Shown: piece after piece, positions 1-64,000 of the stretch
Position numbering within the stretch: position 1 is the stretch's first letter
Layout of the letters: every line of letters starts with the position of its first letter
From: Penicillus capitatus
Taxonomy: Eukaryota; Plantae; Chlorophyta
NCBI GenBank assembly: GCA_965649825.1
Contig: OZ287706.1
Location: 558,001-622,000, forward strand
Length of the DNA stretch: 64,000 nucleotides
Reading direction: 5' to 3'
Program-made: the position numbers and the translations under genes
Notes under the pieces: generated by a model
Told to the model about the DNA's origin: nothing
Seen by the model: only the letters and a program-made list of their open reading frames with translations
The model's database searches: none

Positions 1-9
1 GCTGTTCAA

Positions 10-1476
10 ATGTCTGACACTCAAGACGATTGTACGGGTCAGATCACGACCGCCACTTCTGCACCAAAGACGCTCCTTTGCTCGCATCTCATACAGGAGA
101 ACAGCAATGAACCCGTCGCCTGTCTGCGATATAATGGCACCGCTCCAGAGTTTTATCATCTGTTTGCCGCCGCCGGCGGCCGTCAGGTGGGAAGAATCAG
201 CTGAAGGCGAAGTCATGTTGTGATCTGTGGGTTAATCAGGTTACGGTGTACGATGATGCTCACCTCGGCGGGTATCTTCGAGTGGTCATGCAGTTATTGA
301 ATGTCGAGACGACAGAGACGAAGGGAGGGGTAAGAACAGAAGCCGTAGCTGTACGTACGTACCACGTGCTCGTCATAGGGACTGCATTGCTGCGCGTGGC
401 TTTTGGAAACGGAGACGAATTTCGCCTATCTGGTCCCTTGACCAGTCTATGGTCTTTCTATGTGAAGCTTGTGTTAGGCAGTTGCCGGCGAAGATCCCAA
501 CATCACGATCATCAGTCTGGCCGATTCCGCCGTCGTATCTCTGCTGAGAGGTATGGTTGACAAGAGAGCGCGCAGAATGTGTTTCTTCGATGGCAGGCCA
601 CGAAGATGAAGTCGTAGCCTTGGAAGCAGCCCCAGTTTACGGCGGCCGATGTCTCGTCGCCTCTCTCGATGTCTGCGGCGTTCTGAAGATTTGGGATGTG
701 TTTCAGAGCAGATGTCTTTACACCATGGCTTCAGATATACGCACCATGGTAGATGTTCGTCACCCTCTGTCGATCCACCTTCCGAATGTCTGCTGTGAAG
801 ATTTATCATCGAGAGAAACAGAGCATCATTGCCAGCAGTCAGAATTCGGTGTTGTGCTTGGAGCTGCAACAAGAAACGACGTCATCTGATGATCTCGCTG
901 TCCGTACATCGACTCTGCCGTTGCCCGGGGAACTGCAGTCAGAGATGAACGGCTCAGAGATCAATGCCTTTCACCATGTCTCAAGTCGGCTGACTTCTGG
1001 TAAACCTATACAGGCTGAGAGATGCTTCTGGTTGTTCAGTGAATGTTCTGGCGATATGCTTGAACAATGGCACGGTACATCTCCTGAAGTATGATGATAG
1101 TGGTCGCACACATGTTCATGTCACGATTGACCAACAGAAAAGCGTGTCATGGGCGACGACGCGTTTGGGGGACGTTTTGTGTCTCGGTTTGCCAAAACAA
1201 GAAGATTCGAACAACACCGACGTGTGGGCTGCTTTAGGCAGCGATGATGGAGCGGTGAAGATTTATGATGTGACCTGTGGAGAGGAAATCGCATGCCTCG
1301 AAGTGCCTCAGCGGCTGAAGGGCGTTGTCCATGCGTGTGCACTGTCAGCCGATCACATGACAGTTCTGGTCGCTGTCTCGACTGGTTACATATGTCGCTT
1401 TGAGTACCAAATGCACAGAAATCAGACGCAAGCGACAAATCTGGAAAGAGCACCTCAGACGACTCTCTCCTCATGA
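10..1476 (+). CDS. Multi-exon WD40-repeat protein, distantly EED/FIE-like
   Basis: Spliced peptides HLFAAAGGRQ|VTVYDD (intron 187-239), LHCCAW, AVAGEDPNITIISL, GHEDEVVAL...LKIWDV and ALGSDDGAVKIYDV are WD40 blades. The N-terminal order resembles EED/FIE (FATVGGNRVTLY...YTCAW...AVAG...GH). Internal exon boundaries are only partly resolved. Confidence 0.6.
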
Positions 1477-1942
1477 GTATCGAGCGATATGCATGTCGAA
1501 GAAGCCGTACTCGTCTAGTCAATACCTGGTACACTTGACCTAACGTGCAGATCTCTCCACTTCGAAGCACGGGCGGCTACATGTGCCACTCTAGATGGAC
1601 GAATCCATCCGTTTTTGCATAGTGTTTTCTGATGCGCGTCTGCTGGTAGACACAACGTGGTCGACTGATAGCACCTCTGATCTGTAAGTGATGTGTCCCT
1701 TCGATTGACCCCAATGACGACATCTCTCTTTACGGTGTTGTTGCTTCGCTGCCAGATGCACACGTAAAGCCATTTGTCCGGCCGATGCTTCGGATAGGGC
1801 TGTCATTTTTGGCAGTGAATCAATGTGGGCCGTCCTAGTGCCGCCGTCGTACAATGTCTTGACCACTTTAGCCTCTCATTCACATCGCTATTTGCTTTGT
1901 TCCAGACGTGCGCGTCTGGGAAGTGTCGCTTTTGACATTGAC

Positions 1943-2356
1943 ATGTGGAAACCTCTGCTGTTCCCCGTTCTCCTTCTATGGACCGTGGCGTCCGTCCGTT
2001 CACAATCCCTCTGTCTGAAGTCGACCGTCGTGCTGGACAGAAGCGAATGGGGCGTTCCGGAGTACTACATCAAATGCGACAACGGTGTCTACCTGGCTTT
2101 ATCGGCGTCAAAAGACCGGCGAGTGATTTACGATCCGCCTCTCTGTCTGGAAGGCGACATACAAGCAAGCATAAAACTGAAGTGCTCCATCTACGAGAAC
2201 GATGTTTTCTTTGACGACTATCTGGGAAGCTTTGAAATCGCGGACTGGGATACTATGGAAACGGATAAATCTGTGGACGTCACTGTGGAGGACAGCTTCA
2301 TCGTGGAGGTGCAATCCTGCACCTGCGAAGAGCTGCGAAGAAAGAAGACGACTTAG
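1943..2356 (+). CDS. Small secreted protein with C2-domain-like motif
   Basis: Intronless ORF from ATG 1943. It has a hydrophobic signal peptide (MWKPLLFPVLLLWTVASVRS) and the motif IYENDVFFDDYLGSFEI, resembling the C2 D-x-D...DD-x-LG loop. Confidence 0.5.
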   Translation: MWKPLLFPVLLLWTVASVRSQSLCLKSTVVLDRSEWGVPEYYIKCDNGVYLALSASKDRRVIYDPPLCLEGDIQASIKLKCSIYENDVFFDDYLGSFEIADWDTMETDKSVDVTVEDSFIVEVQSCTCEELRRKKTT

Positions 2357-3204
2357 CAGCAACTGGCTGCCTGTCGAGAAGGAAACACTTATGAATCGCT
2401 ATTCGCTTTGTGATTTTGGTTCCCGGCGTCAGATTCACAGTGTTCAACATTGATGTTGTGGGATTCGGAAGGATGATATGTTGCAAGGAGGTATCCTCTC
2501 ACAAACTGTCGCCTTTCGTTGCTGCTTTCTCTTATCGAACACGGGTCTGCGTATTTGCTAAACGAAGGAGTGAACTTTACTCGATGGAGTTCGAGCTCTC
2601 GCACAGCTGGCGACGAGCATAGTGCGTTTGGGTCGTGCATGAGATGAGCACCGACTGCGTCCCTTATCAACTGATTGGCCTGTCCGTTCCTGCGCACAGT
2701 GTCTCGAAGATGCAAGAGGCGCGACCGTCGATACCAGAATACCGTCTTGCACAGTAACCTCTTTCGCCCAGCCCATCACTTTCCATGCCCGTGGGCGGTC
2801 GCCTGTTCGATGATCGGTGTGCATGAGATTGTCAGGAGTGAAAAGCGAAAGAGTGGCGAGTAGCAGGTACGGCTACTTCAACGGACTGCTGTTCTCCTAA
2901 CCTTTTTTATCTTGTACAACAAGCAGACGAATCGTCATATGTGTCCTACCGCGCCATCGACCATCTTTACCAGCGGTCGCTGGATGCACGGAGACTTTTC
3001 AAACGGCTTCCCGAGGCGAGGAAAGAAGATCGATACCCGAATCGGCACAGTTTTGCGACAGGGAGGAATTCTCTGGGTCCGAACAACAAGCTCAAAATAG
3101 AACCAGACTTTGAAGAGCTTCTCATGTGATCGGCGTAATCGACTACATTCTGACTTTGACGCAGCCTGTTCGCACAGCCGCGTTTAGACAGTAGACTGCG
3201 GTGT

Positions 3205-5498
3205 ATGGCGAAAATGGGCTTAACGCTCACAACGCTCCTTCTTTGCTTGTTGCTTTCTGCGCCCTGCCTCTCGTTCGCCCGCTCAGGTGTCAGCGCCGTC
3301 AGCAAGATAGATGCCTTCCGACCCGATGATGGTCTGTGGATTTTAGACTCCGGTGGACGCCGCGACTTGACGTCTCCCCTCGGCTTGGGAGCCCGGAAGG
3401 CCCTGTCCTTGACACACGGCTCGGGGCGAGATGCGAATACATTATGTCCTATACTGGAGGGCGCGAAAGGCAGATTCCCTTACCTCTGCAGTCTTCGCAT
3501 GCCCGGGAGCGGAAATCACGTCTGCGGCGCCACGCTTGTTGGCAACCGATGGGTCATGACGGCGGCGCACTGCATCGATCCAACCTACCCAAATTCGGTC
3601 GGCTGCTATCCAGTCATCCACTGCGACATTGACCAGATCGACGCCATATCCGACGAGAAAGTAACACAAGCACCGACGAGGCACAAGATGGTGACCCCAT
3701 TGTATTGGCCTCCCGTTGTAGACGTTCACTGTCGAAGAGGCCTACATCCACCCTGCATGGACAGGGAAAATCTCAGGGGGATCCGACATCGCCGTCCTCA
3801 AGCTCGACAAAGAAGCAGACGTGGAAATGCCACGACTCTTCCGAGACGGGATGTACTACGGCACAGAGACTCAGATGGTGACGCCCGGATGGGGTGTTGG
3901 GAAACAGCATAGGCAGTGTGGCATCCAAAGCAATATCCCTCTCCGCTGGGTCGCCAACAATCAATGCCCGAAGCAGTTGCAGATCGTCCCTAAGAACAGC
4001 TGGCTCTGTTTCTGTGAAGGCAAGAAAAAGGACAGAACAGGTACAGGACAGAATTCTGTGCATCTGATGGTATGGACGTCTGCGTCGTTTTAGGTCTAGA
4101 GGGAGCTCCCCTTGTTATGGCTGATTGGCCTTATGATGATCTGGGCAAGGGATACCCATCAGAGGATCTGATTGTCGGTGTCATGTCATTTGATCCCCCT
4201 TACCCAGTCTGCGGCCAGTGCTCCATTCATACCAGTGTGTCCTATTACAGAGACTGGATAACGAAAACGATGGCAGAATCGATTTCGCCGACCAAGTGTT
4301 TGCCGAAGCCCAAGATGACGCCCTTCTCAACAGAACACGATGAAGGCTGCGAGCCGCCTTACGAGGTAGATTCCATCCGTCCCTTACCATCGTGTTGCCC
4401 GATCTTCGACTGAATTCGATCGATCACTCTACGACGGCGATGCCGATTTCATGCACCTCGTGCGTTTCTGATGCTCGACTGCACTCGTGCTTTGTTTGCA
4501 GTTTTGCGAGACGCCTAAGGATGTCCCCGCCGTGTGGAAACCAATAACGATCCCGACGTTCACATGTGATACTTCCAAACCACGGGAAGCGTGCGGTACG
4601 TGCGCCCACCTGCGTCTAGCGCCTTCGCATTTGCTTGTGATTCCAGGAGACCCCGGTGTCGATGGACAGACCTGTCTTAGCCTTGACTGCTGCTGGAGTC
4701 CCTTGGAAGAAGATTCGACAGAGGCGTGGTGCTTTAAACCGACACCAGGGGCGGAATCGACGACGTCTCCGACGCTCTCGAGCGAAGGCTTCTCCTGCAA
4801 TCCTCAGGCAACCTTCCTCAACGCTTGTGGTAAACGATCTGTTCGAAGCCTTGCTCGCGTTCAAAGAGTTTCCAGGAGACTCTGGGTTCCAGAAAGAGCA
4901 GTGTGAGGCCAAGGGCTGTTGCTGGTCGGAGCGTAAAGATGGCAAACCGCAGTGCTTCTTCAAGAACGCCGGATTTAAGTACTGCGCTGAACAACTCTAT
5001 CGAAGCCCCTGTGGTAGGTATTCTGGCGGCGGCGTTCCTCGACGGTGATGTTTTCTGTGGGATCGGACAGGCAACAAAGACACTACTAAGGCTGAATGCG
5101 ACTCGCGTGGCTGCTGCTGGAACAAAATGGATAACGGTCCAAGTTGCTTCCACAAGAACTCGAATATGGAACAGTTCTTCTGCCGAGTCCCCGGCATGTT
5201 CCGCAAACCGTGCGGTGAGCTCGCTCCCTTACTGACGCACAGTATGAGATATGGCGGCGTTAAGGTGGTGTAGGGAACGAGGTTTCGAACAAACAGGCTT
5301 GTGAAACGTCGAAATGCTGCTGGTGGCCGCTGGCAGATGGCGTCTCGGGTCCATGGTGCTACAAACCGTCGATCTCGATTCCTCCTGCAAACACGAATAC
5401 ACTCCCTCGCTATCCAGGTGAGACAACGGACAGCTGCGTCGAACGACGCTTCAAGTGAAGAAGGCGCAAGCTCATCGTTCTGTGCAGTCGTGGTGTAG
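3205..5498 (+). CDS. Secreted trypsin-fold pseudoprotease (Ser195->Glu) followed by four trefoil (P-type) domains
   Basis: Signal peptide, HVCGATLV, TAAHC and SDIAVLKL are present; the nucleophile motif reads GLEGAPL after splicing. Four CG...C...CCW...(W)C[FY] trefoil units follow. Introns: 3661-3721, 4041-4093, 4366-4501, 4596-4646, 4830-4875, 5014-5070, 5215-5273. The last exon is uncertain (stop at 5498 if spliced, 5458 if not). Confidence 0.85.
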
Positions 5499-5989
5499 GG
5501 AGTGGCATTTGACAGAGCGGCGGCGGACGCAACGAAAACGCACCGCCGCCGCAGTGCCTGCTCACATTGTCTCGTTTTTTGTCGTTGAAGATTCCGTTTA
5601 TGAGGAGTGCGTGCTCCTAGAGGCTGGAGAGAACTGTGTGTGGAACATTTCGCATGCAGAAACGTTTTTTGAGCTTTGTCACGGAGCAAGAAGTTGGGTA
5701 CAGATTTCAAGATGCTATATGCACTCCTTCGGGTCAGTAGCGTACATGCTGTTGTTACTCTGAGTTGGTCGTTTTACACGATCCAGACTGTCTACAGCTT
5801 TTTTCGTTTCTGTCGTCCCCTTCAATTGCTCCACGCCGCCGTCAACCTCATAGAGAGTGCCTCTCGTGATATCTGAACTCACGCAAAGCGAGTCTCCCGC
5901 TTCTAACCGTGGCAGAAACGACTGTTGCCGGTATCGAGGTTAAGGGCGACAGTCGGTCTTCCGTGTGTGGTGGGTAACGAAAATGACAA

Positions 5990-6830
5990 ATAGCCAATTC
6001 GCAGAAACGAAGAGAGAGATGAACGAAGTGACCGAAAGGGTTTGTGCGTCGACTGCAGACCATGAGACATGCTTCGGAACGATGTGTTTTTGAACGGCAG
6101 TTACTTCGTGACTGGAGAGATGCTGATTGAAACCTCTCACTTCTGTTTCGACATCTGAAGGCGGAGCAGCCAGTGTCGAAGGCGAGGACCGATAGCAGGG
6201 ATGGCTGACCGATCCATTGCCTTTCGAAGTATCGAATAACCTCTTCCGTAAAGACACATTCTCCAGCAGTTGAGTAACCTATCGCATCAGGACGCGCCTG
6301 TCGCAAAGAGAACTTGTCGATGAGAGACCAATTACCAGTGAGGTGCTACAAACTTGTCCGCCTCAACTAACATGTCAAAAGAAAATGCAATTCATGCTCT
6401 TCGGAGGGAGGAAGATCCAACTAGAAGGGCAGCCGGATTAGAACATGTAGAGAGAGTTTTCTTCCTCGGACCACACTTAATGCTTCCGGCGGAGTTCGAA
6501 TGTGGTTTCTGTCGCAGGCCACGTCTCACAGAACAGCGAATTGTTGAATGCCTATGTTTTAAGCAGTCGTCTTTGTGGCATTTTCGGCTACTCACGCGCC
6601 CATCGAGCGTCAACTTCCACAAGCCAACTTATACTAAACGGGATAGAAGCAGTCATAGCATTCATCGGCAACCAAATTAACTTGGCTGGCAGCAAAGAGT
6701 TTTCTGCATTACCCACAACACCTTGCAGCAGATAGAGGCTCCTAGTTTGCGTCCTGTCTACAAAGACGTGTGAGCAAGTTATGTACTGTCCCAGGACTGC
6801 AAACGAATGATCAGCCAACACCGTCTGAAA
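5990..6830 (-). pseudogene. Possible decayed Mutator/MULE-like transposase remnant (copy A)
   Basis: Minus-strand peptides EEVIRYFERQWIGQPSLLSV and RCRNRSERFQS resemble the MULE YF..W.G and RTNNxxExFH motifs. The region contains stops and frameshifts. Pattern recognition only. Confidence 0.3.
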
Positions 6831-7106
6831 GAAGAGGATTCATTTTGCAACGAAACAGCAAACCCCCTTCGAGATTTACACTCTGCAACTCGGGAAGAAG
6901 CAACGACGAGGACTTAAAGCACTGACGTAGAGATTCTGGAGCGCTGAATGACATGTGTGTATGCTAGCACACCTGTAAACACAGAGCAGAGCTTGCTGTC
7001 GATAGAGAACCACGGTTCACGTTGCGCGACGGCGGCGCACGCGACGGATACGAAAGCAATTCTTTAAAACTCTGTTTTCGGCGACAAAAAGAATCAAAGG
7101 GCAAGA

Positions 7107-7365
7107 GGACAAAAGTTTTTGTCCGGGCGGTGACTCCATCGTCGGCCCCCGAACTGGCTCGACGTTGTCCTTTCCCCGCCGTAACCCATCCAACTCGGCG
7201 CGGGCTCGCCAGACACATCCGGGTCAACTCTGATGGGACTACCCTCCTCTGTGTCCGGCGCAGGAATCGAACCCCCGCGGTCGTACTTCTCGAACTGGCC
7301 AACTGCACCATCCGCATACGGGTCGATCCCCACGGTCGAAAAGTTGCCGACCCCATCGTATGCCC
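7107..7365 (-). ncRNA. Candidate Pol III structured RNA, copy A (unidentified family or tRNA-derived element)
   Basis: A box TGGTGCAGTTGG (7310-7299) and B box GGTTCGATTCC (7273-7263). The core differs from copy B at only 2 positions over 259 nt. It ends in the GGACAAAAACTTTTGTCC palindrome containing a T4 run. Confidence 0.55.
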
Positions 7366-8941
7366 GCCCGTGACGACTTCGCTGACGACTCTTGTCGACG
7401 ATTTTGGTTGCACCTGTTTGCGAAGCTGTCACCTAAGCAGGCTGTTGCTGAGAGTTTCGTCCTACTGCACTGCGTCCACAGGCACTTCCACGTTGACCTG
7501 AATGGATAAACTCTACTAGCTCTTCGTTGCACGGTCAATTTGACTGAAATTTGAACGATATCCTTGCCCATCGGTTGACGGAGCTTGTTGATTGAGCCTG
7601 TTATCCGCTTCTGATAGTCAAGAACAGCCTTCTAATAAAAGCTTCAATCACCCGTAAACTCTTCAACCCACTCTGGCATGCACCTCGACAGCTCGTGGCC
7701 TTCCTGTCAGACGTCGCACAAAGGTGGAAGTAACGAGGAAGACGCTGGGGATAACGACTGGTTGCTTTTATTAAACATTGAATCTGTCCTAAACCACTCT
7801 TCCGATGTTCGACTTAAAAGGGATGTAATCCACGCCAGTTGTATACATCCAGCGTATGGAGATAGTAGACGAATGGAGAAAAGCAACTGCGGCGAGAAGT
7901 AACAAACGGTAAGTACCGCGGATGCGAGGGCTATTGCGTTTTCTCGTCTCTTGTGGTCTCCCCCGAGTTAATAAACTTTTCAAATCGCGTGTCTCTCGTA
8001 AACGACGATATGATTCCACTCGGCGTCGTCGCGTTGTCTATGTACAAAGAGACGCCTCTGTTCCGACGCCGAAGCAAGAAAGAAATCTGTTGATACGAAA
8101 CTCGACCAGCCGTACGTTTGCGCACACCTCGCAAACGCAACGTTCGCTGCCGGAACCGCAGCGCCGACGGCATGTGCCAGGTCGTCATGCGCTCAGAATC
8201 ACGAGAACACAACCGCGCCTCGCAGACGGACACGTTGAGACCAGAACATCCGAATTCCTCATATGCATGCACCACCGCACCCCGTTTTTCCTCGAGCGTG
8301 CGCAGCGAGACGGCGAACTTTGCAAGCTGGCAGGCAACCCTTTTACGGCACGGTATTCTGCGAGATAGCTTGTCTGAGGCTGCGGCAGAATGCCGTTGTG
8401 CTTCTAAGACGCGTCGACGATAAAAAATCAACTCCAGAGGCGAACCCGCGGCGCAGACGGCAATGAAGAAACAGACAGATGCTGACGTTGTTTCCGTGTC
8501 GGGTGGCAACCTTCGCGCCACTGCTCAACAAAGAAGCCGGACAAGTCACCGCGACGAATCGCGTTGCGTCGGTATTCGCCCTTTCTTCTCGCCTGCTGAC
8601 GCACTGGACGATTTCCGCTGCGGAGCGTCTCTACTTTTAGCGAAAAGACGTCCGTTCTGAGCGCGGATTGACACAGATGGGGTCTTCTGCTACGAAGACA
8701 CCGTCACTGTTGACACAGACAGATTCCTCTAAGAGGACGCCTGGCTGCCAAAATCGGCAAACGCGAGTTCGGAACAGCGTGGCGGGCAGTACTCGGGCGC
8801 ATATAAAAGCGCATGCCGACCCAGTCTGGACAGTGAACGTATTTACCTGAGTTCGATATTTCTAGTTCTTGTCTGCCCAGTCTGTTCGTCGTTTTTGTGT
8901 GGTCAGAGAAGCGTCCGTCAGAACAGCGATTCCAAGTCAAA

Positions 8942-9952
8942 ATGCATTCGAAAGCCGTCGCGGTTCTCTGCTTGTTGTTGTCGATTCAAGCCTACGCAGT
9001 ACGTTTCTACGTTTTGGAGTGACCGTTTCGACGTCGCGGTTTACAGGCACGGGATTATGCAGTGTTTGTGAGACGGTCCTTGAAACAGAGCGAAGCGAGT
9101 GTCAGCGTCGGTAGGGAGGCCTCTAGTCAACAAGGAGGAAGTGCCGACGGCGGCGCCAGTGCCATAGTGCATCTCGATGGACCCGGCTCCGTCAGTGCTT
9201 CTGCACGTGGAAGTTCCATGAGCGTGATTCGCGTCAGGAGCATGTTTACCAGAGAGACAATCAGAGCCGTCAGAAACGTGATGAACGGCGGAGACGCGCT
9301 TGCCGAGGCCGAAATCAGGGCATCCGCTTACGCTGAGGCCGTCGCCGAAGCCCTCTCCGAGACTGTTGTCGGAATTAGTTCGACTGGACCGGGTGGCAGT
9401 GCCTGCGCGACGGCCGCAGTTGACGCCGAGGCTTCCGCTTCGACGTTCGCACGTGTTCTGATTGAAGTGCGTCGACATGTTCGTTCGTTCTTTTGCTCTG
9501 AGTGTCGTCGTCTGTTCGATAGGTGCTTGCTCGAGCTTCGAATGACATCTCCTTTGCCGACGCAGAGGGCGCCATCGATGCAATGGTTTCTGTGACGGCT
9601 AGTGCATTTGCCGAAGCCGATTCCCAGGCATGCGGTTCTGGCGAATTCAGCGCAACCACGTTCGTCAGCGCTTTGTCGTCGGCCCTCGCGCAGCCGTACA
9701 TCGACGTTTGCGCTCTGGCCTATGCAATGGTGATGCCAGGAGCCGCAGTGGCAGACATCCTTGTCACGGCAAACAACGGCGTCCTGCAAGTGACTACCAC
9801 TACCGACGTCTATCGAAACCCAGTTGTTGGAGGTCCAGGAGACGGTAAGCGTATATAACTTCGATCGCCATTAAGGATTTTTCGATTTTCCTGTAGTTAC
9901 TGCCACTTCAGAAGGCAAAGGTACAGCTAACACCGAAGAAACTGGACGTTAG
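8942..9952 (+). CDS. Secreted Ala/Ser-rich protein, paralog of 43461-44419
   Basis: Signal peptide MHSKAVAVLCLLLSIQAYA and an RRSLKQ propeptide-like motif. Introns 8999-9046, 9467-9522 and 9845-9896 lie at positions equivalent to those in the paralog. Confidence 0.8.
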
Positions 9953-10237
9953 ACGGATCATAGTCTATTCTTCAAGTGATCCACGTTTGAGCGGGTCTCA
10001 GTACTTTCTTTTTTCGTTTCAATGTCAGCCTGATAGGACTCTGCGATATGATAGAGTCATTGTGCGGAGAAAACGTAAACGAGGGATCGACATTATTGCA
10101 GCAATAGCTGGTATTGTCTTTAGTTGTACTCACAAGTTCGTCTCTCTGTTATTGTCGTCATCGATTGATCGTAAGCTGCCAGTATGAGCAGCAAACGAAC
10201 GGCCCTTTAACAGCGCATTTCAGCACCGCTGTGCGTT

Positions 10238-11213
10238 TTGGCGTCGAGACGACGATGCCGCGTCTATTTCGCGTTTTTCACGACCACGATCCCTCTCTCT
10301 TCACTTCATGCAACCAGCTTCGCCAGAAGGCCTAGAAGCAGATTTGCTGACGTAGCCGAGACGAGGCCTTCCAACAACGCCAACCCACCAAGGTGTGATT
10401 GCGATACTGCAGATTCTGCGTTGCGATGCTTCGGCTGCGGCGGCGCCGACGACATCCTCAGAAGGAAACCCCGTTGAGGACTCGCCAGTCCCACGCTTCT
10501 CGGTCGCGGCGACGAAGCAATTGACAAAAGCGACGCGTGCCATGCGATCCTACGGGTGGTTCGAGTTCTGGTGCCAGTTGACACTGGGTGTCACATCCGG
10601 CTTCGTCCTGCTGTTCTCCATCGCTTTCACAGCACAGGTCACTCTTTCTGCAACATGAGATGGAAGAGAATTCGTTGTGTCTGCTCAGGTGGGACCGAGT
10701 CTCTCCCTTTACTTGACGGCAGTGGGCGTCGCTGCGACGTTTATCTCGTGCTTCCAGTTCTTTGCAATGGTGCGTACATCGCGTCGCATGCGCAACTACC
10801 TGGAAGCACCGCCTGGAGTTACCGTCCGGAAGATCTCCAAAGAGATGGTGGGCGTGCGTGACGCGATCCTTCGTCGTTGATCGGCGTCCTGACGTGTTTA
10901 GGTTCTCAATTCCGTCTCGCAATGCCTGGCCACGTCGATCGCTGGTCTCAGTTGCACGATCGTGGCTATGCAGTCCCTCGTAGGACTGCTCTTGGCGAAG
11001 ACGCTGACGAACTCGACGGCCAATCCGTTCGTGGCGACCAGCAATCCGGCCGCGTGGAATCCAGTTCTCGCCATCGACGTCTTCTTGCTGCAGTCTTCGA
11101 CCAACACCATTCTCTCGCACACCATCGGCTCCATGATCTGTCTCTGGCTCCTAGTCAAGTTGCGAAATCGTACGCTGTGGGAGGCCCTGTTCGGTATGGC
11201 CAAGCCAAAGTGA
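10238..11213 (+). CDS. TIC21: Chloroplast inner-envelope protein TIC21/PIC1 (DUF3611)
   Basis: Diagnostic peptides YGWFEFWCQL, MQSLVGLLLAKTLT, NPVLAIDVFLLQSSTNTILSH. Introns 10638-10688 and 10848-10901, probably also ~10352-10412. The start codon is unresolved. TGTAA lies ~60 nt after the stop. Confidence 0.85.
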
Positions 11214-13153
11214 AGAGATGAAGGCGTGATGACGAACGGACACATACATTCCGCAGACGGTCACTCTAGCATCTGTAAAGAATCGGCTGCTTAGAATTAC
11301 AGTACTTCATGCTGCACAAGAGTCACACGGACAACAACAAGTCTGAAGTCACAGACCACCCCGAGCGCCAACCCGTTCGTGCCGGAGCACATGGTCTCCG
11401 TCACATCACCCGTGCATGACAAACAGCAGATCATTTCAGCAAACAGTGAAATCGCGAAAGTGTATTCGGGAGGAACGGGGAACACTGTGCTTGACACCGT
11501 TGTTCCACTTGAGGTCGTAATGCTTAAAAACCGCTACGAGGCAGACACGATCTATGGGATGCGAAACGTGCATCCGTGTGTTCCGACGATCTCACACACA
11601 AAAGCCATTGATAAATGCTCCACAGATCACAAGACGGTGCGAAAGATGACACCATCCTTGCACCGAGGCTTCCATAAGAATCGAAAAGAAGGTCAACAAC
11701 CGCGCACCCATGACCGAGATACTGAACCGAAAAACTCCGTGTCAATAACTGCACTTCCTCATTCCCTTTACTGAGGCTGCAGTTCCGTCGAAGCATGTGT
11801 ACTCAGCGGTGAGTTTGTAAGAGATCGGGCCGAGTCGCGCGAGAACGTGGACTTCCGGATGATTCTAGGTTTCATGCGCTTCTCTGTGTGCACACGTGGC
11901 AGCTGCCTTAACTGCCTTCCCTTCTCGGCGTCGTCCTTATACATGGACCAGTCTGCCGAGTCAAAGTACTGCTGGCCCTACAGGCAAAGAAGCAATGGAG
12001 GGCGTCGTCGGCTTTCAAGGGTTGGAGCACGTGATGTTCGTGTCCAGCCAAGGTCGGCCGTAAGTCTCCGTGCTTTGCTATGAAGTCTTCGTCTTTCTCG
12101 CCGGCACGTTTGTCCGTCTTGTCCTGCCACGCCAAACGGTCAGACCCATCGGAAGACGCAAGCAGGTGTGGCTGACCTTGAACGAGATTTTCAGGACGGT
12201 CTTCATACTTGGTCAAAAAGCGAAGAGATGGTCCGAGGACAGACAGCAGCTTAACGACAGATAGATAGATATGTCAAACGCAGTGAGCGAGGGGCATTCG
12301 AGATGGCTGCGAGCGGCAACGAATATGTGACTGAGGACAGACGCGGACTTAAATGGCTCCACGTTTATGTTAAATGCGTTGCAAATAGGAATCCGACGAT
12401 GCATTCTTGGAGAGGAAGAAGACCGAGACCGCGTCTCTGAACCAACCACACTTGCAAGACACAAGTCCAGAGAGTATGCATTGGAAGAAAGAGTGTTGTC
12501 ATGCAAGGACACGTCATCCCACCATACCCGGTCACATGGCGACCTCCTTGAACGCTGCGGGAAGGGGCCGGGAGTGAGGGGCAGCAGTGCCTAAGTTTGC
12601 CGTACCGTATTCTGAGATGCTGATGACAATGGATCGGAGGAAAGAACCGAAGGAGAAGAGGCAGGAGATCAAAAGCCGGAATCGCGTCCTTCGCGTAGAT
12701 GGACGCTCAGTGAGGCATGACGGAATCGCCATGAGCTTCTGAAGTTGTTGTCGTCGACGGTCGACGGGATCGTCATCCGAAATCGATTCTCTGCGGATAG
12801 ATTCGGTGGCTCGAGTTCAGCAAAAGGCTTCAATGGTGTGCACCTACCTGTTCGCTGGGTTCGTGATGGTAATGGCAAAGGTGGCCAGGAATCCAGGGAT
12901 GACATGAAGAGCTAGGATGATCCGATAGTGAGCGCTTCGGCGTTGCCTGAGCTGCCGCATGGAGGCACGCGTGATTGAGAGAGATCCCGACAGAGACGCC
13001 AGAGAAGAGCGCGGCGATGACTTCGTCGCAACGCTGTCGCTCAACGACGTGCCGCATTTAAAACTGATTAACAATGAATTTTGCGTGTTGAACAGCTGTC
13101 ACATCAAAGACAACAACATGTTTAACACACACGCACAACAACAGCATCTCACG

Positions 13154-16100
13154 TCATGTCGCAATCAAAAAACAGACCAGTTTGTTCATTGGATTCTCGA
13201 TGACGCCCAGTTCCATGCAGCTGGATTCCAAGGCAGGAACGAGATACAGAGTGATGTTGAACCCTTGGAGGTGCACAACGCCAGCGGCTTTACGGCCCTT
13301 GAGATGTCTCAGTAGTTTGTGGAAGAGGCGATTGGGCACAGTGGGAGTGATCTGGAAGAAGTGATGCTCGATTTTCTTGATCGCTGGGTTTTCGGCCATT
13401 CTGGAAACATATGTCATAGGAACTCTTGCCTCGATCGTGAGCTGAGGAGGTAATGAAATGGGACACTCTGCAGTGGCACCAGTGATTTCGCATTCGCGGA
13501 AGAAGATCTTGCCGGTCCATGCACCGTCCGGAGGCTGCTGGGGGATGCTTGGCTGCGTCACCTGGGCAGGATTGTCGACGGGCTGCTGATCCTTGACGTC
13601 TCGAGCGTTTCTGTAGGCATCCAGGAGAAGAGATTGCTGACGAATGAAGTCATCTGGATCCGCCTGTCCGTCTTCTTGGAACATGGAGAAGGCGACGAGA
13701 TTGCACATCAGATCATCGTCATTGCCGACACCACTCGATGGATGGCCTGTCCAGTACGAGGGGAGAGGCTCGATGATTTCGATTTCAGGTGTCTCGCCAG
13801 AACCCGATGGAGCCATCGGGTCTGTTGGTGCGCTTCTTCCAGAGGGGCGAGACGACGAAGACGACTCGGGTACGAACGTTGTCCTCAGATTCGGATGGTT
13901 GTGTCCACGGGCAGGACTCCGTTGCGCTGCTTCGACTGGCAGTGCATTGGAAGACTCGTGCGCATGAACACAACCACGACTTGCTGAGAAGCCTCCGTGT
14001 GCGGGACTGCGTCGATCTGCATCGAGCGGCAGATCATTCGCAGACTCATGCACAGGTCTCTTTCCAAGCATGTTCAGATAGTCTTCGTACGTCATTGCTG
14101 CTTCCTCTTTGACAGTAGATGCTTGCTCGCAGGCAGGCGACACGTGTGCAGATCCATCGATAGGGCTTTGATGGATCTCTTCGTGCACAGGCGTTTGGCA
14201 TTCCGCTTCGGCGGGCATGGCTTCGGACGGTTCCGTGACAGGATCATCCACTGGGTTCGATGGACTGCAGTGCACTGGAGTGACGCATTCGAGTTCCGTC
14301 GGTATGGCTTCAGATGATTCTGGGACAGCGGGTACAGGATCACGGTGAAGAGTTGGATACCTTCTGGTGGGCTCCGGAGTGAGACACTCGGCTTCGTCTG
14401 GTGCAGCTTCTGGCGATACATGTGCAGGATTCTCGACGGGGCTTAACTGGTAGAGTTGACGCAGTCGAGTGACGTAATCAATTTGGGCTGGAACGGCTTC
14501 AGACGACTCAGGTGCAAGTGCATCGTCACGGAAACGACATGAAAATCCTATGGTGGGCTCTGGTGTGACACATTCGGCTTCATGTGGTGCCTCATCTGGC
14601 GATTCAAGCGCGGGATCACGGAGAAGGCCTGAGTGTCTTCTGGTAGGCTCTGGTGTGACACATTCGGCGTCGTCTAATGCCTCATCTGGTGATTCGGGTT
14701 CAGAATCACGGAGAAGGCCTGAGTGTCTTCTGGTTGGCTCCGGCGTGACACATTCGGCGTCGTCTAATGCCTCATCTGGTGATCCGGGCTCAGTATCACG
14801 GAGAAGGCCTGAGTGTCTCCTGGTAGGCTCTGGTGTGACACATTCGGCGTCGTCTAATGCCTCATCTGGTGATCCGGGTTCAGAATCACGGAGAAGGCCA
14901 GAGTGTCTTCTGGTTGGCTCCGGCGTGACGCACTCGGCTTCATGTGGTGCATCATCTGGTGATCCAGGCACCGAATCACGGAGAAGGCCTGAGTGTCTCC
15001 GGGTAGGCTCTGGTGTGACACACCCGGCTTCTTCTGGCGCGTCATCTGGTGACCCGTGTAAAAGATCGTCAGTGAGGATAGGACAGGCTCTCTCGTATTC
15101 GTGCAAATGAACATATCTCACACACGAGGAGGCTTGATGTAAAGGACGATGTTGCATGCTTTTCTCGGTCGGCAATGAATCTGATATGGATAATTTGCGT
15201 GAAAGCTCTTCGACGAGGAAGGATGATTGGTCGTTGTCAGGTAGAGGTTGTTGCTGTTCTGCGTCGGTTGGCTTACTTGTCGAAGACTCAGCATCGAAGT
15301 CTTCTTCTTTAGGGCTTGGACAGACATCTTCGCAGTGCACAGGTTGCTGCAGCTCCACATCAGTGGGAAGAACTGTCGAAGACTCGGCGTGACAGTCTTC
15401 GCTAGGGCTTGGAACGGCATCTTCATCTTCAGCTTGCTTCTTCTCCTCTTCAGTTGGCAGGACTGTCGAAGGCTCATCAGGAACACCTTCTCTATGGCTT
15501 GGACAGTAAACATCTTCTTCTACAGACGCTGGCTTCTCCGCACCCTTTGACAGGGCTTCAAAGGACTCGTGCATGGGCTGCTCGATTGGACTTGATTTGT
15601 TGTTGTCATCTTCAGCTTGCTGCTCCACTGCAGCTGATACGACTGTTGAAGACTTATTCGGAACGTCTTCTTTATGGCTTGGAGATGCATCTTCTTCGTG
15701 CACAGGTTGTTTGTCTTCTGCTTGGGTCGATAAGACTGTCAAAGACTCGACCGCGACTTCTTCTCCGGGACTTGATGTTTGTGGAGTCGGATTAGGAATG
15801 TCTGCTGGCTTTGGTCGAGATTCTTTACTGTTGGACTCCTCTTCTACAGTGAACAAGAGATTTCCATTATAAGTACACTGCAGGTTCGTTGTACTTTGGG
15901 TAACTGCCTTCGTCTCTCTGTACTTAGGCGCCGAATGACTTGCAGGCGCCTCTGCTGTTCGGGATTTCTTCGGCTTTCTCTGGGCTTTCTTATCTGCAGT
16001 GTCTCTGGTAGTAGCCTCTGTCGGTGCATCAAACGTGTCCGGGTCGGATTCAGACGCCCTGGATACAGATGGACTCTTGCGCTTGGCTTCTGTGGCAAAT

Positions 16101-18396
16101 CCACGATCTGCCTTCTTTCTGTCTTTGGTGTTTACAGTCGATGTCTTGACCCTCCCTAAAAACACGGTGATTCGTATCCCCGATCTGAATAAACGATCGA
16201 TGAGCATGCATCGGCAGAACGATGCTCGATGCTTCGCGACTCAGGCACCTTCAGCGAGGGACTGTGTAGGCCGTTCGCGGCTAGGACCGATGTCGGCAGC
16301 AGGATCAGACCAGGACAGAGATCTCGGCGACACGCGGCGTTCCTGGCTCGCCTCTTCTTCGCGAGGTAGCAGATCGTTCCTCGATCTCTTTTTCACAGGA
16401 TAGCGACGATCGAGATTCCTAAGCGCGGGCTGCAGGACGCGCAAACACACCGTCATCTTCTCGATCGTCGGAGCTTCGATCAAGAATCCTGCGGATAGAT
16501 CACTCTTTGAAGAATGAGCGTCATCAGTGAGGTTGGGGCACCCTTTCGGATAGAGTCGTCGACTTTGATGATGTGCTGCGGAGCACGGCGGCCGTCGCTG
16601 TCAAAGCATCTGACCAGATCGTGGATCGTTGAGTGCGCATGCGATGCGTCCATCCACAGGAAGGCCGAGTAGTACTCATCCCTCATGCACCGTACGGATG
16701 GAACCAGCATGAATGCTGGGCGTTCCGTTTCGTATTCTGGATTCCCTTTCAGCCCTTGGTAACACTTCAGGGCCTCCCTAGAAATGACAAGTGAGATCGG
16801 ACTGATCGGAAAGCACTGTTCCAAACTTTGCAGAATCGAACACGACGAGAGCTCTGGCGAGCGAGACTCGGGGAAAGAGAACTCCGGAAACCCTTCCATA
16901 CTCGTTACATGCATCACTAATGTCACCGTTTCTCAGGTTTCCAGGCAGAGCCATGAACCAGATGACGGGTCCGTACTGGTCGGCCACCGAACAGGATGCG
17001 GATCCTGCATCCAACCCACTCATTATCCCCCGGGAGCCTTCCTGAACCTACCGCGCTCAAAATCCCTGCTCAACATGACCGGCGGATCATCGATGGGTGT
17101 GGCAGGGATCTGAGGGGCGTAGGGCACGGGCCCAGTCGGCGGAAGGGACTGTCGTCCGGGTTGGTCCTGCGGGAGACTGGGTCCAGACTCGACGCGATGG
17201 CGCAGCGACTTCTTCGGACGCCCTTCTCTCTCGTGTCCCAGCTCTTTTGCTTGCTTGTCCTCTATCAGTTTTCGTCGAGCTCTGGCCCATTTGGCGGCGT
17301 AGGCGTCCGCTGTCGTGCGCGATCGAAGTCCATCCGGTCCGGAGCGGGCGGCGAGGTGTGACTCTTCTGGACATCCTTCGTGCTCTCTCTTCCTCTCCGC
17401 TTCCTGTATGCGGATGAGGACGTTCCTGAGATTGTACACGTGTCTCATGTACGAAGAGTCCGGATGCTGTGTGTGCTGCCTTCCTGCACGGGTCACCCAA
17501 ACGATGCGTCAGCCACGTCGTGTCGCATCATCGTTGATCTCACTTTCGATGACGCTGTTGAGCATGTTGAGCGTCCATCTGAGGAGATCTTTGTCGGAGG
17601 CGTGAATCTCGTATGCCAGACTGTAGTTGTCTGGTGTCTCTGGCGGCAGCAGGATGCGATTGAAAAAGACATTGGCCGACTCGTGATAAGGCTTGGACAT
17701 GTCTGTCCAGATGCGGACGCACTCGGACAATATATCTCTTGCGTAGTGCTTCAGCCCTTTGGCCAGGGCATTCAGAATCATCCAGCACTCGGTGCGCTCG
17801 GGGGTCAGATCGATGGGGATACCGAGACTGGTGCGTGAGTGATCCATGTGCCTGCGAAGCTCGTACAGTTGCCTGCGGTCACACACATCACACCATGAAC
17901 TTTGCTGCTGTGTCGCTAACCGGAAGAGATGTGGTATGATCTTCATGAAGTGGGGCCTCATGTCCGGTGTCGTCCACTCGAACATGTCGTCGAGGACTGT
18001 CAGCGCGTCGTGACGCGTCTCTTCGCACAGACTGCGCTCTCGTTGAATCCGAAGTTCCGGTCGCCAGGAACTGATTTCGATCAGCGCAGAGACAGTCGTG
18101 CCGATGTTGGCCAGGTACTTCGGCGCCATCCTCCTCAGCATTCGCGCGGCCAGGCGTTTCTCCTGTGGCGTTTCCGACCGTGCGTGTTGCAGCACCGAGT
18201 GGTACCAATCTTCATCGTATGGCCCGTCGTCTGGCTGGGCCGCCTGGAACAACTTGAGGATTCGAAATAGGTCCCGAATGGGTTGCAGATTCGGCGCCGC
18301 CGTCGTCTCGACGGGGTTGTGCCGAGATCGACTGGTGACCCGACTGGATGACCCCTGCGGTGAACGTCTGCGTTTGCCGCGCATATCGTGATCCAT
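13154..18396 (-). CDS. ~1600-aa multidomain protein: API5-like helical N-terminus, RRM (+ RRM-like), acidic tandem-repeat region, C-terminal SPOC domain
   Basis: Six ORF segments join in frame through GT-AG introns of 60, 47, 49, 53 and ~78-93 nt. YHSVL...EKRLAARML...RHDAL matches the API5 N-terminus. VIWFMALPGNL...YGRV...RALVVFDSAKEALKCY is an RRM. WTGKIF...LPPQLTIEARV...LKGRKAAGVV...LYLVP is SPOC-like. Confidence 0.75.
14551..15060. repeat. Coding 90-bp tandem repeat (5 full units + 1 partial, degenerate copy at ~14365)
   Basis: Units start at 14551, 14641, 14731, 14821, 14911 and 15001. On the minus strand they encode ECVTPEPTRRHSGLLRDSEPGSPDEALDDA. Confidence 0.95.
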
Positions 18397-18601
18397 CGTA
18401 AAGGAGATTCGCAAATCCGAGTTCGCAGGAAAAACACAGTTCGCAAAAACAAACGAACGAACGAACGTACGTACGAACAGTCATTTAAATCGCAAAAAGG
18501 ATGGAATCGTCTCGATGATTACTCACCGACAAGATGTGACGTTCAGCATCGGTATCAAAACGCATTCAGCAGATCGCGCGTTTCGATCACAACGATCGAA
18601 A

Positions 18602-18955
18602 ATGGAGATCGACGGCATGGACAAGCAACAAGCATCGCCGGAGGAGCAATGCGAAGAAGGCACGGACCACTCCGTGTGTCTGGAATTCGACGAGGATCTC
18701 CAGACATTTCATGACGTGACGCCCAGCACCTGCGGTTTTTGCGTCGAGCACAGCGTCGATAGTATCGCCTTGGCAAAACAGCGATTGCAGAAGAAGGGGC
18801 ACCAGGAGACAAATACCGTCGAGTCGAACCAGCACCCACCCTCGCGTTTTGCCTCCTCTCACCATCGCCGCCGCGCTTCCTTCTCAGACTCCCTCTCGGA
18901 TATCCGAGATCGATTCCGACGTACGTTTGCCAGCGTCAGAAGGTCGGCGGAGTAA
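18602..18955 (+). CDS. Hypothetical 117-aa protein, divergent from the API5-like gene
   Basis: ATG-initiated ORF (MEIDGMDKQQ...) with protein-like composition and no recognisable domain. Confidence 0.3.
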   Translation: MEIDGMDKQQASPEEQCEEGTDHSVCLEFDEDLQTFHDVTPSTCGFCVEHSVDSIALAKQRLQKKGHQETNTVESNQHPPSRFASSHHRRRASFSDSLSDIRDRFRRTFASVRRSAE

Positions 18956-20386
18956 GAGGAGGTGAATCGCGACGGTGGCACTGATGATGGCGAGATGATG
19001 CAAAGACGAACTTGAATGCCACGGACGCGTTTGTGCATAAATCGAATCTACGGCTCCTCTTCCAGTTGTGAAATTGCGTGTCCTACGTTTGCCTCTAAAA
19101 CGTGCAGACGATGCGACATCTCCTTTCAGCCACTCGACAATCGACGCCCTTCGAACAACGTTGAAAAAATAAAGCGTGTCGCGATGCGTTTCGCTAATGT
19201 ACAGGAGCAACGTGCGTTACTGCTGATGCTTCCCGAAAAATGAAGGACTGTCGAAAGCGACGTCGACAACGCCTTGGCCATCTACCTTTCGAGTCCACAC
19301 TACCTTCCAGACCCCGACATTCCCTTTCGTAATGCCCCGAGGCTCTACTGGAAGGGCGCTCTGTGTTTTTCGAAAGCCATCGTCGCCAAGACACCCCAAA
19401 TACAAACAAGTGAACATTCTGCTTGCAGCTGTTCTCCGGAAAACGAATCGTGATGCAGCGGTTATGATTCACCCAGAAACAGGGCTGCGTACCAGTTCAG
19501 CAGCACGTGTCTTCTTGCTGTATCGCAGGGCCATTGGCATGGTGGTGTATTGTGGGCATCAGGTGCTGAACGGCGGTCAACGCAATCCCGAGAAGACCCA
19601 TTCGCCTCAGAACGCATCCCTGAGCTGCCGCACGGACGTCGTCTTTCACCACAGCGTCGAACCATGTCCATCACCCGATGCCAAAGAGAAACCCTGACAC
19701 CATCGGACTGTTGTCCTTGAGCTGCACCGAGACAGGTTCGCGTCGTTTCGTTTAGTGACTTGGCTTTCGCGACCTTCTCCTGTCAGGCGGCAGGACATCT
19801 TCCCGCACGAAGTCGGGACAGAACCACCACAGAGACGGCGTCAAGATGGAACGAGTGAATGCACTATCGAATACAGTGGCGCGAAACAGACCCCGTTGAC
19901 TGTTGCACGTTGCCTTGTGTGGATGCCGTTCTGGCGATGAACATGGAAGCGGCAAAGTCATCTTGAACAGAGCGATTCTGGACTATGGAACGCCACAGTA
20001 AACTTTGCGATAGCCTATCGAACGGTGACGATTCCAAGACGTTCCTTGTCTTGTGAAGACTCTCCCTTGTAACTTCAATCGTTTTTTTTTTCTCATGCAA
20101 ACCCACGGACATGCCAGTAGCCGCTTTGAAGGCACCTGCTGAAGAATACGTGAAATGGCGATTTACAAGTTTGCGTGCGGTGAACAAATTAGAGATCTCG
20201 TTATTTGCAGTTAATATGCGAATCGGCGAATTGTCCTGGAAACAAATCCTTCCCCTTCAGTCAAAGAGCACCCGCCCCCGAACACCCAAAAATGCATTAA
20301 ACATTTAATCGAGTAGAAAAGATACCGCATCAACAGATAGTTCCTCTGGAAATAAAAATCAAAAGCTAGACTGCGTGCATAGATCC

Positions 20387-21908
20387 TCACGACTTTTTGG
20401 AGAGCTTCTTCACTATCTTCGTGATCCACCTTTTCGACTGTCTGACATCAACATACAGTCCCGGAAAATCCGCTTTCCCGCAGACATCAGACGGATCCTT
20501 GAGATGTGCGATAGCCACGAGTTTATCGCGTTTGGATGTCGTATCGATCAGCGGCCCTCCTTCGTCTCCAGCACAGAACTCCGCTTTGTAATCCGTACAG
20601 AGGATACGCCTCCGCAAAGCTGTGTCGTACGCTTTCTCGCAATGCGCTTTACTGAGAAGGGACACCTTGGCCACCTGAAGGTTAGATGCAAATCCGCTAT
20701 TCTCAGACTGCCTTCCCAGTCCAACAAAGTCCAACGCATCCGCCGTTTTGCGCGTCTTTCCTTGGATCTTGATCGGCGTCTTCTTGGACGGTTTACTCAG
20801 CTCGATCACGGCCAAGTCGTACCCGTTGCCCAGATTTCTGGCCTTGTCGCCCACGAACCATTTCGGATGTATCTCGATTCCTGCCACATCTCGAGCCTGA
20901 AGAGAAGGGGCTCGTGCGCATGACAGACAGAAGGAGGGAGAACTTCAGAGAAATCGGTGTGACAATAGTTTCCGTCGTCATCAGTGCTGCGTGCATTCAA
21001 CGTGACAAGCCGAATGGATCGTCCTCCCGTTCCGTCCACGCAATGTGCGGCCGTTAACACCGCCCTCTCCGCTATAAGCACGCCGCCGCAGACATGGCGA
21101 TAGCCATTGACTAACGACGTGCGCAGAGAAGCAAAGTAGGTGTACCTATCGCAGGGAGCATCCACGCTGACAATAGAGGCCGCATATCTCAGTTCTCTTT
21201 CCAGAGACCTCCCGTCTGGTCCCGTTTCCAAGACGAGTCGGATGTTGTTCTGCAAAAATGCCATCGACTCTATCGCCTTTGCCAGCTGCTTACCCATCCA
21301 CAGGTTTGTGTGACGATCAAACGGATGAAGCTCTGAATCGCTGTCCTTCTTTCGTTCTCTTCGCGGCAGCGTCTTTTGTTGGAGAGACGGCAAAGTCTGT
21401 TGAAGAGGGAGATTTTGTCGCCGCAGTCGAAATCGTCGTTGAGAAGCATGTCTTCGACGACATGAAAGCTGCCCCAGATGACGGCGTACTCGATGAGCGT
21501 AAAAGCTCGATAACCAAATCTGGCGAAAGGGTAAGGGACGATTCTTTTGATATCTAACGAAGCTCCGAGCTCTCGAAATCGGACGATCGAATCGACATCG
21601 TCCAGTTCCGCCGCAGTGAACAGAGCTTCTGCGACGGAACAGGGCACGAGGGCAGCTCCAGGGTACTCAGTGGAGTTCACGGCCCTCCTGCACTTCGTCG
21701 AATTCTGGACGAAGCAGGTTGGCTCCATCGGTGACTCGTTCCGCAACGCGCATCTTGGCTTTTTGATTTCGACGCCATTACTCAGACGATTGGCCGAGCA
21801 GTCGCACGCATTCTGACAGAGGACAGGGTGAACGAGAGACACGACCAGCGTTAGCAGAATCCTTCGTGTTGCAGCAGCGGCTTGGCGATGCGACTTCGTT
21901 TTCTCCAT
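20387..21908 (-). CDS. Secreted Cys-rich/ankyrin-like/trypsin-fold pseudoprotease (GDEGGP)
   Basis: The ORF at 22007-21270 splices (44-nt intron gtaagc...ttgcag) into the trypsin ORF, with a second 47-nt intron. TAAHC and YDLAVIEL are intact; the Ser motif reads FCAGDEGGPL. Confidence 0.85.
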
Positions 21909-22646
21909 CGGGAAGCAATGCCTAGCGAATGTGCACGTCAACGAGAAAAGTGTTCTCGACACTGCAGCTCTGTTTTGCTTGCCGTGCTTTTGGAATGTGC
22001 GCAGCAAACAACCGGACCGGATATGCTGAGCTGGATGTCGCTGACATCAGCGTGAAGTTCAATGTCACATCTGCGGCGAAAGAAAGCTACGCCGCAATGG
22101 CTTCATGATGGATGGATGGATGTCCACAAGGAGAAGTCGTTGGTTGGTGTGGGTGCTGCAGCTTTCCGCATGGACGGTTTGGTTTCTGCTGGCCAGTTCA
22201 CACTGTGCTTTACGTAGGCTCCAATGTCGGTTGTTCTTAGCAAGAGCACAAATTGACGATTCCTCGATAGCACCCTATATGCCGTATAGTCCAGTGATGG
22301 CGATGATGCCTATCTACGCGTGGACTTCGCCGTACGGCCACCTTTTACAGCAACATAAATCGGGTCGTGAAAAACGTCGGTAACCATGGCCAGTTAGGTC
22401 TATCTCAAAAGAAAGGTCGTACACAACACCGACGTCCTTTTCACAGAAGAACTTGCCAATGGGTATCACACAGAGTCCGACGATCCCCTTTCTCTATCAC
22501 TGTCTGTCTATTCATTGCTGCCACTGTCTGAAAACAGGTCTCCTTCTTCCAGCTTTGTCTCCCAATGCAAAAATGTGTGTCTTTTTGGTGTCCAATCAAT
22601 TTCCTTGAAGTTCTTGAACTTGACTGCCTTACAGGCCTGCTGCGTC

Positions 22647-24155
22647 TCAACTGCCTTGCATCGTTCTTTGTGTTCTCCCGATCCACCACCTCAATCTGGC
22701 CACATTGGTAAACAGTCCAGCAAAGTCAGAGTGGCCGCAGACGTCCGAAGCGTCTTTCAGGTGCGCGATGGCAACGAGCTCATCTCCGTTGGCGCCTGTG
22801 CTGATCAGCGGGCCTCCCTCGTCTCCTCTGCAGTACTCTCGCTCTCTTGTGGTGCACAGGACGTTTGTCGGGAGGTTTCTTCCGTAGTCTGCCTCGCAGG
22901 CGCCTTCGCTTTCGACGTTCATGTTTCCCACCTGTACGACAGATGCAAAACCGCTGTTCCTCGATTGCCTTCCCAGACCGACGAATCTCAAAGCGTCGCC
23001 CGCTTTGACCACTCCGCGTCCCTGAATGGCGATGGGCGTCTTGCTCGACGGCTTGTTCAGCTTGATCACCGCTAGATCGTATCCATTTCCCAGATTTTGA
23101 GCGCTATCGCCCCTGAACCAGTAAGGATGGATCACAATCTGCGCTGCCTTCCGAATCTGACCAACAGTCGATGTCGTCCGTGGAGATGTTGAGAGAGAGT
23201 ACGCACTTCTGGCTGTTCTCGGCAGTTGCTGCCTGTGCTCTGGACATCGCGAGCATCGATCACGAGGATGGGCACAAAGTGTCCAGTGGATCCGTCCACG
23301 CAGTGCGCTGCCGTCAGCACCGTCTCCTCCGAGATGAGTACACCCCCACAGATGTGCCGGTAGCCCTCGACGAAGGAGGAACGGACGGAAACAAAGTAAG
23401 GATGGCGCTCGCAGGGGGCGTCCACGCCAGGTGCCACGCGCGTCGCGGGGAGAAACGCGTCTTGTATCGGAAAAGGGCCAAAGCTCGCGGTCTGTGGACT
23501 CCCTCCCCCGACGGCAACTGGCTCCTGAAACAGAGAACCCTTGCAAGTGTCCTTGCAATGTAGCCTCTCTTGTTCAACTTACTGCTTTGCAAGCCGACGA
23601 GAATGAGAAGGCGACGAGATCTTCGATCGCTTGCTTTCGGTGGTCACCGGGGCGACACTGTGGCTCGTCGGACAGCAGACAGAGATGATCCAGAATGGAA
23701 CCTCGGTCTCCACAGCTGAAGTCCTCGTTGACCAGCAGATCTTCGACCGTTTGGAAACTGCCGTGCGCTCCGGCGAACGCGGCAAGCGGGACGACGCGAG
23801 GGTTCGTGTCGCCGAAGGGGACGGCTCTGGAGATCGTCAACGACGCCCCGAGCTCGCGGAAGCGGGCAACGCTATCGACGTCGTCTCTCTCCGCTGCGAA
23901 GAACAGAGCTTCTTCCGCTGAACATGGAACGGTTGCCGCGCCGGGATACTCCAACGATCCCGCCGCAGCGGGACAGTCGACCGAGTTGTGCACGAAGCAC
24001 TCGGGCTGCGTCGACGCGCTCGAAGGCAACACGCACCCCGGTTGATTCGTCTGAACGCCGTTGCTGTGGCCATCTGTAGTACAGGCGCATCCTTGTTGTG
24101 CCGAGCAGGGATAGAGACAGAGGGCGAGGATGGCCAATCGGAAACTTGTGTACAT
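22647..24155 (-). CDS. Tandem paralog: secreted Cys-rich/ankyrin-like/trypsin-fold pseudoprotease (GDEGGP)
   Basis: Same three-exon layout (58- and 50-nt phase-0 introns). TAAHC, YDLAVIKL and YCRGDEGGPL are present. The start could be ATG 24155 or 24209. Confidence 0.85.
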
Positions 24156-25043
24156 CGCAGAGCTCTGCGATGAGTTCTTGCGAGCTTTGCCGGCCGAGTG
24201 CCGCTTCATGGAATACGATGTGCTAAAAAAGAATATCAACGATTCGATAATGATGACCAAACCGTCAAATCTCGATCCGTGCATGCGGCTGTCGCATTCG
24301 GTCAGAGAGCTTCACTTTGTCTCTCTAATGAGCCACTTTCGCGCTTGTGTACGAACCTCTCATGCGATCAGTATGTCTCTTGCCTGTCTGCTAATTGTGT
24401 GCAGCTGTTTGTTTCATCGAGAGAGGGATGACGATGTCCTTCCAGTCCTAGTGACCAGTAAGAACTTGATCGTAAGACAGCTTGAGGAAGGAATCGGCGC
24501 ATCAATCATCGGAACTGCAAATACACGTCGTCGAAATCATCAATCGCGCCGTTTGATATGGTTGTTCGCGACGACAGATCGATCACGTCGCCAAACGGGA
24601 CAACTCACCGCGCTCATATGATGCGACGCGCTTATCTGCGATGCTGGATTGTATGTTGGCGATCAGTATACATCTATCGACACGAGATAATGCCGTAAAG
24701 AGACATTGCGCTTTTTTGAAGTGCAATACGATGATGGCAAAAGCACAGGCTCATTGTCGAATGGCACGAAGTTCAAGTGGCAGACCACACTTGTGAACGA
24801 CACCTTTTTCTCTTCCACTATCAGCCCGTTCTCACGACCACGAAGACGCAGACGGATAACGCCGTGCAGAGCACACACTCTCTTCAGCAAGTCGTTCAGA
24901 ACAAGAGACGAAAGTCTCTTCGTCTTCTCAGGCTGCACGGCAGTACCTGTGCCAGACAACACCGTTCCTCGGGGAAATCTCTTTGTTTCGTTCCGCCGCG
25001 CTTCTGATTTTTTTTTACTTCGGTCGTCTGCCCGACGTACCGA

Positions 25044-26427
25044 ATGAGTTCAATAGATTCTCATAACGATCCCCATCTCTGCAAACACTGCATCATGTAT
25101 TCGGAAGGTGCCGTTATCGACGGACGCTTTCGAGTCCTCCGCGTCCGTCTTTCGACAGTCGGGTACATCTGCGAGGTGTGGCTCTGTCGTCCGAGCAATC
25201 CATCCTCCACTCTGAGTCGACCTGTGTTAGTGCGAAAGGCTTTCGGACAAACTCCCGGTCACTGTGAAATGCCTTTCACTGGAGACCACCGCTTCTTCCA
25301 TCCGACAAGACATCTACGAGAAACAGAAACAAGTAAGCGTCTCAGCAGGTAGACCAACGCGCGCGCCTAGCTCTCTCGCTTTCAGGAAATGTGTAACCTT
25401 CTTCACTGTGGCACTCGACAGAACAATGAGTCCTTTGAGAGAGAAGTTGGAACGGAGAAGATCTATCACATTGTGCTCGTACGTTGCCTTGCTAGTCTCG
25501 GGTGCTTCCTGCAAGTGTATCACTCAGATTCATGCGCAGAGAACGCAATCCAGCGTTACTGCTGACTGGGAAGGAAGGTGAGGCGACTCGAGTGGTGTCG
25601 GCGGTGAACTCGAACGCTATCCTGTTCGTCCAGTGTTTCGAGAGCGGAAGAGAGGAAACAAGGACCAGGAAAATCATACGTCGTTAGACGTGGAGAGACC
25701 CATCTTGGAGCACATGTCCCTCCTGCGTCCTGCGGCGGTAAGACACTGTTACTTTGAGTTGTCCTCGCTGGCAGCTGAGATCAAGGGAAGTTCGTCTCCA
25801 TTGTTTGTAGGATGCCTGTATCTTCTTGTAGCTCTCATCTACTGCGCGATAGCTGTGCCCTTGACAGTTGGCGTCATCATCCGATTTCCATCTGAACGTA
25901 CGTTATGGAACATGCCTTCATCTTTGAAGCAACTCTTGGTATGTAGCAACGACTTGGATTGGTCCTATTATCATAAGCTCGCTCTTCGGCCTCGGATTGA
26001 TATCCAATTTCCCATATTTCTTCAGCCGTGAGCGGATCACGATCACCGCGACAGAGTTCGAAATTAGAAGAACTCTCGATTTCCAATACTGCATCTCCTC
26101 CCGAACAGAAGCCAGTGAAGAAGACAGCGCTAATGAACTGGAAGGGGTGATGCAGGGTTGTTTGACTCAACAAATATCTGGCAACACATCCGAACTAATG
26201 AGAGCACAGGTACGAATTCACTGTCTTCGAATGGGCGGTATTGTTGCGTTTACCGGCAGATAACCTTCTACGGTAGCGGCGACAGCGGTAGAGAACAACA
26301 TCTCGAATTGATCGGCAGCTTTGGAAAACGTCGTATTGCAAAGGCGATCTCTGCAGACGATGAAATGGCTTTCCTTGAAGGAGAGATCAATTCCTTCCTC
26401 CAAGACTTACGAGTCCTGGATTATTGA
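25044..26427 (+). CDS. Divergent kinase-like N-lobe fused to a hydrophobic/membrane C-terminal domain (possible pseudokinase or pseudogene)
   Basis: Spliced read IDGRFRVL...YICE|CERLSDKLPVTVKCLSL...|EMCNLLH...FERE...YHIVL resembles kinase subdomains I-V. No HRD or DFG motif was found. It is followed by the TM-like stretch LFVGCLYLLVALIYCAIAV. The exon structure is uncertain. Confidence 0.4.
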
Positions 26428-27060
26428 GGTCAAGGCCGATGCCTTGCATCAGACATTTCATTACACTGGCGAAGTGCCGCTAATGATTCTGCAACATCAC
26501 TTGTCTTTGACTCTCCTCCTGCGTTTCAACGATGGCACATGCCTGTTACACGCATACATGCCGCATTTTTAGTCATTAGTCAGGTACATGTCGCTGCACT
26601 ATCTCACGTCTCAATCAAGTAACATCATCGCCAATTTGCCATCTGTCTCGTCATTGACACCTTTCACTGTGTCGTGGCTGTTTCTCACTCAATGTCTCGC
26701 ACTTTGTTAGCGTTTTTGGTTATCTATTTGTACTAACTTACTCTTTATTGGAACGACGCAAGGAACGGATGTAAAGGGTTGTAAACATGCACTGAGCGCT
26801 CACTGACTAATACGCTGAAAGGTTGACGACTACTTACACCAAAAAAGCAACCCGTCGTAGCTGTGTTCGGTGCGTTCTTTTTTTGTCTGCTTGGCGATAT
26901 GCCTGCCGGTCCATCCTGTTCGCGTCAGTCACTCGTAGGTACTTTCCCCAGCCGATCTGAAACCATCTCAACAAAAATTCAGTTCTGGAGGACGGAATGT
27001 AACCGACTGTAGTCAAGGTGACGAATCCTCGCACAGCGTCGTTGATGCATCGGGCAAAAA

Positions 27061-27130
27061 ACCAAGACGCTGAACGTCGTCGACTCTGCTCTCGTGGCGT
27101 GCGTCATTGCATCGTTCCTGAGTCTGCCGC
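27061..27130 (+). repeat. 70-bp copy of a coding segment of the amino-acid permease gene (29878-29947)
   Basis: ACCAAGACGCTGAACGTCGTC...GAGTCTGC matches at 66 of 70 positions. Confidence 0.9.
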
Positions 27131-27959
27131 GGCGGTGTTCTCACTGCGATCATCCTCGCACGGAATCTATGCAAGACCCTGCGTTCAGCCATCGGATGGG
27201 CTGATCATCTATAGTCCCTCTTCTGCTGCTGCCGCTAACGGAGATCATTTGGATTGCTGGACCGTTCTTCTTGAGAGACAACCTAGATGCGGCATTCCTC
27301 CACGAAAGCCTCTCGTCACCCTCGACTGAATTACTGCTAATGCCTGTTTGAATGAACCTCACGCGAAACTTTACACCTCCTGGATGAAGATGACCGCAAA
27401 CTCTCCGCAGTTGCTTCTATAGAGATGACTAGCGCAGTATGTATCTACGGCGTTCTCTAAAATCGCCATGACCTGTTCCCGAAGATTTCGAGTGCGATAT
27501 CGGTCAGAGACTAGGGCCTGTGGAAAAACGAGTTAACTGCCAATGTTCTGTTCTTTAACAGCTGTTTTTTGGCATTCTCTCCTAAACCCATCGTTTGTGC
27601 ACCATTTCTCCGTAGAACCCACTGCACGAGACCGAAGTATTTCCAGAACTCGTTGGCCGACTGAATCAATTCAAGCGACAAAGGAGAACTTCCCGAAACG
27701 CACAGAGCACTTTGCATCAAACAAAGAGGGACCTGAATGTTCTGCTTGTCGACACGAAAAAGAGATCCGCGTTCGATCTGTCGGCGGCCAAGAGACAATT
27801 CACAGGCACCGCGTCCAAGTAGAAAGTTCTTTTTCGGCAAAGGTGCAAACGCCAAGTGTTTTCCAATCCGGACTCCGAGGAAGAGACGACAGCGAAGACG
27901 CGAAGCAAGAATGCTAGGAAGTCTATGCAAACGACTAGAGTGTGTACTAAGAACCCGCC

Positions 27960-28825
27960 TACCTGTAAAAACAGAACAGAGTTTGCTGTCGATTGAGAAC
28001 TACTTTTCGCGATAGGCGACGGCGGCGGACGCGACGAATACGAAAGCAAATCTTTACAGCTCCGTATTCAGCGGCGAAAAGAATCAAAGGGCGAGAGGAC
28101 AAAAGTTTTTGTCCGGGTGGTGACTCCATCGTCGGCCCCCGAACTGGCTCGACGTTGTCCTTTCCCCGCCGTAACCCATCCAACTCGGCGCGGGCTCGCC
28201 AGACACATCCGGGTCAACTCTGATGGGACTACCCTCCTCTGTGTCCGGCGCAGGAATCGAACCCCCGCGGTCGTACTTCTCGAACTGGCCAACTGCACCA
28301 TCCGCATACGGGTCGATCCCCACGGTCGAGAAGTTGCCGACCCCATCGTATGCCCACAGGTGACGACTTCGTTGACGACTCTGGTGCCACTTCGCCTCCT
28401 CCCGTGCATCCGTGACGACTACGTTGACGACTTTAACACACAACGCTTGTATCATGTGACGACTCTTGTCAACTTCTGCAAGACCTGTCCGTTTCTGCGT
28501 TTCTCCTAATTCACCACATCGCCTTTCACCTCTCAAGGCGTACTCTCACAGACGAAGACTTCTACTTCGACGATAGGGAGGAGATTACGAGAGTGAACTT
28601 GGACTTCGTCGAGCTATTTTGGCAGCATCTTTGCGACTCTCTCGGATACCGATTTTCCTGTGTGCTGTAAGTGGTGAATGCGTCCGCGGGATACCGAAGA
28701 GGAAACCAGTGGACAAAAAGTCGCGTTAAATGTCTTTAAAAGCAAGTGCAAACATCCGTGTCAATTTCTCTCGGACTAAAGAGTGAAACAGTGAAGGCGC
28801 TTTCCAATAAGCTACAGTAGCAGGC
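27960..28825. repeat. Dispersed repeat copy B (homologous to 51258-52125, inverted)
   Basis: Shares the core with all copies and a further ~470 bp of diverged upstream sequence with copy D only. Confidence 0.9.
28097..28355 (-). ncRNA. Candidate Pol III structured RNA, copy B
   Basis: A box 28300-28289 and B box 28263-28253. 257/259 identical to copy A. Confidence 0.55.
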
Positions 28826-29206
28826 TGCGTTAGACCGAAACAACGTTTGCTTTCTTGCCATCTGCGCCGTCCTCCAACCGAGACCACCAAAGGGAATGCA
28901 AACTTGATTGAAAGAAGGAGGGCAGTCGTCGGATTTCGAGCTTAGCTACAAGATGGATCTATCTTGTAGAAGGTGGATATCGACCTAAAGGGACGGGGTC
29001 CCATCATGACTTTTTAATGGCGACACATGTCCAAACAATGTGGATCTTTACGTTTTACAAAACCCTGTCGATATTCTCTTTGTAAGACTTTTCAATATTC
29101 GAATCGCGACCAGAACAACATATCTCTCCGGGGAACTGTCAAATGGGCAACCAGAGTGGCGACTCTCCGCGACTACTAAGGTTTGGTTCATTGCTGAAGG
29201 TTGATC

Positions 29207-30636
29207 ATGATCCGCGCATCGAAGCCGCACGGTCGACTACTGGACAGCGCGTTTCGAACAGCGGGTTCGAAGCGTCGTGCGAATCTGCGACGCGACTCCA
29301 CTAGGCGACGGGTTCAGAAATCAGAGAACGACGTCGCCGTTTCGAAGGAGATCCAGTCGACGACCGGCCGAACGCAGCGTCTGTGGTCCAACCTCGACCC
29401 GGAGACGCTCAAACACGAGCCTGGAAACGTCTTCGGCGCCGCCGCCCTCGTGGCAGGCACAACGATCGGCGCCGGCATCCTTGCCCTCCCCGCCGTCACC
29501 CAGGTCTCCCGACAGCCTTCTGCCTTTCGAACGAGAGCAGTGCTTCTCAGGAGTCCGGCTTCGTCGCGTCGAGCGTCGCCATCTGCGGCGTCTGCGCTTT
29601 CTCGGTGGTCACGGGGCTCCTCATCGCCGAGGTCAACATAAACACGATGTGCGAGCTCGGCTCCGGAGGCGTCTCGCTGACGTCCATGGCTGAAAGGACT
29701 CTGGGTCCTCTGGGCACGCGGGTCTCGAGCGCGGCCTACGTCTTCCTTCACTACGCCCTCCTCGTCGCCTACATATCCCGAGGCGGTAGCATCCTGAGCG
29801 AGTGGCTCGACGTGCCTCCGTGGACAGGTGGCATCATCTTTGCCTTGCCGCTCGGCGGCCTGTGCTACGCGTCCAGCACCAAGACGCTGAACGTCGTCAA
29901 CTCTGCTCTCGTGGCGTGCGTCATCGGATCGTTCCTGAGTCTGCTGCTGGTCGGCAGCGGAGGCATCCAGCTCGACAACCTCGCCAAGGCAGACTGGTCG
30001 GCTGTTCCCGCAAGCCTCTCCATCCTGTCCCTGGCCTTCGTCTACCACAACATCGTCCCAGTAGTGGCGTCGGACCTGGAAGGCGACATCCAGAAGGTGC
30101 GCACGGCCGTCGTCTTGGGCACAGTAGTGCCGCTGATCATGTTTCTGTCGTGGGACGCCACGATACTCGGATCCGCCTCGTCTGGTAGCGCTGCAGATCC
30201 TCTGGGAGCCCTACAGTCGAGCAACCCGCTCTTCTCGCCGCTGGTGCAGAGCTTCTCTCTGTTTGCACTGGCCACCTCATACATCGGATTCGTTCTGGGC
30301 CTCGCGGACTTCATCTCCGACGCCGTGAAGTTGCCCTCCGGTCGACAGCCCGTTCCGTACCTTGTCGCATTGCTGCCGCCTCTGGGACTGGCGTTCACCT
30401 ACTCCGATGTGTTCTTTAAAGCCCTGGACTACGCCGGGACATACGGAGTGCTCGTCCTGTTCGGCGTGGTTCCAGCTCTGATGGCTTGGAGCGAGCGATA
30501 CGGCGGAACGACGGTCACGTCGACGCAGATCGTTCCAGGAGGTCGCCTGGCGCTCATCTTCATCGGAGGAACGGCGGCTGCCGTCATTGCCAATGAGTTT
30601 GCCGAGCTGATTAGCAGCATCGGGCACTCCAGCTGA
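29207..30636 (+). CDS. Aromatic amino acid (Trp/Tyr) permease, TyrP/Mtr family, probably plastid-targeted
   Basis: GNVFGAAALVAGTTIGAGILALP, LSLAFVYHNIVP and FALATSYIGF motifs are present. One intron, 29504-29550. The N-terminal extension is Arg/Ser-rich. Confidence 0.9.
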
Positions 30637-31084
30637 CGGCGGCCAGCTTCAGCAACGACGTCGCGGACGCTGTCTTGATACTGTCTCAGATATTTTTCGT
30701 CGAAAAGACTTCTTTGTTCGTCTGTAGAATTCGCGCAATCGATCCTCCACGTGCGGCGGCTCCGCGTTTGTTTCCCCTAGTCCCGAAGAATCAACACTCG
30801 TCAGTCGACAGACTAGGCGACGGCAGCTCCGACGTCCTCTCTCCAGCAGCGGTCTTCGAACTAGGTGGCACAGCCTCCGACATGTCTCCGACGTCGACGT
30901 TTAGAGAGGGGCGACGGCCGGTCGCGCGTCTAGACAGACGTTCGCTTGCCTGCTTTTTTATGCGATCAGAAGTCGTCAGCGAGCGACACGTTAGAAGTCG
31001 TTGACGAGCCGACAGCGACAGCCCCGAAGGTTGCAAGGAGGATATTCACCTTCAAACGTCTTCGCTTTTATAGCAGCCACCACG

Positions 31085-32177
31085 ATGACAGATGAGGAAG
31101 ACGCGGAACAGACATCCCTCAAACGACTCTACCGTTCCATGCAGCGCTTTGAGGTCATAGTCTCAGCGAGGGATCCTCTCTTGACGCTCCGCGATCTAGA
31201 ACAAAATCGGAGGAGGCGAAGGCTACGAAGGCGTCTACGGTACCATCACGCTGCAAGGAATGGCGGCGGTTGTTGCCTCTATGCGACGCCACTGCTCCTT
31301 CGCAGCTGACAGTCGTTTCGTGGACGTGGGAGCCGGTCTGGGACGTCCTCTGATGCACGCCCTCGTCAGTCCGGGAGTGACATCCCTGTGGGGCATCGAG
31401 GTGGACAGCGTCAAGGTGCAGAAAGCGCTGGCCTTTATGGGCCACATCCGCCAGAAACTCGTCGCCGATCAGATCATTGACTCCGAGAAAGTAGCGACGC
31501 CCAAGTTCACGCACTCTCCCGTCGAAGAGGTCGCGCCGCGCAGTCGGACACACAGCTTGATGTGAGACTGTACAGATAGCGTCGCTGGATCCTTACACGC
31601 ACGTCTACTCGTTCTGGGAAGGCGTTCCCGAGGAGGGCAAGTGCGCGCTGGGGCGGCTGTTCACCGAATCCGAAACGATGATGGCAACAGATCCCATTCA
31701 TCTCATGGCAGCAGAGATCGAGCGATGCTGTAGGGACTGGCCGTCGTGCAGCGGGCGTTTCGGAAGTGCCCGGTGGCGGAGATGGCGAAGCGAGGGTTCT
31801 ACGGAATCGAGCTGAAGCAGTCTATGCGCGTTCGCATGTCAGGTGCGCACCACCGAACAGCTGCCGCCCCGTCAATGCAGCCGTGTCTGCTCTGCACAGG
31901 AAGCGGTCAGGTGTTCCATGCCTACGTCTTCAGGAAGCTCCCTCCTCCTTCGCAGCGGGCAACGGTCGGGGCGATCGCCACGCCAAAGAAGAACTCCAAG
32001 CGCCATCGCAGCACGATCCCTTGCATCGACGCAGACGATGGATGCAGTGGCACGGCAGGCACAGAAGCGATTCCAGCCGAAGAGCTGTCAGTCGTGCGAC
32101 GGTCCCTCTGCACACTGGAGCTCACGGGGCCTCCGCTGCGCCACACCGTATCCAATCCGATTGGCTCATCTCCGTGA
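31085..32177 (+). CDS. DOT1-like class I SAM-dependent methyltransferase
   Basis: Spliced read GGGEGYEGVYGTIT...FVDVGAGLGRPLMHA...LWGIEVD...YTHVYSFW gives motif I and post-I. First intron is 31154-31199; at least three more short introns follow. Confidence 0.7.
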
Positions 32178-32269
32178 TGCAATGACAAGAGTCTTGTAGC
32201 AAGAACATTTAAAGAATAACCATCCTTCTTCGAACAGCAGCGTACACTAGCGAAATCGGCCCTCAGAGA

Positions 32270-34013
32270 TCACTCTCGTGTCTGCTTAAATTCCTTCGCG
32301 AGGCGGTCGACGCGGGCGATGTACGCGTCGATGTCGAACTTCCTCTTACATCCGCCGTGAGTCATCGGACGGATCTTGCCAGTCACCAGACGCTCACGAA
32401 ATGCCTAAGCATCAATGGACGTCACATGAGAATGGAGGATGCGGGGAGCACTCGATCGTGAATGCCGGCGATGGACCACTGACACCCGGCGTATCCGTTG
32501 GGATCCGTCCCGTCAAGCGAATACTTGTCGTTTAAGTAGATCGACGTGTCCAGGGCTTCCTCGGCTGTGGCACTCCACTCCAAGATCTTCTTTGCCCAGT
32601 ACATCCGCATGTAGCCATGAAGCTTTCCCGCATACAGCAGCTCCCTCTGACAGGCATTCCACAGATCCTCGTGCGTCTTCGCCTTCTCGAACTCCTCCCT
32701 TATCTCAGGTCTGACCGCAGAAGCCGAAATACCGGCGTCGTACCTCGTGTATATGTGCTCTCGCTTGTCCTCAAGGTGCTCTTGCAGCGTCTGTCTGGCC
32801 CAGGAGGCCGCAGCGTCGAGGGAATCGTAACGAGGCTCGTAGTGACAGAGGTTGTCTGAGAGTTCCCTTCTCACGATGAGCTCCTCCAGAAACTGATCAA
32901 CACTTTCTCTACAGCTCTTGCGTCCGATTCGGTTTGATCGAGACAGAACAATCAGACTTGAGCTGTTGGCGCTGCTTCCGTGCTTCGAATGCTGCTCGCT
33001 GTGGCGACAAGAATCCGAAGTGGAAGTAAGGGGACAGTCCTGACTGTGCGTCTGGAATCGCAGGGTCATTGCGTTTCTCGGCATAGGAGGACAGTCTTTT
33101 CTTCTGTAGGAAGGCGGCCAGGGCGTCCCTCCCTGCATCCTCCCCCGCATCTACCCATGACACCTCTGGGACCTCCGCCCCACGCTGCCGCGCTTCCTCC
33201 TGTAGGGCCTCCCAGTCGATCAGATCTGCAGTGCAGCTCTCAGGCCAGGCGTTTGCGGGAAGAGGCTTCATCGGAGGGAAGTTGGTCAGAAACTGGTCCA
33301 GTCTTGAGTGGATCTTTGGGCGGATCGTATAGGCGGCGTGTTCGCGCTTGGAGCTTGCCACCCAAACGGGAACCACATTGTGAGCATCTACCTCTTCCAA
33401 GGCACAGTCGATGTTGTCCATGACCTGGAGGGGCCCTCACTCCGACATAGGAGAAGAATCTCTGCTTACATCGTGTTTCCATTTCTGTGCTTCGCGCAGG
33501 GGAGAATAGTCCATGGCGATGAGACGGGCCTCGCAACGACGGGCCAAGTCTGGCAGCGTCTGTCCTGGATCTCCTCTCAGCAGAAAGAACGGAATGCTCT
33601 TCTCCTTCAACTTCTCCTCTACCGACTGCAGCCCCCGCAGCATGAAGCACGCCTGTCGGGCGCCTCGGTCCAGAAATTCGTCGACCTATGGAAACGGGAT
33701 GAGCCACCAGCTTAAGAGATACCAAATGGGGACCAGCGTGAAGACGGTGGCGAGAGGCGAGTCGGTGCGCTGCGCCTCGTCCACAGCGTGCAGCAGGGCC
33801 CAGTTGTCAGCAACGCGTATGTCTCTCGACATCCTACTCCAGCAACTGTCCAGTGTCGGGAAGTGATGGCGACACAAACCAATAGAGAACGGGTTTGTTG
33901 GTCTTGACCGACGGTCCCTTCCATCGGATGAGGCGATCGGGATCCACCGTGAGGTCCGTTCTCAAAGACTTGACGGAGGTCTTCGTTGCGGAGGCGGCAC
34001 TACGTTTTGACAT
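32270..34013 (-). CDS. PHR: Class II CPD photolyase
   Basis: PVLYW|[63 protein letters not shown] and [21 protein letters not shown]. Several short introns. The start could extend ~40 nt further upstream. Confidence 0.95.
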
Positions 34014-34087
34014 TCCTTCCACTGCCTGCACGAACATACGGGATCGCATTTCGCACATTCCAGACTCGAACTCCGGAATCTCAGCCG

Positions 34088-34450
34088 ATGACTCCATTCC
34101 AACAGACGATTACGTTCTTCACGCGCTCTGCGGTATCGCGCCAAGCCACACTCCAGCTGCAGGTGCGTCGGTCAACCAGAAGTACATTCGACACAGTCGC
34201 GTCAACGCAGGGTCTCGTGCGGGCGTTTGCGACACAGTTGCCACCCAAGCGCCGTCCCATGATTTGCTTTCCAGTCCGTTCTTCGTCGAACGTCAAGGTC
34301 AAGGCGTCGACAGAAGAAGGACTCGCCTCGGCGAAGGAATCTATCCAAGAAGCGTCCCGCGTCGTCAGCCAGCGATTCTCGGCGATGCCTCGGGGCGAGA
34401 TGTCCGAAACCGAGATGGAAAGGATCATGTTAGGCGGAGCCGAACCCTGA
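34088..34450 (+). CDS. Small protein with organellar transit-peptide-like N-terminus, head-to-head with the photolyase
   Basis: ATG 34088. The N-terminus is Ser/Thr/Arg-rich and nearly free of acidic residues; the C-terminus is EMSETEMERIMLGGAEP. Confidence 0.45.
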   Translation: MTPFQQTITFFTRSAVSRQATLQLQVRRSTRSTFDTVASTQGLVRAFATQLPPKRRPMICFPVRSSSNVKVKASTEEGLASAKESIQEASRVVSQRFSAMPRGEMSETEMERIMLGGAEP

Positions 34451-35360
34451 ACTTGTACATGCACAAACAGACGCTCTCGAAGTTCGCCGAATTCCCTTGT
34501 CGACCGGGAGCGACATCGCGTTCCGTCTCTCGTTCTCGACATTCTCCTTTCCGTATAAAAGCAGCGAAGCAGAAATCTCCGCTTCGGCGGGAGGTGAATT
34601 CGATAAGCGATTGAGCGTCGGAGACGGACAGACGAGACGAGACGAGTCAGAAAGAAGGATCTGTCAAAAGGGCAACCAATTAGCTCTTCTCCATTTGCTC
34701 CGGCGACAGAATTGGGAGTTGGACAGCGCAGGAATGGAGTCGTGGAAATGCTTCTTGCACCGAGGGTGAACCGAGAGGGTGATGTATCCTGTCTTCTCAC
34801 TCTTCTCGCTGAATGAAACATGGAACATCTGAGAGGCAGCCAAAATGACAAGCATAAGCAACCGCAGAGACAAGACCCGAGATCAACCTTAGTCACTCGC
34901 CCAGAAAAGATGTGTACATCCAGCAGATGCCATGCCCTATCGGCGGCGACTTTGATATCTTCTCCTGCAACATCTCACTCAGTCTCGATCTACAGCTGAC
35001 ACGCTGAAAGCATCGATCTGTTATCAATGCCTGGGCAGCTTACAGGCGAATCTCTCCACAAGTAGAAATACCACGTCTAAACTGAGAAGAAGAGTGTTTT
35101 CGATAGATTTAACATATCTATGTTGGAATACATAGCAAACAGCTGAACTTGTGGTAGCCGTTGCTTCTGGCGGCGCTCTGCCCGAATGTTCCTCTCCTTC
35201 ACTTCACCGTCTTTTCAGAACCCATTCCGAAAGTCTGCGAACATCGTGACGGACTCGCTACATACCCTTCTCGCGAAGATGACGTAATGTTCTCGTGTCG
35301 AATGCGTAAAGATTGGCGGCACGTTTTAAAGACTGCTTTCGCCGTCCAGATACAGAGAAC

Positions 35361-36218
35361 ATGGCTCCGATTACGCTTTACACCGCAGGCACGCCCAACG
35401 GCCTGAAAGCATCCGTCACTCTCGAAGAACTCGGGATCGAATACGATATGTACAATATCAAAATGAGCGAGAACGAGCAGAAGCAAGACTGGTTTCTCAA
35501 AATCAACCCCAACGGCCGCATCCCTGCCATCGGTACGAGCCGACGCGCATCCACTTCTCTCCGAAGCAGGTTGCCACAGTGGACCACAGCAATGGAGACC
35601 TGGCTGTCTTCGAGAGCGGTGCCATCATGATATACTTGGCAGAACGCTATGGGGATGGATCTCTGTTGCCCAAGGAAGGGAACACGCGCTACGAAGTGAT
35701 CCAGTGGCTGATGTTTCAGATGGGAGGACTGGGTCCCATGATGGGACAGGCAAATCATTTCATACAGTATGCGCCTGAAACGGTGCCATACGGACAGAAG
35801 CGCTATTACAATGAGAGCAAACGTCTCCTGGGAGTCTTGGAAAGCCGTTTAAAAGATCACGAGTACTTGGCAGGGGACCAATTCACTCTAGCAGATATCG
35901 CCAATTTCTGCTGGGTGCTCTATGCCTATCACGCCGCCATCGATGTCGATGAGTTTCCCTCTGTCAAAGTGCGCCCTGTGGAGATCGTCGCGTTTTTGGT
36001 CATCTGTCCATGTGCAGGGATGGATGAAACGTATCTTTGCAAGAGAGGCGACGCAGAAAGGGACGAATGTTCCCGAGGGTGCTTTCAAGAAGGTAACGAC
36101 TGTTGTCTTTCTGTGTAGTATTCGAAGAAGACAATGTCATGAACAGGAAATGGTGGAAGATGACGCTGCCCGCAAAGCTAAAGCCGATGAGAATCGCGGC
36201 AAAATAGTTGGACAGTGA
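35361..36218 (+). CDS. Glutathione S-transferase, Ure2p/YfcG (Nu)-like
   Basis: [44 protein letters not shown] and FTLADIA motifs. Three short introns. Confidence 0.95.
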
Positions 36219-36965
36219 ACAACGCGGAAGGATTAGTTCTTTTGAGATATCGAATCTGTTTCGCAGAGATCTCTCTGACACATTTAAACGTTGTACATAC
36301 ATACATCTCTGTCCGCGATAGTGAACGGTTTTTTTCAGGAAGTGTTAACCAGACGGCTTCTCTCAAAAATTCTCGTTTTGGTTCGCGGATGTAGATAGAA
36401 AGTATGTGCAGGTTCGAAATCTTGTCGCAGGATGTCTTCGTCTACAAGAAGGAACTTCGCAGATTAAACAAGGAAAGAATGAACTGGCTAGCTGCGTCTT
36501 AATCCACCCTTGCTCTTGATAGAGTTTCTTCAGCATCCAGACAATCATATTCATAAACAGAGAGACGCCAAAATGGCGGAGTGCTGATTGTAAAGCACGA
36601 AAGATCCCAATGCGGAATAACAAAGTGCTTGGCAAAAAGGGTCTTATTAGAAGGCTTTCCGCACATCATCTACATGTTTCGTTTTGTGATATAGTCAGTC
36701 GTCAGGATTCGTCGTCGTTAAGTCGCCACGAATGCATACTGGGCGGGCGACGGCGTTGTTAAGAGTCGTGGCGTTAGTACTATCCTTAGGTGTCGGAGTC
36801 GATATTTGCAAACAGGTGCAAGCAAACAAAGTCGTCGACAAGAGTCGTCAACGTAGTCGTCATAGATGCACGGGAGGAGGCGAAGTGGCACCAGAGTCGT
36901 CAACAAAGTCGTCACGGACGACGCGGATACGGCGAATACGGTGGGCATATGTTGAAGTCGGCGCG

Positions 36966-37201
36966 TTCTCGACCGTGGGGATCGACCCGTATGCGGATGG
37001 TGCAGTTGGCCAGTTCGAGAAGTACGACCGCGGGGGTTCGATTCCTGCGCCGGACACAGAGGAGGGTAGTCCCATCAGAGTTGACCCGGATGTGTCTGGC
37101 GAGCCCGCGCCGAGTTGGATGGGTTACGGCGGGGAAAGGACAACGTCGAGCCAGTTCGGGGGCCGACGATGGAGTCACCACCCGGACAAAAACTTTTGTC
37201 C
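36966..37201 (+). ncRNA. Candidate Pol III structured RNA, copy C
   Basis: A box 36998-37009 and B box 37035-37045. Stems 37049-58/37091-100 and 37066-76/37118-27; terminal palindrome 37184-37201. Confidence 0.55.
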
Positions 37202-37486
37202 TCTCGCCCTTCGATTCTTTTCGCCGCCGAAAACAGAGCTGTAAGGATTTGCTTTCGTGTCCGTCGCGTTCGCCGTCGTCGCGTAGCGTGAACCGTGGTT
37301 CTCTATCGACAGCAAGCTCTGCTCTGTGTTTACAGGTGTGCTAGCATACACACATGTCATTCAGCGCTCCAGAATCTCTACATCAGTGCTTTAAGTCCTC
37401 GTCGTTGCTTCTTCCCGAGTTGCAGAGTGTAAATCTCGAAGGGGGTTTCCTGTTTCGTTGCAAAATGAATCCTCTTCTTTCAGACG

Positions 37487-38220
37487 GTGTTGGCTGATCA
37501 TTCGTTTGCAGTCCTGGGACAGTACATAACTTGCTCACACGTCTGTGTGGACAGAACGCGAACTCAGAGCCTCCGCCTGCTGCAAGGTATGGTGGGTAAT
37601 GCAGAAAACTCTTTGCTGCCAGGCGAGTTGATTTGGCTGACGACAAACACTATGACTGCTTCGATCCCGTTCAGTATAAGTTGGCTTGTGGAAGTTGACG
37701 CTCGATGGGCGCGTGAGTAGCCGAAAATGCCACAAAGACGACTGCTTAAAACATAGGCATTCAACAATTCGCTCTTCTGTGAGACGTGGCCTGCGACAGA
37801 AACCGCATTCGAACTCCGCCGGAAGCATTAAGTGTGGTCCGAGGAAGAAAACTCTCTCTACATGTTCTAATCCGGCTGCCCTTCTAGTTGGATCTTCCTC
37901 CCTCCGAAGAGCATGAATTGCATTTTCTTTTGACATGTTAGTTGAGGCGGACAAGTTTGTAGCACCTCACTGGTAATTGGTCTCTCATCGACAAGTTCTC
38001 TTTGCGACAGGCGCGTCCTGATGCGATAGGTTACTCAACTGCTGGAGAATGTGTCTTTACGGAAGAGGTTATTCGATACTTCGAAAGGCAATGGATCGGT
38101 CAGCCATCCCTGCTATCGGTCCTCGCCTTCGACACTGACTGCTCCGTCCTCAGATGTCGAAACGGGAGTGCGAGGTTTCCATCAGCATCCCTCCAGTCGC
38201 AAAAAATGCTCGACTGAGCA
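37487..38220 (+). pseudogene. Possible decayed Mutator/MULE-like transposase remnant (copy C)
   Basis: Collinear degenerate motifs LADHSF, MF*SG...IFLPPKSMNCIFF*H and IRYFERQWIG...RCRNGSARF, with stops and one frameshift. Confidence 0.3.
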
Positions 38221-39008
38221 AATCCTCCTGCAGGCGCAGGTCTCACATATGGCAACAGATGGGTACGACACAGTCCAGTCACGTTCGACGACTATCTCTT
38301 TTTTCGCTTTTGCGAGTTGGCCAGCTCGATATTCAAAGCCATAGGACAGTCAAACTCTATTCAATTCGTCCACAGAAAGAGGCCAAATCGCATCGTCATC
38401 ATTCTCGTTGACTACACGCTGGAGCGCAGTGGCCCAGGCGGACCTCAGTCTCACCTGTTTTGCTCTTGTCGGGAGCAAGAGGCGTTCTTATCTACTAGAG
38501 GGACACCTTTGCTGTGGATAACTGAATACCGTGGTCATTCGACCGGCTCCCTTGCGCATGCATCACGTCTGTTATCCGGCCGAAGCCGTCGGCGTCGTCA
38601 CCATCGACCGCAGCTCCTCTTTATGGAGCTCTCTCAGATCCCTTCATTCGGATCCGTTCTACGTATCGAATTCGAATCCATGCCCCTCGGCGTTCTTTGT
38701 TAACCCAGACGCCTGATGTGATGTTTTGACACAAACTTATCAATTTCAACCATCCGACATTACATGGCCCAATACATTGTTCCGTTAGCGCTCTTTCGTG
38801 CATGTGAGTTGAAATTTTTCAGAAATCAGACTTGATGACAGAATGAACCAACAGATAGATGAGTGGAACGCTCTCGAGCTGTCTTCGACCACGAAATAGA
38901 GATAGATACATGATGCCATTGTTTTATTACGTCTTCGCCGCGGATATGAGGCCAATGCAGATGTATATCGAACAAATAGCATTGGTCAGACACATCCGCC
39001 TGTCAATC

Positions 39009-39968
39009 TCATTTTTTCATCACTTGAGCGACAAATTTTCTGAGAACTGGGAAGAATTGTGGGGATGCTTCCAAATTTTGATGATTGGACTGCTCTGGCC
39101 AAAATCCATCGACAGCATTGGGCGCCAATCGATGCAGCAATTGTCCATGTGAGACATCAATAACCTCATCTTGAAGTCCATGCATTATTAGCGTCGGCGC
39201 TTTCACTTTAGTGATCCATCTGTGATTGGGATACACATCTGCCCATGTCGGCCACCACTTCAAATTGGAATTGAGCACGCGCATACCCGATAACAGAGGC
39301 GAGTGCAGCACCACGCCTGCAAAGTCACTGATCTGGGAGGCCAGATAGATCTGTGACCACACACCCTCTTATTCATCCATTCTCTTGCGGAATGGTACGC
39401 ACAGTGGGGCCACTACCGACTGACTGGCCATAGAGAATGACATCTTTGGGGTCCGTATCATGTCGTTCTTTGAGCATGTTCAAAACGGCTCGTATATCGC
39501 AGAGCGTGCTCCGGACTTGTGGCGTTCCGGTGGAGCACCCGTAGCCACTGTAATCGTATCCCACGACATGACATCCAATCCGACTTGAAAATTCTTTGAG
39601 GAAAGGCATCGATTGGCCGAGGTCCACTGCATTGCCATGGCTGTAAAGAATGGTCAGAGTTCGTCTCTGGATGCCGCCCGGATGGCGATAAGGGATGCGT
39701 GCTGCGATGATACGTCTGGGCACCGGACGAGCTGGATATTCCGCCCAGAACACATCACAATCGACCACTTTATTGAGATACCTACCATAAGTGTGACCAA
39801 AGAGTGACAGAGTGCGTGGACAATGAGGGATACATACGACACCGTTGGATTTATGTATAACTCTTCACTGTGGTCGTCATGTTCGCGGACTTCGTATGTC
39901 GATGGTGTCGGAGGGTAGAACGCTAGTCGTGAAGAGATGGAGTCCACGACGCGCCCCCATGGACCCAT
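39009..39968 (-). CDS. ABHD17-like alpha/beta hydrolase
   Basis: RLAFYPP, ILYSHGNAVDLG, YDYSGYGCSTG, LYGQSVGSGPT, LHSPLLSG and IMHGLQDEVI motifs. Two introns. Confidence 0.9.
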
Positions 39969-40216
39969 CGGCAACGCACGTCCACACAGCTTTCTCTTTT
40001 TTTGACGTCGGTGGCGAACTGCTGTGGTCACGCGTGACTCCTTGAAAGTCGACTCTTGACTGATAAGACGTCGCATCGCTTGCGTCAATTTACCTGCGGC
40101 AGCAGCTCGCACGTACAAACGATATTGATTTACCCGTGGAAGATTTGCGATCGCCAAACAGTTGGATAGAAAAGACATTGCGTCGTCTGACAGAATTACG
40201 ATTGTGAGAAGCATCG

Positions 40217-41233
40217 ATGGAACCACCCTCTGCATTCGTCTGTCCCGTGAGTTTCGAATTGATGCGCCGACCCGTTCGCCTCGTGGACACGAGGAAAGTC
40301 TACGACGAGAAGAGCATCACTGACTGGTTTGCACTCGGAAAGAAAACGTGCCCCGCGACGGGCCAGACGCTAACGACATGCGAATACACACATGACAGTG
40401 AATTGCAGACTAGGATCGATACATGGGTTCAAGAAACTGGATATACAGAGGTCCGTTCGTTACACAATTTGATGTGACGTTTGCATGTGAGAAATGGACG
40501 ATAGGAGCCGCCACCTCTGGAGCAACCTGTTTGTCCCGTGTCGCCGCTCACCATTCGAAAACTGATGCATGCGACACGGTATGGCTCTTTGAAAACGATT
40601 CGGGAACTGCAGCGAGATGGATTCCCACTCTCAGCCGTCGACAAACAATACGTCCGTTTATCACTCTTTCGATTTCAAAGATGCTGAAGAGTGATGATGA
40701 TGTGACAGCACGAGTTCACCGCTCTGCATTATGCATCTCAGTTTGGACACCTGGATGTGATGGAATTTCTGATCGCTCACGACGTCGATGTCAATCAAAA
40801 AGACACCGTAAACACATCGAGTGCATCGCACGAGTGAAGAGACTGAATGGTGTGGGGTGCAGATGGGACTCACCGCACTACACATCGCTGCTTTTTATGG
40901 AAAGAAGAAGGCTGTGCGATTGCTTTTGACGAAAGGCTCGAATCCGAACATTCAGAACAAAGTAAGCGCATCGGAAAGTGGAGGTAACCAGTTCGAGAGC
41001 ACTTTGCTCAGGTTGGATCGACAGCGTTGCACTTGGCTGCACGCAAGGGGCATAAAGCGATCATTATGGCCCTCTTGGAGAACGATGCAGACAAAGCCAT
41101 AAAGGACAATGTACTCGTCTCCCATCACCTGTCACATCATCTAAAATGATGTGCTGCTGCTTAGAGAGGCGATACAGCGAGAGACAAAGCTGGTTTATGG
41201 GGAAGGTTGCTAATAAGAAAGCTTTTGAAGTGA
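40217..41233 (+). CDS. U-box E3 ligase with ankyrin repeats
   Basis: U-box PSAFVCPVSFELMRRPV...YDEKSITDWF...TCPATGQTL. The ankyrin exons are TALHYASQFGHLDVMEFL, TALHIAAFYG and TALHLAARKGH, roughly one repeat per exon. Confidence 0.9.
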
Positions 41234-41436
41234 AGGTTTGTATTCTGAGAGCCCACCTGTCGTAGAGAGACCCATTCGCGTATGGATTGCATCTCTCAGA
41301 TCGTTATCCTTGTACCGTTCTTCTTGTTCCATCATCACCATCATGATCATGACGACGCATTTCGCGATTTCTAAGTTCTCATCAAATCGATACGTGATCG
41401 ATCCCGTTTCGATGCGCTTCGTCCTTTTCGAAATCG

Positions 41437-43059
41437 ATGACGGAACGAAAGGAACGCCCACGGCGAAAACGTCCATGGGAGCGAATGCTGGTACCGGAGG
41501 GCTTTGAAGCGCCGACAGTCCAATCGTGGTTTCAGCGTCGCCTGGGTCATGTCGGATGCAAGAAGAGTCCATGCATCGCTGAAGCAGAAACGTTGCCGAT
41601 CGGAAACGACTATGTCGGCGATCAGGTCTGGCGTTACTGGATGCATCATCAGCTTCGAACAGCGATCGTCGGATCCGTGCGTCACGCCGATTGGCCACGC
41701 GCATTGGCTCTGCTCGCCGTCTATTTCAAACATGTCTTCCAAAACACACGGACGTTTCGTCCCTCCATCGAACGCTATCCCCTCGACATGCGTTTTCCGA
41801 CAATCGAGTTGCTGATCAAGACGCTTTCGTGCATCGATGGCGGATCGGATATCGCAAATCGTTTGCTAGAGAGCATTCTCGTCGATCAGGTATTCCACCT
41901 TATCTTCTCATCTAATCAGCTGCGCTATCTAACAGCTCTAGGATTACCGCAATTCAACGAGCAGCCGTTTCTTTTATTACAACACAAAAGTGGTGCGACT
42001 GGTCGCGAAGGGTGAGATGCAAGAGGCCTACGGTTTGATGGAACACCTTGTGAAGCAGGCCTCCTTTCACAGATCCACAAAAGAGCCATCGATAAAGATG
42101 CTACGGTGATTGGATCTGTCACATCATTAAGTGTGACGATGATGATGGTGCGACAGGGCTTTGATTTTCTATGGCCTGTGGAAAGATGCGCTGAAGAATG
42201 ATGACATGTTTGATACGGCGTCCATCAGAGAGATCGCCGAGGGCGACATCGAACTGGTCTCGAACAATGCTTCGAGAATGGCCCAGAATATCTGGTCCCT
42301 GTTTGGCAGCCGATCGCTGCCCACACGAAAGATTTCTGGCCTCTTTATCTACAGTCACATCGCTGTATGGCTCGGTACCCATCCCTCTGCTCCGTGCGTC
42401 CGTGGCGAGAGCCAAATGGTGCAGGACTCGGCGAATCGATGCATGAGGCACTGTCAAAAGCGACGCTGGAGCTCACGCTGCACAGTGACGTCTATGTGCT
42501 CAACACTGCTATGTGTCTTCGGCAGTCGAAGCACCGTGCCGAAGCAGTGGACTATCTCCTGTGCTTAGTAAAGAACAATCCATACGAAGAAGAGGCCCTG
42601 TGTTTGTTGGACACAGAAAAGGAAGCAGACCTGGATGTCGAGAGCAGGAATTGGACAGACGCATCTGTTGAGGGGTTGCTGGTGCATTTAGACGTCTGCC
42701 ATCCCGACTGTTTCTCCATTCAGCATTGCTGCGAGAAATGGAGAGCGTTGTTGGTGTTTTTGACCGAGTCGATGGATAAAGAAAGAAAAAAGAAGGCACA
42801 TGTGTGGTTGTGTGCGAAGATCGATTGGTGGAGAGTGTATTTCTTTAGTCCTTTTGCTGTCAGAAGCATGGTACAGATGCACGGAAGCAAGCACATGGCA
42901 GATCTGCTGTATCTCTTGGGCAAGGTTGCCTGTTGTCTAATGGAATCGAAGGATGCTTTGTTGCAAGAAGTGTGCCTTCACATCAGAGAAGATCAGTGCA
43001 GATCGCTGAGGAAGTTTGAGAAAAGAATATGGAGAGATCCTCTGACAGAGCTTTTGTAA
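41437..43059 (+). CDS. Multi-exon helical protein, possibly TAF1A-like (Pol I SL1 subunit)
   Basis: Three long ORF segments are linked by short introns. LRTAIV...DWPRALALLAVYFKH and the C-terminal IDWWRVYFF loosely resemble TAF1A. The product call is tentative. Confidence 0.45.
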
Positions 43060-43460
43060 AGAATGTCGACTTGGAGTGTTCTCAGGAATCGGTGTAAGAA
43101 GACAGAGGCCTGGGAAACGCAAAAGAGCATACGTGCGTGCGCCAACATACATAAACACCAGGATTCATGTTCCAAGAGCTTAAGCCTTTACATGACTGTT
43201 TGGCGGCGCATGCTGCCTCAAAGTTACTGTATGAAATAATCATGGGCGGGAGCGATGAACAGTCATCGAGTGAAATGATGACAGTCGTCTACTGTCGTTC
43301 GACGAATGCCGTCAAGCCCTCTCTAACGTTCATCGATCGATAAATGCATAAGCTTGGATTGAAGAGACTGGACATGGATATCAAATAACAGGGTCAAGAA
43401 GATATGAGAATGGCTGTCAGGATCGAAGCAGGCTCAGAGCATTGGGTCCATTCCTCCTGC

Positions 43461-44419
43461 TCAGTTGTTGGTTGCACCACCATCACCTCCGGTGTTTGCA
43501 GTAGCTGCGCAATCAAACGAAATGACGGTCAGTGGATGTGACAGGGAAGGGAGATGCTCTTACCAGTGCCGACGACTTCTGCGGCAGTGAGACCAGTGAC
43601 AGTGGTGGCTCTGAGGACACCGGTCTCAACTTCCACTTGGATTTCTGCCACGGCCGCATTGGGTGTCACGAGTGCGAGTGCAAGGGCGAAGACTTCAACA
43701 AAAGGCACTGCAAGCGCCTCAGCGACGATTGTGGTGTATGCCTCAGCATCGAACACTCCGGTGCCGCACACTTGCGTCACGGAGACGGCGTATGCGCTGA
43801 CCGTCGCTTCTGCAATCGCGAGAATGGCAAACTGAGCCTGAGCAAAGTTGATGTCATTCGATGCTTCCGCGAAGACCTAGATCGAAATGCATGAGCTGGT
43901 GGAGATTGGAACGGGGGTGCGGTGCTTACCTCGACGATGACTTGGGCAACAGCGGTTGCGGTCGCCTCAGCCTCAGCACTGGCCGTCACACAGACGATAG
44001 CTCCGGCAGAAGAGGATGAGACAGAGACGAATGTATCGGCCAGTGCTCGGGCCACGGCAAGTCCAAAGGCATTGGCTTCCACAACTGCGAGAGCCAGAGC
44101 GTCTGCGTCGCCTTCGACGGCGGCGACGGCGGCCGCGAATGCGACAACAAGTGCATCGCGGGCGATAGCTGCGGCTTCTCCAATTGCGGTGGCATTAATT
44201 GAGACTGTGCCTGGCTCTGAGACTGTTAGAGTCCCATCGATGGTTGCCCTGGTTCCCTGTTCGGTTTGCTTCAAGGACCTCGACACGGCCGTTTCCAAGT
44301 TGCGCACCTGTGCTCAGCAACACAGTCAGACCATACATGCTTCTTCGTGCGAACGAACGTACGGCGAAGACTTGTGCGCAGAGCAACAAGCAGAGGACGG
44401 AAATGGCCTTCGTTGCCAT
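43461..44419 (-). CDS. Secreted Ala-rich protein, paralog of 8942-9952
   Basis: Signal peptide MATKAISVLCLLLCAQVFA, then SRSLKQ, ASNDINFA, QVCGTG. Three introns at the same positions and phases (0,0,1) as in the paralog. Confidence 0.8.
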
Positions 44420-45043
44420 CTTAACTGGACGTTTTCTCGATAAGATGCGTTTAGATATAAGCTCCGAGGCAGACAGGTAAGAATTCGTTTAGCTGGCAGA
44501 AGAAATTTTGTTGCTCAGAAAACTGGTTGTTGAACAGACTGCGTCGGAGCGCAATTTATACTCGAGCACGCAGGTCGCCACATCATGGCTCCAGACCTGC
44601 ATGAAGGCTGCAGGAAGACACCCTGACGTGTCTTAACATAATCACAGCTCATCATACCTCGTATCGCGTCATTAGACGCAATCTGAGTAGCTGCCAGTTG
44701 TTATGATACGTACGCATTCGAGAGGCGTCACGACGTGTACCGTGTATCCACTGTCGGTGTGGGTCTCATGTCTGAGGTAAGCATACTAGCTGGCACTGTG
44801 AATTTCACGGAGTCCGTGACACATACAGCTAGCAGCTTTCTCACATGCGCCCAAACGACAACAGTGACCTTCTAGGTAGTGTGCCAATGCCAACTGTCTC
44901 TGAGGCAGAACACCATTCGATGTCTACATTCAGAAAGCCTTAAAGAATCGCTCGCCGACCGTGAACGCACTTAGTGGCCATCGCGTGGCAACAGAAACGT
45001 CTTGCGATGGGCTAAGATCTGCTGATCGATTCACAGTGAGCAT

Positions 45044-45261
45044 TGTCATTGGGACGAACGCGCTTCGCGTCGGCCATGGGTGCTGCGTAGCAAATATTTT
45101 TAAAAAACCAAAACGTTTCTTACACACAACTCATCATGAGTCTCTATTTAATGCTTTCGATCGCAGCATCCCATCAGTTCTGTCTGTCGCATCGGACCGT
45201 CATCTTCCCGATCCCTCGTCACCAATGTGACATCATGGTTCCGTACCATGAGGAGTTCACA
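45044..45261 (-). repeat. 3' LTR
   Basis: Identical to 49723-49940. On the minus strand it contains a TATA-like CATTAAATAG and a TGTAA poly(A)-type signal. Confidence 0.97.
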
Positions 45262-45464
45262 CGCTTCTCTGCGCGATCAAAACTCCGAAGGGATCTCCGT
45301 TCCACTCTGAGCTCCTTAGCTCGTTGCAGTGGTCAACAGCTTGAAGATTCGATAGGCGTATCACATTAGCCAGCCCTCAAGGGCCCGGGATCTCTACCCA
45401 GTGATGTACCAACGGAAGACAGTCTGAGCGCTTCACTCTTTGATGACCCTCTCCCGATAGAGTG

Positions 45465-48260
45465 TCATACATAAGGCCTCAAATTGTCCACATGGCAAAT
45501 GATCTTCTGACTTGACCCAATACGTCTCAATCGGCAAATATGCGGTGAACACTGTTCGACGATCACAAAGGGCCCAACCCAGAAGGGACTCAGTTTGTCG
45601 TCGAGCCTTTCCATCCTCACGGCATCGAAGACCCATACTTCCTCTCCGATGGATGGCTGAAACGGTTCCATTCGTCCAGAAACCCCGAGTTCTTTGTCTC
45701 GAGCTTCTTTGGTCCTCCAAGCGGCAATCTGTCTGTCTCTCGTCACCTCTTCAAGTGTAGCCTGCCGACCTCCGATAGTGATGCCCGACCATAGGTACCA
45801 AGGAGCGAATCCGGTAATGCTGTGCGGCGCCTGGTTTGTGCAGTCGACTGCCAATGGCAGCACGTCGATCCACGTCTTTCCAGGGTGATCGAGCAACATT
45901 CTGCGCAAACGATTGACCAACGTCTGATTCCATCGTTCGTTAAGTCCGTTCGAATGATGGGCATGCGGAGCAGTCAGTATACTCTGAGCGCCCCATTCCT
46001 CTGTCCACGCGCTGAAGGTCGGCGAGCTAAAATAGCTTGCTCGATCTGACAGAATTCGCTTAGGGGCTCCATTCTCTCGAAACCACCATTCCAGCCCTTT
46101 CTGAGCTGAAGCCGTCGTGGATCGCTTGAACGCCATAGCCGCTCCCAGCCTTGTCAAATGATCGACCATTGTAAAGACATAACGTACCCCCGTACGGGCA
46201 GCCCGTAGGGGGCCAACGAAGTCAATAGAAATGAGTTCTCCAGCACGGAGGGGTTCGGGCAGCCGTCCCAACGGCACGGTCCTGACCTTTGGTTGAAATT
46301 GTTGACACACACGACACTGACGACAATAGGCTTTGACTTCCTCCCGTGTAACTGCTAATCCTAGTTCTTTGGCAATCTCCCAGGTCTTTTCCGCTCCGAA
46401 GTGCCCCGCGTGAGCTCCGGCCAAATCCGATGGCCTCTCTCTCATTGTGGAGGCCGTTATACCACTTGACGAATCCGGAAATAGCTCGCTCTGCCTCGAG
46501 AGAAGATCTGGCAGCACATTGGAGTGCCCCGGCAAGAAACGCAACCGTGGGCAACACTCCTGGATTTGGTCCAGCCGTCGTCGGATGAAGGGACTTCGAT
46601 TGTCTGCATTTGCGAGGCTGGCCACCGAAGCGTTGTCACTGAACACCGTCACTCTTCCTCCAAAGATCCATGGTTGAAACTTGCGAAGGGCTTTGACCAC
46701 TGCCTCCATTTCCAAGTGATTCGAAATCTGATGCTTCAATGCTTGCGGCCACAAACCAGAAGCACAGCAAATTATTTGCTTTTGTTGCAATAGCACTGCA
46801 CCCCAGCCACTTCCCGACGAGTCCACTGCGATGCCAAAGTCCGCTGTTTCTTTTGCGTGTGTACATGCCACTGTGTGTTGTTCCAATCCACTCAGAAATG
46901 TCTGCCAATCCTCCACCCTTCCCGATTCTTCCGCCTTCCGTAGCGCACCTTGAACCACTCTGCCGTTCACCACGAATCGAACAAGTTGCTGGAACCAGCC
47001 CTTGATCGCTCTCCATTCTGTTTGCGTTCTGGGAGGCTGTAGCTTCTGAAGGCGTGCTATCGCTGAGGCACTTGCACGCCAACCTGTTGGAGTCACAACG
47101 TGTCCCAAGAAGTCAAATACCTCTTGCATGAAGGAGCACTTATCCGGTCGCATTCGCCATCCCCGTTTTTCCAGAATCTGGAGTACTTGGCGTAGATCTC
47201 GGAGATGTTCTGGTACTGATTGCGAGAGCAAAAGAATATCATCCATGTAAACCACCACTTGGCTCTGCACTGCTTCATCCATTTCTGCAATCGCAGGTCT
47301 CAATGCTCTTAGGAATTCACTAGGTGAATTGACGTATCCGAAGGGGAGTCGTTCGTAGACGTAGAATTTCCGTCGCAAACACACTCCAAAGCAATGATGC
47401 AGCTTGGGAGCCAGCTCTACTTGGAAATACGCGTTTTGCAAATCGATTGCTGACCCGACCACATACGGGCGCACCCCAGCGATCGTATGCTCTCTATTCA
47501 CTGCCAGGAAGGGCTGCGCTTCTACGCACGAGTTCAGCTTTCGAAAATCGAGCACCAATCGCACATCTCCAGTTTTTTTCGGAATACAGAACGCCGGGAT
47601 CAAATATGGCTCTTGGGACGTCTCCCTGACCACCCCCAACTCTACTAACTTGTTGATTTCTTCTAGAACTAACGACTCTTCGCTGGGTGATATGGAGGGC
47701 GATGATTGTTGTCTTGTCAGGCGATGCTGAAATGGGATATCTGTCACCACATGATCGACACATTTCCCAAGATTGCCACTGGTTAAGTCGTGGAATTCTC
47801 GCAATATATTCTGCAAATCTTCTCCATACGCAACAATGCTTCTCAGCGGCAACGGAATTCCTCTTTCTGTCAACGGAATTTGCCCTCTGTCTGGAACCAG
47901 TACATGCGTCACATTGGTTTGGATGATGCACAGTGGCATCCTAGGCGTCAAATGTTGTGGCATCCGACCTCGATTCTCTAGCATTCCCCATACCCTACAT
48001 CCATTGCTCTGTGGAGAAAACCTGACTCCTGGGCAAGTCAGCGCGTCCGTGATGGACCCTAAACTTCCCTTGACAAACTTAACGGGAAGGATAAGCTTTC
48101 GGCATTCCCCTGGACCCAGCACCCACGATCTGTTGAAAGGGAGTACCAGATAGCAGTTTCTCAGAAATGGAAGGTATAGAGGGGTCTCCAGCAACTCAAA
48201 GCTTAACACCACTGGGCTGGATTCAGTGATGCTCCTTGGATGTTTTTTTGCCCTTTTAGC
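45465..48260 (-). CDS. pol: pol ORF (dUTPase-like, RT, RNase H, integrase), entered by -1 frameshift
   Basis: RT VVYMDD. RNase H DSS..E..D..D. Integrase HHCC (AHAGH...CRQC) and DDE (IDF, SDR, NERWN), with a C-terminal GPF motif. Confidence 0.95.
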   Translation of the reverse strand, partial: AKRAKKHPRSITESSPVVLSFELLETPLYLPFLRNCYLVLPFNRSWVLGPGECRKLILPVKFVKGSLGSITDALTCPGVRFSPQSNGCRVWGMLENRGRMPQHLTPRMPLCIIQTNVTHVLVPDRGQIPLTERGIPLPLRSIVAYGEDLQNILREFHDLTSGNLGKCVDHVVTDIPFQHRLTRQQSSPSISPSEESLVLEEINKLVELGVVRETSQEPYLIPAFCIPKKTGDVRLVLDFRKLNSCVEAQPFLAVNREHTIAGVRPYVVGSAIDLQNAYFQVELAPKLHHCFGVCLRRKFYVYERLPFGYVNSPSEFLRALRPAIAEMDEAVQSQVVVYMDDILLLSQSVPEHLRDLRQVLQILEKRGWRMRPDKCSFMQEVFDFLGHVVTPTGWRASASAIARLQKLQPPRTQTEWRAIKGWFQQLVRFVVNGRVVQGALRKAEESGRVEDWQTFLSGLEQHTVACTHAKETADFGIAVDSSGSGWGAVLLQQKQIICCASGLWPQALKHQISNHLEMEAVVKALRKFQPWIFGGRVTVFSDNASVASLANADNRSPFIRRRLDQIQECCPRLRFLPGHSNVLPDLLSRQSELFPDSSSGITASTMRERPSDLAGAHAGHFGAEKTWEIAKELGLAVTREEVKAYCRQCRVCQQFQPKVRTVPLGRLPEPLRAGELISIDFVGPLRAARTGVRYVFTMVDHLTRLGAAMAFKRSTTASAQKGLEWWFRENGAPKRILSDRASYFSSPTFSAWTEEWGAQSILTAPHAHHSNGLNERWNQTLVNRLRRMLLDHPGKTWIDVLPLAVDCTNQAPHSITGFAPWYLWSGITIGGRQATLEEVTRDRQIAAWRTKEARDKELGVSGRMEPFQPSIGEEVWVFDAVRMERLDDKLSPFWVGPFVIVEQCSPHICRLRRIGSSQKIICHVDNLRPYV
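48187..48250 (-). promoter_or_regulatory. -1 programmed ribosomal frameshift signal (A_AAA_AAC + H-type pseudoknot)
   Basis: In-frame slippery heptamer at 48248-48242, 8-9 nt spacer, stem 1 GCATCACTG/CAGTGGTGT. Loop TCCAGC pairs with downstream GCTGGA. A -1 shift joins the two ORFs. Confidence 0.85.
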
Positions 48261-49756
48261 TCATCGAGCTCAGTTTGGAGTCTTTGCATTTCTTCGAGGA
48301 GATGGGTCACATCAGTTTGGTTAAGGACCTTTAGCTGTGCCTGCGTGCATGTTATTTCTTCACCATTTCTGCGCCAGATTCTCTTTTCTTGGCAATCAAT
48401 GAGAAGTTGATTTGTAGCGAAGAAAGGGAATCCCAGGATGAGCGGCGGGCCTTTGCCTCCAATCACAAACGCTTCCATCTCATATGGATGGTCATCTATA
48501 CGGGCTTCGATGTTTATGCGTCCCAGAATTGGAGAGGCACTTCCATTTCCCAGCGAAACGTATAGGTTTCCACACTGTGTTACTCTCTGCTGGATTCCCA
48601 ATGCTTTCACAGTAGCCTCTTGAATGAAACATGCAGTGGCGCCAGTATCCACCAAACCACTGATCTTGGTCCCTTCGATGCAGGTCGGCACGTTCATGCT
48701 AGCCTTTTCCACCGGGGAAATTCGAGAGCAGACCAGAGGGTAACCCTTGTACATGGTATACAGCCCTGGTTTCGAAAGAACATCCCCGTCTTCTTCGGTC
48801 AGTTCAAGCTCCAAAGGATCGTCAACATCTTCGGTTTCGGTTTGTAAAGCCCTGAGTTGGGTGGCCGGCCTCGCGTCAAAGGAGTTCGAGGCGAGATATT
48901 TCTGCGCTTCTCGTCGAAAACGGGGCACCCGCATCAAACGTTTCCATGCGATCATCACATGGTTCGGGTTATTGATGTCCAACCGTCGGTGTTGCCCGCT
49001 TGATGGCTGCGATGTTTCTCCACCCACAAGTGGAAGTTCCAATCTGGCGGTCTCCGGTTTGCCACTAGCCTTTTGTCGACAAGTAGCTTCATCGAGGTAT
49101 TCGACCAGTTGTCGATATGAGTATTCTCCAGCGTCCGTCATGGCCAGCACCTCGAGCTTGTTTCGCACCAGCGTCTCTATTTGTATCAAACTCAGTCCGG
49201 CTTTTCCGGTGTGGATCAATGCCCGACGTATCTCTTCAGGCATTTGATGATAAAGGATCCGGACGGCCTTCTCCATCGACACCTTTTGCTGGGCGACAAA
49301 GGACCGGGCTTCCCGAACGAAACGGTCCACGTAGACGAGTAAGTTTTCCTTCGCTACATCACGTTTCATGCTACGGAGCTGGTCCTCGGGCGCCACGAGG
49401 TCATCTTTCGGCAACAGCGCTGCCAAACGTTTATTCAATACTTGCCAACGAAGATCGTCTACTGCGGTTTCTTCGGACGCCGTTTCACCTCCAAGCTCTT
49501 CGCGACATGCCTTTTCGTCCAGGCGTCGGACGGCTTTTAGCTGAGGCAAAACAAGTTTCGAGGCTGCCGACTGGGGTTCGAGGCTGTCCAACAACGCTCG
49601 GTCTCGTTCACGTCCTACCGCCGTAGTGATTTCCAGCGATTCAAACAACCACTCGTGAATGTCTCGAGTATACTCCGAGTAAACAAGCCAGGTTCTCGTT
49701 CGAGAACCTCGCTCCGAAACCATGTCATTGGGACGAACGCGCTTCGCGTCGGCCAT
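48203..49756 (-). CDS. gag: gag-protease ORF
   Basis: 517-aa ORF with aspartic protease motif GLVDTGAT and ILGFPF. It starts inside the 5' LTR. Confidence 0.9.
   Translation of the reverse strand: MADAKRVRPNDMVSERGSRTRTWLVYSEYTRDIHEWLFESLEITTAVGRERDRALLDSLEPQSAASKLVLPQLKAVRRLDEKACREELGGETASEETAVDDLRWQVLNKRLAALLPKDDLVAPEDQLRSMKRDVAKENLLVYVDRFVREARSFVAQQKVSMEKAVRILYHQMPEEIRRALIHTGKAGLSLIQIETLVRNKLEVLAMTDAGEYSYRQLVEYLDEATCRQKASGKPETARLELPLVGGETSQPSSGQHRRLDINNPNHVMIAWKRLMRVPRFRREAQKYLASNSFDARPATQLRALQTETEDVDDPLELELTEEDGDVLSKPGLYTMYKGYPLVCSRISPVEKASMNVPTCIEGTKISGLVDTGATACFIQEATVKALGIQQRVTQCGNLYVSLGNGSASPILGRINIEARIDDHPYEMEAFVIGGKGPPLILGFPFFATNQLLIDCQEKRIWRRNGEEITCTQAQLKVLNQTDVTHLLEEMQRLQTELDELKGQKNIQGASLNPAQWC
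49704..49722 (-). promoter_or_regulatory. Primer-binding site, initiator-Met-like
   Basis: TGGTTTCGGAGCGAGGTTC directly abuts the 5' LTR and resembles the plant iMet PBS TGGTATCAGAGCCAGGTTTC, with mismatches. Confidence 0.7.
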
Positions 49757-49940
49757 GGGTGCTGCGTAGCAAATATTTTTAAAAAACCAAAACGTTTCTT
49801 ACACACAACTCATCATGAGTCTCTATTTAATGCTTTCGATCGCAGCATCCCATCAGTTCTGTCTGTCGCATCGGACCGTCATCTTCCCGATCCCTCGTCA
49901 CCAATGTGACATCATGGTTCCGTACCATGAGGAGTTCACA
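49723..49940 (-). repeat. 5' LTR
   Basis: Identical to 45044-45261. Confidence 0.97.
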
Positions 49941-50230
49941 GCATCTGATGTCACGTGAGTGTATTATAAGAGATCGATCGTGCATGCAGGACGTCCCGCA
50001 GAGCAACATGACTGTGTCGCACGTCAAAGACAACGACTCTTGGGAAGGACAGCGATGCATTGAGTGTCCTTGTAGATGAAGATGTGACGTTCCTCGAGCA
50101 ACTTCAGATGCAGATCGAGGAACTCTTTTCGCAACGATAGAGACACGTTCTCGAGACATGGTTATTCGCTGTCGATAAGAGGCAAGTGTAAAATGCGCTT
50201 CTGGTCGCATCGCATAGTCGTCCAAAGTCA

Positions 50231-50359
<129 letters not shown>

Positions 50360-51257
50360 TTAACCCACCACAATCGCCAGCTGCCATAGATGATCATCCA
50401 CTGCCGTTTCGGAGACCTCGTTAAAGAAATTTCCGGCCGATCTCGCACACGTGTTCGAATCTACCGACATACAGCTGCTTCAGATGCAGCTGTGTGGTCA
50501 TGTGCAGAGTGAATAAATAATCCAATGAGTTGTGGTATGTGACGAATCGATCAGCGTCTGCTCCTCCGGCCGTCAATTGAAGCGTAGGAGTTGTCACCTA
50601 AACCACATTCTAAGCTCGATCGTGCTTAAAAGAGCTTAACCGATGAAATCGCATTGCTCTAGATGACGCCACACGATGGAAAGCACGTGTGAGCGCATTC
50701 GGAATGTGTCTCGGACGAATGGATTGGTAATCCGATCGACAAATCTCTGACGATATCTATCGCCCAATAGGCGTCAAGACGTATAATTTTCAGCAAAGAC
50801 AGCATGACTGTCTCTCGATGTTTATCAATCCATGGAACTTGTCGGGAAGGGGTAGATTGGCTTTGAAATGGATCTTGATGGAGATGGCGGTCACGGAGAG
50901 CTCTCTCTTCTCGATATGCTTAATTCCGCCAGCGTCACCAACAAAATAACCAACACCCACGAGCTTCTTGGCGAAGGTATAGGCTTCTGGCTGTCCTTCC
51001 TGCAAACTGCCTCTTCTTTATGTACAACTAGAGGCCTCTCGGTCTCGGTTTACCTGAATAGAACTATTCTGTCTACGACATCAAGGAAGGCGAGCTTGTA
51101 CACGAAACGCGATGGAGCAGATAATCTTGCTCGACGCGACAAACTAGGACTCCTAAGAGGCGTTCCTCTCGTCTGAGTCGCGGAAGGCGGCCCGGAGACC
51201 CAGGTGAGTGGGAAAGGCGAGGAATCAAAGGCCCTTTAAGTCCGACGCGGCTCTTTA

Positions 51258-52125
51258 TTGTAGCTTGGTTGAGAGCGCATGTTCTATTTGTTACATTGCC
51301 TAGCCCGAGAGCGCATGGCAACCGTGTTTACACGTACTTGTGGGGACATCTAACTCGACTTTCAAGTTTCTACTTGTTCCTCTTTGGTATCTCGGGGACG
51401 CATTCGCCACTTACAGCACACAGGAGAAATCAGTCTCGGCCAGACTCGCAAAGATGCGTCTAGAATAGCTCGACGAAGTCCAAGTCCACTCTCGTAATCT
51501 CCCCTCCATCGTCGAAGTAGAAGTCTTCGTCTGTGAGAGAACGCCTCGAGATGTGAAGGAGACGTTGTGAATTAGGAGAAACGCAGAAACGGACAGGGTC
51601 TTACAGAACTTGACAAGAGTCGTCACATGAGCACGGTAGTCAGGATTCGAAGTCGTCGACAAAGTCGTCACGGACGCACGAGAAGAGGCAAAGTGTCACC
51701 AGAGTCGTCGGCGAAGTCGTCACCGGTGGGCATACGATGGGGTCGGCAACTTCTCGACTGTGGGGATCGACCCGTATGCGGATGGTGCAGTTGGCCAGTT
51801 CGAGAAGTACGACCGCGGGGGTTCGATTCCTGCGCCGGACACAGAGGAGGGTAGTCCCATCAGAGTTGACCCAGAAGTGTCTGGCGAGCCCGCGCCGAGT
51901 TGGATGGGTTACGGCGGGGAAAGGACAACGTCGAGCCAGTTCGGGGGCCGACGATGGAGTCACCACCCGGACAAAAACTTTTGTCCTCTTGCCCTTTGAT
52001 TTTTTTGGCCGCTCAAAACAGAGATGCGAAGATTTGCTTTCGTATCCGTCCGAACATGCGCCATCGTTACGTATTGCGAAAAGCAGAATTTCCTAGACGA
52101 ACTAGACTCGGTTCTGCGTTTACAG
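51258..52125. repeat. Dispersed repeat copy D (homologous to 27960-28825, inverted)
   Basis: Reverse-complement comparison with copy B. Confidence 0.9.
51728..51986 (+). ncRNA. Candidate Pol III structured RNA, copy D
   Basis: A box 51783-51794, B box 51820-51830, palindrome 51969-51986. Three substitutions versus copy B in the core. Confidence 0.55.
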
Positions 52126-52669
52126 TCGTTCGTTTCTTTAGCACACACGACAAAGTCGCCTTTATAGATCCCGTTTCATTTTTCCTTTCTTAGCGATTTT
52201 CTTCTGGCACACCGACAGAAAACAGGAAGTTGCTAGAATATCTGAAACGCTTCATGCAGACTATACCTATTCTAACAATATGATTGTTGTTCGGGAATCG
52301 TCGTGATCTCTAACATGTCTTTGGCGTGTCGAAGAGCAAGCAGACTTCTTTACATCATCATCATCATAATCGTCCGCTGCTGTTTCGCCCGATACAGTAT
52401 TCGGAGTTGTAATCCTTGAACCGAGCGACCCACCGCTTACGTACTCTATTGACATTGATCTCGGGAGACATAGGAGAACTTTTTCGGAACTCGCCATCTG
52501 TTACAGGGATGACTATTCTCTCGTATAACATTCATAGAAAAGGACACAGCATCTATCGTTTCGTTCGTTTCTTTAAATCAAGCAGGCAGATACGCTGCTC
52601 GTCCCGCGTTACATCTTCGGTATTCACTGAGAACGCCGTTCGGAATCAGAAAGCCAATGGCAGATTCCA

Positions 52670-55600
52670 TCAAACGTGACTAATACAGTAGCCGTTTCCC
52701 CATTTCACTGTCCTTCTTGGCGTTTTCTGACAGGCGATCTTAAGCATCATACTCAGACGACAGCTCGTGGCGATATCTGCACACTGCACCGATTCACTGA
52801 AGAAGGGAGAGCGACTGACTTCGGTCAGCAGCGTTCTCGATTTCCAGCATTTCAAAGGCACAAAGCCAAAAACGTTCACCGAGAGACCACTTCTGCGTAT
52901 GCATTCCACATCTTCCAGCGCCACAGCCAACATCAGGACGGGTACGGCAACCGGATTCTTCGGCGCCTTCCATCGAACACGCAACAAGAACTTCTGCGTG
53001 ACGATGAGATACACATCCGCATCGCAGGAAAGAAAACACCCTTGCAGTTTTTCCCCTTTGAGAGCACCGTTCCAGATTTCCTTGAGAATAACAGATCCCA
53101 AACAGAGAAGTCGATCGTAAGGCTCCAACGGCTGTCCGGGACCAACGTGACGCGTCATACGAAACAGCTGTGCGTGCGTCATCATGCCGGAGAGCGACTG
53201 CGAGACACTCTCCGAGAGATCCGAAATCATCTCCAGTACAAGAGCCAATGGCTGCGTACAGAGCCGGAGCATTCCGGAGAGCAGACCACGGGAGAAGCCA
53301 ACAACGCCTCCCTCGTCCAGTCCTTGGGCAGCTCCACTCAACACGCCAACGGCACCCTCCAGAACCGACCGAAGGAGATCGGAAGAGGAAGGCGATCGCG
53401 AATCGAGCTGAAAAAAGAGGAGAAGGCCTCTGCGCGCCGCCAGTGATATCTTTGACGTGGCACTGCCGAAACCAAACACGACATTCGACATGAGAGAGGT
53501 CACGCCCGTCATGCATGCCATTAACAGTCTTCCGACGTTCAGCGATCTCGATCGGACGAACGCATAGGCTGGATTGGCAAAGAGCAGCCAGACACCTAAG
53601 CCCATACGCTGAACGAGATGGACAGGATCTCCCAGAATGTCTGCCGAGCCAACAACTTTGTAGATTTCCTGTAGGAGGCAGTTGGTATAGTGCCTGGCAA
53701 TGAGGGCCGTCATGGCCGGGACACTTAGGAGGGGATGCTTTAGCTTCAGTGGGCTTAGGCAGATCCGAGCGCCTTCGAAATTCGCCAGCGAGACAATTCT
53801 CTGCCAGAATCTGTGTCCCTCGACAGGCGGACGGCTCTCGCTGGGACAGAAACTGAAATCCACGATGCAGCGGGATATGGAGAGGTCCTCGAGGTAGACC
53901 TTGAGCGTTCGAGCATTGCCTGTTGGCAAGCGGCACTCTGACAGCGTGAAATCGGGCCTAAAATTCTTCTCCGTTGTGTGCTGCGGGATCCATTCCTGCA
54001 GAAACTGCAGCCATGGTCTCAGGACGCGCTCTTCGATGTTCAGCGAGAACGGAGCGAGGAAGAGGGTGAACGATTCCAGACATACGACGCCACCTGGTCG
54101 CTCTCTCCATACTGACGTTGACATGTCCAGGGCCTTTCGGCTCGGATGTACACCCATGACCCCGGTCCAGGATTCATTGGCCACCGGTCCTCGTGCCAAG
54201 ACTGGATAGGTCACATGACGCATACAGCCGTCGATTTGGAAATGGCCGAGGGTGCCTGCGAATCCACACCAGACATCATCCCAGCTGGCCGTCACAGACA
54301 GGCCTGCCATGCGAACGTAGGCCATCTCGCGCACGTCCGATACCACAGAGATGCCAACAGCAGGGAGATGCAGCGCACATGCGATGCCCGGTTTGTGAAC
54401 AGACAGAAAAGGAGGACGGTTACGTTCCGACGATCCAAACGAAGGCGTTCGTCGTGGAAGATCCGGATGCACATCTTCATCCAACAGCGCCAAGACACGG
54501 GTCGGTCCCTCCGCTCGGATCGCGATCTTGATACGGCGCAGACGACTAGAATAAGAATCCGATGTCTCTGGAAAGAGGACGGTACGGGAGTCCGTTCCCA
54601 CTCGATCCAGCTCAAACTGTCCAATGAATGTTCGCCCAGGGCCTTCGAGGATCACTTTGTGCATGCCTGTGGGTTGATCCCAGGCGTAGGGCATGGAGGA
54701 GTAAGGCCGCAGGATGTCTTCCTGATTGCCGCTGCCACATTGCCGTGCGTAGATCTTGTCGGAGGTGAAGTTGTCCAGTCGGTACGGCGCGAATCCTGAA
54801 GGCTGATGCATGAGGGTGGCATAGAGGACGCCGTTGGCTCTCAATCCAACGTCCATCTGAATCAACAGGGTCTCTTCGCGCACTCTGTGACGGAGTTTGA
54901 TCATGGTGTCGCCAGGGGCGTCGATCTTGAGGCCGCCAGACCACATCCAACCCGCTTCCTGCACACGGATACTCAGGAGAAGGGGTTTCGAATCGTCCGG
55001 CCAATGGATGCTCTGTGTATCGTCGACCATGAGCACCTTCTCCAGTCGGATCCCTTGCTGGCGGTACTGGAAATGGGATGCCGTCGAGTTGTTCAGGACA
55101 TAACGTGGCATCACGTGCAACGCAGTCGTGCCACCACAGTGTGGAATCGACACCTGCGTCACGGCGAAGTAATGCACCGCTTTGGGAAAGGCAGGTGACG
55201 TGGATGTTGCGTGCATGGGATGCTGACAGCGAACGACGGCTGCTCCCGATCCTCCAAGGAAAGCTGTCTCCGACCAATAGTGTCTTCCGACTGGCGCTTG
55301 AGATCCACTCGTGCGAAACTGCAGTCGGGAGGCTCCATGCTTCGGAGATCCCCTTATCTCCATACTCGGATGCGGACTGCCTCTGGGTGCGCGTCGAGCT
55401 CTGTGTTCGTCTGGTGGCACCGGCGCATCGGATCGGAGACGAAAGCTTGCAGGCTCTCCTTGCAACAGCAGGGACTGAAGCCCCAGAGCAGATGGTGAGC
55501 CAGACGGAGTGGAACGCGTTGAAGTGGACCCGATCGGGGCTGAAGGCGCGATGGGAAGGACCCAACGATCGGGCACAACATCCTCCTCGTCCATCAGTAT

Positions 55601-58600
55601 TTCCTGATCCGTCACGCCACTCCAGTGCATGGTACGCACAGCGAATCGAACGGTGGTGCAGTTGTGGATCCACAGCGCACAGCAGATCTCAAAGACATGA
55701 CGTCCAGTAAATCCTTCAACTCTGTGTTTCAGGCGAATAGGCACCAGCCCGACACTGATCTGGATTTCGACCTCCGCTCCAGTGACATCTTCGACAGAGG
55801 GTTCGAATTCGGACAAGGGAGGGTCATCAGCCGCCGAGAGATCGATCGCGATATCCGTGGTGGAGTACCCTGTGGGGACGAGGCGTAAGGTGGTGATGTC
55901 GCCTCCATGGATGGTGTAGCCTTGCATCGACGACCTCGGTGCCAGCTTTCCTTTCAGCGCCGTCGTCTTTCCGTCGTCACAGCTCGCAGCGACGCTGAGC
56001 GGAACGGGCAGAAAGTTGTGCACGATCACCGGCGCCTGAATTGAGATGACGGTGGTGTCGTCGGGAGATCGATGATCCACCCCCACCAACAACCACACGG
56101 ACTTCAGTCCTCCCGAAATGGCATCGCAGCAGACCTGTGTTCGAGATTGACCTTTAGGGATATTGCCAAGAGAGACGGACTGGCTCCAGGCGCACCGCAA
56201 TGGATATCTGTCTGCCGTGGTTGGCTGCGGACGGATCATGAAGCGACCGTGGGCTACCGTCATAATGGGAATCCAGAATGTATCGGACGGTTCCACAAAC
56301 GTCACCTGGTGGCGAATCTCTTCTCCCGTCCAGCATCCCACTTCGATCCGGTAGGCAGTCTCGTTCTTAATCAAGAAGTCTGAGCGAAGGTCCACTTGCA
56401 TTGCCCCGTCCGATCGGACATGGACGTCGCATGCCAGCGTCGTTCTCTTGGAGACGGATCTGTTGAAAAGGCGATCGACAGGATCCGACACGTCACGAGT
56501 GCTGGGAAAGAGAAAGCTGTTGCACTCAATGGCAAAACGGAAGGTTCCTGGCGAGATGGGCGAAAGGGGACCGCATGGCAGCAACTGATCGGTCAGTCGA
56601 AAAGCTAGCTGTCTGTCGACCTGCAGCAGGGATGCCCTCATACTGCTCTCGTACTCCTGCAGTTCTTTCTCCTCCAGGCCCTCCATTGTGAGGACAGGAC
56701 TGTTGTCGCTGTGCTGATCCATCTGATCTTCATTCGATTCCGTGATCGGATGACTTTGTCGAGGCTTCACAATGAGGAATGGCTCTGGCAATGGTCGCCT
56801 GTATGGATAGCACTCGATGTCGCTGCCGGTATGATTGTCGATCCAGTAGTGCACACGAGGCATCTCTTTGCATCTGGCTTGCACAGCAGATAACGATTTC
56901 GATGTCTTCAGCAACTGCACAGCTGTCCTTATCATCCCAGGAGTGATGCTGATCTCGACGGGCGTTGTGAAGGACACCTCGAGCGAAGTGATGGCGACTT
57001 TCTTGGAGGCAGAAGGATTGATAGCGGGAAGGTTTGCTTTGGCAGTAGCTCTGACGGAAGCCGACTCAAGAAGATGCTCCCATCCTAATCGCTGCCTGTT
57101 GTATGTCTGGAGCTCGATCGTGGCACGAAGGTCCAGGGCTGCCGCTCCTGACTGCCTGAGAGAATCCAGTGCGCCATTCACATCCTGCAAACGCAGATGC
57201 AGGAAAGGAAAGATGCTTTGCTGGGAGTCATCTTCGATAAGAATGGTGATGGATGGAATGCAGAGAGAGGCCATCAGGTGCTGGCGAAACAGAAAACGTT
57301 CGATTCCGCCACTGGTGGACACAGCAGGGGCAGCAGTACTGCCCTCGGCAGGTGCTCCAGACGGTGATGCCTGAAGAGGCCTCAGCTGCAGCAATGATTG
57401 TGACAGCTGAAAAAGAGGTGCCATCTTTTGAAGAGAGAGATCGACAGAGACGTTCTCGATCTCGAGCGCGACAGAGGCTGGATTTCGGGGTCCGGGTCGT
57501 TCTGCCTGTTTCGAGAGCTGAAGCTGCGCCACGAGATGTTGCAGATACAGGACGGGACCCAGCTTCCTGACAGTTTCCATCTGAAGCATCATGGGATCTG
57601 TGCATCGTACCCAGGATGACTGAAGCTCCATACGTTCCGTACGAACGCAGCAGCAAGCGTGCGATACTTCACCGTAGGCAGGGCCGAGGCAGAAGGCTGT
57701 CTGCAGCCTGGGAGGTTCATTCGACAAGGAACCTGTGGAGAGCAGAGGCACCGCGTCGATGATCACACTGATCCCATCTATCTTGGCACGTATACTGAAC
57801 TCTGGCCGCCTTTCTTGGTGGGACGACAGATGTGTATGCTTTACGGACTCCACATGACCTTGCAGCCTCTGTACAAACTCGCCAAGATGCGTCAAATTAA
57901 CAGCCACTTCGAGAGAGGCGACATCGAGATCTATGCCTCGTTCGTGGTTGATGTCCCACTGGATGCAGCGTCCAGGAGGTGCCGTGATCTTAGCGAGCAT
58001 CAGATCCAGTTCACTATCCTCCTCTGTCGTCTCCTCTTCCACTTCTGGTCGTGGAGAGGACGGCTCGTCCGATGCGGATTCGGGAAAAGGACTGAGGCCT
58101 CGATCTGCTCCGGCCATGAGGTAAGGCATCGTTTCGTGAACGGATTCGAATTCGGAGGTGAAGGGCTGGGAAGGACCGGCGCGTCTGGATGACGAGACAT
58201 TGCTGCCAGCTGTCTGCCACGAGGTCGAACTGGAAACGGAGCCGCTCTCATCTTCCTCGAGCGAGTCGTCTTTCGAAGCCAGTGCCTCTGAACTGCCTGG
58301 AAGGGCACATCCAGGAAGAAGACCTTCGTTCTTCAACACAAACGCTTCGGCATCGGGTACTTCCCGGACGGCTACGATATGTGCCTCGTTCCAGTACAGC
58401 GATCCAGAATGGGATCTGGGCGTGGTGTCTTGATGCAGATGCAATTGCATAAGTGAAAGGCAGAAGGGCAAACCCCTTGCGTATTTTGACTCCTTGAGAA
58501 CGAACTGCAGCTTCTCGACGTCCAGTGTAATATCTGTATTTAGTGCAAAGCTGTGGAGTACAGTATCCGTCGATGGGCTGTCGTGCTTGGGCTGCGGAAA

Positions 58601-61600
58601 AGTGCGTTGCATCTGATGCTGAAAAAGAGTGAGACTCGTTGTCACACTTTCCAGACAGTGTTCATCGAAGCATCCCTCGATGGAGCCCACCGAAAAACGG
58701 TATCTCACATCTCGTGCTGAGCACTCCGTCATGTGTTGGATGGCAGAGAGAAGCGTCTCGGCGCTGTGGTCCAAATGCATCTCCGAAATGTGCAAGACAG
58801 AGAGCAGCGTGTCGCCCTGCGGAAGGGGCACCAGAAGGCGTCCGTTCTGCACGAGGAACTGCTCGATCTCCATAACAGAACAGACAGGATGGCCATCTTC
58901 CGATACCATCTGTGTGTCTGCCGTCTTCAATTTGACGTTTGGCATGTTCAGAAACAACGCGGGCGAAGACTCTTTCTCGTTCGCGGCAATCACTCTTGGA
59001 AAAGAGAGAAACGACTCGCTAACGCTCAGCTGAAAGACGGAGACACTGTCCACTTTGCAAACGCCACGAGACGAGGCGTCTCCAGCAGCGGATGCCTTTG
59101 GAGGCGGCAGAAGAAACCCGAGAAAACGGACGAGAAATGTGGATCCCAAGGCAGCATGGTCCAGTTCGATGCCAAGCGCCCCACGTCCGATGGCAAGATC
59201 CAGAGAGAAAGATACCGTGTTGGTATCTCCGTTCGAGTGAATCTGTCCTCCAGATTCGCCCAAGTATCCGTTTCCTTCGACGCCGCTCAACGAACCGCGA
59301 CCGTGGATGCTGCCGTTCTCCAAGGCGAATGCGATAGAGCATTCTCGGGCGGAGACGCTTCTGCCGAGGCGAGGGATCATATGACGAATCGGAGGGCCAT
59401 CATGACCATCGTTCGATATGTCCTGCAGATGGAGCAACTGCAGAGAGCAATCTGAGTGCAGGCATTGGCCGCATTGCGTGACACGGATTGCCCCGGTCTG
59501 CGATGCGAAGGTTATGGACGTGACGATGCCCTCCTTTTCATCCACGACTCCATCGAAAGCGATCTTCAGTCGTGGGTAAGAGACAGAGATCTCGACGCTT
59601 CGATCGATCGCATTCAGATCGACAGAAGAAGAGAAGACGTCGCACAGATCGATGGATACTCCACCGGCGGCGATGCGCATCAGCAGTTTCACCGAATCCA
59701 TACCGTCCGAAGAGAGAGCCGCAAGATTTGCCTTCTGCATAACAGGCAACGCCGCTTCTGTTTCCAGATCCGAGGCCAAGAACAGCAAGGAATGAAAAAC
59801 GTCAGGGGTGATGGACAGAGCGATGGGAGTGAAGCGCCAGTCGCAAACGAGAAACGGAAGGCTGGCCTCCAACACCGACGTGTTGATGGAGAGATTGCCC
59901 GTTGCAGAGAAGGGATCCAAGAGGCCGACCTCTGTGTCGTCGTCCTGCAACTGAACGACAGCATTCTGCAGAGCGATGGCCCATCTCGCATAGACAAACG
60001 GATCCAGCACTTCACGCACAAAAGCATCTTCTGGCATCTCAGACAGCGATCTCAGGGAGAACTCTCTTTCCTGCAGCTTCCATACAGCTTCCCCAGATGC
60101 AGCTCTGAAGACAAGAGATGTCGTGCCATCGGATGAATGCAGCAACAGACGGGGAGAGAAAAAACGAAGCGTGATTGATGGCAGATGGAGGGGAGGGGTT
60201 AACTGAGAGAGCACTCGGCTCCGTTTTGTTGGCAAGGTGATATTGCTGACCTGCATCCATCTTCCAAGAGTCCACTGAGGCAGTTGATGCTGCAAAGTCG
60301 CGCATCGTTTGAACAGACCTGGACGAGGCGACAGGGAGATTCCGTTAGCGGTCACCTCGACGCCACTGTCCGATAGCTTCACGATCACTGCTGGCCTTCG
60401 GGCAAAGCTCACCATCAGACGCCCGTCAGCAACGGTTTTGTCCACTCCTGTCATGTCCGCCATCATCGCCCGACACGTACTGCCATCCCGTGCAATGTTC
60501 ATCTCCACCTGAACCTGCCCACCCGTAAATTCCACGATGTCCGAGGCAGCATCCGATATGCGAAAGCTCCAGCTGTCGATTTTCAGTTCGATAGAGGCCG
60601 AGAGCTTTGGAGTGGCCGTCTCTGTATCCTCGGCCTGGAGATCTGAGTAAACGCCTTTGATGTCTTCGTCGTTTGGGGCGGCTAAGACCAGAGGGTCCAT
60701 CTCCGAAGGTGAATGGAAGATACCAAAGAGGCTGGTAAGACCCCACGTCATCCATTGACGCCGCACGGCCTGTTGCGCTCCTCTTCTTGAGTGCTCGTCT
60801 TCGGCAACGCTCCGCAAAAGCATGATCGCATCAACTGGCAGTTCCGTCTCTGCTGCCTCAAGTTTTGACCGCAGCTCAGGAGGCGCAGCCTGTCTGCGAG
60901 AATCGGCTTCCATTTTCTCTTGATAGAGCGGCAGGTAGAGACGACGCCATTCGCCATACTTCAGCAATCGACTCTTGGAGAATGCTCTGGATGGGCAGTC
61001 TTCCAAATCCTGCAATCCATTCTCCTTCACAGCTCTGTGATCGTGGGTGGGTGGCATCAGACCTGCAGGACAGACCGGATGGCATATCTCCAGGCAGAAA
61101 CGTTGTCCATTTTTTGCAGGGCGCCGATTCCTAGCACCTTCCTTTCGAACGCCGTCTTCCACCTTTCCGGTCGGTGATGCGCATAGAGAGAGCGTTTCCT
61201 CCAGACAGAGAGATCGTCCAGAAAAGAGGCGATTGAAACGAGCTGCCCTTCGTCAAGAGATCCGTCCAGACGCTCCACCACGATATGCACCTCTCCCTCC
61301 CTCTCCGACGTCGGCAGGGACTGAAGATAGAGGTACACCTGAACAGATGTCGGCGACAAGAGACAGCACATCTCTGTATCCGTCTTTTCGGCATCGGGAA
61401 TCCAGAACAGCGTGAGCCCCTGCACTGACAGGGACTTCAGAATCTCACTCTCGGCGATCGGATCCCTTGGCTGCCCTGCTGCCATCTCGGTCCCTTCCAT
61501 CGTCTGGATGCTGGCAATGTCGATACCAAATCGGTAGAGAGGCACGTGCGGTGCCCGTCGATCTTCGAAGTCGACGTGAATCGCATCGATTTTGAGCTGA

Positions 61601-62139
61601 ATGCGTTGGAGGAGTGCATTCCAGAGCCGAATGCCGAACTGCCAGAAGAGGTTCCCAGATGTCGTCGCACTTGATGACACTCGACGAAACTCTGCGGCGA
61701 GGATGTCCCTCTGTTTGACGTGCGCCCTGCGTTTCAGACAGTCCTCTCGATGCCACTCTCGACGAAAGGCCAATCGGAGATGCACGTTAGAAATGTGCAC
61801 GGTGACAGGACCCATATGCAATGCCCTCCATGGGACCTGCCATGTCTCTCACTCACTCACCCATACCCAAACGAAAAGACCTTGAATGCACTTGAATCTG
61901 TAGCTGCTTGATGTAACCGTCCTGTACGTGCAGCGGCAGACCGGTGTGATCGAAGGCGTCCTCTCTGATTCTTGCATCCTCGATCGTGACGCCTAGGAAA
62001 GGGAAGACGATGGGTTGGTGTGAAGCGAAGACAGGTGGCGGGTACCATTCCAGAGACTGATTTTGAGCTGCTCGGTCTTGACGTCGATCAAATGCCCCAG
62101 AGAACTCGCGAGGAGATCCGATATCCACGATTCGAACAT
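52670..62139 (-). CDS. VPS13: VPS13-family lipid-transfer protein (~3100 aa)
   Basis: Chorein-N start MFESWISDLLASSLGHLIDV...LKISLWNG, then VPW...PVTVHISNV and IQLKIDAIHVDFED. A VAB/SHR-BD region contains PRYVLNN, WSGG, PYRLDN and PYAWD. The C-terminus has VGSADILGDP and GVVGFSRG. Three short N-terminal introns precede one ~8.3-kb reading frame. Confidence 0.95.
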
Positions 62140-62689
62140 CAGTCCGTCGGATAACCCAAACAAAACGCTAATAGGCGAAGGGCCCAGGCCGTTACATCAA
62201 GGGCGATGTCCTCGCAGTCGCGTCACCATTCTGCGCATGGTCTCTTCCGTATGTGCACGGGTCCAGTGAGTCGCCTTCTCGCAGACAAGTGCCCACTGTT
62301 TGCCGCCATCTATCATTTGAACGCGTTCGCTTGCTCCGCATCGATCTCCTTCGGGTGATGCCGTGCGCAAGGCGCTTTTGTCGTGGTGGAACGGAAGATA
62401 TGGCGCGAAGTGATTGAGAGCAGAGAGCGCGATGGTGGGCGATACATTGGGCCACCTCTTGTCGCTCGATCATCTCAGCTGCCTCCCGGGATTCGGCCGC
62501 GTTCCTGGACAGCGGAAAATCTCGTTTAGACTTCGAACTGACGGCAAAGTGATTGTCTCTTAGTAAACATCCGCACATCGTCGATGCACCGTCGATGTCT
62601 TCTGCGTCTGACTTGAGTTGTGTGTCCTGATGCGCGGCAAACGCGTCCCTGAGGAGAGCTTAAAACGCCAGGGCATTATGTACACACCA

Positions 62690-63140
62690 GTTCACAGGAT
62701 TCAAACGGCCGACCGACCGACCGACCGACCGACTCTTTCGAAACCCAGTTCCGCAGACCACAGACGGCAGGTTGCGTCCAAGGACGACACGCTGAGCAGT
62801 GCCGTCTCCATCCTTATACGCAAAGGAATGGCGATCAGACTGTTTACGCGTCCGTCCATTGCCTTGCCATGCTGTCCCCGAGTATCTTCTCGCAGCGACC
62901 AGGCGCAGCGAAGGAGTCTGTGGAAGAAGAGGCAAAGAGTGTTTCGCTGCAGTTGATTTTCACGTCCGTAATCTCCTCCATGTGTCCGTGACATGTGACT
63001 CTGGGGAGACGAATCTGATCTCCCCAGTTGTCGCTACGCCTTCATTTGCTCTCGGTATGGCGTAGCGTTCCTTCATACCTATGGCCGCGCAGGTGACGGC
63101 TTTCTTGTGTCTTCGACATGTTTTGTCGTGCTGCAGAGTC
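62690..63140 (-). pseudogene. Frameshifted WD40 gene remnant, PHIP/BRWD-like
   Basis: TLQHDKTCRRHKKAVTCAAI, VTCHGHMEEITDVKINCSETLFASSSTD and RVNSL...LLSVSSLDATCRLWS are collinear with BRWD WD blades but lie in three different frames without plausible introns. Confidence 0.45.
62709..62733. repeat. (GACC)n microsatellite, ~6 units
   Basis: CCGACCGACCGACCGACCGACCGAC. Confidence 0.9.
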
Positions 63141-64000
63141 TTAAAAAGTTAGTTGGCGCATTTTCTATAAACGAGCTCACTATTGCTGATGGGACATATG
63201 GTGCCACGCATTCGCGTTCAAGGAGACGACCTTCTCTGAAGCTGTTCATAGACGAAAAGGAAAGACAATCATAATTAACAGCGTTGACAGAAAACGTGCA
63301 TTCTTGGGGATCGGGAAGGCGTCCCCTTTACATCAAGGAATGTTAGTGGACTCTGAACAGCATCTAATCATTCATACCACATGTGCATTGTCCAACATAC
63401 TGTTCACCTTGAGAGACGCATGCCGTTTATTTTTGCGCAAGACGCTTTCCTCTGTGCGTTTATTCAAGGTAGATGATGGATCGTGTTTGTATACACTGGA
63501 TATTGTCGGGGATCGTGTGTAAGAGCAGTTTCTAAGACAGCCGAGTCTTTACGCGCCGATACGACAGAAACACAATCGGATTTGATGCGATACGAACAGG
63601 AGTTATTACAAGGGAGAATGTCCGCCTTATATACCCAGGTTGGTTACAGTTTTCCTAACCTTAGTACCTAACAGTCGTGAACTTCTAGCGCAAGTCGATA
63701 AGCACATGCCTATCGTTATGGGGAAGTTAGCTCGGGAGCCGACATCCGTCGCGACCGATGGTCAGCGCGCCTGGATGGTTAGACTACGGCTCTCCTACTT
63801 CCGGTGGTTTACAGACGGCAGTTAAACGCTACACCTCCTACAGATATCGCTTTGTGTTTTCCAGCATTCTCGGATATGACATTAGTGTGGGGCCGTTGAT
63901 TTGACCCGACAGATTGATAGGATAAACGAAATGACGTTTCGCATTGAAAGGGCAGAATCATTGTATGAAGAACTCCGTTCTTTTTAATCCGCTTCAAGTT

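Follow-up and report, generated by a model that had tools for sequence, protein, structure and literature searches.

Our analyses show that six open reading frames on the minus strand of the window (the whole 64,000-nucleotide stretch of DNA analysed here) read as one spliced gene (Table 1). Joined through five GT-AG introns of 60, 47, 49, 53 and 93 nt (introns 1 to 5), the frames give 1,646 codons in frame closed by a single terminal stop. On the minus strand the ATG starts at position 18396 and the stop codon ends at position 13154, so that the limits proposed in the original prediction are exact. From N- to C-terminus, the protein is made up of a basic N-terminus, a helical head, a basic Pro-rich linker, an RRM, a conserved stretch of ~110 aa spanning exons 4 and 5 (region 2), a repeat-rich middle, and a SPOC-type domain. 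No domain of the window protein attains its Pfam gathering score (RRM_1, 16.5 against 20.7 bits; SPOC, 18–20 against 25 bits; API5, no match). The GC content of the window is 52.9%, close to the 52.4% of the diploid Ostreobium genome.

Table 1. Features of the spliced gene and of its predicted protein, with positions in the window
Feature	Positions	Strand	Description
Coding region	13154–18396	minus	ATG to stop; 1,646 aa, six exons, spliced 4,941 nt
Exon 1	17544–18396	minus	aa 1–284 plus 1 nt; MD..R.KRKRS N-terminus and bulk of helical domain
Intron 1	17484–17543	minus	60 nt, GT-AG, contains an in-frame stop; same position and length in L001
Exon 2	17052–17483	minus	aa 285–428; end of helical domain, basic coiled stretch, Pro-rich motif
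Intron 2	17005–17051	minus	47 nt, GT-AG; position kept in L001 (49 nt there)
Exon 3	16827–17004	minus	aa 429–487; RRM beta1-alpha1-beta2-beta3
Intron 3	16778–16826	minus	49 nt, GT-AG, within the RRM; same position in L001 and L007
Exon 4	16542–16777	minus	aa 488–566; RRM helix 2 and beta4, then first half of region 2
Intron 4	16489–16541	minus	53 nt, GT-AG; sole intron position shared with Caulerpa-clade locus L008
Exon 5	16249–16488	minus	aa 567–646; second half of region 2 and basic linker
Intron 5	16156–16248	minus	93 nt, GT-AG; position kept in L001 (77 nt there)
Exon 6	13154–16155	minus	aa 647–1646 plus stop; low-complexity middle, acidic and Pro/Ser-rich, followed by C-terminal SPOC
All-helical HEAT/ARM-like domain	17347–18291 (span includes intron 1)	minus	~aa 36–330; AlphaFold2, Foldseek and API5 signals
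Near-invariant motif	17056–17160	minus	GRQSLPPTGPVPYAPQIPATPIDDPPVMLSRDFERG, directly ahead of the RRM
Single RRM	16651–16954 (span includes intron 3)	minus	~aa 446–530; degenerate RNP1 (ARALVVF)
Degenerate acidic ~30-aa repeats	15245–15727 (approximate)	minus	..ED.CPS.REDC.AESSTV.PTE.EQQQPVH.., seen in the translation
Tandem array	14551–15056	minus	90 nt (30 aa), SPDEALDDAECVTPEPTRRHSGLLRD(S/T)EPG; Tandem Repeats Finder
SPOC-type domain	13157–13522	minus	~aa 1525–1646, extends to the very C-terminus

The evidence supports the proposal that the six frames splice in frame into one gene. The orthologue at locus L001, ~61% identical, shares the five introns at the same codons and with GT-AG ends, and its protein conservation with the window halts and resumes exactly at the intron boundaries. 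At a dS of ~0.7 between the two genes, dN/dS is 0.35 overall and 0.16–0.46 by segment, with the strongest constraint on exon 2 (0.16), and purifying selection thus acts on all six exons (dN/dS below 0.5 in each). Because L001 shares all the introns and dN/dS is this low exon by exon, the six-exon model lies far beyond chance. The same six-exon structure is found at locus L002, the start codon is kept in all six family members, and the product of exon 1 is 60% identical to P0002. In the Caulerpa clade the same architecture is encoded with little or no interruption: the Caulerpa protein runs on across the intron-1 junction of the window, P0008 (locus L008) has a 461-aa ORF that covers head, RRM and region 2 without a break, after which one intron follows, placed like intron 4 of the window gene, and the Caulerpa lentillifera protein g1460.t1 (P0009, 665 aa) holds head, RRM, region 2 and a SPOC-like end. 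An exhaustive search of 1.84 billion representatives with an N-terminal profile retrieved six family members, among which g1460.t1, from the order Bryopsidales, is the sole named homologue, in agreement with the chlorophyte affiliation suggested earlier. The source is probably a siphonous green alga of this order, perhaps one similar to Ostreobium.

The RRM is completed by splicing, as the original prediction had it: the exon 3/4 junction (16827/16777), which joins RALVVFDSA to KEALKCY, falls between strand beta3 and helix 2, and intron 3 is absent from the Caulerpa clade, where the stretch across the junction is contiguous (ALVVFQSSKEAYHC). RRM_1 of Pfam scores 16.5–19.2 bits in the family. 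The family RRM profile has the RRM of SETD1B as its best PDB match (E = 1.1e-4), with RRM proteins making up almost all of the 33 further matches, and hhalign against U1A RRM1 gives P = 3.5e-4. The plural “RRMs” did not survive, however, since one RRM_1 stretch was found and neither the PDB profile search nor hhalign detected an RRM signal in region 2; the protein therefore departs from the canonical three tandem RRMs of SPEN, RBM15 and FPA. The motif GRQSLPPTGPVPYAPQIPATPIDDPPVMLSRDFERG is kept almost residue by residue in L001 and is absent from the Caulerpa clade.

Several comparisons agree with the earlier suggestion of a SPOC-type domain at the C-terminus. A profile of six sequences matches the FPA SPOC domain (5KXF) best in the PDB (E = 3.7e-4, profile positions 17–126 of 138), Pfam SPOC matches five of the six members (best E = 9.4e-5, all under the 25-bit cut-off), and the eight best Foldseek matches of the region are either SPOC domains or MED25 ACID, which belongs to the same Pfam clan; this last result rests partly on sequence because the AlphaFold2 model is poor (pLDDT 40.8). 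The hhalign comparison with SHARP SPOC is weak (P = 0.04). The profile, Pfam and Foldseek matches thus point to a C-terminal SPOC beta-barrel, which together with the RRM on its N-terminal side gives the arrangement of RRM-SPOC proteins. Between region 2 and this domain lies an acidic, Ser/Thr/Pro-rich low-complexity middle of ~830 aa (aa 621–1455: pI 4.6, 17% hydrophobic residues), in which ~30-aa repeats form two arrays; this middle is present in the window clade and absent from the Caulerpa clade. The 30-aa array is real, Tandem Repeats Finder giving a 90-nt period, 5.6 copies and 86% matches, and its copy number varies, with 6–7 copies against 12–13, the latter in L002 through one in-frame 210-aa indel. 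The degenerate acidic repeats have a higher copy count in L001 than in the window. At the other end of the protein, AlphaFold2 models the helical head with 11 helices (pLDDT 58.7). A match to the ubiquitin hydrolase-like UCH_1 (PF13423) just under the cut-off (21.6 against 22.2 bits), seen only in the window protein among the six members and in a region predicted to be all-helical, was judged spurious.

Prokaryote-style gene callers report the pieces as separate ORFs, and they might accordingly be two or more genes, for example a head gene and an RRM-SPOC gene, or chance ORFs. We regard this as very improbable: every junction is in frame, has GT-AG ends and is conserved at the divergence given above, the head and RRM form one unbroken ORF in the Caulerpa clade, where an annotated protein holds all the domains, and gaps of merely 47–93 nt leave no space for promoters or terminators. 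Somewhat less improbable, but still unlikely in our opinion, is that the window copy is a recent duplicate, redundant or decaying, in a family in flux, and that the locus is perhaps not the working gene. BRO1, Solute_trans_a, PMM and a protein kinase are neighbours common to L001, L006 and L007, which supports their orthology, whereas the window locus is without these conserved neighbours and adjoins just a truncated fragment of BRO1 that contains an in-frame stop; this position, outside the ancestral neighbourhood and beside such a fragment, makes it a duplicated copy. The same ENA contig carries a second copy at a distance of ~51 kb, which is inverted and has rearranged flanks, and the family also includes a fragment (L003) and a paralogue (L004) that lacks the RRM exons and contains two in-frame stops. 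Decay is nevertheless at odds with a window ORF that is intact across 1,646 codons with every splice site preserved, with a pN/pS of 0.32 between the near-identical window gene and L002 (22 synonymous and 23 non-synonymous differences), and with the fact that an in-frame repeat change is the sole length difference between near-identical copies.

Two further alternatives, both more credible than the preceding ones, concern the nature of the domains at the two ends of the protein. The original prediction aligned the N-terminus with API5 by eye; HMM comparison and hhalign reproduce this alignment, but over API5 residues 5–107 only and below the Pfam threshold. These residues resemble the first ~120 of the head, family positions 41–159 aligning in the same order, with an hhalign P of 4.9e-4 (score 35, HHsuite probability just 32%, ~100 residues covered). 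This score stands ~10 standard deviations over 200 shuffles (14.2±2.1, maximum 21), a control that is lenient where helical repeats are concerned, and well over the reversed sequence. The family head profile has two PDB matches in all, both API5 chains (E ~1.5), the match being N-terminal in the two proteins alike and in the same order, and Pfam API5 (PF05918) matches two of the six members at ~1e-4 (21 bits, where the cut-off is 27.4). The head may thus be API5-like, and the three-part API5-RRM-SPOC layout is already known from plants. It might instead be a generic or lineage-specific HEAT/ARM-like domain, unrelated to API5 and gained independently of the plant API5-RRM-SPOC proteins, and the protein would then stand as a variant of its own among RRM-SPOC proteins. 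We think this the less probable course, even if the lack of a Pfam API5 match in the window protein speaks for it, as do the Foldseek results with the head model, exclusively generic ARM/HEAT matches with API5 not in the top 50, and the exhaustive N-terminal profile search, in which no plant API5-RRM-SPOC or API5 protein appeared at E≤0.001. The head is also short, ~300 aa against an API5 solenoid of ~450–500 aa and the 536 positions of the Pfam API5 model, its first ~100 residues being those that align. As for the SPOC domain, HMM alignment to 5KXF places R1557 of the window protein (IEARV) in the column of FPA R477 (SARTD), that of the conserved phosphoserine-binding Arg (SPEN R3552, equivalent to PHF3 R1248). 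The FPA numbering was checked at K447, R477, T478, Y515 and R521 (PMC4981400). SHARP shares the Arg of FPA R477, and phosphoserine binding, which requires the conserved Arg (SPEN R3552), has been lost in some SPOC domains (PMC10111866). A possibility to be reckoned with, though not the one we favour, is that the SPOC fold has no phosphoserine-reading function here, like that of SPOCD1 or TASOR, and simply mediates protein-protein contacts or self-association. The domain is short (~125 aa), SPOCD1 is its second-best Foldseek match, and the basic patch is incomplete, with His in the Y515 column of the window clade, Ala in the R521 column, and Thr in the R477 column of the Caulerpa clade. By contrast, the R477 column has Arg in the window protein, in L001 and in L004, with Lys in L007, and a K/R-x-AAGV motif matches those of RBM15, SHARP and FPA; a phosphoserine-reading domain is what these residues suggest.

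The protein had been described as a possibly undescribed regulator, but Appel et al. (2023, Genes Dev) already reported that plants have a paralogous family of RRM-SPOC proteins in which a helical-repeat API5 domain stands at the N-terminus (PMC10111866, section 5). Judged from its sequence, the window protein is best seen as a highly divergent member of a protein type already in the literature, rather than as a regulator of a new kind. The locus is probably a single nuclear minus-strand gene for a Spen-like RRM-SPOC protein, one that belongs to the plant API5-RRM-SPOC branch by inferred orthology and that is very divergent and confined to its lineage. By analogy with characterised domains, such a protein would reside in the nucleus, its conserved basic N-terminus (MD..R.KRKRS) resembling a nuclear localisation signal, and would have a role in transcription-coupled RNA processing. 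The RRM may anchor it to nascent or nuclear RNA, while the SPOC beta-barrel would dock onto a partner protein at a phosphoserine motif, the partner being for example the Pol II CTD or a factor involved in chromatin or RNA processing, R1557 keeping the key Arg column for this predicted docking. The helical head could act as a protein-binding scaffold, and the repeat-rich middle, with its many SP/TP and acidic Ser sites, as a flexible, probably phospho-regulated spacer whose length is free to vary.

Compared with other systems, the plant API5-RRM-SPOC family comes with the same order of parts (an API5-similar helical head, an RRM and a C-terminal SPOC), and likewise occurs in Viridiplantae without a characterised function; the window protein differs by its three domains below Pfam thresholds, an API5 similarity of ~100 residues, and the ~830-aa repeat-rich insert of its clade. 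API5/AAC-11 itself (PF05918; PDB 3U0R, 3V6A, 6L4O) has a similar all-helical repeat fold with the (K/Q)EKRLAA motif picked out in the original prediction, but the window head has no match to its remaining ~350 residues and stays below the Pfam cut-off, and API5 proteins carry neither RRM nor SPOC. SETD1A/SETD1B share a non-canonical RRM with weak RNP1, and SETD1B provides the best sequence match of the window RRM; this similarity is at the domain level, the window protein being without SET, N-SET or other COMPASS features. PHF3/DIDO/SPOCD1 (the TLD-SPOC family) have the SPOC fold and are among the top Foldseek matches, but the window protein lacks a PHD or TFIIS-like domain and its motifs fit the RRM-SPOC branch better. 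The FPA/Spen family (SPEN/SHARP, RBM15, AtSPEN2) differs in having three RRMs against one detectable in the window protein, which has in addition an N-terminal helical domain, a shortened SPOC (~125 aa) and His in the Y515 column. Like the members of this family, however, the window protein presents an RRM followed by a C-terminal SPOC, which ends at the protein C-terminus as in SHARP, and it keeps the K/R-x-AAGV and YL(V/I)P motifs together with the R477/R3552 Arg column.

Translation of the minus strand from 18700 to 13000 reveals six long open frames, with frame shifts at the short gaps between them. Every gap is edged by GT…AG and, once joined, the frames form a single ORF of 4,941 nt (1,646 codons) with its sole stop at the end. 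The original prediction had proposed that six separately listed ORFs splice in frame into one gene, and its span, 13154-18396, coincides exactly with the interval from stop to start; the junction that it quoted, at which RALVVFDSA meets KEALKCY, is the join of exons 3 and 4 and completes the RRM. Two ENA metagenome ORFs match exon 1 (99% and 60% identical), and their contigs are those of a near-identical second copy (L002) and of an orthologous locus (L001). In L001, all exons are conserved (47–58% identity by tblastn, about 61% across the aligned spliced proteins), protein conservation breaks and resumes exactly at the predicted junctions, and five GT-AG introns of 60, 49, 53, 49, and 77 nt occupy identical codon positions, for a protein of 1,772 aa. 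Nei-Gojobori dN/dS between window and L001 lies between 0.16 and 0.46 in all segments, the overall value being 0.35 at a dS of about 0.7. Reading the frames as several separate genes is very unlikely in view of this conservation of introns and exons, of the dN/dS values, and of the single-chain proteins of the Caulerpa clade, and sequence comparison confirms the presence of one spliced gene. The six-exon model corrects a gene that ORF-based callers break into pieces. On the opposite strand, an ORF of 186 aa overlies the array of 90-nt tandem repeats in this gene; because its repetitive translation just mirrors the array, we regard it in all likelihood as an artefact rather than a gene. The window gave no matches in Rfam or tRNA scans.

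Coordinates of the RRM-SPOC gene, its copies, and other features of the window
Feature	Sequence	Position	Strand	Remarks
Exon 1	window	18396-17544	minus	in-frame joining
Exon 2	window	17483-17052	minus	in-frame joining
Exon 3	window	17004-16827	minus	in-frame joining
Exon 4	window	16777-16542	minus	in-frame joining
Exon 5	window	16488-16249	minus	in-frame joining
Exon 6	window	16155-13154	minus	in-frame joining
Introns 1 to 5	window		minus	60, 47, 49, 53, 93 nt; GT-AG
Pro-rich motif	window	17056-17160	minus	aa ~393-427
90-nt tandem array	window	14551-15056		5.6 copies
Antisense ORF	window	14550-15110	plus	186 aa
BRO1 fragment	window	about 18600-19625	plus	N-terminal half, in-frame stop
Segment shared with ENA contig	window	14509-21384		100% identity to part of ERZ25074695:ctg339056
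Second copy	L002 (on ERZ25074695:ctg339056)	9989-15861
Degenerate fragment	L003	9524-10582
Degenerate paralogue	L004	5160-10564
Trypsin-like serine protease ORF	window	3205-3912	plus
Trypsin-like serine protease ORF	window	22647-23558	minus
Trp/Tyr permease-family ORF	window	29383-30636	plus	E=3e-57
Ty3/gypsy LTR retrotransposon	window	45044-49940	minus
Ty3/gypsy gag-protease ORF	window	48203-49756	minus
Ty3/gypsy RT-RNaseH-integrase ORF	window	45465-48212	minus
Ty3/gypsy direct repeats	window	45044-45261 and 49723-49940		218 nt, 100% identical
VPS13 adaptor-binding domain ORF	window	52670-61162	minus	2,830 aa, E=2.5e-32

The three domains of the encoded protein have diverged below every Pfam threshold, yet they keep their layout, and the SPOC its key arginine. 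The C-terminal SPOC scores 18–20 bits in the window protein (Pfam cut-off 25), and a profile of five sequences had the RBM15 and FPA SPOC domains as its sole PDB matches, at E about 1.3. After addition of L007, a further locus with the gene, and L008, a locus of the Caulerpa clade, the family alignment of this region matched the FPA SPOC crystal structure 5KXF with E=3.7e-4, along positions 17-126 of the 138 in the profile, and Pfam SPOC matches, all below the cut-off, occur in five of the six members (best E=9.4e-5); both results substantiate the SPOC-type domain originally predicted. The SHARP SPOC is matched weakly by hhalign (P=0.04). An AlphaFold2 model of the region (pLDDT 40.8) is too poor to serve as structural proof, and we take its Foldseek search of 350,542 chains only as supporting: the top matches are the SPOC domains of FPA, SPOCD1, RBM15, and PHF3, then the ACID domain of MED25, with bacterial Ku at ranks 13–15, MED25 ACID and Ku sharing a Pfam clan with SPOC (PMC10111866). 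In the HMM alignment, with FPA numbering checked via K447, R477, T478, Y515, and R521, R1557 of the window protein shares its column with FPA R477, a residue conserved in SHARP (PMC4981400); the conserved SPOC arginine, R3552 in SPEN, is essential to phosphoserine binding (PMC10111866). The same column holds Thr in the Caulerpa clade, and that of FPA Y515 holds His in the window.

The RRM reaches 16.5 bits against RRM_1 (cut-off 20.7), and the alignment profile of the central region retrieved from the PDB the RRM of SETD1B first (E=1.1e-4), then those of SETD1A, ZCRB1, RNPS1, TDP-43, p14, SPEN, and Nrd1; hhalign to U1A RRM1 gave P=3.5e-4. More than one RRM had been predicted. The conserved region of ~110 aa that follows the RRM (region 2) gave no RRM signal in the PDB profile search or by hhalign, so that we count a single RRM, and a second one placed at aa 531-620 was dropped, with no signal whatever. 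A Pro-rich motif, GRQSLPPTGPVPYAPQIPATPIDDPPVMLSRDFERG, near-invariant between window and L001 and absent from the Caulerpa clade, sits in the exon under the strongest constraint (dN/dS 0.16) and could be a docking peptide.

The resemblance of the N-terminus to API5, first proposed by eye, was reproduced by profile and hhalign comparisons, but it covers only API5 residues 5-107, and the window protein has no Pfam API5 match. The family profile found just two matches in the PDB, both API5 chains, at E about 1.5 and with the N-terminal ends of the two proteins aligned; Pfam API5 matches two of the six members at about 1e-4. Alignment with human API5 (sequence identical to 3U0R) by hhalign scored 35 (P=4.9e-4), versus 14.2±2.1 (maximum 21.2) for 200 shuffles and 15.4 for the reversed sequence. 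AlphaFold2 predicts eleven helices in this head (pLDDT 58.7), for which Foldseek retrieved only generic ARM/HEAT matches, none of them significant. A near-threshold UCH_1 match (20.5–21.6 bits, cut-off 22.2) was rejected: only one of the six members has it, and the structure predicted for that stretch is all-helical.

The middle of the protein (aa 621-1455) has a pI of 4.6, is rich in D/E/P/S/T, and contains just 17% hydrophobic residues, a composition that points to disorder. Tandem Repeats Finder detects in it the 90-nt array coding for the 30-aa unit SPDEALDDAECVTPEPTRRHSGLLRDSEPG, preceded upstream by a second repeat, acidic and degenerate. The SP, TP, and RRxS sites could plausibly be phosphorylated. 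The L002 copy has 12–13 of the 30-aa repeats versus 6–7 in the window, and the entire length difference of its protein (1,856 aa) is a single in-frame indel of 210 aa, or seven extra units. The Caulerpa-clade proteins are devoid of this long middle, and the Caulerpa form (665 aa) and the window-type form (1,646–1,856 aa) offer a natural pair for probing the disordered repeat-rich spacer.

An exhaustive HMM search of 1.84 billion representative proteins with the N-terminal profile retrieved six family members, with no land-plant proteins among them, and two metagenome-contig scans found no relatives. The only named homologue, Caulerpa lentillifera g1460.t1 (EukProt), belongs to the order Bryopsidales, which upholds the chlorophyte origin, and carries head, RRM, region 2, and a SPOC-like tail in a single chain. 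In the light of this homologue, a diatom or oomycete origin, to which short introns, trypsins, and 53% GC had pointed, was discarded. The GC content of the window is 52.9%; the genome of Ostreobium is reportedly diploid, with 52.4% GC and Caulerpa its closest sequenced relative (10.1101/2020.07.21.211367). The source may be an Ostreobium-like alga. In L008, an unbroken 461-aa ORF encodes head, RRM, and region 2, and one intron, at the position of window intron 4, precedes the SPOC exon; the window clade has five introns, with this position common to both. L007 retains the RRM-internal intron and has additional introns within the head. Such differences should help to date intron gain and loss in Bryopsidales.

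The second intact copy, L002, lies inverted on the contig that contains the window copy, ~51 kb away, with 96–98% nucleotide identity and pN/pS of 0.32. It has rearranged flanks, which show homology to window 25-32 kb. Since both copies share a contig, with inverted position and rearranged flanks, we reject a plain allele and consider L002 a rearranged second copy, derived either from an inverted segmental duplication or from two haplotypes in a fold-back assembly. A permease-family ORF of the window belongs to a region with an 86–95% identical copy beside L002. Degenerate relatives also occur in the same sample: L004 has no RRM exons but retains the repeats, a 73% identical SPOC, and a head that is 63% identical and contains two in-frame stops. 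Of L003, only the SPOC region and a small part of the N-terminus remain. In L001, L006 (another locus with the gene), and L007, the gene is head-to-head with a full BRO1-domain gene, followed by Solute_trans_a, PMM, and a kinase. Because just a truncated BRO1 remains beside it, also head-to-head, we infer that the window copy was relocated by duplication, and its locus looks like a duplicated block that took part of the BRO1 neighbour along. Elsewhere in the window, there are two trypsin-like serine protease ORFs, a Ty3/gypsy element whose identical flanking repeats suggest a very recent insertion, and an ORF that probably belongs to a gene for a VPS13-like lipid-transfer protein.

By analogy with the respective families, the RRM would tether the protein to RNA, the SPOC would dock on a phosphoserine motif, for instance that of the Pol II CTD or of a partner in processing or chromatin, the helical head would act as a scaffold, and the disordered repeats would form a tunable, probably phospho-regulated spacer; a conserved N-terminal KRKR motif suggests a nuclear protein. 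SPOC domains bind acidic Ser motifs, LSD, LSETD, and LPDSD among them. A far more speculative reading, to which we give very little credence, is that the family, confined to Bryopsidales and evolving fast, is more than an algal version of the plant API5-RRM-SPOC proteins: its copy-number-variable 30-aa repeats (SPDE…ECVTPEPTRRHSGLLRDSEP) would be phosphorylatable mimics of SPOC ligands binding their own SPOC, in cis or between molecules, leading to auto-inhibition or multivalent assembly controlled by phosphorylation. If true, the recent duplications, pseudogenes, and changes in repeat length would reflect ongoing selection, for instance in conflict with transposons or viruses within a giant multinucleate cell.

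The original prediction envisaged a possibly undescribed chlorophyte regulator that couples transcription, 3'-end processing, and export, and is partly supported overall. The three-part layout has already been described, since Appel et al. (2023, PMC10111866) report a plant RRM-SPOC family with an N-terminal API5 domain; in the literature searched, their review alone brings together API5, SPOC, RRM, and Arabidopsis. The novelty of the finding is thus modest and opens no new class of system. The gene is best filed as an extremely divergent further member of the API5-RRM-SPOC type, which adds the siphonous green algae to the range of these little-studied putative co-transcriptional regulators.

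Follow-up and report, generated by a model that had tools for sequence, protein, structure and literature searches.

What kind of sequence leaves four nearly identical copies in a single 64-kb stretch of DNA while the sequence on either side of each copy drifts apart? [quoted passage not shown] Our joint reading, which we consider probably right, is that copies A to D are structured small-RNA genes that are both selected and converted and are driven from upstream, in a subfamily also equipped with an A box, a B box, and a T4 run. The predicted RNA matches no family catalogued in Rfam.

On this reading, each copy would be the gene for a structured non-coding RNA of ~220 nt, laid out as a 5′ hairpin (P1, with an inserted arm in the window subfamily), hairpins H1 to H3, and a single-stranded 3′ tail. 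The clustered genes would have spread by DNA-level duplication along with their flanks, with purifying selection preserving the RNA body and ectopic gene conversion homogenizing the paralogs within a genome. Transcription would be driven from upstream elements: in distant relatives, these would be a TATA box ~28 nt before P1 and blocks reaching to ~95 nt upstream. The window subfamily, in which the TATA box is degenerate, would rely on AGTCGTC arrays instead and would have gained an A box and a B box of the consensus tRNA type, the latter built from the 3′ strand of P1, plus a T4 run directly at the 3′ end.

Near-identical cores in diverged flanks

All four copies lie at the sites where they had been annotated. 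The pattern TGGTGCAGTTGG-N25-GGTTCGATTCC, that is, an A box and a B box 25 nt apart, matches the window exactly four times (7263-7310 and 28253-28300 on the minus strand, 36998-37045 and 51783-51830 on the plus strand), against an expectation of 0 from shuffles, and it is exact in 4/4 copies. Over the segment corresponding to 36986-37196, pairs of copies differ by 0-3 of 211 nt (98.6-100% identity), whereas identity falls to 47-95% in the 100 nt upstream of the core and to 71-91% in the next 141 nt downstream, which bears out the earlier description of conserved cores inside diverged flanks. Homology of copy C to the other copies begins at 36943, its first 43 nt being more diverged (81-84%). 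Beyond the core, flank homology is long and unequal: copies A and C have 1,259 nt in common and copies B and D 710 nt, and the sequence common to all four reaches TTTACAG, ~140 nt past the core.

The limits of the RNA bodies in Table 1 follow the near-invariance among the four copies, except that the start of the copy C body (36972) is taken from the position of the TATA box in homologues. On the 3′ side, all matches between subfamilies stop sharply 198-207 nt past the A box, counted from its first base; on the 5′ side, they end loosely. A palindrome that contains TTTT (GGACAAAA/TTTTGTCC) had been described as the end of each copy; it is present in the window copies, but the palindrome is not kept in relatives, nor is the T4 in other genomes.

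Table 1. Features of the small-RNA copies and their upstream regions, by position in the window
Feature	Position	Strand	Basis or remark
Copy A, predicted RNA body	7111..7336	-	Limits of near-invariance among the four copies
Copy A, array	7372..7390	-	Two exact AGTCGTC, one near-exact
Copy B, predicted RNA body	28101..28326	-	Limits of near-invariance among the four copies
Copy B, array	28362..28464	-	5 AGTCGTC motifs
Copy C, array	36830..36913	+	Heptamer search; five AGTCGTC in two 52-nt modules (36838-36884, 36890-36936)
Copy C, putative TATA remnant GGGCATATG	36943..36951	+	Degenerate, ~28 nt before P1; alignment A6, columns 7-18
Copy C, predicted RNA body	36972..37197	+	~225 nt, base of P1 to T4 run; near-invariance limits
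P1, 5′ strand GTGGGGATCGA	36975..36985	+	Pairs with 37037-37048; G-C to A-U and G-C to C-G swaps across clades
A-box-like TGGTGCAGTTGG	36998..37009	+	In inserted hairpin 36991-37030, which is not in the Botrimarina-MAG clade
B-box match GGTTCGATTCC (37035-37045) and P1 3′ strand (37037-37048)	37035..37048	+	Pattern, alignment, covariation
Hairpin H1, 10-bp stem GCCGGACACA/TGTGTCTGGC around two mini-hairpins	37049..37100	+	Compensatory changes, MFE folds
Hairpin H2, invariant 14-nt loop AGTTGGATGGGTTA	37104..37134	+	Contains the family-wide invariant 21-mer
Hairpin H3, variable stem, conserved loop AGTTCGG	37144..37168	+	C-G to U-G to U-A series
Conserved 3′ tail CCCGGACAAAAAC, then T4 (37194-37197)	37181..37197	+	Second T run at 37216-37219
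Copy D, array	51618..51721	+	5 AGTCGTC motifs
Copy D, predicted RNA body	51757..51982	+	Positional ortholog of L119, between upstream gene and VPS13 3′ end

A family that extends to other genomes

The initial annotation had counted four copies; this holds for the window, but the family is larger, with at least 13 loci in the ENA metagenome assembly to which the window also belongs (ERZ25074695; window contig ctg339056, 22x coverage) and more in three others. About 35 further copies were recovered from four assemblies (ERZ25074695, ERZ26696514, OZ245997.1, and CBDHGO01). The predicted small-RNA gene is found, in clusters, in no fewer than four related genomes of uncultured eukaryotes. Loci L111-L122 were reached through 17 predicted ORF products, with translations of the core as bait, and alignment A5 comprises 15 copies, namely those of the window and of loci L111-L121, including L119 from ERZ26696514. 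The invariant 21-mer CCGCGCCGAGTTGGATGGGTT gave 19 matches in a prokaryote genome collection, of which 17 are real stretches; the remaining two (L126 and L128) are chance matches and not members of the family. Two contigs of a "Botrimarina sp." MAG (CBDHGO010000007.1/8.1) hold 18 copies along with a Ty3/gypsy element, and OZ245997.1, a 6.9-Mb "Putridiphycobacter sp." chromosome, holds three. Scans of viral contigs for the family returned zero matches.

Judged by their content, the Botrimarina-labelled contigs at least are eukaryotic, and both these and the Putridiphycobacter-labelled contig look like mis-binned contigs of a host or protist. Contigs of hosts carrying the RNA unit stand under bacterial MAG names in public records. 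At the level of individual loci, the records labelled as bacterial MAGs that hold the eukaryotic RNA gene are L123-L141, and those labelled Botrimarina contain repeats of ~8 kb at 93-99% identity. Some of the Botrimarina-type copies are paired: 506-nt units of promoter plus RNA (1757-2260 and 6184-6688 in L123, and likewise in L130 and L132) form convergent inverted pairs ~3.9 kb apart.

Two layouts occur in the family. In Botrimarina-type members, a stem with a 4-nt loop takes the place of the whole A-box hairpin. OZ245997.1 carries both layouts: L134 has heptamer arrays and A and B boxes, and L124 and L140 have a TATA-type promoter.

A predicted fold backed by compensatory changes

Covariation in relatives had been suggested as a check on the RNA, and compensatory changes were indeed found. 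In an alignment of 17 sequences from four genomes, the five-helix fold (tested as seven helical segments: P1, the inserted arm, H1 with its two mini-hairpins, H2, and H3) has 27 cells with two-sided changes versus 10.1±2.3 in shuffles (0/500), a count in which changes common to related sequences enter several times, so that we estimate some six independent compensatory events. Overall, 97.0% of cells are paired, two-sided changes fall at seven pairs, and the covariation score is 0.140 versus 0.081 in shuffles (0/500) and ≤0.048 in slid controls; these statistics lean towards the drawn structure, because part of it was drawn after the variation had been seen. Both the G-U pairs and the fold z-score (-3.2 versus -0.9) fix the transcribed strand.

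Individual helices differ in how they vary. H1 is found in every single-sequence MFE fold, and its pairs change from A-U to U-A in seven sequences, from G-C to U-A in L119, and from G-U to G-C. P1, given the positions of its two strands, includes the B box. No variation is seen in the H2 and H3 loops or in the 3′ tail (in RNA form, AGUUGGAUGGGUU, AGUUCGG, and UCACCACCCGRACAAAAAC, respectively), and the peripheral arms are variable: Botrimarina-type copies are missing the inserted arm and have an expansion hairpin directly 3′ of H3. Such invariant loops suggest protein binding, and the predicted layout as a whole would fit a ribonucleoprotein scaffold. Two other pairings, one of 36955-36971 with 37100-37116 and one that would join the A-box region to the 3′ tail as a terminal stem, are not kept across copies or clades and were rejected. 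In L125, L137, and L139, the expansion hairpin contains a telomere-repeat-like sequence (GGGTTAGGGCTTAGGG), and sister copies have unrelated sequence there.

Two promoter layouts and the polymerase

The A box matches a consensus of the TRGCNNAGTGG type, with TGGTGCAGTTGG invariant in the four window copies and present in 14/15 copies of A5; it is kept as TGGTGCAGCTGG in L124 and L140 and is missing from the Botrimarina-type clade. Against the consensus GGTTCGANTCC, the B box of the window copies is exact (11/11), and it is altered in 5/15 related copies; at the same position, Botrimarina-type members, L124, and L140 have GGCGGATCCTT or GGTGGATCCTT. The B-box segment co-varies with its 5′ partner strand and is thus primarily a helix strand. 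The boxes are separated by 25 nt, or by 37 nt from start to start, which, depending on the way of counting, is at or below the spacing usually quoted for type-2 promoters, ~30-40 bp (PMC7279448). At the 3′ site, T4 occurs in 11/15 copies of A5, and CTATTG stands there in L119 and in all other genomes, so that distant members end in CTATTG versus CTTTTG in the window copies. Relatives in other genomes have T runs at a variable distance, and one type has no T4 within 75 nt.

Upstream, arrays of AGTCGTC in the sense orientation, with a spacing of 11-13 nt, lie 60-190 nt before all 15 copies of the window subfamily; within the window, the heptamer forms arrays only upstream of the four RNA copies and is clustered nowhere else. 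Botrimarina-type members and the TATA-type relatives on OZ245997.1 instead have a TATA box (GGGGGTATAGG) ~28 nt before the first helix, and the blocks CATTACGTCGCATC and AATCGACCTACCGTTTCC are kept between these two genomes over ~95 nt upstream. At the aligned TATA site, window copies have the degenerate GGGCATATG or GGGCATACG.

These results leave the type-2 Pol III label partly standing. The exact A and B boxes and the T4 of the window copies agree with it, but the B box is a helix strand, the A-box hairpin is missing from one clade, and T4 is not kept. Since the A-box hairpin, B box, and T4 are not family-wide, Pol III is not an inference for the whole family and may be wrong for the window too. 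A transcript start just upstream of 36998, as had been expected, is at odds with homology to the TATA-type relatives, by which the start of copy C is probably near 36972; its transcript would end at 37194-37197. A switch to an internal promoter may have taken place in the window subfamily, whose losses and gains (a good TATA box lost; heptamer arrays, A and B boxes, and T4 gained) would fit a move to TFIIIC-dependent Pol III transcription, as in genes whose internal boxes go together with elements in the 5′ flank (PMC7279448, PMC10137851).

The main rival reading keeps the same structured RNA but has RNA polymerase II (Pol II) make it throughout the family from an snRNA-type external promoter, with the A and B boxes and T4 incidental. 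It would explain why relatives have a TATA box and upstream blocks without a B box and, in one clade, without an A box; why every other genome has CTATTG in the place of T4, one type being without T4 within 75 nt; and why the B-box segment forms one side of a helix and co-varies with the other side. Furthermore, a block ACCCGAATCG lies ~40 nt before the TATA box and resembles the plant snRNA upstream element, TCCCACATCG; in plants, a wide spacing marks Pol II genes. However, deriving an exact 11/11 B box from GGTGGATCCTT takes several substitutions plus compensating changes in the partner strand, and the gain of the B box coincides with the loss of the TATA box, with the heptamer arrays, and with a T4 exactly at the conserved 3′ end. 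Neither an Sm-site consensus nor a 3′ box was recognised, and the sequence of an unplaced lineage does not reveal its polymerase. On balance, we judge Pol II transcription throughout the family to be unlikely.

A bolder form of our preferred reading, the upstream-driven genes of a subfamily with A and B boxes, is one that we put forward tentatively, as a possibility with rather less than even chances: the RNA would be a new snRNA-like ribonucleoprotein scaffold of a poorly sampled algal lineage, and its promoter would have been rebuilt from an external TATA type to internal A and B boxes, with the B box made from the 3′ strand of P1, the partner strand changing to compensate, and both layouts persisting as paralogs within one genome. 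Having two promoter layouts among paralogs of a single RNA would offer a natural experiment in the passage between external and internal Pol III promoters, and they would also show a promoter box superimposed on an RNA helix. If expressed, the RNA would be a conserved, abundant-looking, structured RNA without catalogued relatives in a lineage whose non-coding RNAs are almost unannotated.

Selection and gene conversion

Locus L119, of assembly ERZ26696514, has the same neighbors as copy D, namely an upstream gene (82% identical) and, on the other side, the VPS13 3′ end (89%); this gene context makes it the positional ortholog of copy D. The cores of copy D and L119 are 80-90% identical, the adjacent flanks ~60%, and sequence further out ~35-45%, with random-level identity further upstream; the L119 interval lacks the 4.9-kb gypsy element as well as some other DNA. 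The old paralogous pair formed by copy C and L118 is similar in kind: the neighboring GST gene is 82% identical, and the RNA bodies have 4/211 differences.

Paralogs are closer to one another than to the ortholog. Copies within ERZ25074695 have at most 23/211 mutual differences and 31-38/211 relative to L119 (the one copy of a second species in this comparison), and this range includes copy D, the ortholog of L119. The comparison of copies A and C is a mosaic (36940-38198 versus 7368-6110) in which tracts of 250-465 nt with at most two mismatches, including long runs of 100% identity, are separated by patches of 10-20% divergence. Gene conversion by itself can yield identical tracts, as with the stretch of 465 nt with 2 mismatches outside the core. 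This mosaic is the signature of recent ectopic gene conversion. That paralogs are closer mutually than to the ortholog, together with the mosaic tracts, argues for gene conversion on top of selection. As in concerted evolution, paralogs within a genome are closer than orthologs, and either the arrays or the TATA blocks are kept. Both halves of the earlier suggestion, selection or homogenization of a multi-copy non-coding RNA, are thus supported, by the D/L119 ortholog and the compensatory changes on the one hand and by the mosaic tracts on the other.

Allelic comparisons add two cases. The region of copy A is 97% identical over 6.5 kb to the allelic L117, on a 41x contig of ERZ25074695 that is probably the other haplotype. 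Alleles L113 and L115, of the same assembly, are 98.6% identical over 5 kb, yet they have 12/211 differences in the RNA; L115 is changed at otherwise invariant positions of the A box, B box, and H2, and it would be a copy in decay or else the product of conversion by another paralog.

Two similarities outside the copies concern the DNA around them. Part of the Trp/Tyr permease gene, 70 nt long, recurs 2.8 kb upstream with 94% identity (27061-27130 and 29878-29947), and 860 nt of the window near copy B (25651-26511) are 75% identical to positions 16-876 of L118. Both are evidently traces of old segmental duplications around the RNA genes.

No match to tRNAs or catalogued RNA families

The initial annotation had stated that the copies do not fold as a full tRNA and show no hallmarks of known RNA families, and both statements withstood closer comparison. 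ARAGORN finds no tRNA or tmRNA in the window or in any of the loci; forced to a threshold of 80%, it draws a poor cloverleaf in one copy, which does not recur in relatives, and there is no Rfam tRNA match at E values up to 10. Rfam 15, whose families include snRNAs, U3, 7SL, RNase P/MRP, vault, Y, telomerase, and 5S RNAs, gives no gathering-level match in the window or in 21 loci, and searches at E values up to 10, which included three divergent members, give chance-level matches only. By eye, the RNA has no Sm site, box C/D, H/ACA, U1-U6 hallmark, or telomerase template.

Several partial likenesses were considered and dropped. A likeness to box C of 5S rRNA (TTGGATGGG...) is a 9-nt identity that 58/500 shuffles match. 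Candidate likenesses seen by eye to U2, U4, the ACAGAGA of U6, CR-I of RNase P/MRP, and the loop of the 7SL Alu domain were dropped because they fall at copy-variable positions or in the arm that a clade is missing. As for telomerase RNA, a template on the C strand is missing; the TTAGGG-like stretch of some Botrimarina-type copies belongs to a variable hairpin and is on the wrong strand, and there are no telomeric arrays nearby.

Coding sequence, DNA element, or mobile repeat

Two frames are open across the core, of 170 and 184 codons, and gene callers predict proteins on many copies, so that a protein-coding exon is a reading that the sequence invites. Nevertheless, the most conserved part has 1-nt indels at several columns of the alignment, and the predicted products jump frames. 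Copies that differ by 1-nt indels are not what a coding core would leave; this and the switching of frames place the conservation at the nucleotide level. None of the predicted products on the copies has a precomputed Pfam domain, and the coding reading is largely refuted. The RNA unit has instead been repeatedly mis-called by ORF callers as a protein of 110-230 aa. The segment could also be conserved as a DNA-level regulatory module, such as an insulator or enhancer, given that B boxes can be TFIIIC-bound boundary elements. Against this, no gene lies downstream of copy D for such a module to act on, since VPS13 converges on the copy with its 3′ end 690 nt away, and the strand-specific G-U pairing and compensatory changes point to RNA. 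Taken together, a coding exon or a DNA-level module is very improbable.

A mobile or formerly mobile repeat, such as a SINE related to tRNA or a larger element's terminal repeat, would owe its conservation to recent spread and conversion. What makes this worth weighing is that the unit is multi-copy and has A and B boxes and a T run, that gene conversion is demonstrably active, that in two genomes Ty3/gypsy elements are found no more than 1-2 kb away from copies, and that the convergent inverted pairs of the Botrimarina MAG sit inside larger repeats. These repeats, however, outrun the pairs (7.8 kb at 97.7%), and the DNA between the paired units has no Pfam or Rfam match. A profile search (nhmmer) finds full-length copies only, four in the window and one per locus, with no fragments in the 64-kb window plus ~130 kb of loci. 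There is no A-rich or simple-repeat tail, the 3′ end of the RNA being fixed at CAAAAACTTTT; no terminal inverted repeats surround the RNA unit; and in each of four comparisons, whether allelic, orthologous, or paralogous, the unit is present on both sides. Unlike those of a SINE, the flanks are homologous over variable lengths, and an upstream array accompanies every copy.

The copies are also poorly explained by spread alone, in that a positional ortholog is kept between species with its core well above its flanks and compensatory substitutions keep the helices across four genomes. Nor does the family resemble a real tRNA-derived SINE: a metagenome scan for an A box and a B box separated by N20-30 returned 110 unrelated loci (L001-L110), mostly a termite-gut tRNA-derived SINE on JGI contigs, which is very different and has many deletion variants. 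Altogether, we consider a mobile repeat quite unlikely, and the view that the copies are not an ordinary young SINE was upheld, with no fragments, A-tails, or presence/absence differences found. An LTR or terminal-inverted-repeat element was likewise rejected, there being no terminal inverted repeats and the LTRs of the window gypsy element being unrelated. The termite-gut repeats themselves have a consensus of roughly GGGGCACGCGGTGGTGCAGTTGGTTGAGGCACTGCGCTACAAGCCGGAAGGTCGCGGGTTCGATTCCCGATGGTGTCATTGGAATTTTTCAT, with many internal deletions, and are unlike the RNA family.

Likeness to known small-RNA systems

Four known systems resemble the family in part.

(i) The rodent 4.5SI and 4.5SH RNAs come from genes that have type-2 promoters and also depend on 5′-flank elements (PMC7279448, PMC10137851). 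As here, internal A and B boxes are combined with gene-specific 5′-flank elements that ordinary SINE copies lack. The layout of the copies is also alike, 4.5SI having few linked copies 4-40 kb apart and 4.5SH forming arrays within longer repeats, and so are the narrow taxonomic range and the T-run terminator of Pol III (PMC7279448, PMC10137851). The rodent RNAs are, however, ~100 nt long and visibly derived from the B2 and B1 SINEs, whereas the predicted RNA here is ~220 nt with five helices and no SINE relative seen. Here, too, the boxes are not in all family members, and there are relatives with a TATA-type external promoter.

(ii) Genes of the snRNA type are multi-copy, clustered, and homogenized by concerted evolution, as are those described here, and they are alike in size and in their hairpin-rich folds. 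Members of this class (U snRNAs, U3, 7SL, and MRP in plants and algae, as well as type-3 Pol III genes in animals) share with the distant relatives a TATA box ~30 nt upstream plus further elements (for type-3 genes, PMC7279448). In contrast, the RNA here matches no such Rfam family and has no Sm, C/D, H/ACA, or U1-U6 motifs by eye.

(iii) tRNA-derived SINEs are likewise multi-copy and 150-300 nt long, with A-box and B-box motifs (PMC10137851). They differ from the family, which has no cloverleaf-derived head, no tail repeat, and no fragments but does have conserved flanks and an upstream array; moreover, a locus is orthologous between species here, and covariation points to selection on RNA structure.

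(iv) Genes in the style of yeast RPR1 and SNR52, as well as those of U6, 7SL, and RNase P RNA, show that lineages can differ in the promoter that serves one RNA, which is internal and tRNA-like in some and of the external TATA/PSE type in others, and that promoter boxes can sit in a 5′ part of the transcript. The present case is unlike these in that both layouts appear to coexist as paralogs on OZ245997.1 and in that the predicted B box is carved from a structural helix and not from a removable leader.

Genomic neighborhood

The window is nuclear DNA of an intron-poor eukaryote, in which VPS13 is a single ORF of 2,830 codons. Its other genes include a Ty3/gypsy element, GST, trypsin-like genes, and the Trp/Tyr permease, whose best named homologues are green-algal and plant proteins at ~55% identity. 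This weak hint, taken with the lack of introns, would suggest as a guess an alga of the Archaeplastida, perhaps a red alga. An ORF of 1,017 codons on the minus strand (13154-16207) has no Pfam match and contains six tandem 90-nt (30-codon) repeats, 63-88% identical, at 14436-15146. The Ty3/gypsy element (45044-49946, minus strand) is a young LTR retrotransposon, with LTRs of ~218-225 nt that are 99-100% identical and open frames for gag-protease (48203-49756) and for RT-RNaseH-integrase (45465-48212). A similar Ty3/gypsy element, with 142-nt LTRs, lies 1.2 kb from the RNA copy in L125.

Follow-up and report, generated by a model that had tools for sequence, protein, structure and literature searches.

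[quoted passage not shown] The window, as the whole stretch of 64,000 nucleotides analysed here is called, had been predicted from its letters to encode a pseudoknot at positions 37049-37127, in an RNA that might be catalytic or serve as a protein scaffold. Both helices were found to lie within a conserved core of about 233 nt (window 36965-37197, + strand), and the 79 bases concerned are not an isolated feature. The prediction was examined across copies of that core.

The repeat family and its putative transcription signals

The sequence GGTTCGATTCC has four exact matches in the window, each marking one copy of a repeat. These matches and nhmmer searches placed the four copies as follows:

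36939-37203, + strand: copy A, with its core at 36965-37197
51724-51988, + strand: copy B, with its core at 51750-51982
7105-7369, - strand: copy C, with its core at 7112-7343
28095-28359, - strand: copy D, with its core at 28102-28333

A further 13 copies, with 88-99% nucleotide identity, were located on other contigs of the ENA metagenome assembly ERZ25074695. They were found by searching the translations of gene-caller open reading frames (ORFs) that run through the repeat and then fetching the encoding contigs, a procedure that biases the copy set towards intact copies. In the approximately 340 kb examined, nhmmer identified exactly 17 copies, all full length (1-233/233), and no fragments or truncated copies. 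Pairwise identity of the core ranged from 89.5 to 99.6%, with a mean of 93% across the 17 copies, and homology between subfamilies started at +0 to +26, with conservation setting in at +22/26, and ended at +257 to +259, the latter coinciding with a run of T residues. Single-nucleotide indels between subfamilies were present at alignment columns 52, 72, 130, 148, 167, and 216, and the predicted proteins switch frame accordingly; a coding reading of the core was rejected because several such indels leave the reading frames unkept.

A protein-space search with all six reading frames of the core returned copies only in ENA sample ERZ25074695, and a scan of JGI metagenome contigs and viral sequences with invariant 22- to 23-mers gave zero matches. 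The element is apparently species restricted. Because copies were found only in ERZ25074695, all covariation reported below is covariation within one metagenome sample and not across species. The 954-kb contig of this assembly that contains the window carries a 2830-aa VPS13-like ORF, trypsin-like genes, a glutathione S-transferase (GST) gene, and a Ty3/gypsy element. The Trp/Tyr permease encoded in the window is nearest to that of Caulerpa lentillifera (69% identity), followed by that of Bryopsis (58%). The GC content of the window is about 52%, the same value as that reported for Ostreobium (bioRxiv 10.1101/2020.07.21.211367). The contig is of eukaryotic origin, and on these grounds its host was treated as an uncultured green alga of bryopsidalean type.

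The following features of copy A bear on its proposed transcription:

36830-36914, + strand: array of (A)AGTCGTC(R) motifs, five in number and putatively an external promoter element, with GTCGTC at -108, -95, -83, -43, and -31 relative to 36939
36939-36964, + strand: variable leader, with conserved GGG, TA, and TG patches and a pairwise identity of 54-100% (mean, 71%)
36965-37197, + strand: conserved core, a presumed small RNA of about 233 nt, recognized by full length in 17/17 copies, identity, and indels
36998-37009, + strand: box A-like TGGTGCAGTTGG, with one mismatch to the tRNA-type consensus, invariant in 15/17 copies
37035-37045, + strand: box B GGTTCGATTCC, a perfect match to GGTTCGANTCC, for which all four matches in the window fall in the four copies
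37194-37197, + strand: TTTT run, found in 14/17 copies, at which conservation stops on the 3' side; presumed to act as the Pol III terminator

The tRNA-type box A consensus is TRGCNNAGT(T)GG. The box A-like segment and box B start 37 nt apart, a tRNA-like spacing, and the conserved block begins approximately 33 nt upstream of box A, which is further than in a typical type-2 gene; the leader at 36939-36964 may or may not be part of the transcript. No tRNA cloverleaf was detected by ARAGORN in the window, and the Rfam tRNA model had no match on the element at E <= 10; the same tools detected a tRNA-Gln gene at locus L009. That gene has a T5 terminator and lacks an upstream AGTCGTC motif.

Two to five (A)AGTCGTC(R) motifs were present on the element strand within 130 nt upstream of 16 of the 17 copies, and the sequence between the motifs differed among subfamilies. 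AGTCGTCRNC had 14 matches in the window versus 1.8 expected (an eight-fold excess), and 10 of them lay just upstream of the four copies. From its distribution, the AGTCGTC array may be a new external promoter element. Sites of the motif were also recorded at window positions 51651-51724, 7369-7390, and 28359-28432 and before 12 copies at loci L002-L012, often as pairs 12 nt apart.

The T-run was mutated to TCTT in the copies at L006 and L008, which carry 7 and 6 private substitutions, respectively, versus 0-1 in 12 copies. The copy at L007, the only one lacking the upstream motif, likewise belongs with the copies bearing 6-7 private substitutions, against 0-1 in the 12 others. Such a load in these three copies would be expected of a terminator and an upstream region that matter to the gene; few copies are involved, and the counts depend on which relatives were sampled.

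The predicted helices and the predicted fold of the + strand

The arms of the two proposed helices and the domains predicted around them by RNAalifold are as follows:

36975-37048, + strand: long 5' hairpin domain, 36975-88/37034-48 enclosing 36993-37003/37022-31 and 37006-09/37015-18
37049-37058, + strand: 5' arm of helix 1, GCCGGACACA, pairing with 37091-37100
37066-37076, + strand: 5' arm of the proposed helix 2, GTAG-T-CCCATC, with a variable outer GTAG and a conserved inner CCCATC
37091-37100, + strand: 3' arm of helix 1, TGTGTCTGGC, pairing with 37049-37058
37112-37195, + strand: 3' domain, with GAGUU (37112-16)/AACUU (37191-95) closing hairpins 37122-34/37141-52 and 37154-67/37175-87
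37118-37127, + strand: 3' arm of the proposed helix 2, GATGGGTTAC, with an invariant GATGGG and with A37126 replaced by C in 5 copies

The original prediction had placed structure at the RNA level on the strand bearing boxes A and B, and this was supported by a fold signal confined to the + strand, by the substitution pattern in stems, and by a compensatory change in helix 1. The predicted folding energy was -112.8 kcal/mol for the + strand (z = -2.63) and -82.2 kcal/mol for the - strand (z = 0.03). Variant alleles occurred in 23 of 145 paired columns versus 33 of 94 unpaired columns (p = 0.002; alignment columns 27-265), and C/U transitions predominated over A/G transitions within stems (13:2, p = 0.007) but not within loops (5:12). 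A C/U change opposite a G keeps the pair by wobble on the + strand and would break it on the other strand. The RNAalifold consensus structure was derived from the same sequences on which it was then tested; the C/U bias persisted when the structure was taken from the minimum-free-energy fold of a single copy, and it reversed on the reverse complement. Both G-U pairs of the proposed helices likewise become A-C mismatches on the opposite strand, as had been stated. Covariation is thin, with one compensatory pair among 75 in a family that is 89-100% identical, and an all-against-all search for complementary covarying columns yielded only pairs explained by several private changes in one decaying copy.

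Helix 1 is present as described: its 10 bp include one G-U (G37052-U37097), and C37048-G37101 adds an eleventh pair. Across the 17 copies, 98% of its alignment cells were paired, and its base-pair probability was 0.9-1.0 in every copy tested. The changes observed were an A-U to U-A compensatory replacement at L009, G-U to G-C in three copies, and C-G to U-G at L006, along with breaks at two terminal pairs, one of them in a single copy and the other in two. Of 300 dinucleotide shuffles of the 259-nt core, 17% contained a contiguous 10-bp helix having no more than one G-U. The estimated chance of a compensatory double change in this pre-specified 10-bp helix, given the private-change loads, is about 0.01; the pre-specification matters because an unrestricted scan of column pairs also yields such coincidences. 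As judged from the aligned copies, helix 1 is a genuine conserved hairpin stem.

The complementarity of helix 2 is also present as described (10 bp, a bulged T37070, and one G-U, G37069-U37124), and the arms of the two helices interleave (37049 < 37066 < 37100 < 37127), which is the H-type topology. Bulged helices of this size (10 bp, a 1-nt bulge, no more than one G-U) turned up in 74% of 300 dinucleotide shuffles of the 259-nt core, and a contiguous helix with another such helix crossing it turned up in 4.3%. Taken by itself, helix 2 is thus commonplace, and the crossing of the two helices is no more than slightly out of the ordinary. Two of the four outer pairs of helix 2 were broken without compensation, 37067-37126 in 6 of 13 copies and 37068-37125 in 9 of 13, and TAGT was changed to ACGT, TTGT, ATGT, or -TGT in 10 of the 17 copies with no compensating change. 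Among the copies compared, the 10-bp form of helix 2 is restricted to the window-type subfamily. The inner CCCATC/GATGGG was invariant except for two C-to-U changes, at L007 and L011, which fit wobble pairing in helix 2 and the nested GGG (37064-66)/CCC (37071-73) hairpin of the consensus fold equally well.

The energy of the pseudoknot was taken as the balance of constrained folds, together with unpaired probabilities. Forcing helix 2 open and adding its duplex energy gave a net -1 to -7.6 kcal/mol before a pseudoknot penalty and approximately zero after the usual penalty. CCCAUC, which sits in the large loop of helix 1, was mostly unpaired in nested ensembles (P = 0.43-0.84), and a competing local partner of GAUGGG, CCC at 37104-06, was predicted in several copies. 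With uncompensated breaks in the outer pairs, six uninformative inner pairs, and a marginal energy, a pseudoknot with a 10-bp second helix is not supported. Helix 2 is at best a 6-bp contact between the loop and a downstream segment (CCCAUC/GAUGGG), which the modelling allows sterically and energetically; a pseudoknot may form, but it lacks comparative support, and the copies contradict its long form. The comparison of homologues that the original prediction had proposed as its check accordingly divided the two helices, helix 1 being kept with compensation and two outer pairs of helix 2 being substituted without it. Of the uncompensated substitutions in both stems that were to count against the prediction, half, those in helix 2, were thus observed. 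One of the two helices inferred from one sequence stood up: the contiguous helix survived comparison and the bulged helix did not.

In the 5' domain, where the box B segment pairs with 36975-36988 in the consensus fold, there were four wobble-compatible one-sided changes and three breaks; in the 3' domain, one-sided wobble-compatible changes were seen at four pairs, with two breaks. Three smaller hairpins had also been proposed. Both arms of CGTCG/CGACG are present (37144-48 and 37164-68), but the consensus fold pairs CGUCG with CGGCG at 37128-32. Those of GGACAAA/TTTGTCC exist as well (37184-90 and 37195-201), but the 3' arm falls past the T-run, and 8 of the 17 copies have not kept it. GGTCG is absent from copy A (36880-37210) and occurs only in sister copies, inside the variable leader.

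The suggestion that the RNA is catalytic found no support, as no ribozyme or other Rfam family matched the element. At gathering thresholds, an Rfam search of the window and 12 loci gave no match to the element, including the models for tRNA, SRP, RNase P/MRP, vault, Y, tmRNA, and ribozymes, and a search on the element at E <= 10 returned no family match, only noise (E 2-9). The stretches GUAGUCCCA and GGGGAAAG were considered for a likeness to SRP RNA and RNase P/MRP RNA; these candidates were dropped, there being no covariance-model match and the GUAG part not being conserved.

Spread of the family and competing readings

Flanks of the copies were homologous within subfamilies for 0.1-3 kb and are decaying, which provides an internal clock, and the downstream sequence was unrelated between subfamilies. 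A GST gene precedes copy A by approximately 0.8 kb and another precedes copy L010a by as much; identity between the two GST regions is 82%, versus 98% between the cores. Similarly, the L006 and L007 copies share 3 kb of downstream DNA that is 70-77% identical, with cores at 93%. In old duplicates, then, the flanks have decayed and the core has not. The GST gene upstream of copy A, which has a short intron, lies at window 35313-36118, and its paralogue at L010 8621-9500 is at an equal distance from L010a; the GST gene and the RNA element were duplicated as one unit. Copy A itself is a mosaic, its upstream region and leader being of the L010 type (L010 10127) and its downstream 1.26 kb (36939-38203 versus 6105-7369) matching copy C at 95%. 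This implies that copies have recombined or undergone gene conversion, the breakpoint lying within the core or close to it.

Hallmarks of retroposition were sought around the copies. The longest flanking direct repeats were 6-9 nt, versus a shuffled mean of about 7 and a shuffled maximum of 8-11, giving no sign of target-site duplications above chance. The copies end in AAAAACTTTT followed by subfamily-specific unique sequence, and a 3' tail of the A-rich, simple-repeat, or LINE-derived kind was not found. Close direct-repeat pairs resembling long terminal repeats (LTRs) were also absent, neighbouring copies being 7-21 kb apart and often inverted. The family spread by segmental duplication at the DNA level and not by retroposition, and purifying selection together with gene conversion would keep it uniform. 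The constancy of the core is due to selection, conversion, or both, and the near-identity of the window copies could reflect recent duplication or gene conversion instead of function.

Several observations concern the surroundings of the copies. The loci L005 (10247-10512) and L008 (10235-10499) are 98.7% identical over 6.3 kb, with RNA cores only 94.4% identical, and the mutated T-run tail (CTCTTCATTCT) is common to L008 and L006; these sequences suggest conversion from a decaying copy. ORFs for trypsin-like proteins, ankyrin-repeat proteins, and proteins of unknown function of 300-330 aa recur near copies (L003, L005, L007, L008, L010, and L011; window 3205-3912, 17509-18414, and 22647-23558), which suggests that the element copies sit in segmentally duplicated gene-family clusters. 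An 8-kb segment, window 1-8000 with copy C, is duplicated at 97.4% identity at L011, on the same contig and 15-35 kb upstream of the window. In addition, a separate 91-kb contig encodes proteins identical to those of the window and is probably an alternative haplotype.

Taken together, the sequence signals tilt modestly towards reading the family as lineage-specific genes for small structured non-coding RNAs of the Pol III type. Each gene would be read by Pol III from a tRNA-type internal promoter, consisting of the box A-like segment at 36998-37009 and box B at 37035-45, probably aided by the upstream AGTCGTC array, and transcription would end at the TTTT at 37194-97, giving an RNA of approximately 200-235 nt with a UUU-3' end. 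The + strand RNA is predicted to fold into a 5' domain, in which a long hairpin pairing the box B segment with 36975-88 is followed by the helix 1 hairpin, and a 3' domain of two hairpins closed by GAGUU/AACUU. Its most likely role would be that of a stable, lineage-restricted ribonucleoprotein scaffold, comparable to 4.5SI, snaR, BC1 (a further lineage-restricted Pol III small RNA), and vault RNA in animals; a protein-scaffold function, as the original prediction put forward, may apply. If transcribed, the family would be the first lineage-specific Pol III small RNA gene family described in siphonous green algae, a little-studied group to which endoliths of coral skeletons belong. Its upstream motif is unusual, and selection has left clear traces on the RNA structure; if transcribed, it would offer a tractable entry to the study of non-coding RNAs and of Pol III promoters in these algae.

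The chief competing reading is a mobile or repeat module, either SINE-like and derived from a tRNA or a piece of a larger transposon or composite, that was recently amplified, so that uniformity would reflect youth and conversion and the helices would be leftovers of a tRNA-derived head and body. It agrees with the presence of boxes A and B, the length of roughly 250 nt, the dispersal of many copies in either orientation, the mosaic flanks, and neighbourhoods rich in repeats, where trypsin, ankyrin, and unknown 324-aa ORFs recur. We nevertheless consider it rather unlikely, given the missing target-site duplications, A-rich or simple-repeat tails, and LTR-like direct-repeat pairs, the lack of truncated copies in approximately 340 kb, and a core far better kept than its co-duplicated flanks, a coding gene included; moreover, the upstream motif array lies outside any transcript driven by box A and yet is common to subfamilies. 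Much the same span of sequence might act as DNA, as a boundary or insulator bound by TFIIIC, a promoter or enhancer of neighbouring genes, or an exon or untranslated region of a Pol II transcript. A perfect box B is a TFIIIC site, the repeated upstream motif resembles a transcription factor site, and the element recurs beside the same gene families, but the roughly 233 conserved nucleotides far exceed a binding site, and the strand-specific fold signal and wobble-directed substitution bias are properties of RNA. Conservation, furthermore, stops at the T-run and not at a splice-donor consensus, with unrelated downstream sequence between subfamilies, and we regard a DNA-level role as improbable.

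More improbable again is an RNA whose core is the H-type pseudoknot of helices 1 and 2, whether catalytic or otherwise dependent on that pseudoknot. The rarity of the crossing pair in shuffles (4.3%), the position of CCCAUC in a large and mostly unpaired loop, the favourable energy before the penalty (-1 to -7.6 kcal/mol), and the invariance of the inner 6 bp, in which the two C-to-U changes keep wobble pairing, are consistent with such a core. Against these stand the two outer pairs broken without compensation (in 6/13 and 9/13 copies), the balance of about zero after the usual penalty, the absence of a ribozyme family match, and the lack of any covariation separating helix 2 from the nested GGG/CCC and CCC/GGG alternatives. 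The more specific proposal that the conserved 6-bp contact is a true pseudoknot serving a ribonucleoprotein or catalytic function in an abundant Pol III RNA specific to the Bryopsidales, of a class with no Rfam relative, would be the least expected of all.

Known systems and other features of the window

H-type pseudoknots are known in telomerase RNA, tmRNA, and the P4 helix of RNase P/MRP RNA. As in those RNAs, a hairpin loop here can pair with a downstream segment, and GGGGAAAGGAC superficially recalls CR-I of RNase P/MRP. Unlike them, the element has no Rfam match and a second helix lacking covariation support, and it is multi-copy, whereas the genes for telomerase RNA, tmRNA, and RNase P/MRP RNA are single- or low-copy.

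The closest parallels to the preferred reading, that of Pol III small RNA genes, are the rodent 4.5SI and 4.5SH and the primate snaR genes, which are lineage restricted and have type-2 promoters (PMC10137851, PMC7279448, PMC3045588). Shared features include internal boxes A and B with a contribution from the 5' flank, a T-run terminator, a narrow taxonomic range, multiple copies whose flanks were duplicated with them, an origin in tRNA or SINE-like sequence, and a structured RNA with paired ends. The element differs in its length (approximately 233 nt versus approximately 100-150 nt), in having no sequence relation to them, in its upstream element, a repeated AGTCGTC in place of a TATA-like box at -31/-24, and in its green algal host.

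Like tRNA-derived SINEs (SINEBase, PMC3531059), the element combines a box A/B head with an unrelated body, a length of 250-300 nt, and many dispersed copies. Unlike them, it lacks target-site duplications and an A-rich, simple-repeat, or LINE-derived tail, and it has shared flanks, no truncated copies, and a core far better kept than the duplicated surroundings. The SINE reading was rejected, as target-site duplications, tails, flanks, and truncation were all against it. The TRIMp3 elements Helenus, Cassandra, and Ajax, which are non-autonomous LTR retrotransposons whose LTRs carry a small-RNA-like Pol III promoter (PMC10886601), resemble the element in having a tRNA-like Pol III promoter inside a repeated unit longer than the tRNA-like part. 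They differ from it in that the element has neither direct repeats flanking a primer-binding site and polypurine tract nor a 4- to 5-bp target-site duplication. With no close direct-repeat pairs and with copies 7-21 kb apart and often inverted, the LTR/TRIMp3 reading was likewise rejected.

Other repeats were noted in the window. A Ty3/gypsy LTR retrotransposon at 45044-49940 (- strand) has 218-bp LTRs that are 100% identical, with TG..CA ends, and is bordered at either end by a direct repeat, GCAT (or AGCAT). Its ORFs encode gag-protease (48203-49756) and reverse transcriptase-RNase H-integrase (45465-48212), and the element is apparently very young. The 1017-aa ORF at 13154-16207 (- strand), for which no Pfam match was found, contains a 90-nt (30-codon) tandem repeat at 14551-15056, with 5.6 copies and an 86% match, and degenerate repeats at 90-nt spacing continue from this array to approximately 15760. 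Finally, 70 nt (29878-29947) from within the Trp/Tyr permease gene (29383-30636) recur at 27061-27130, 2.8 kb upstream, with 94% identity.
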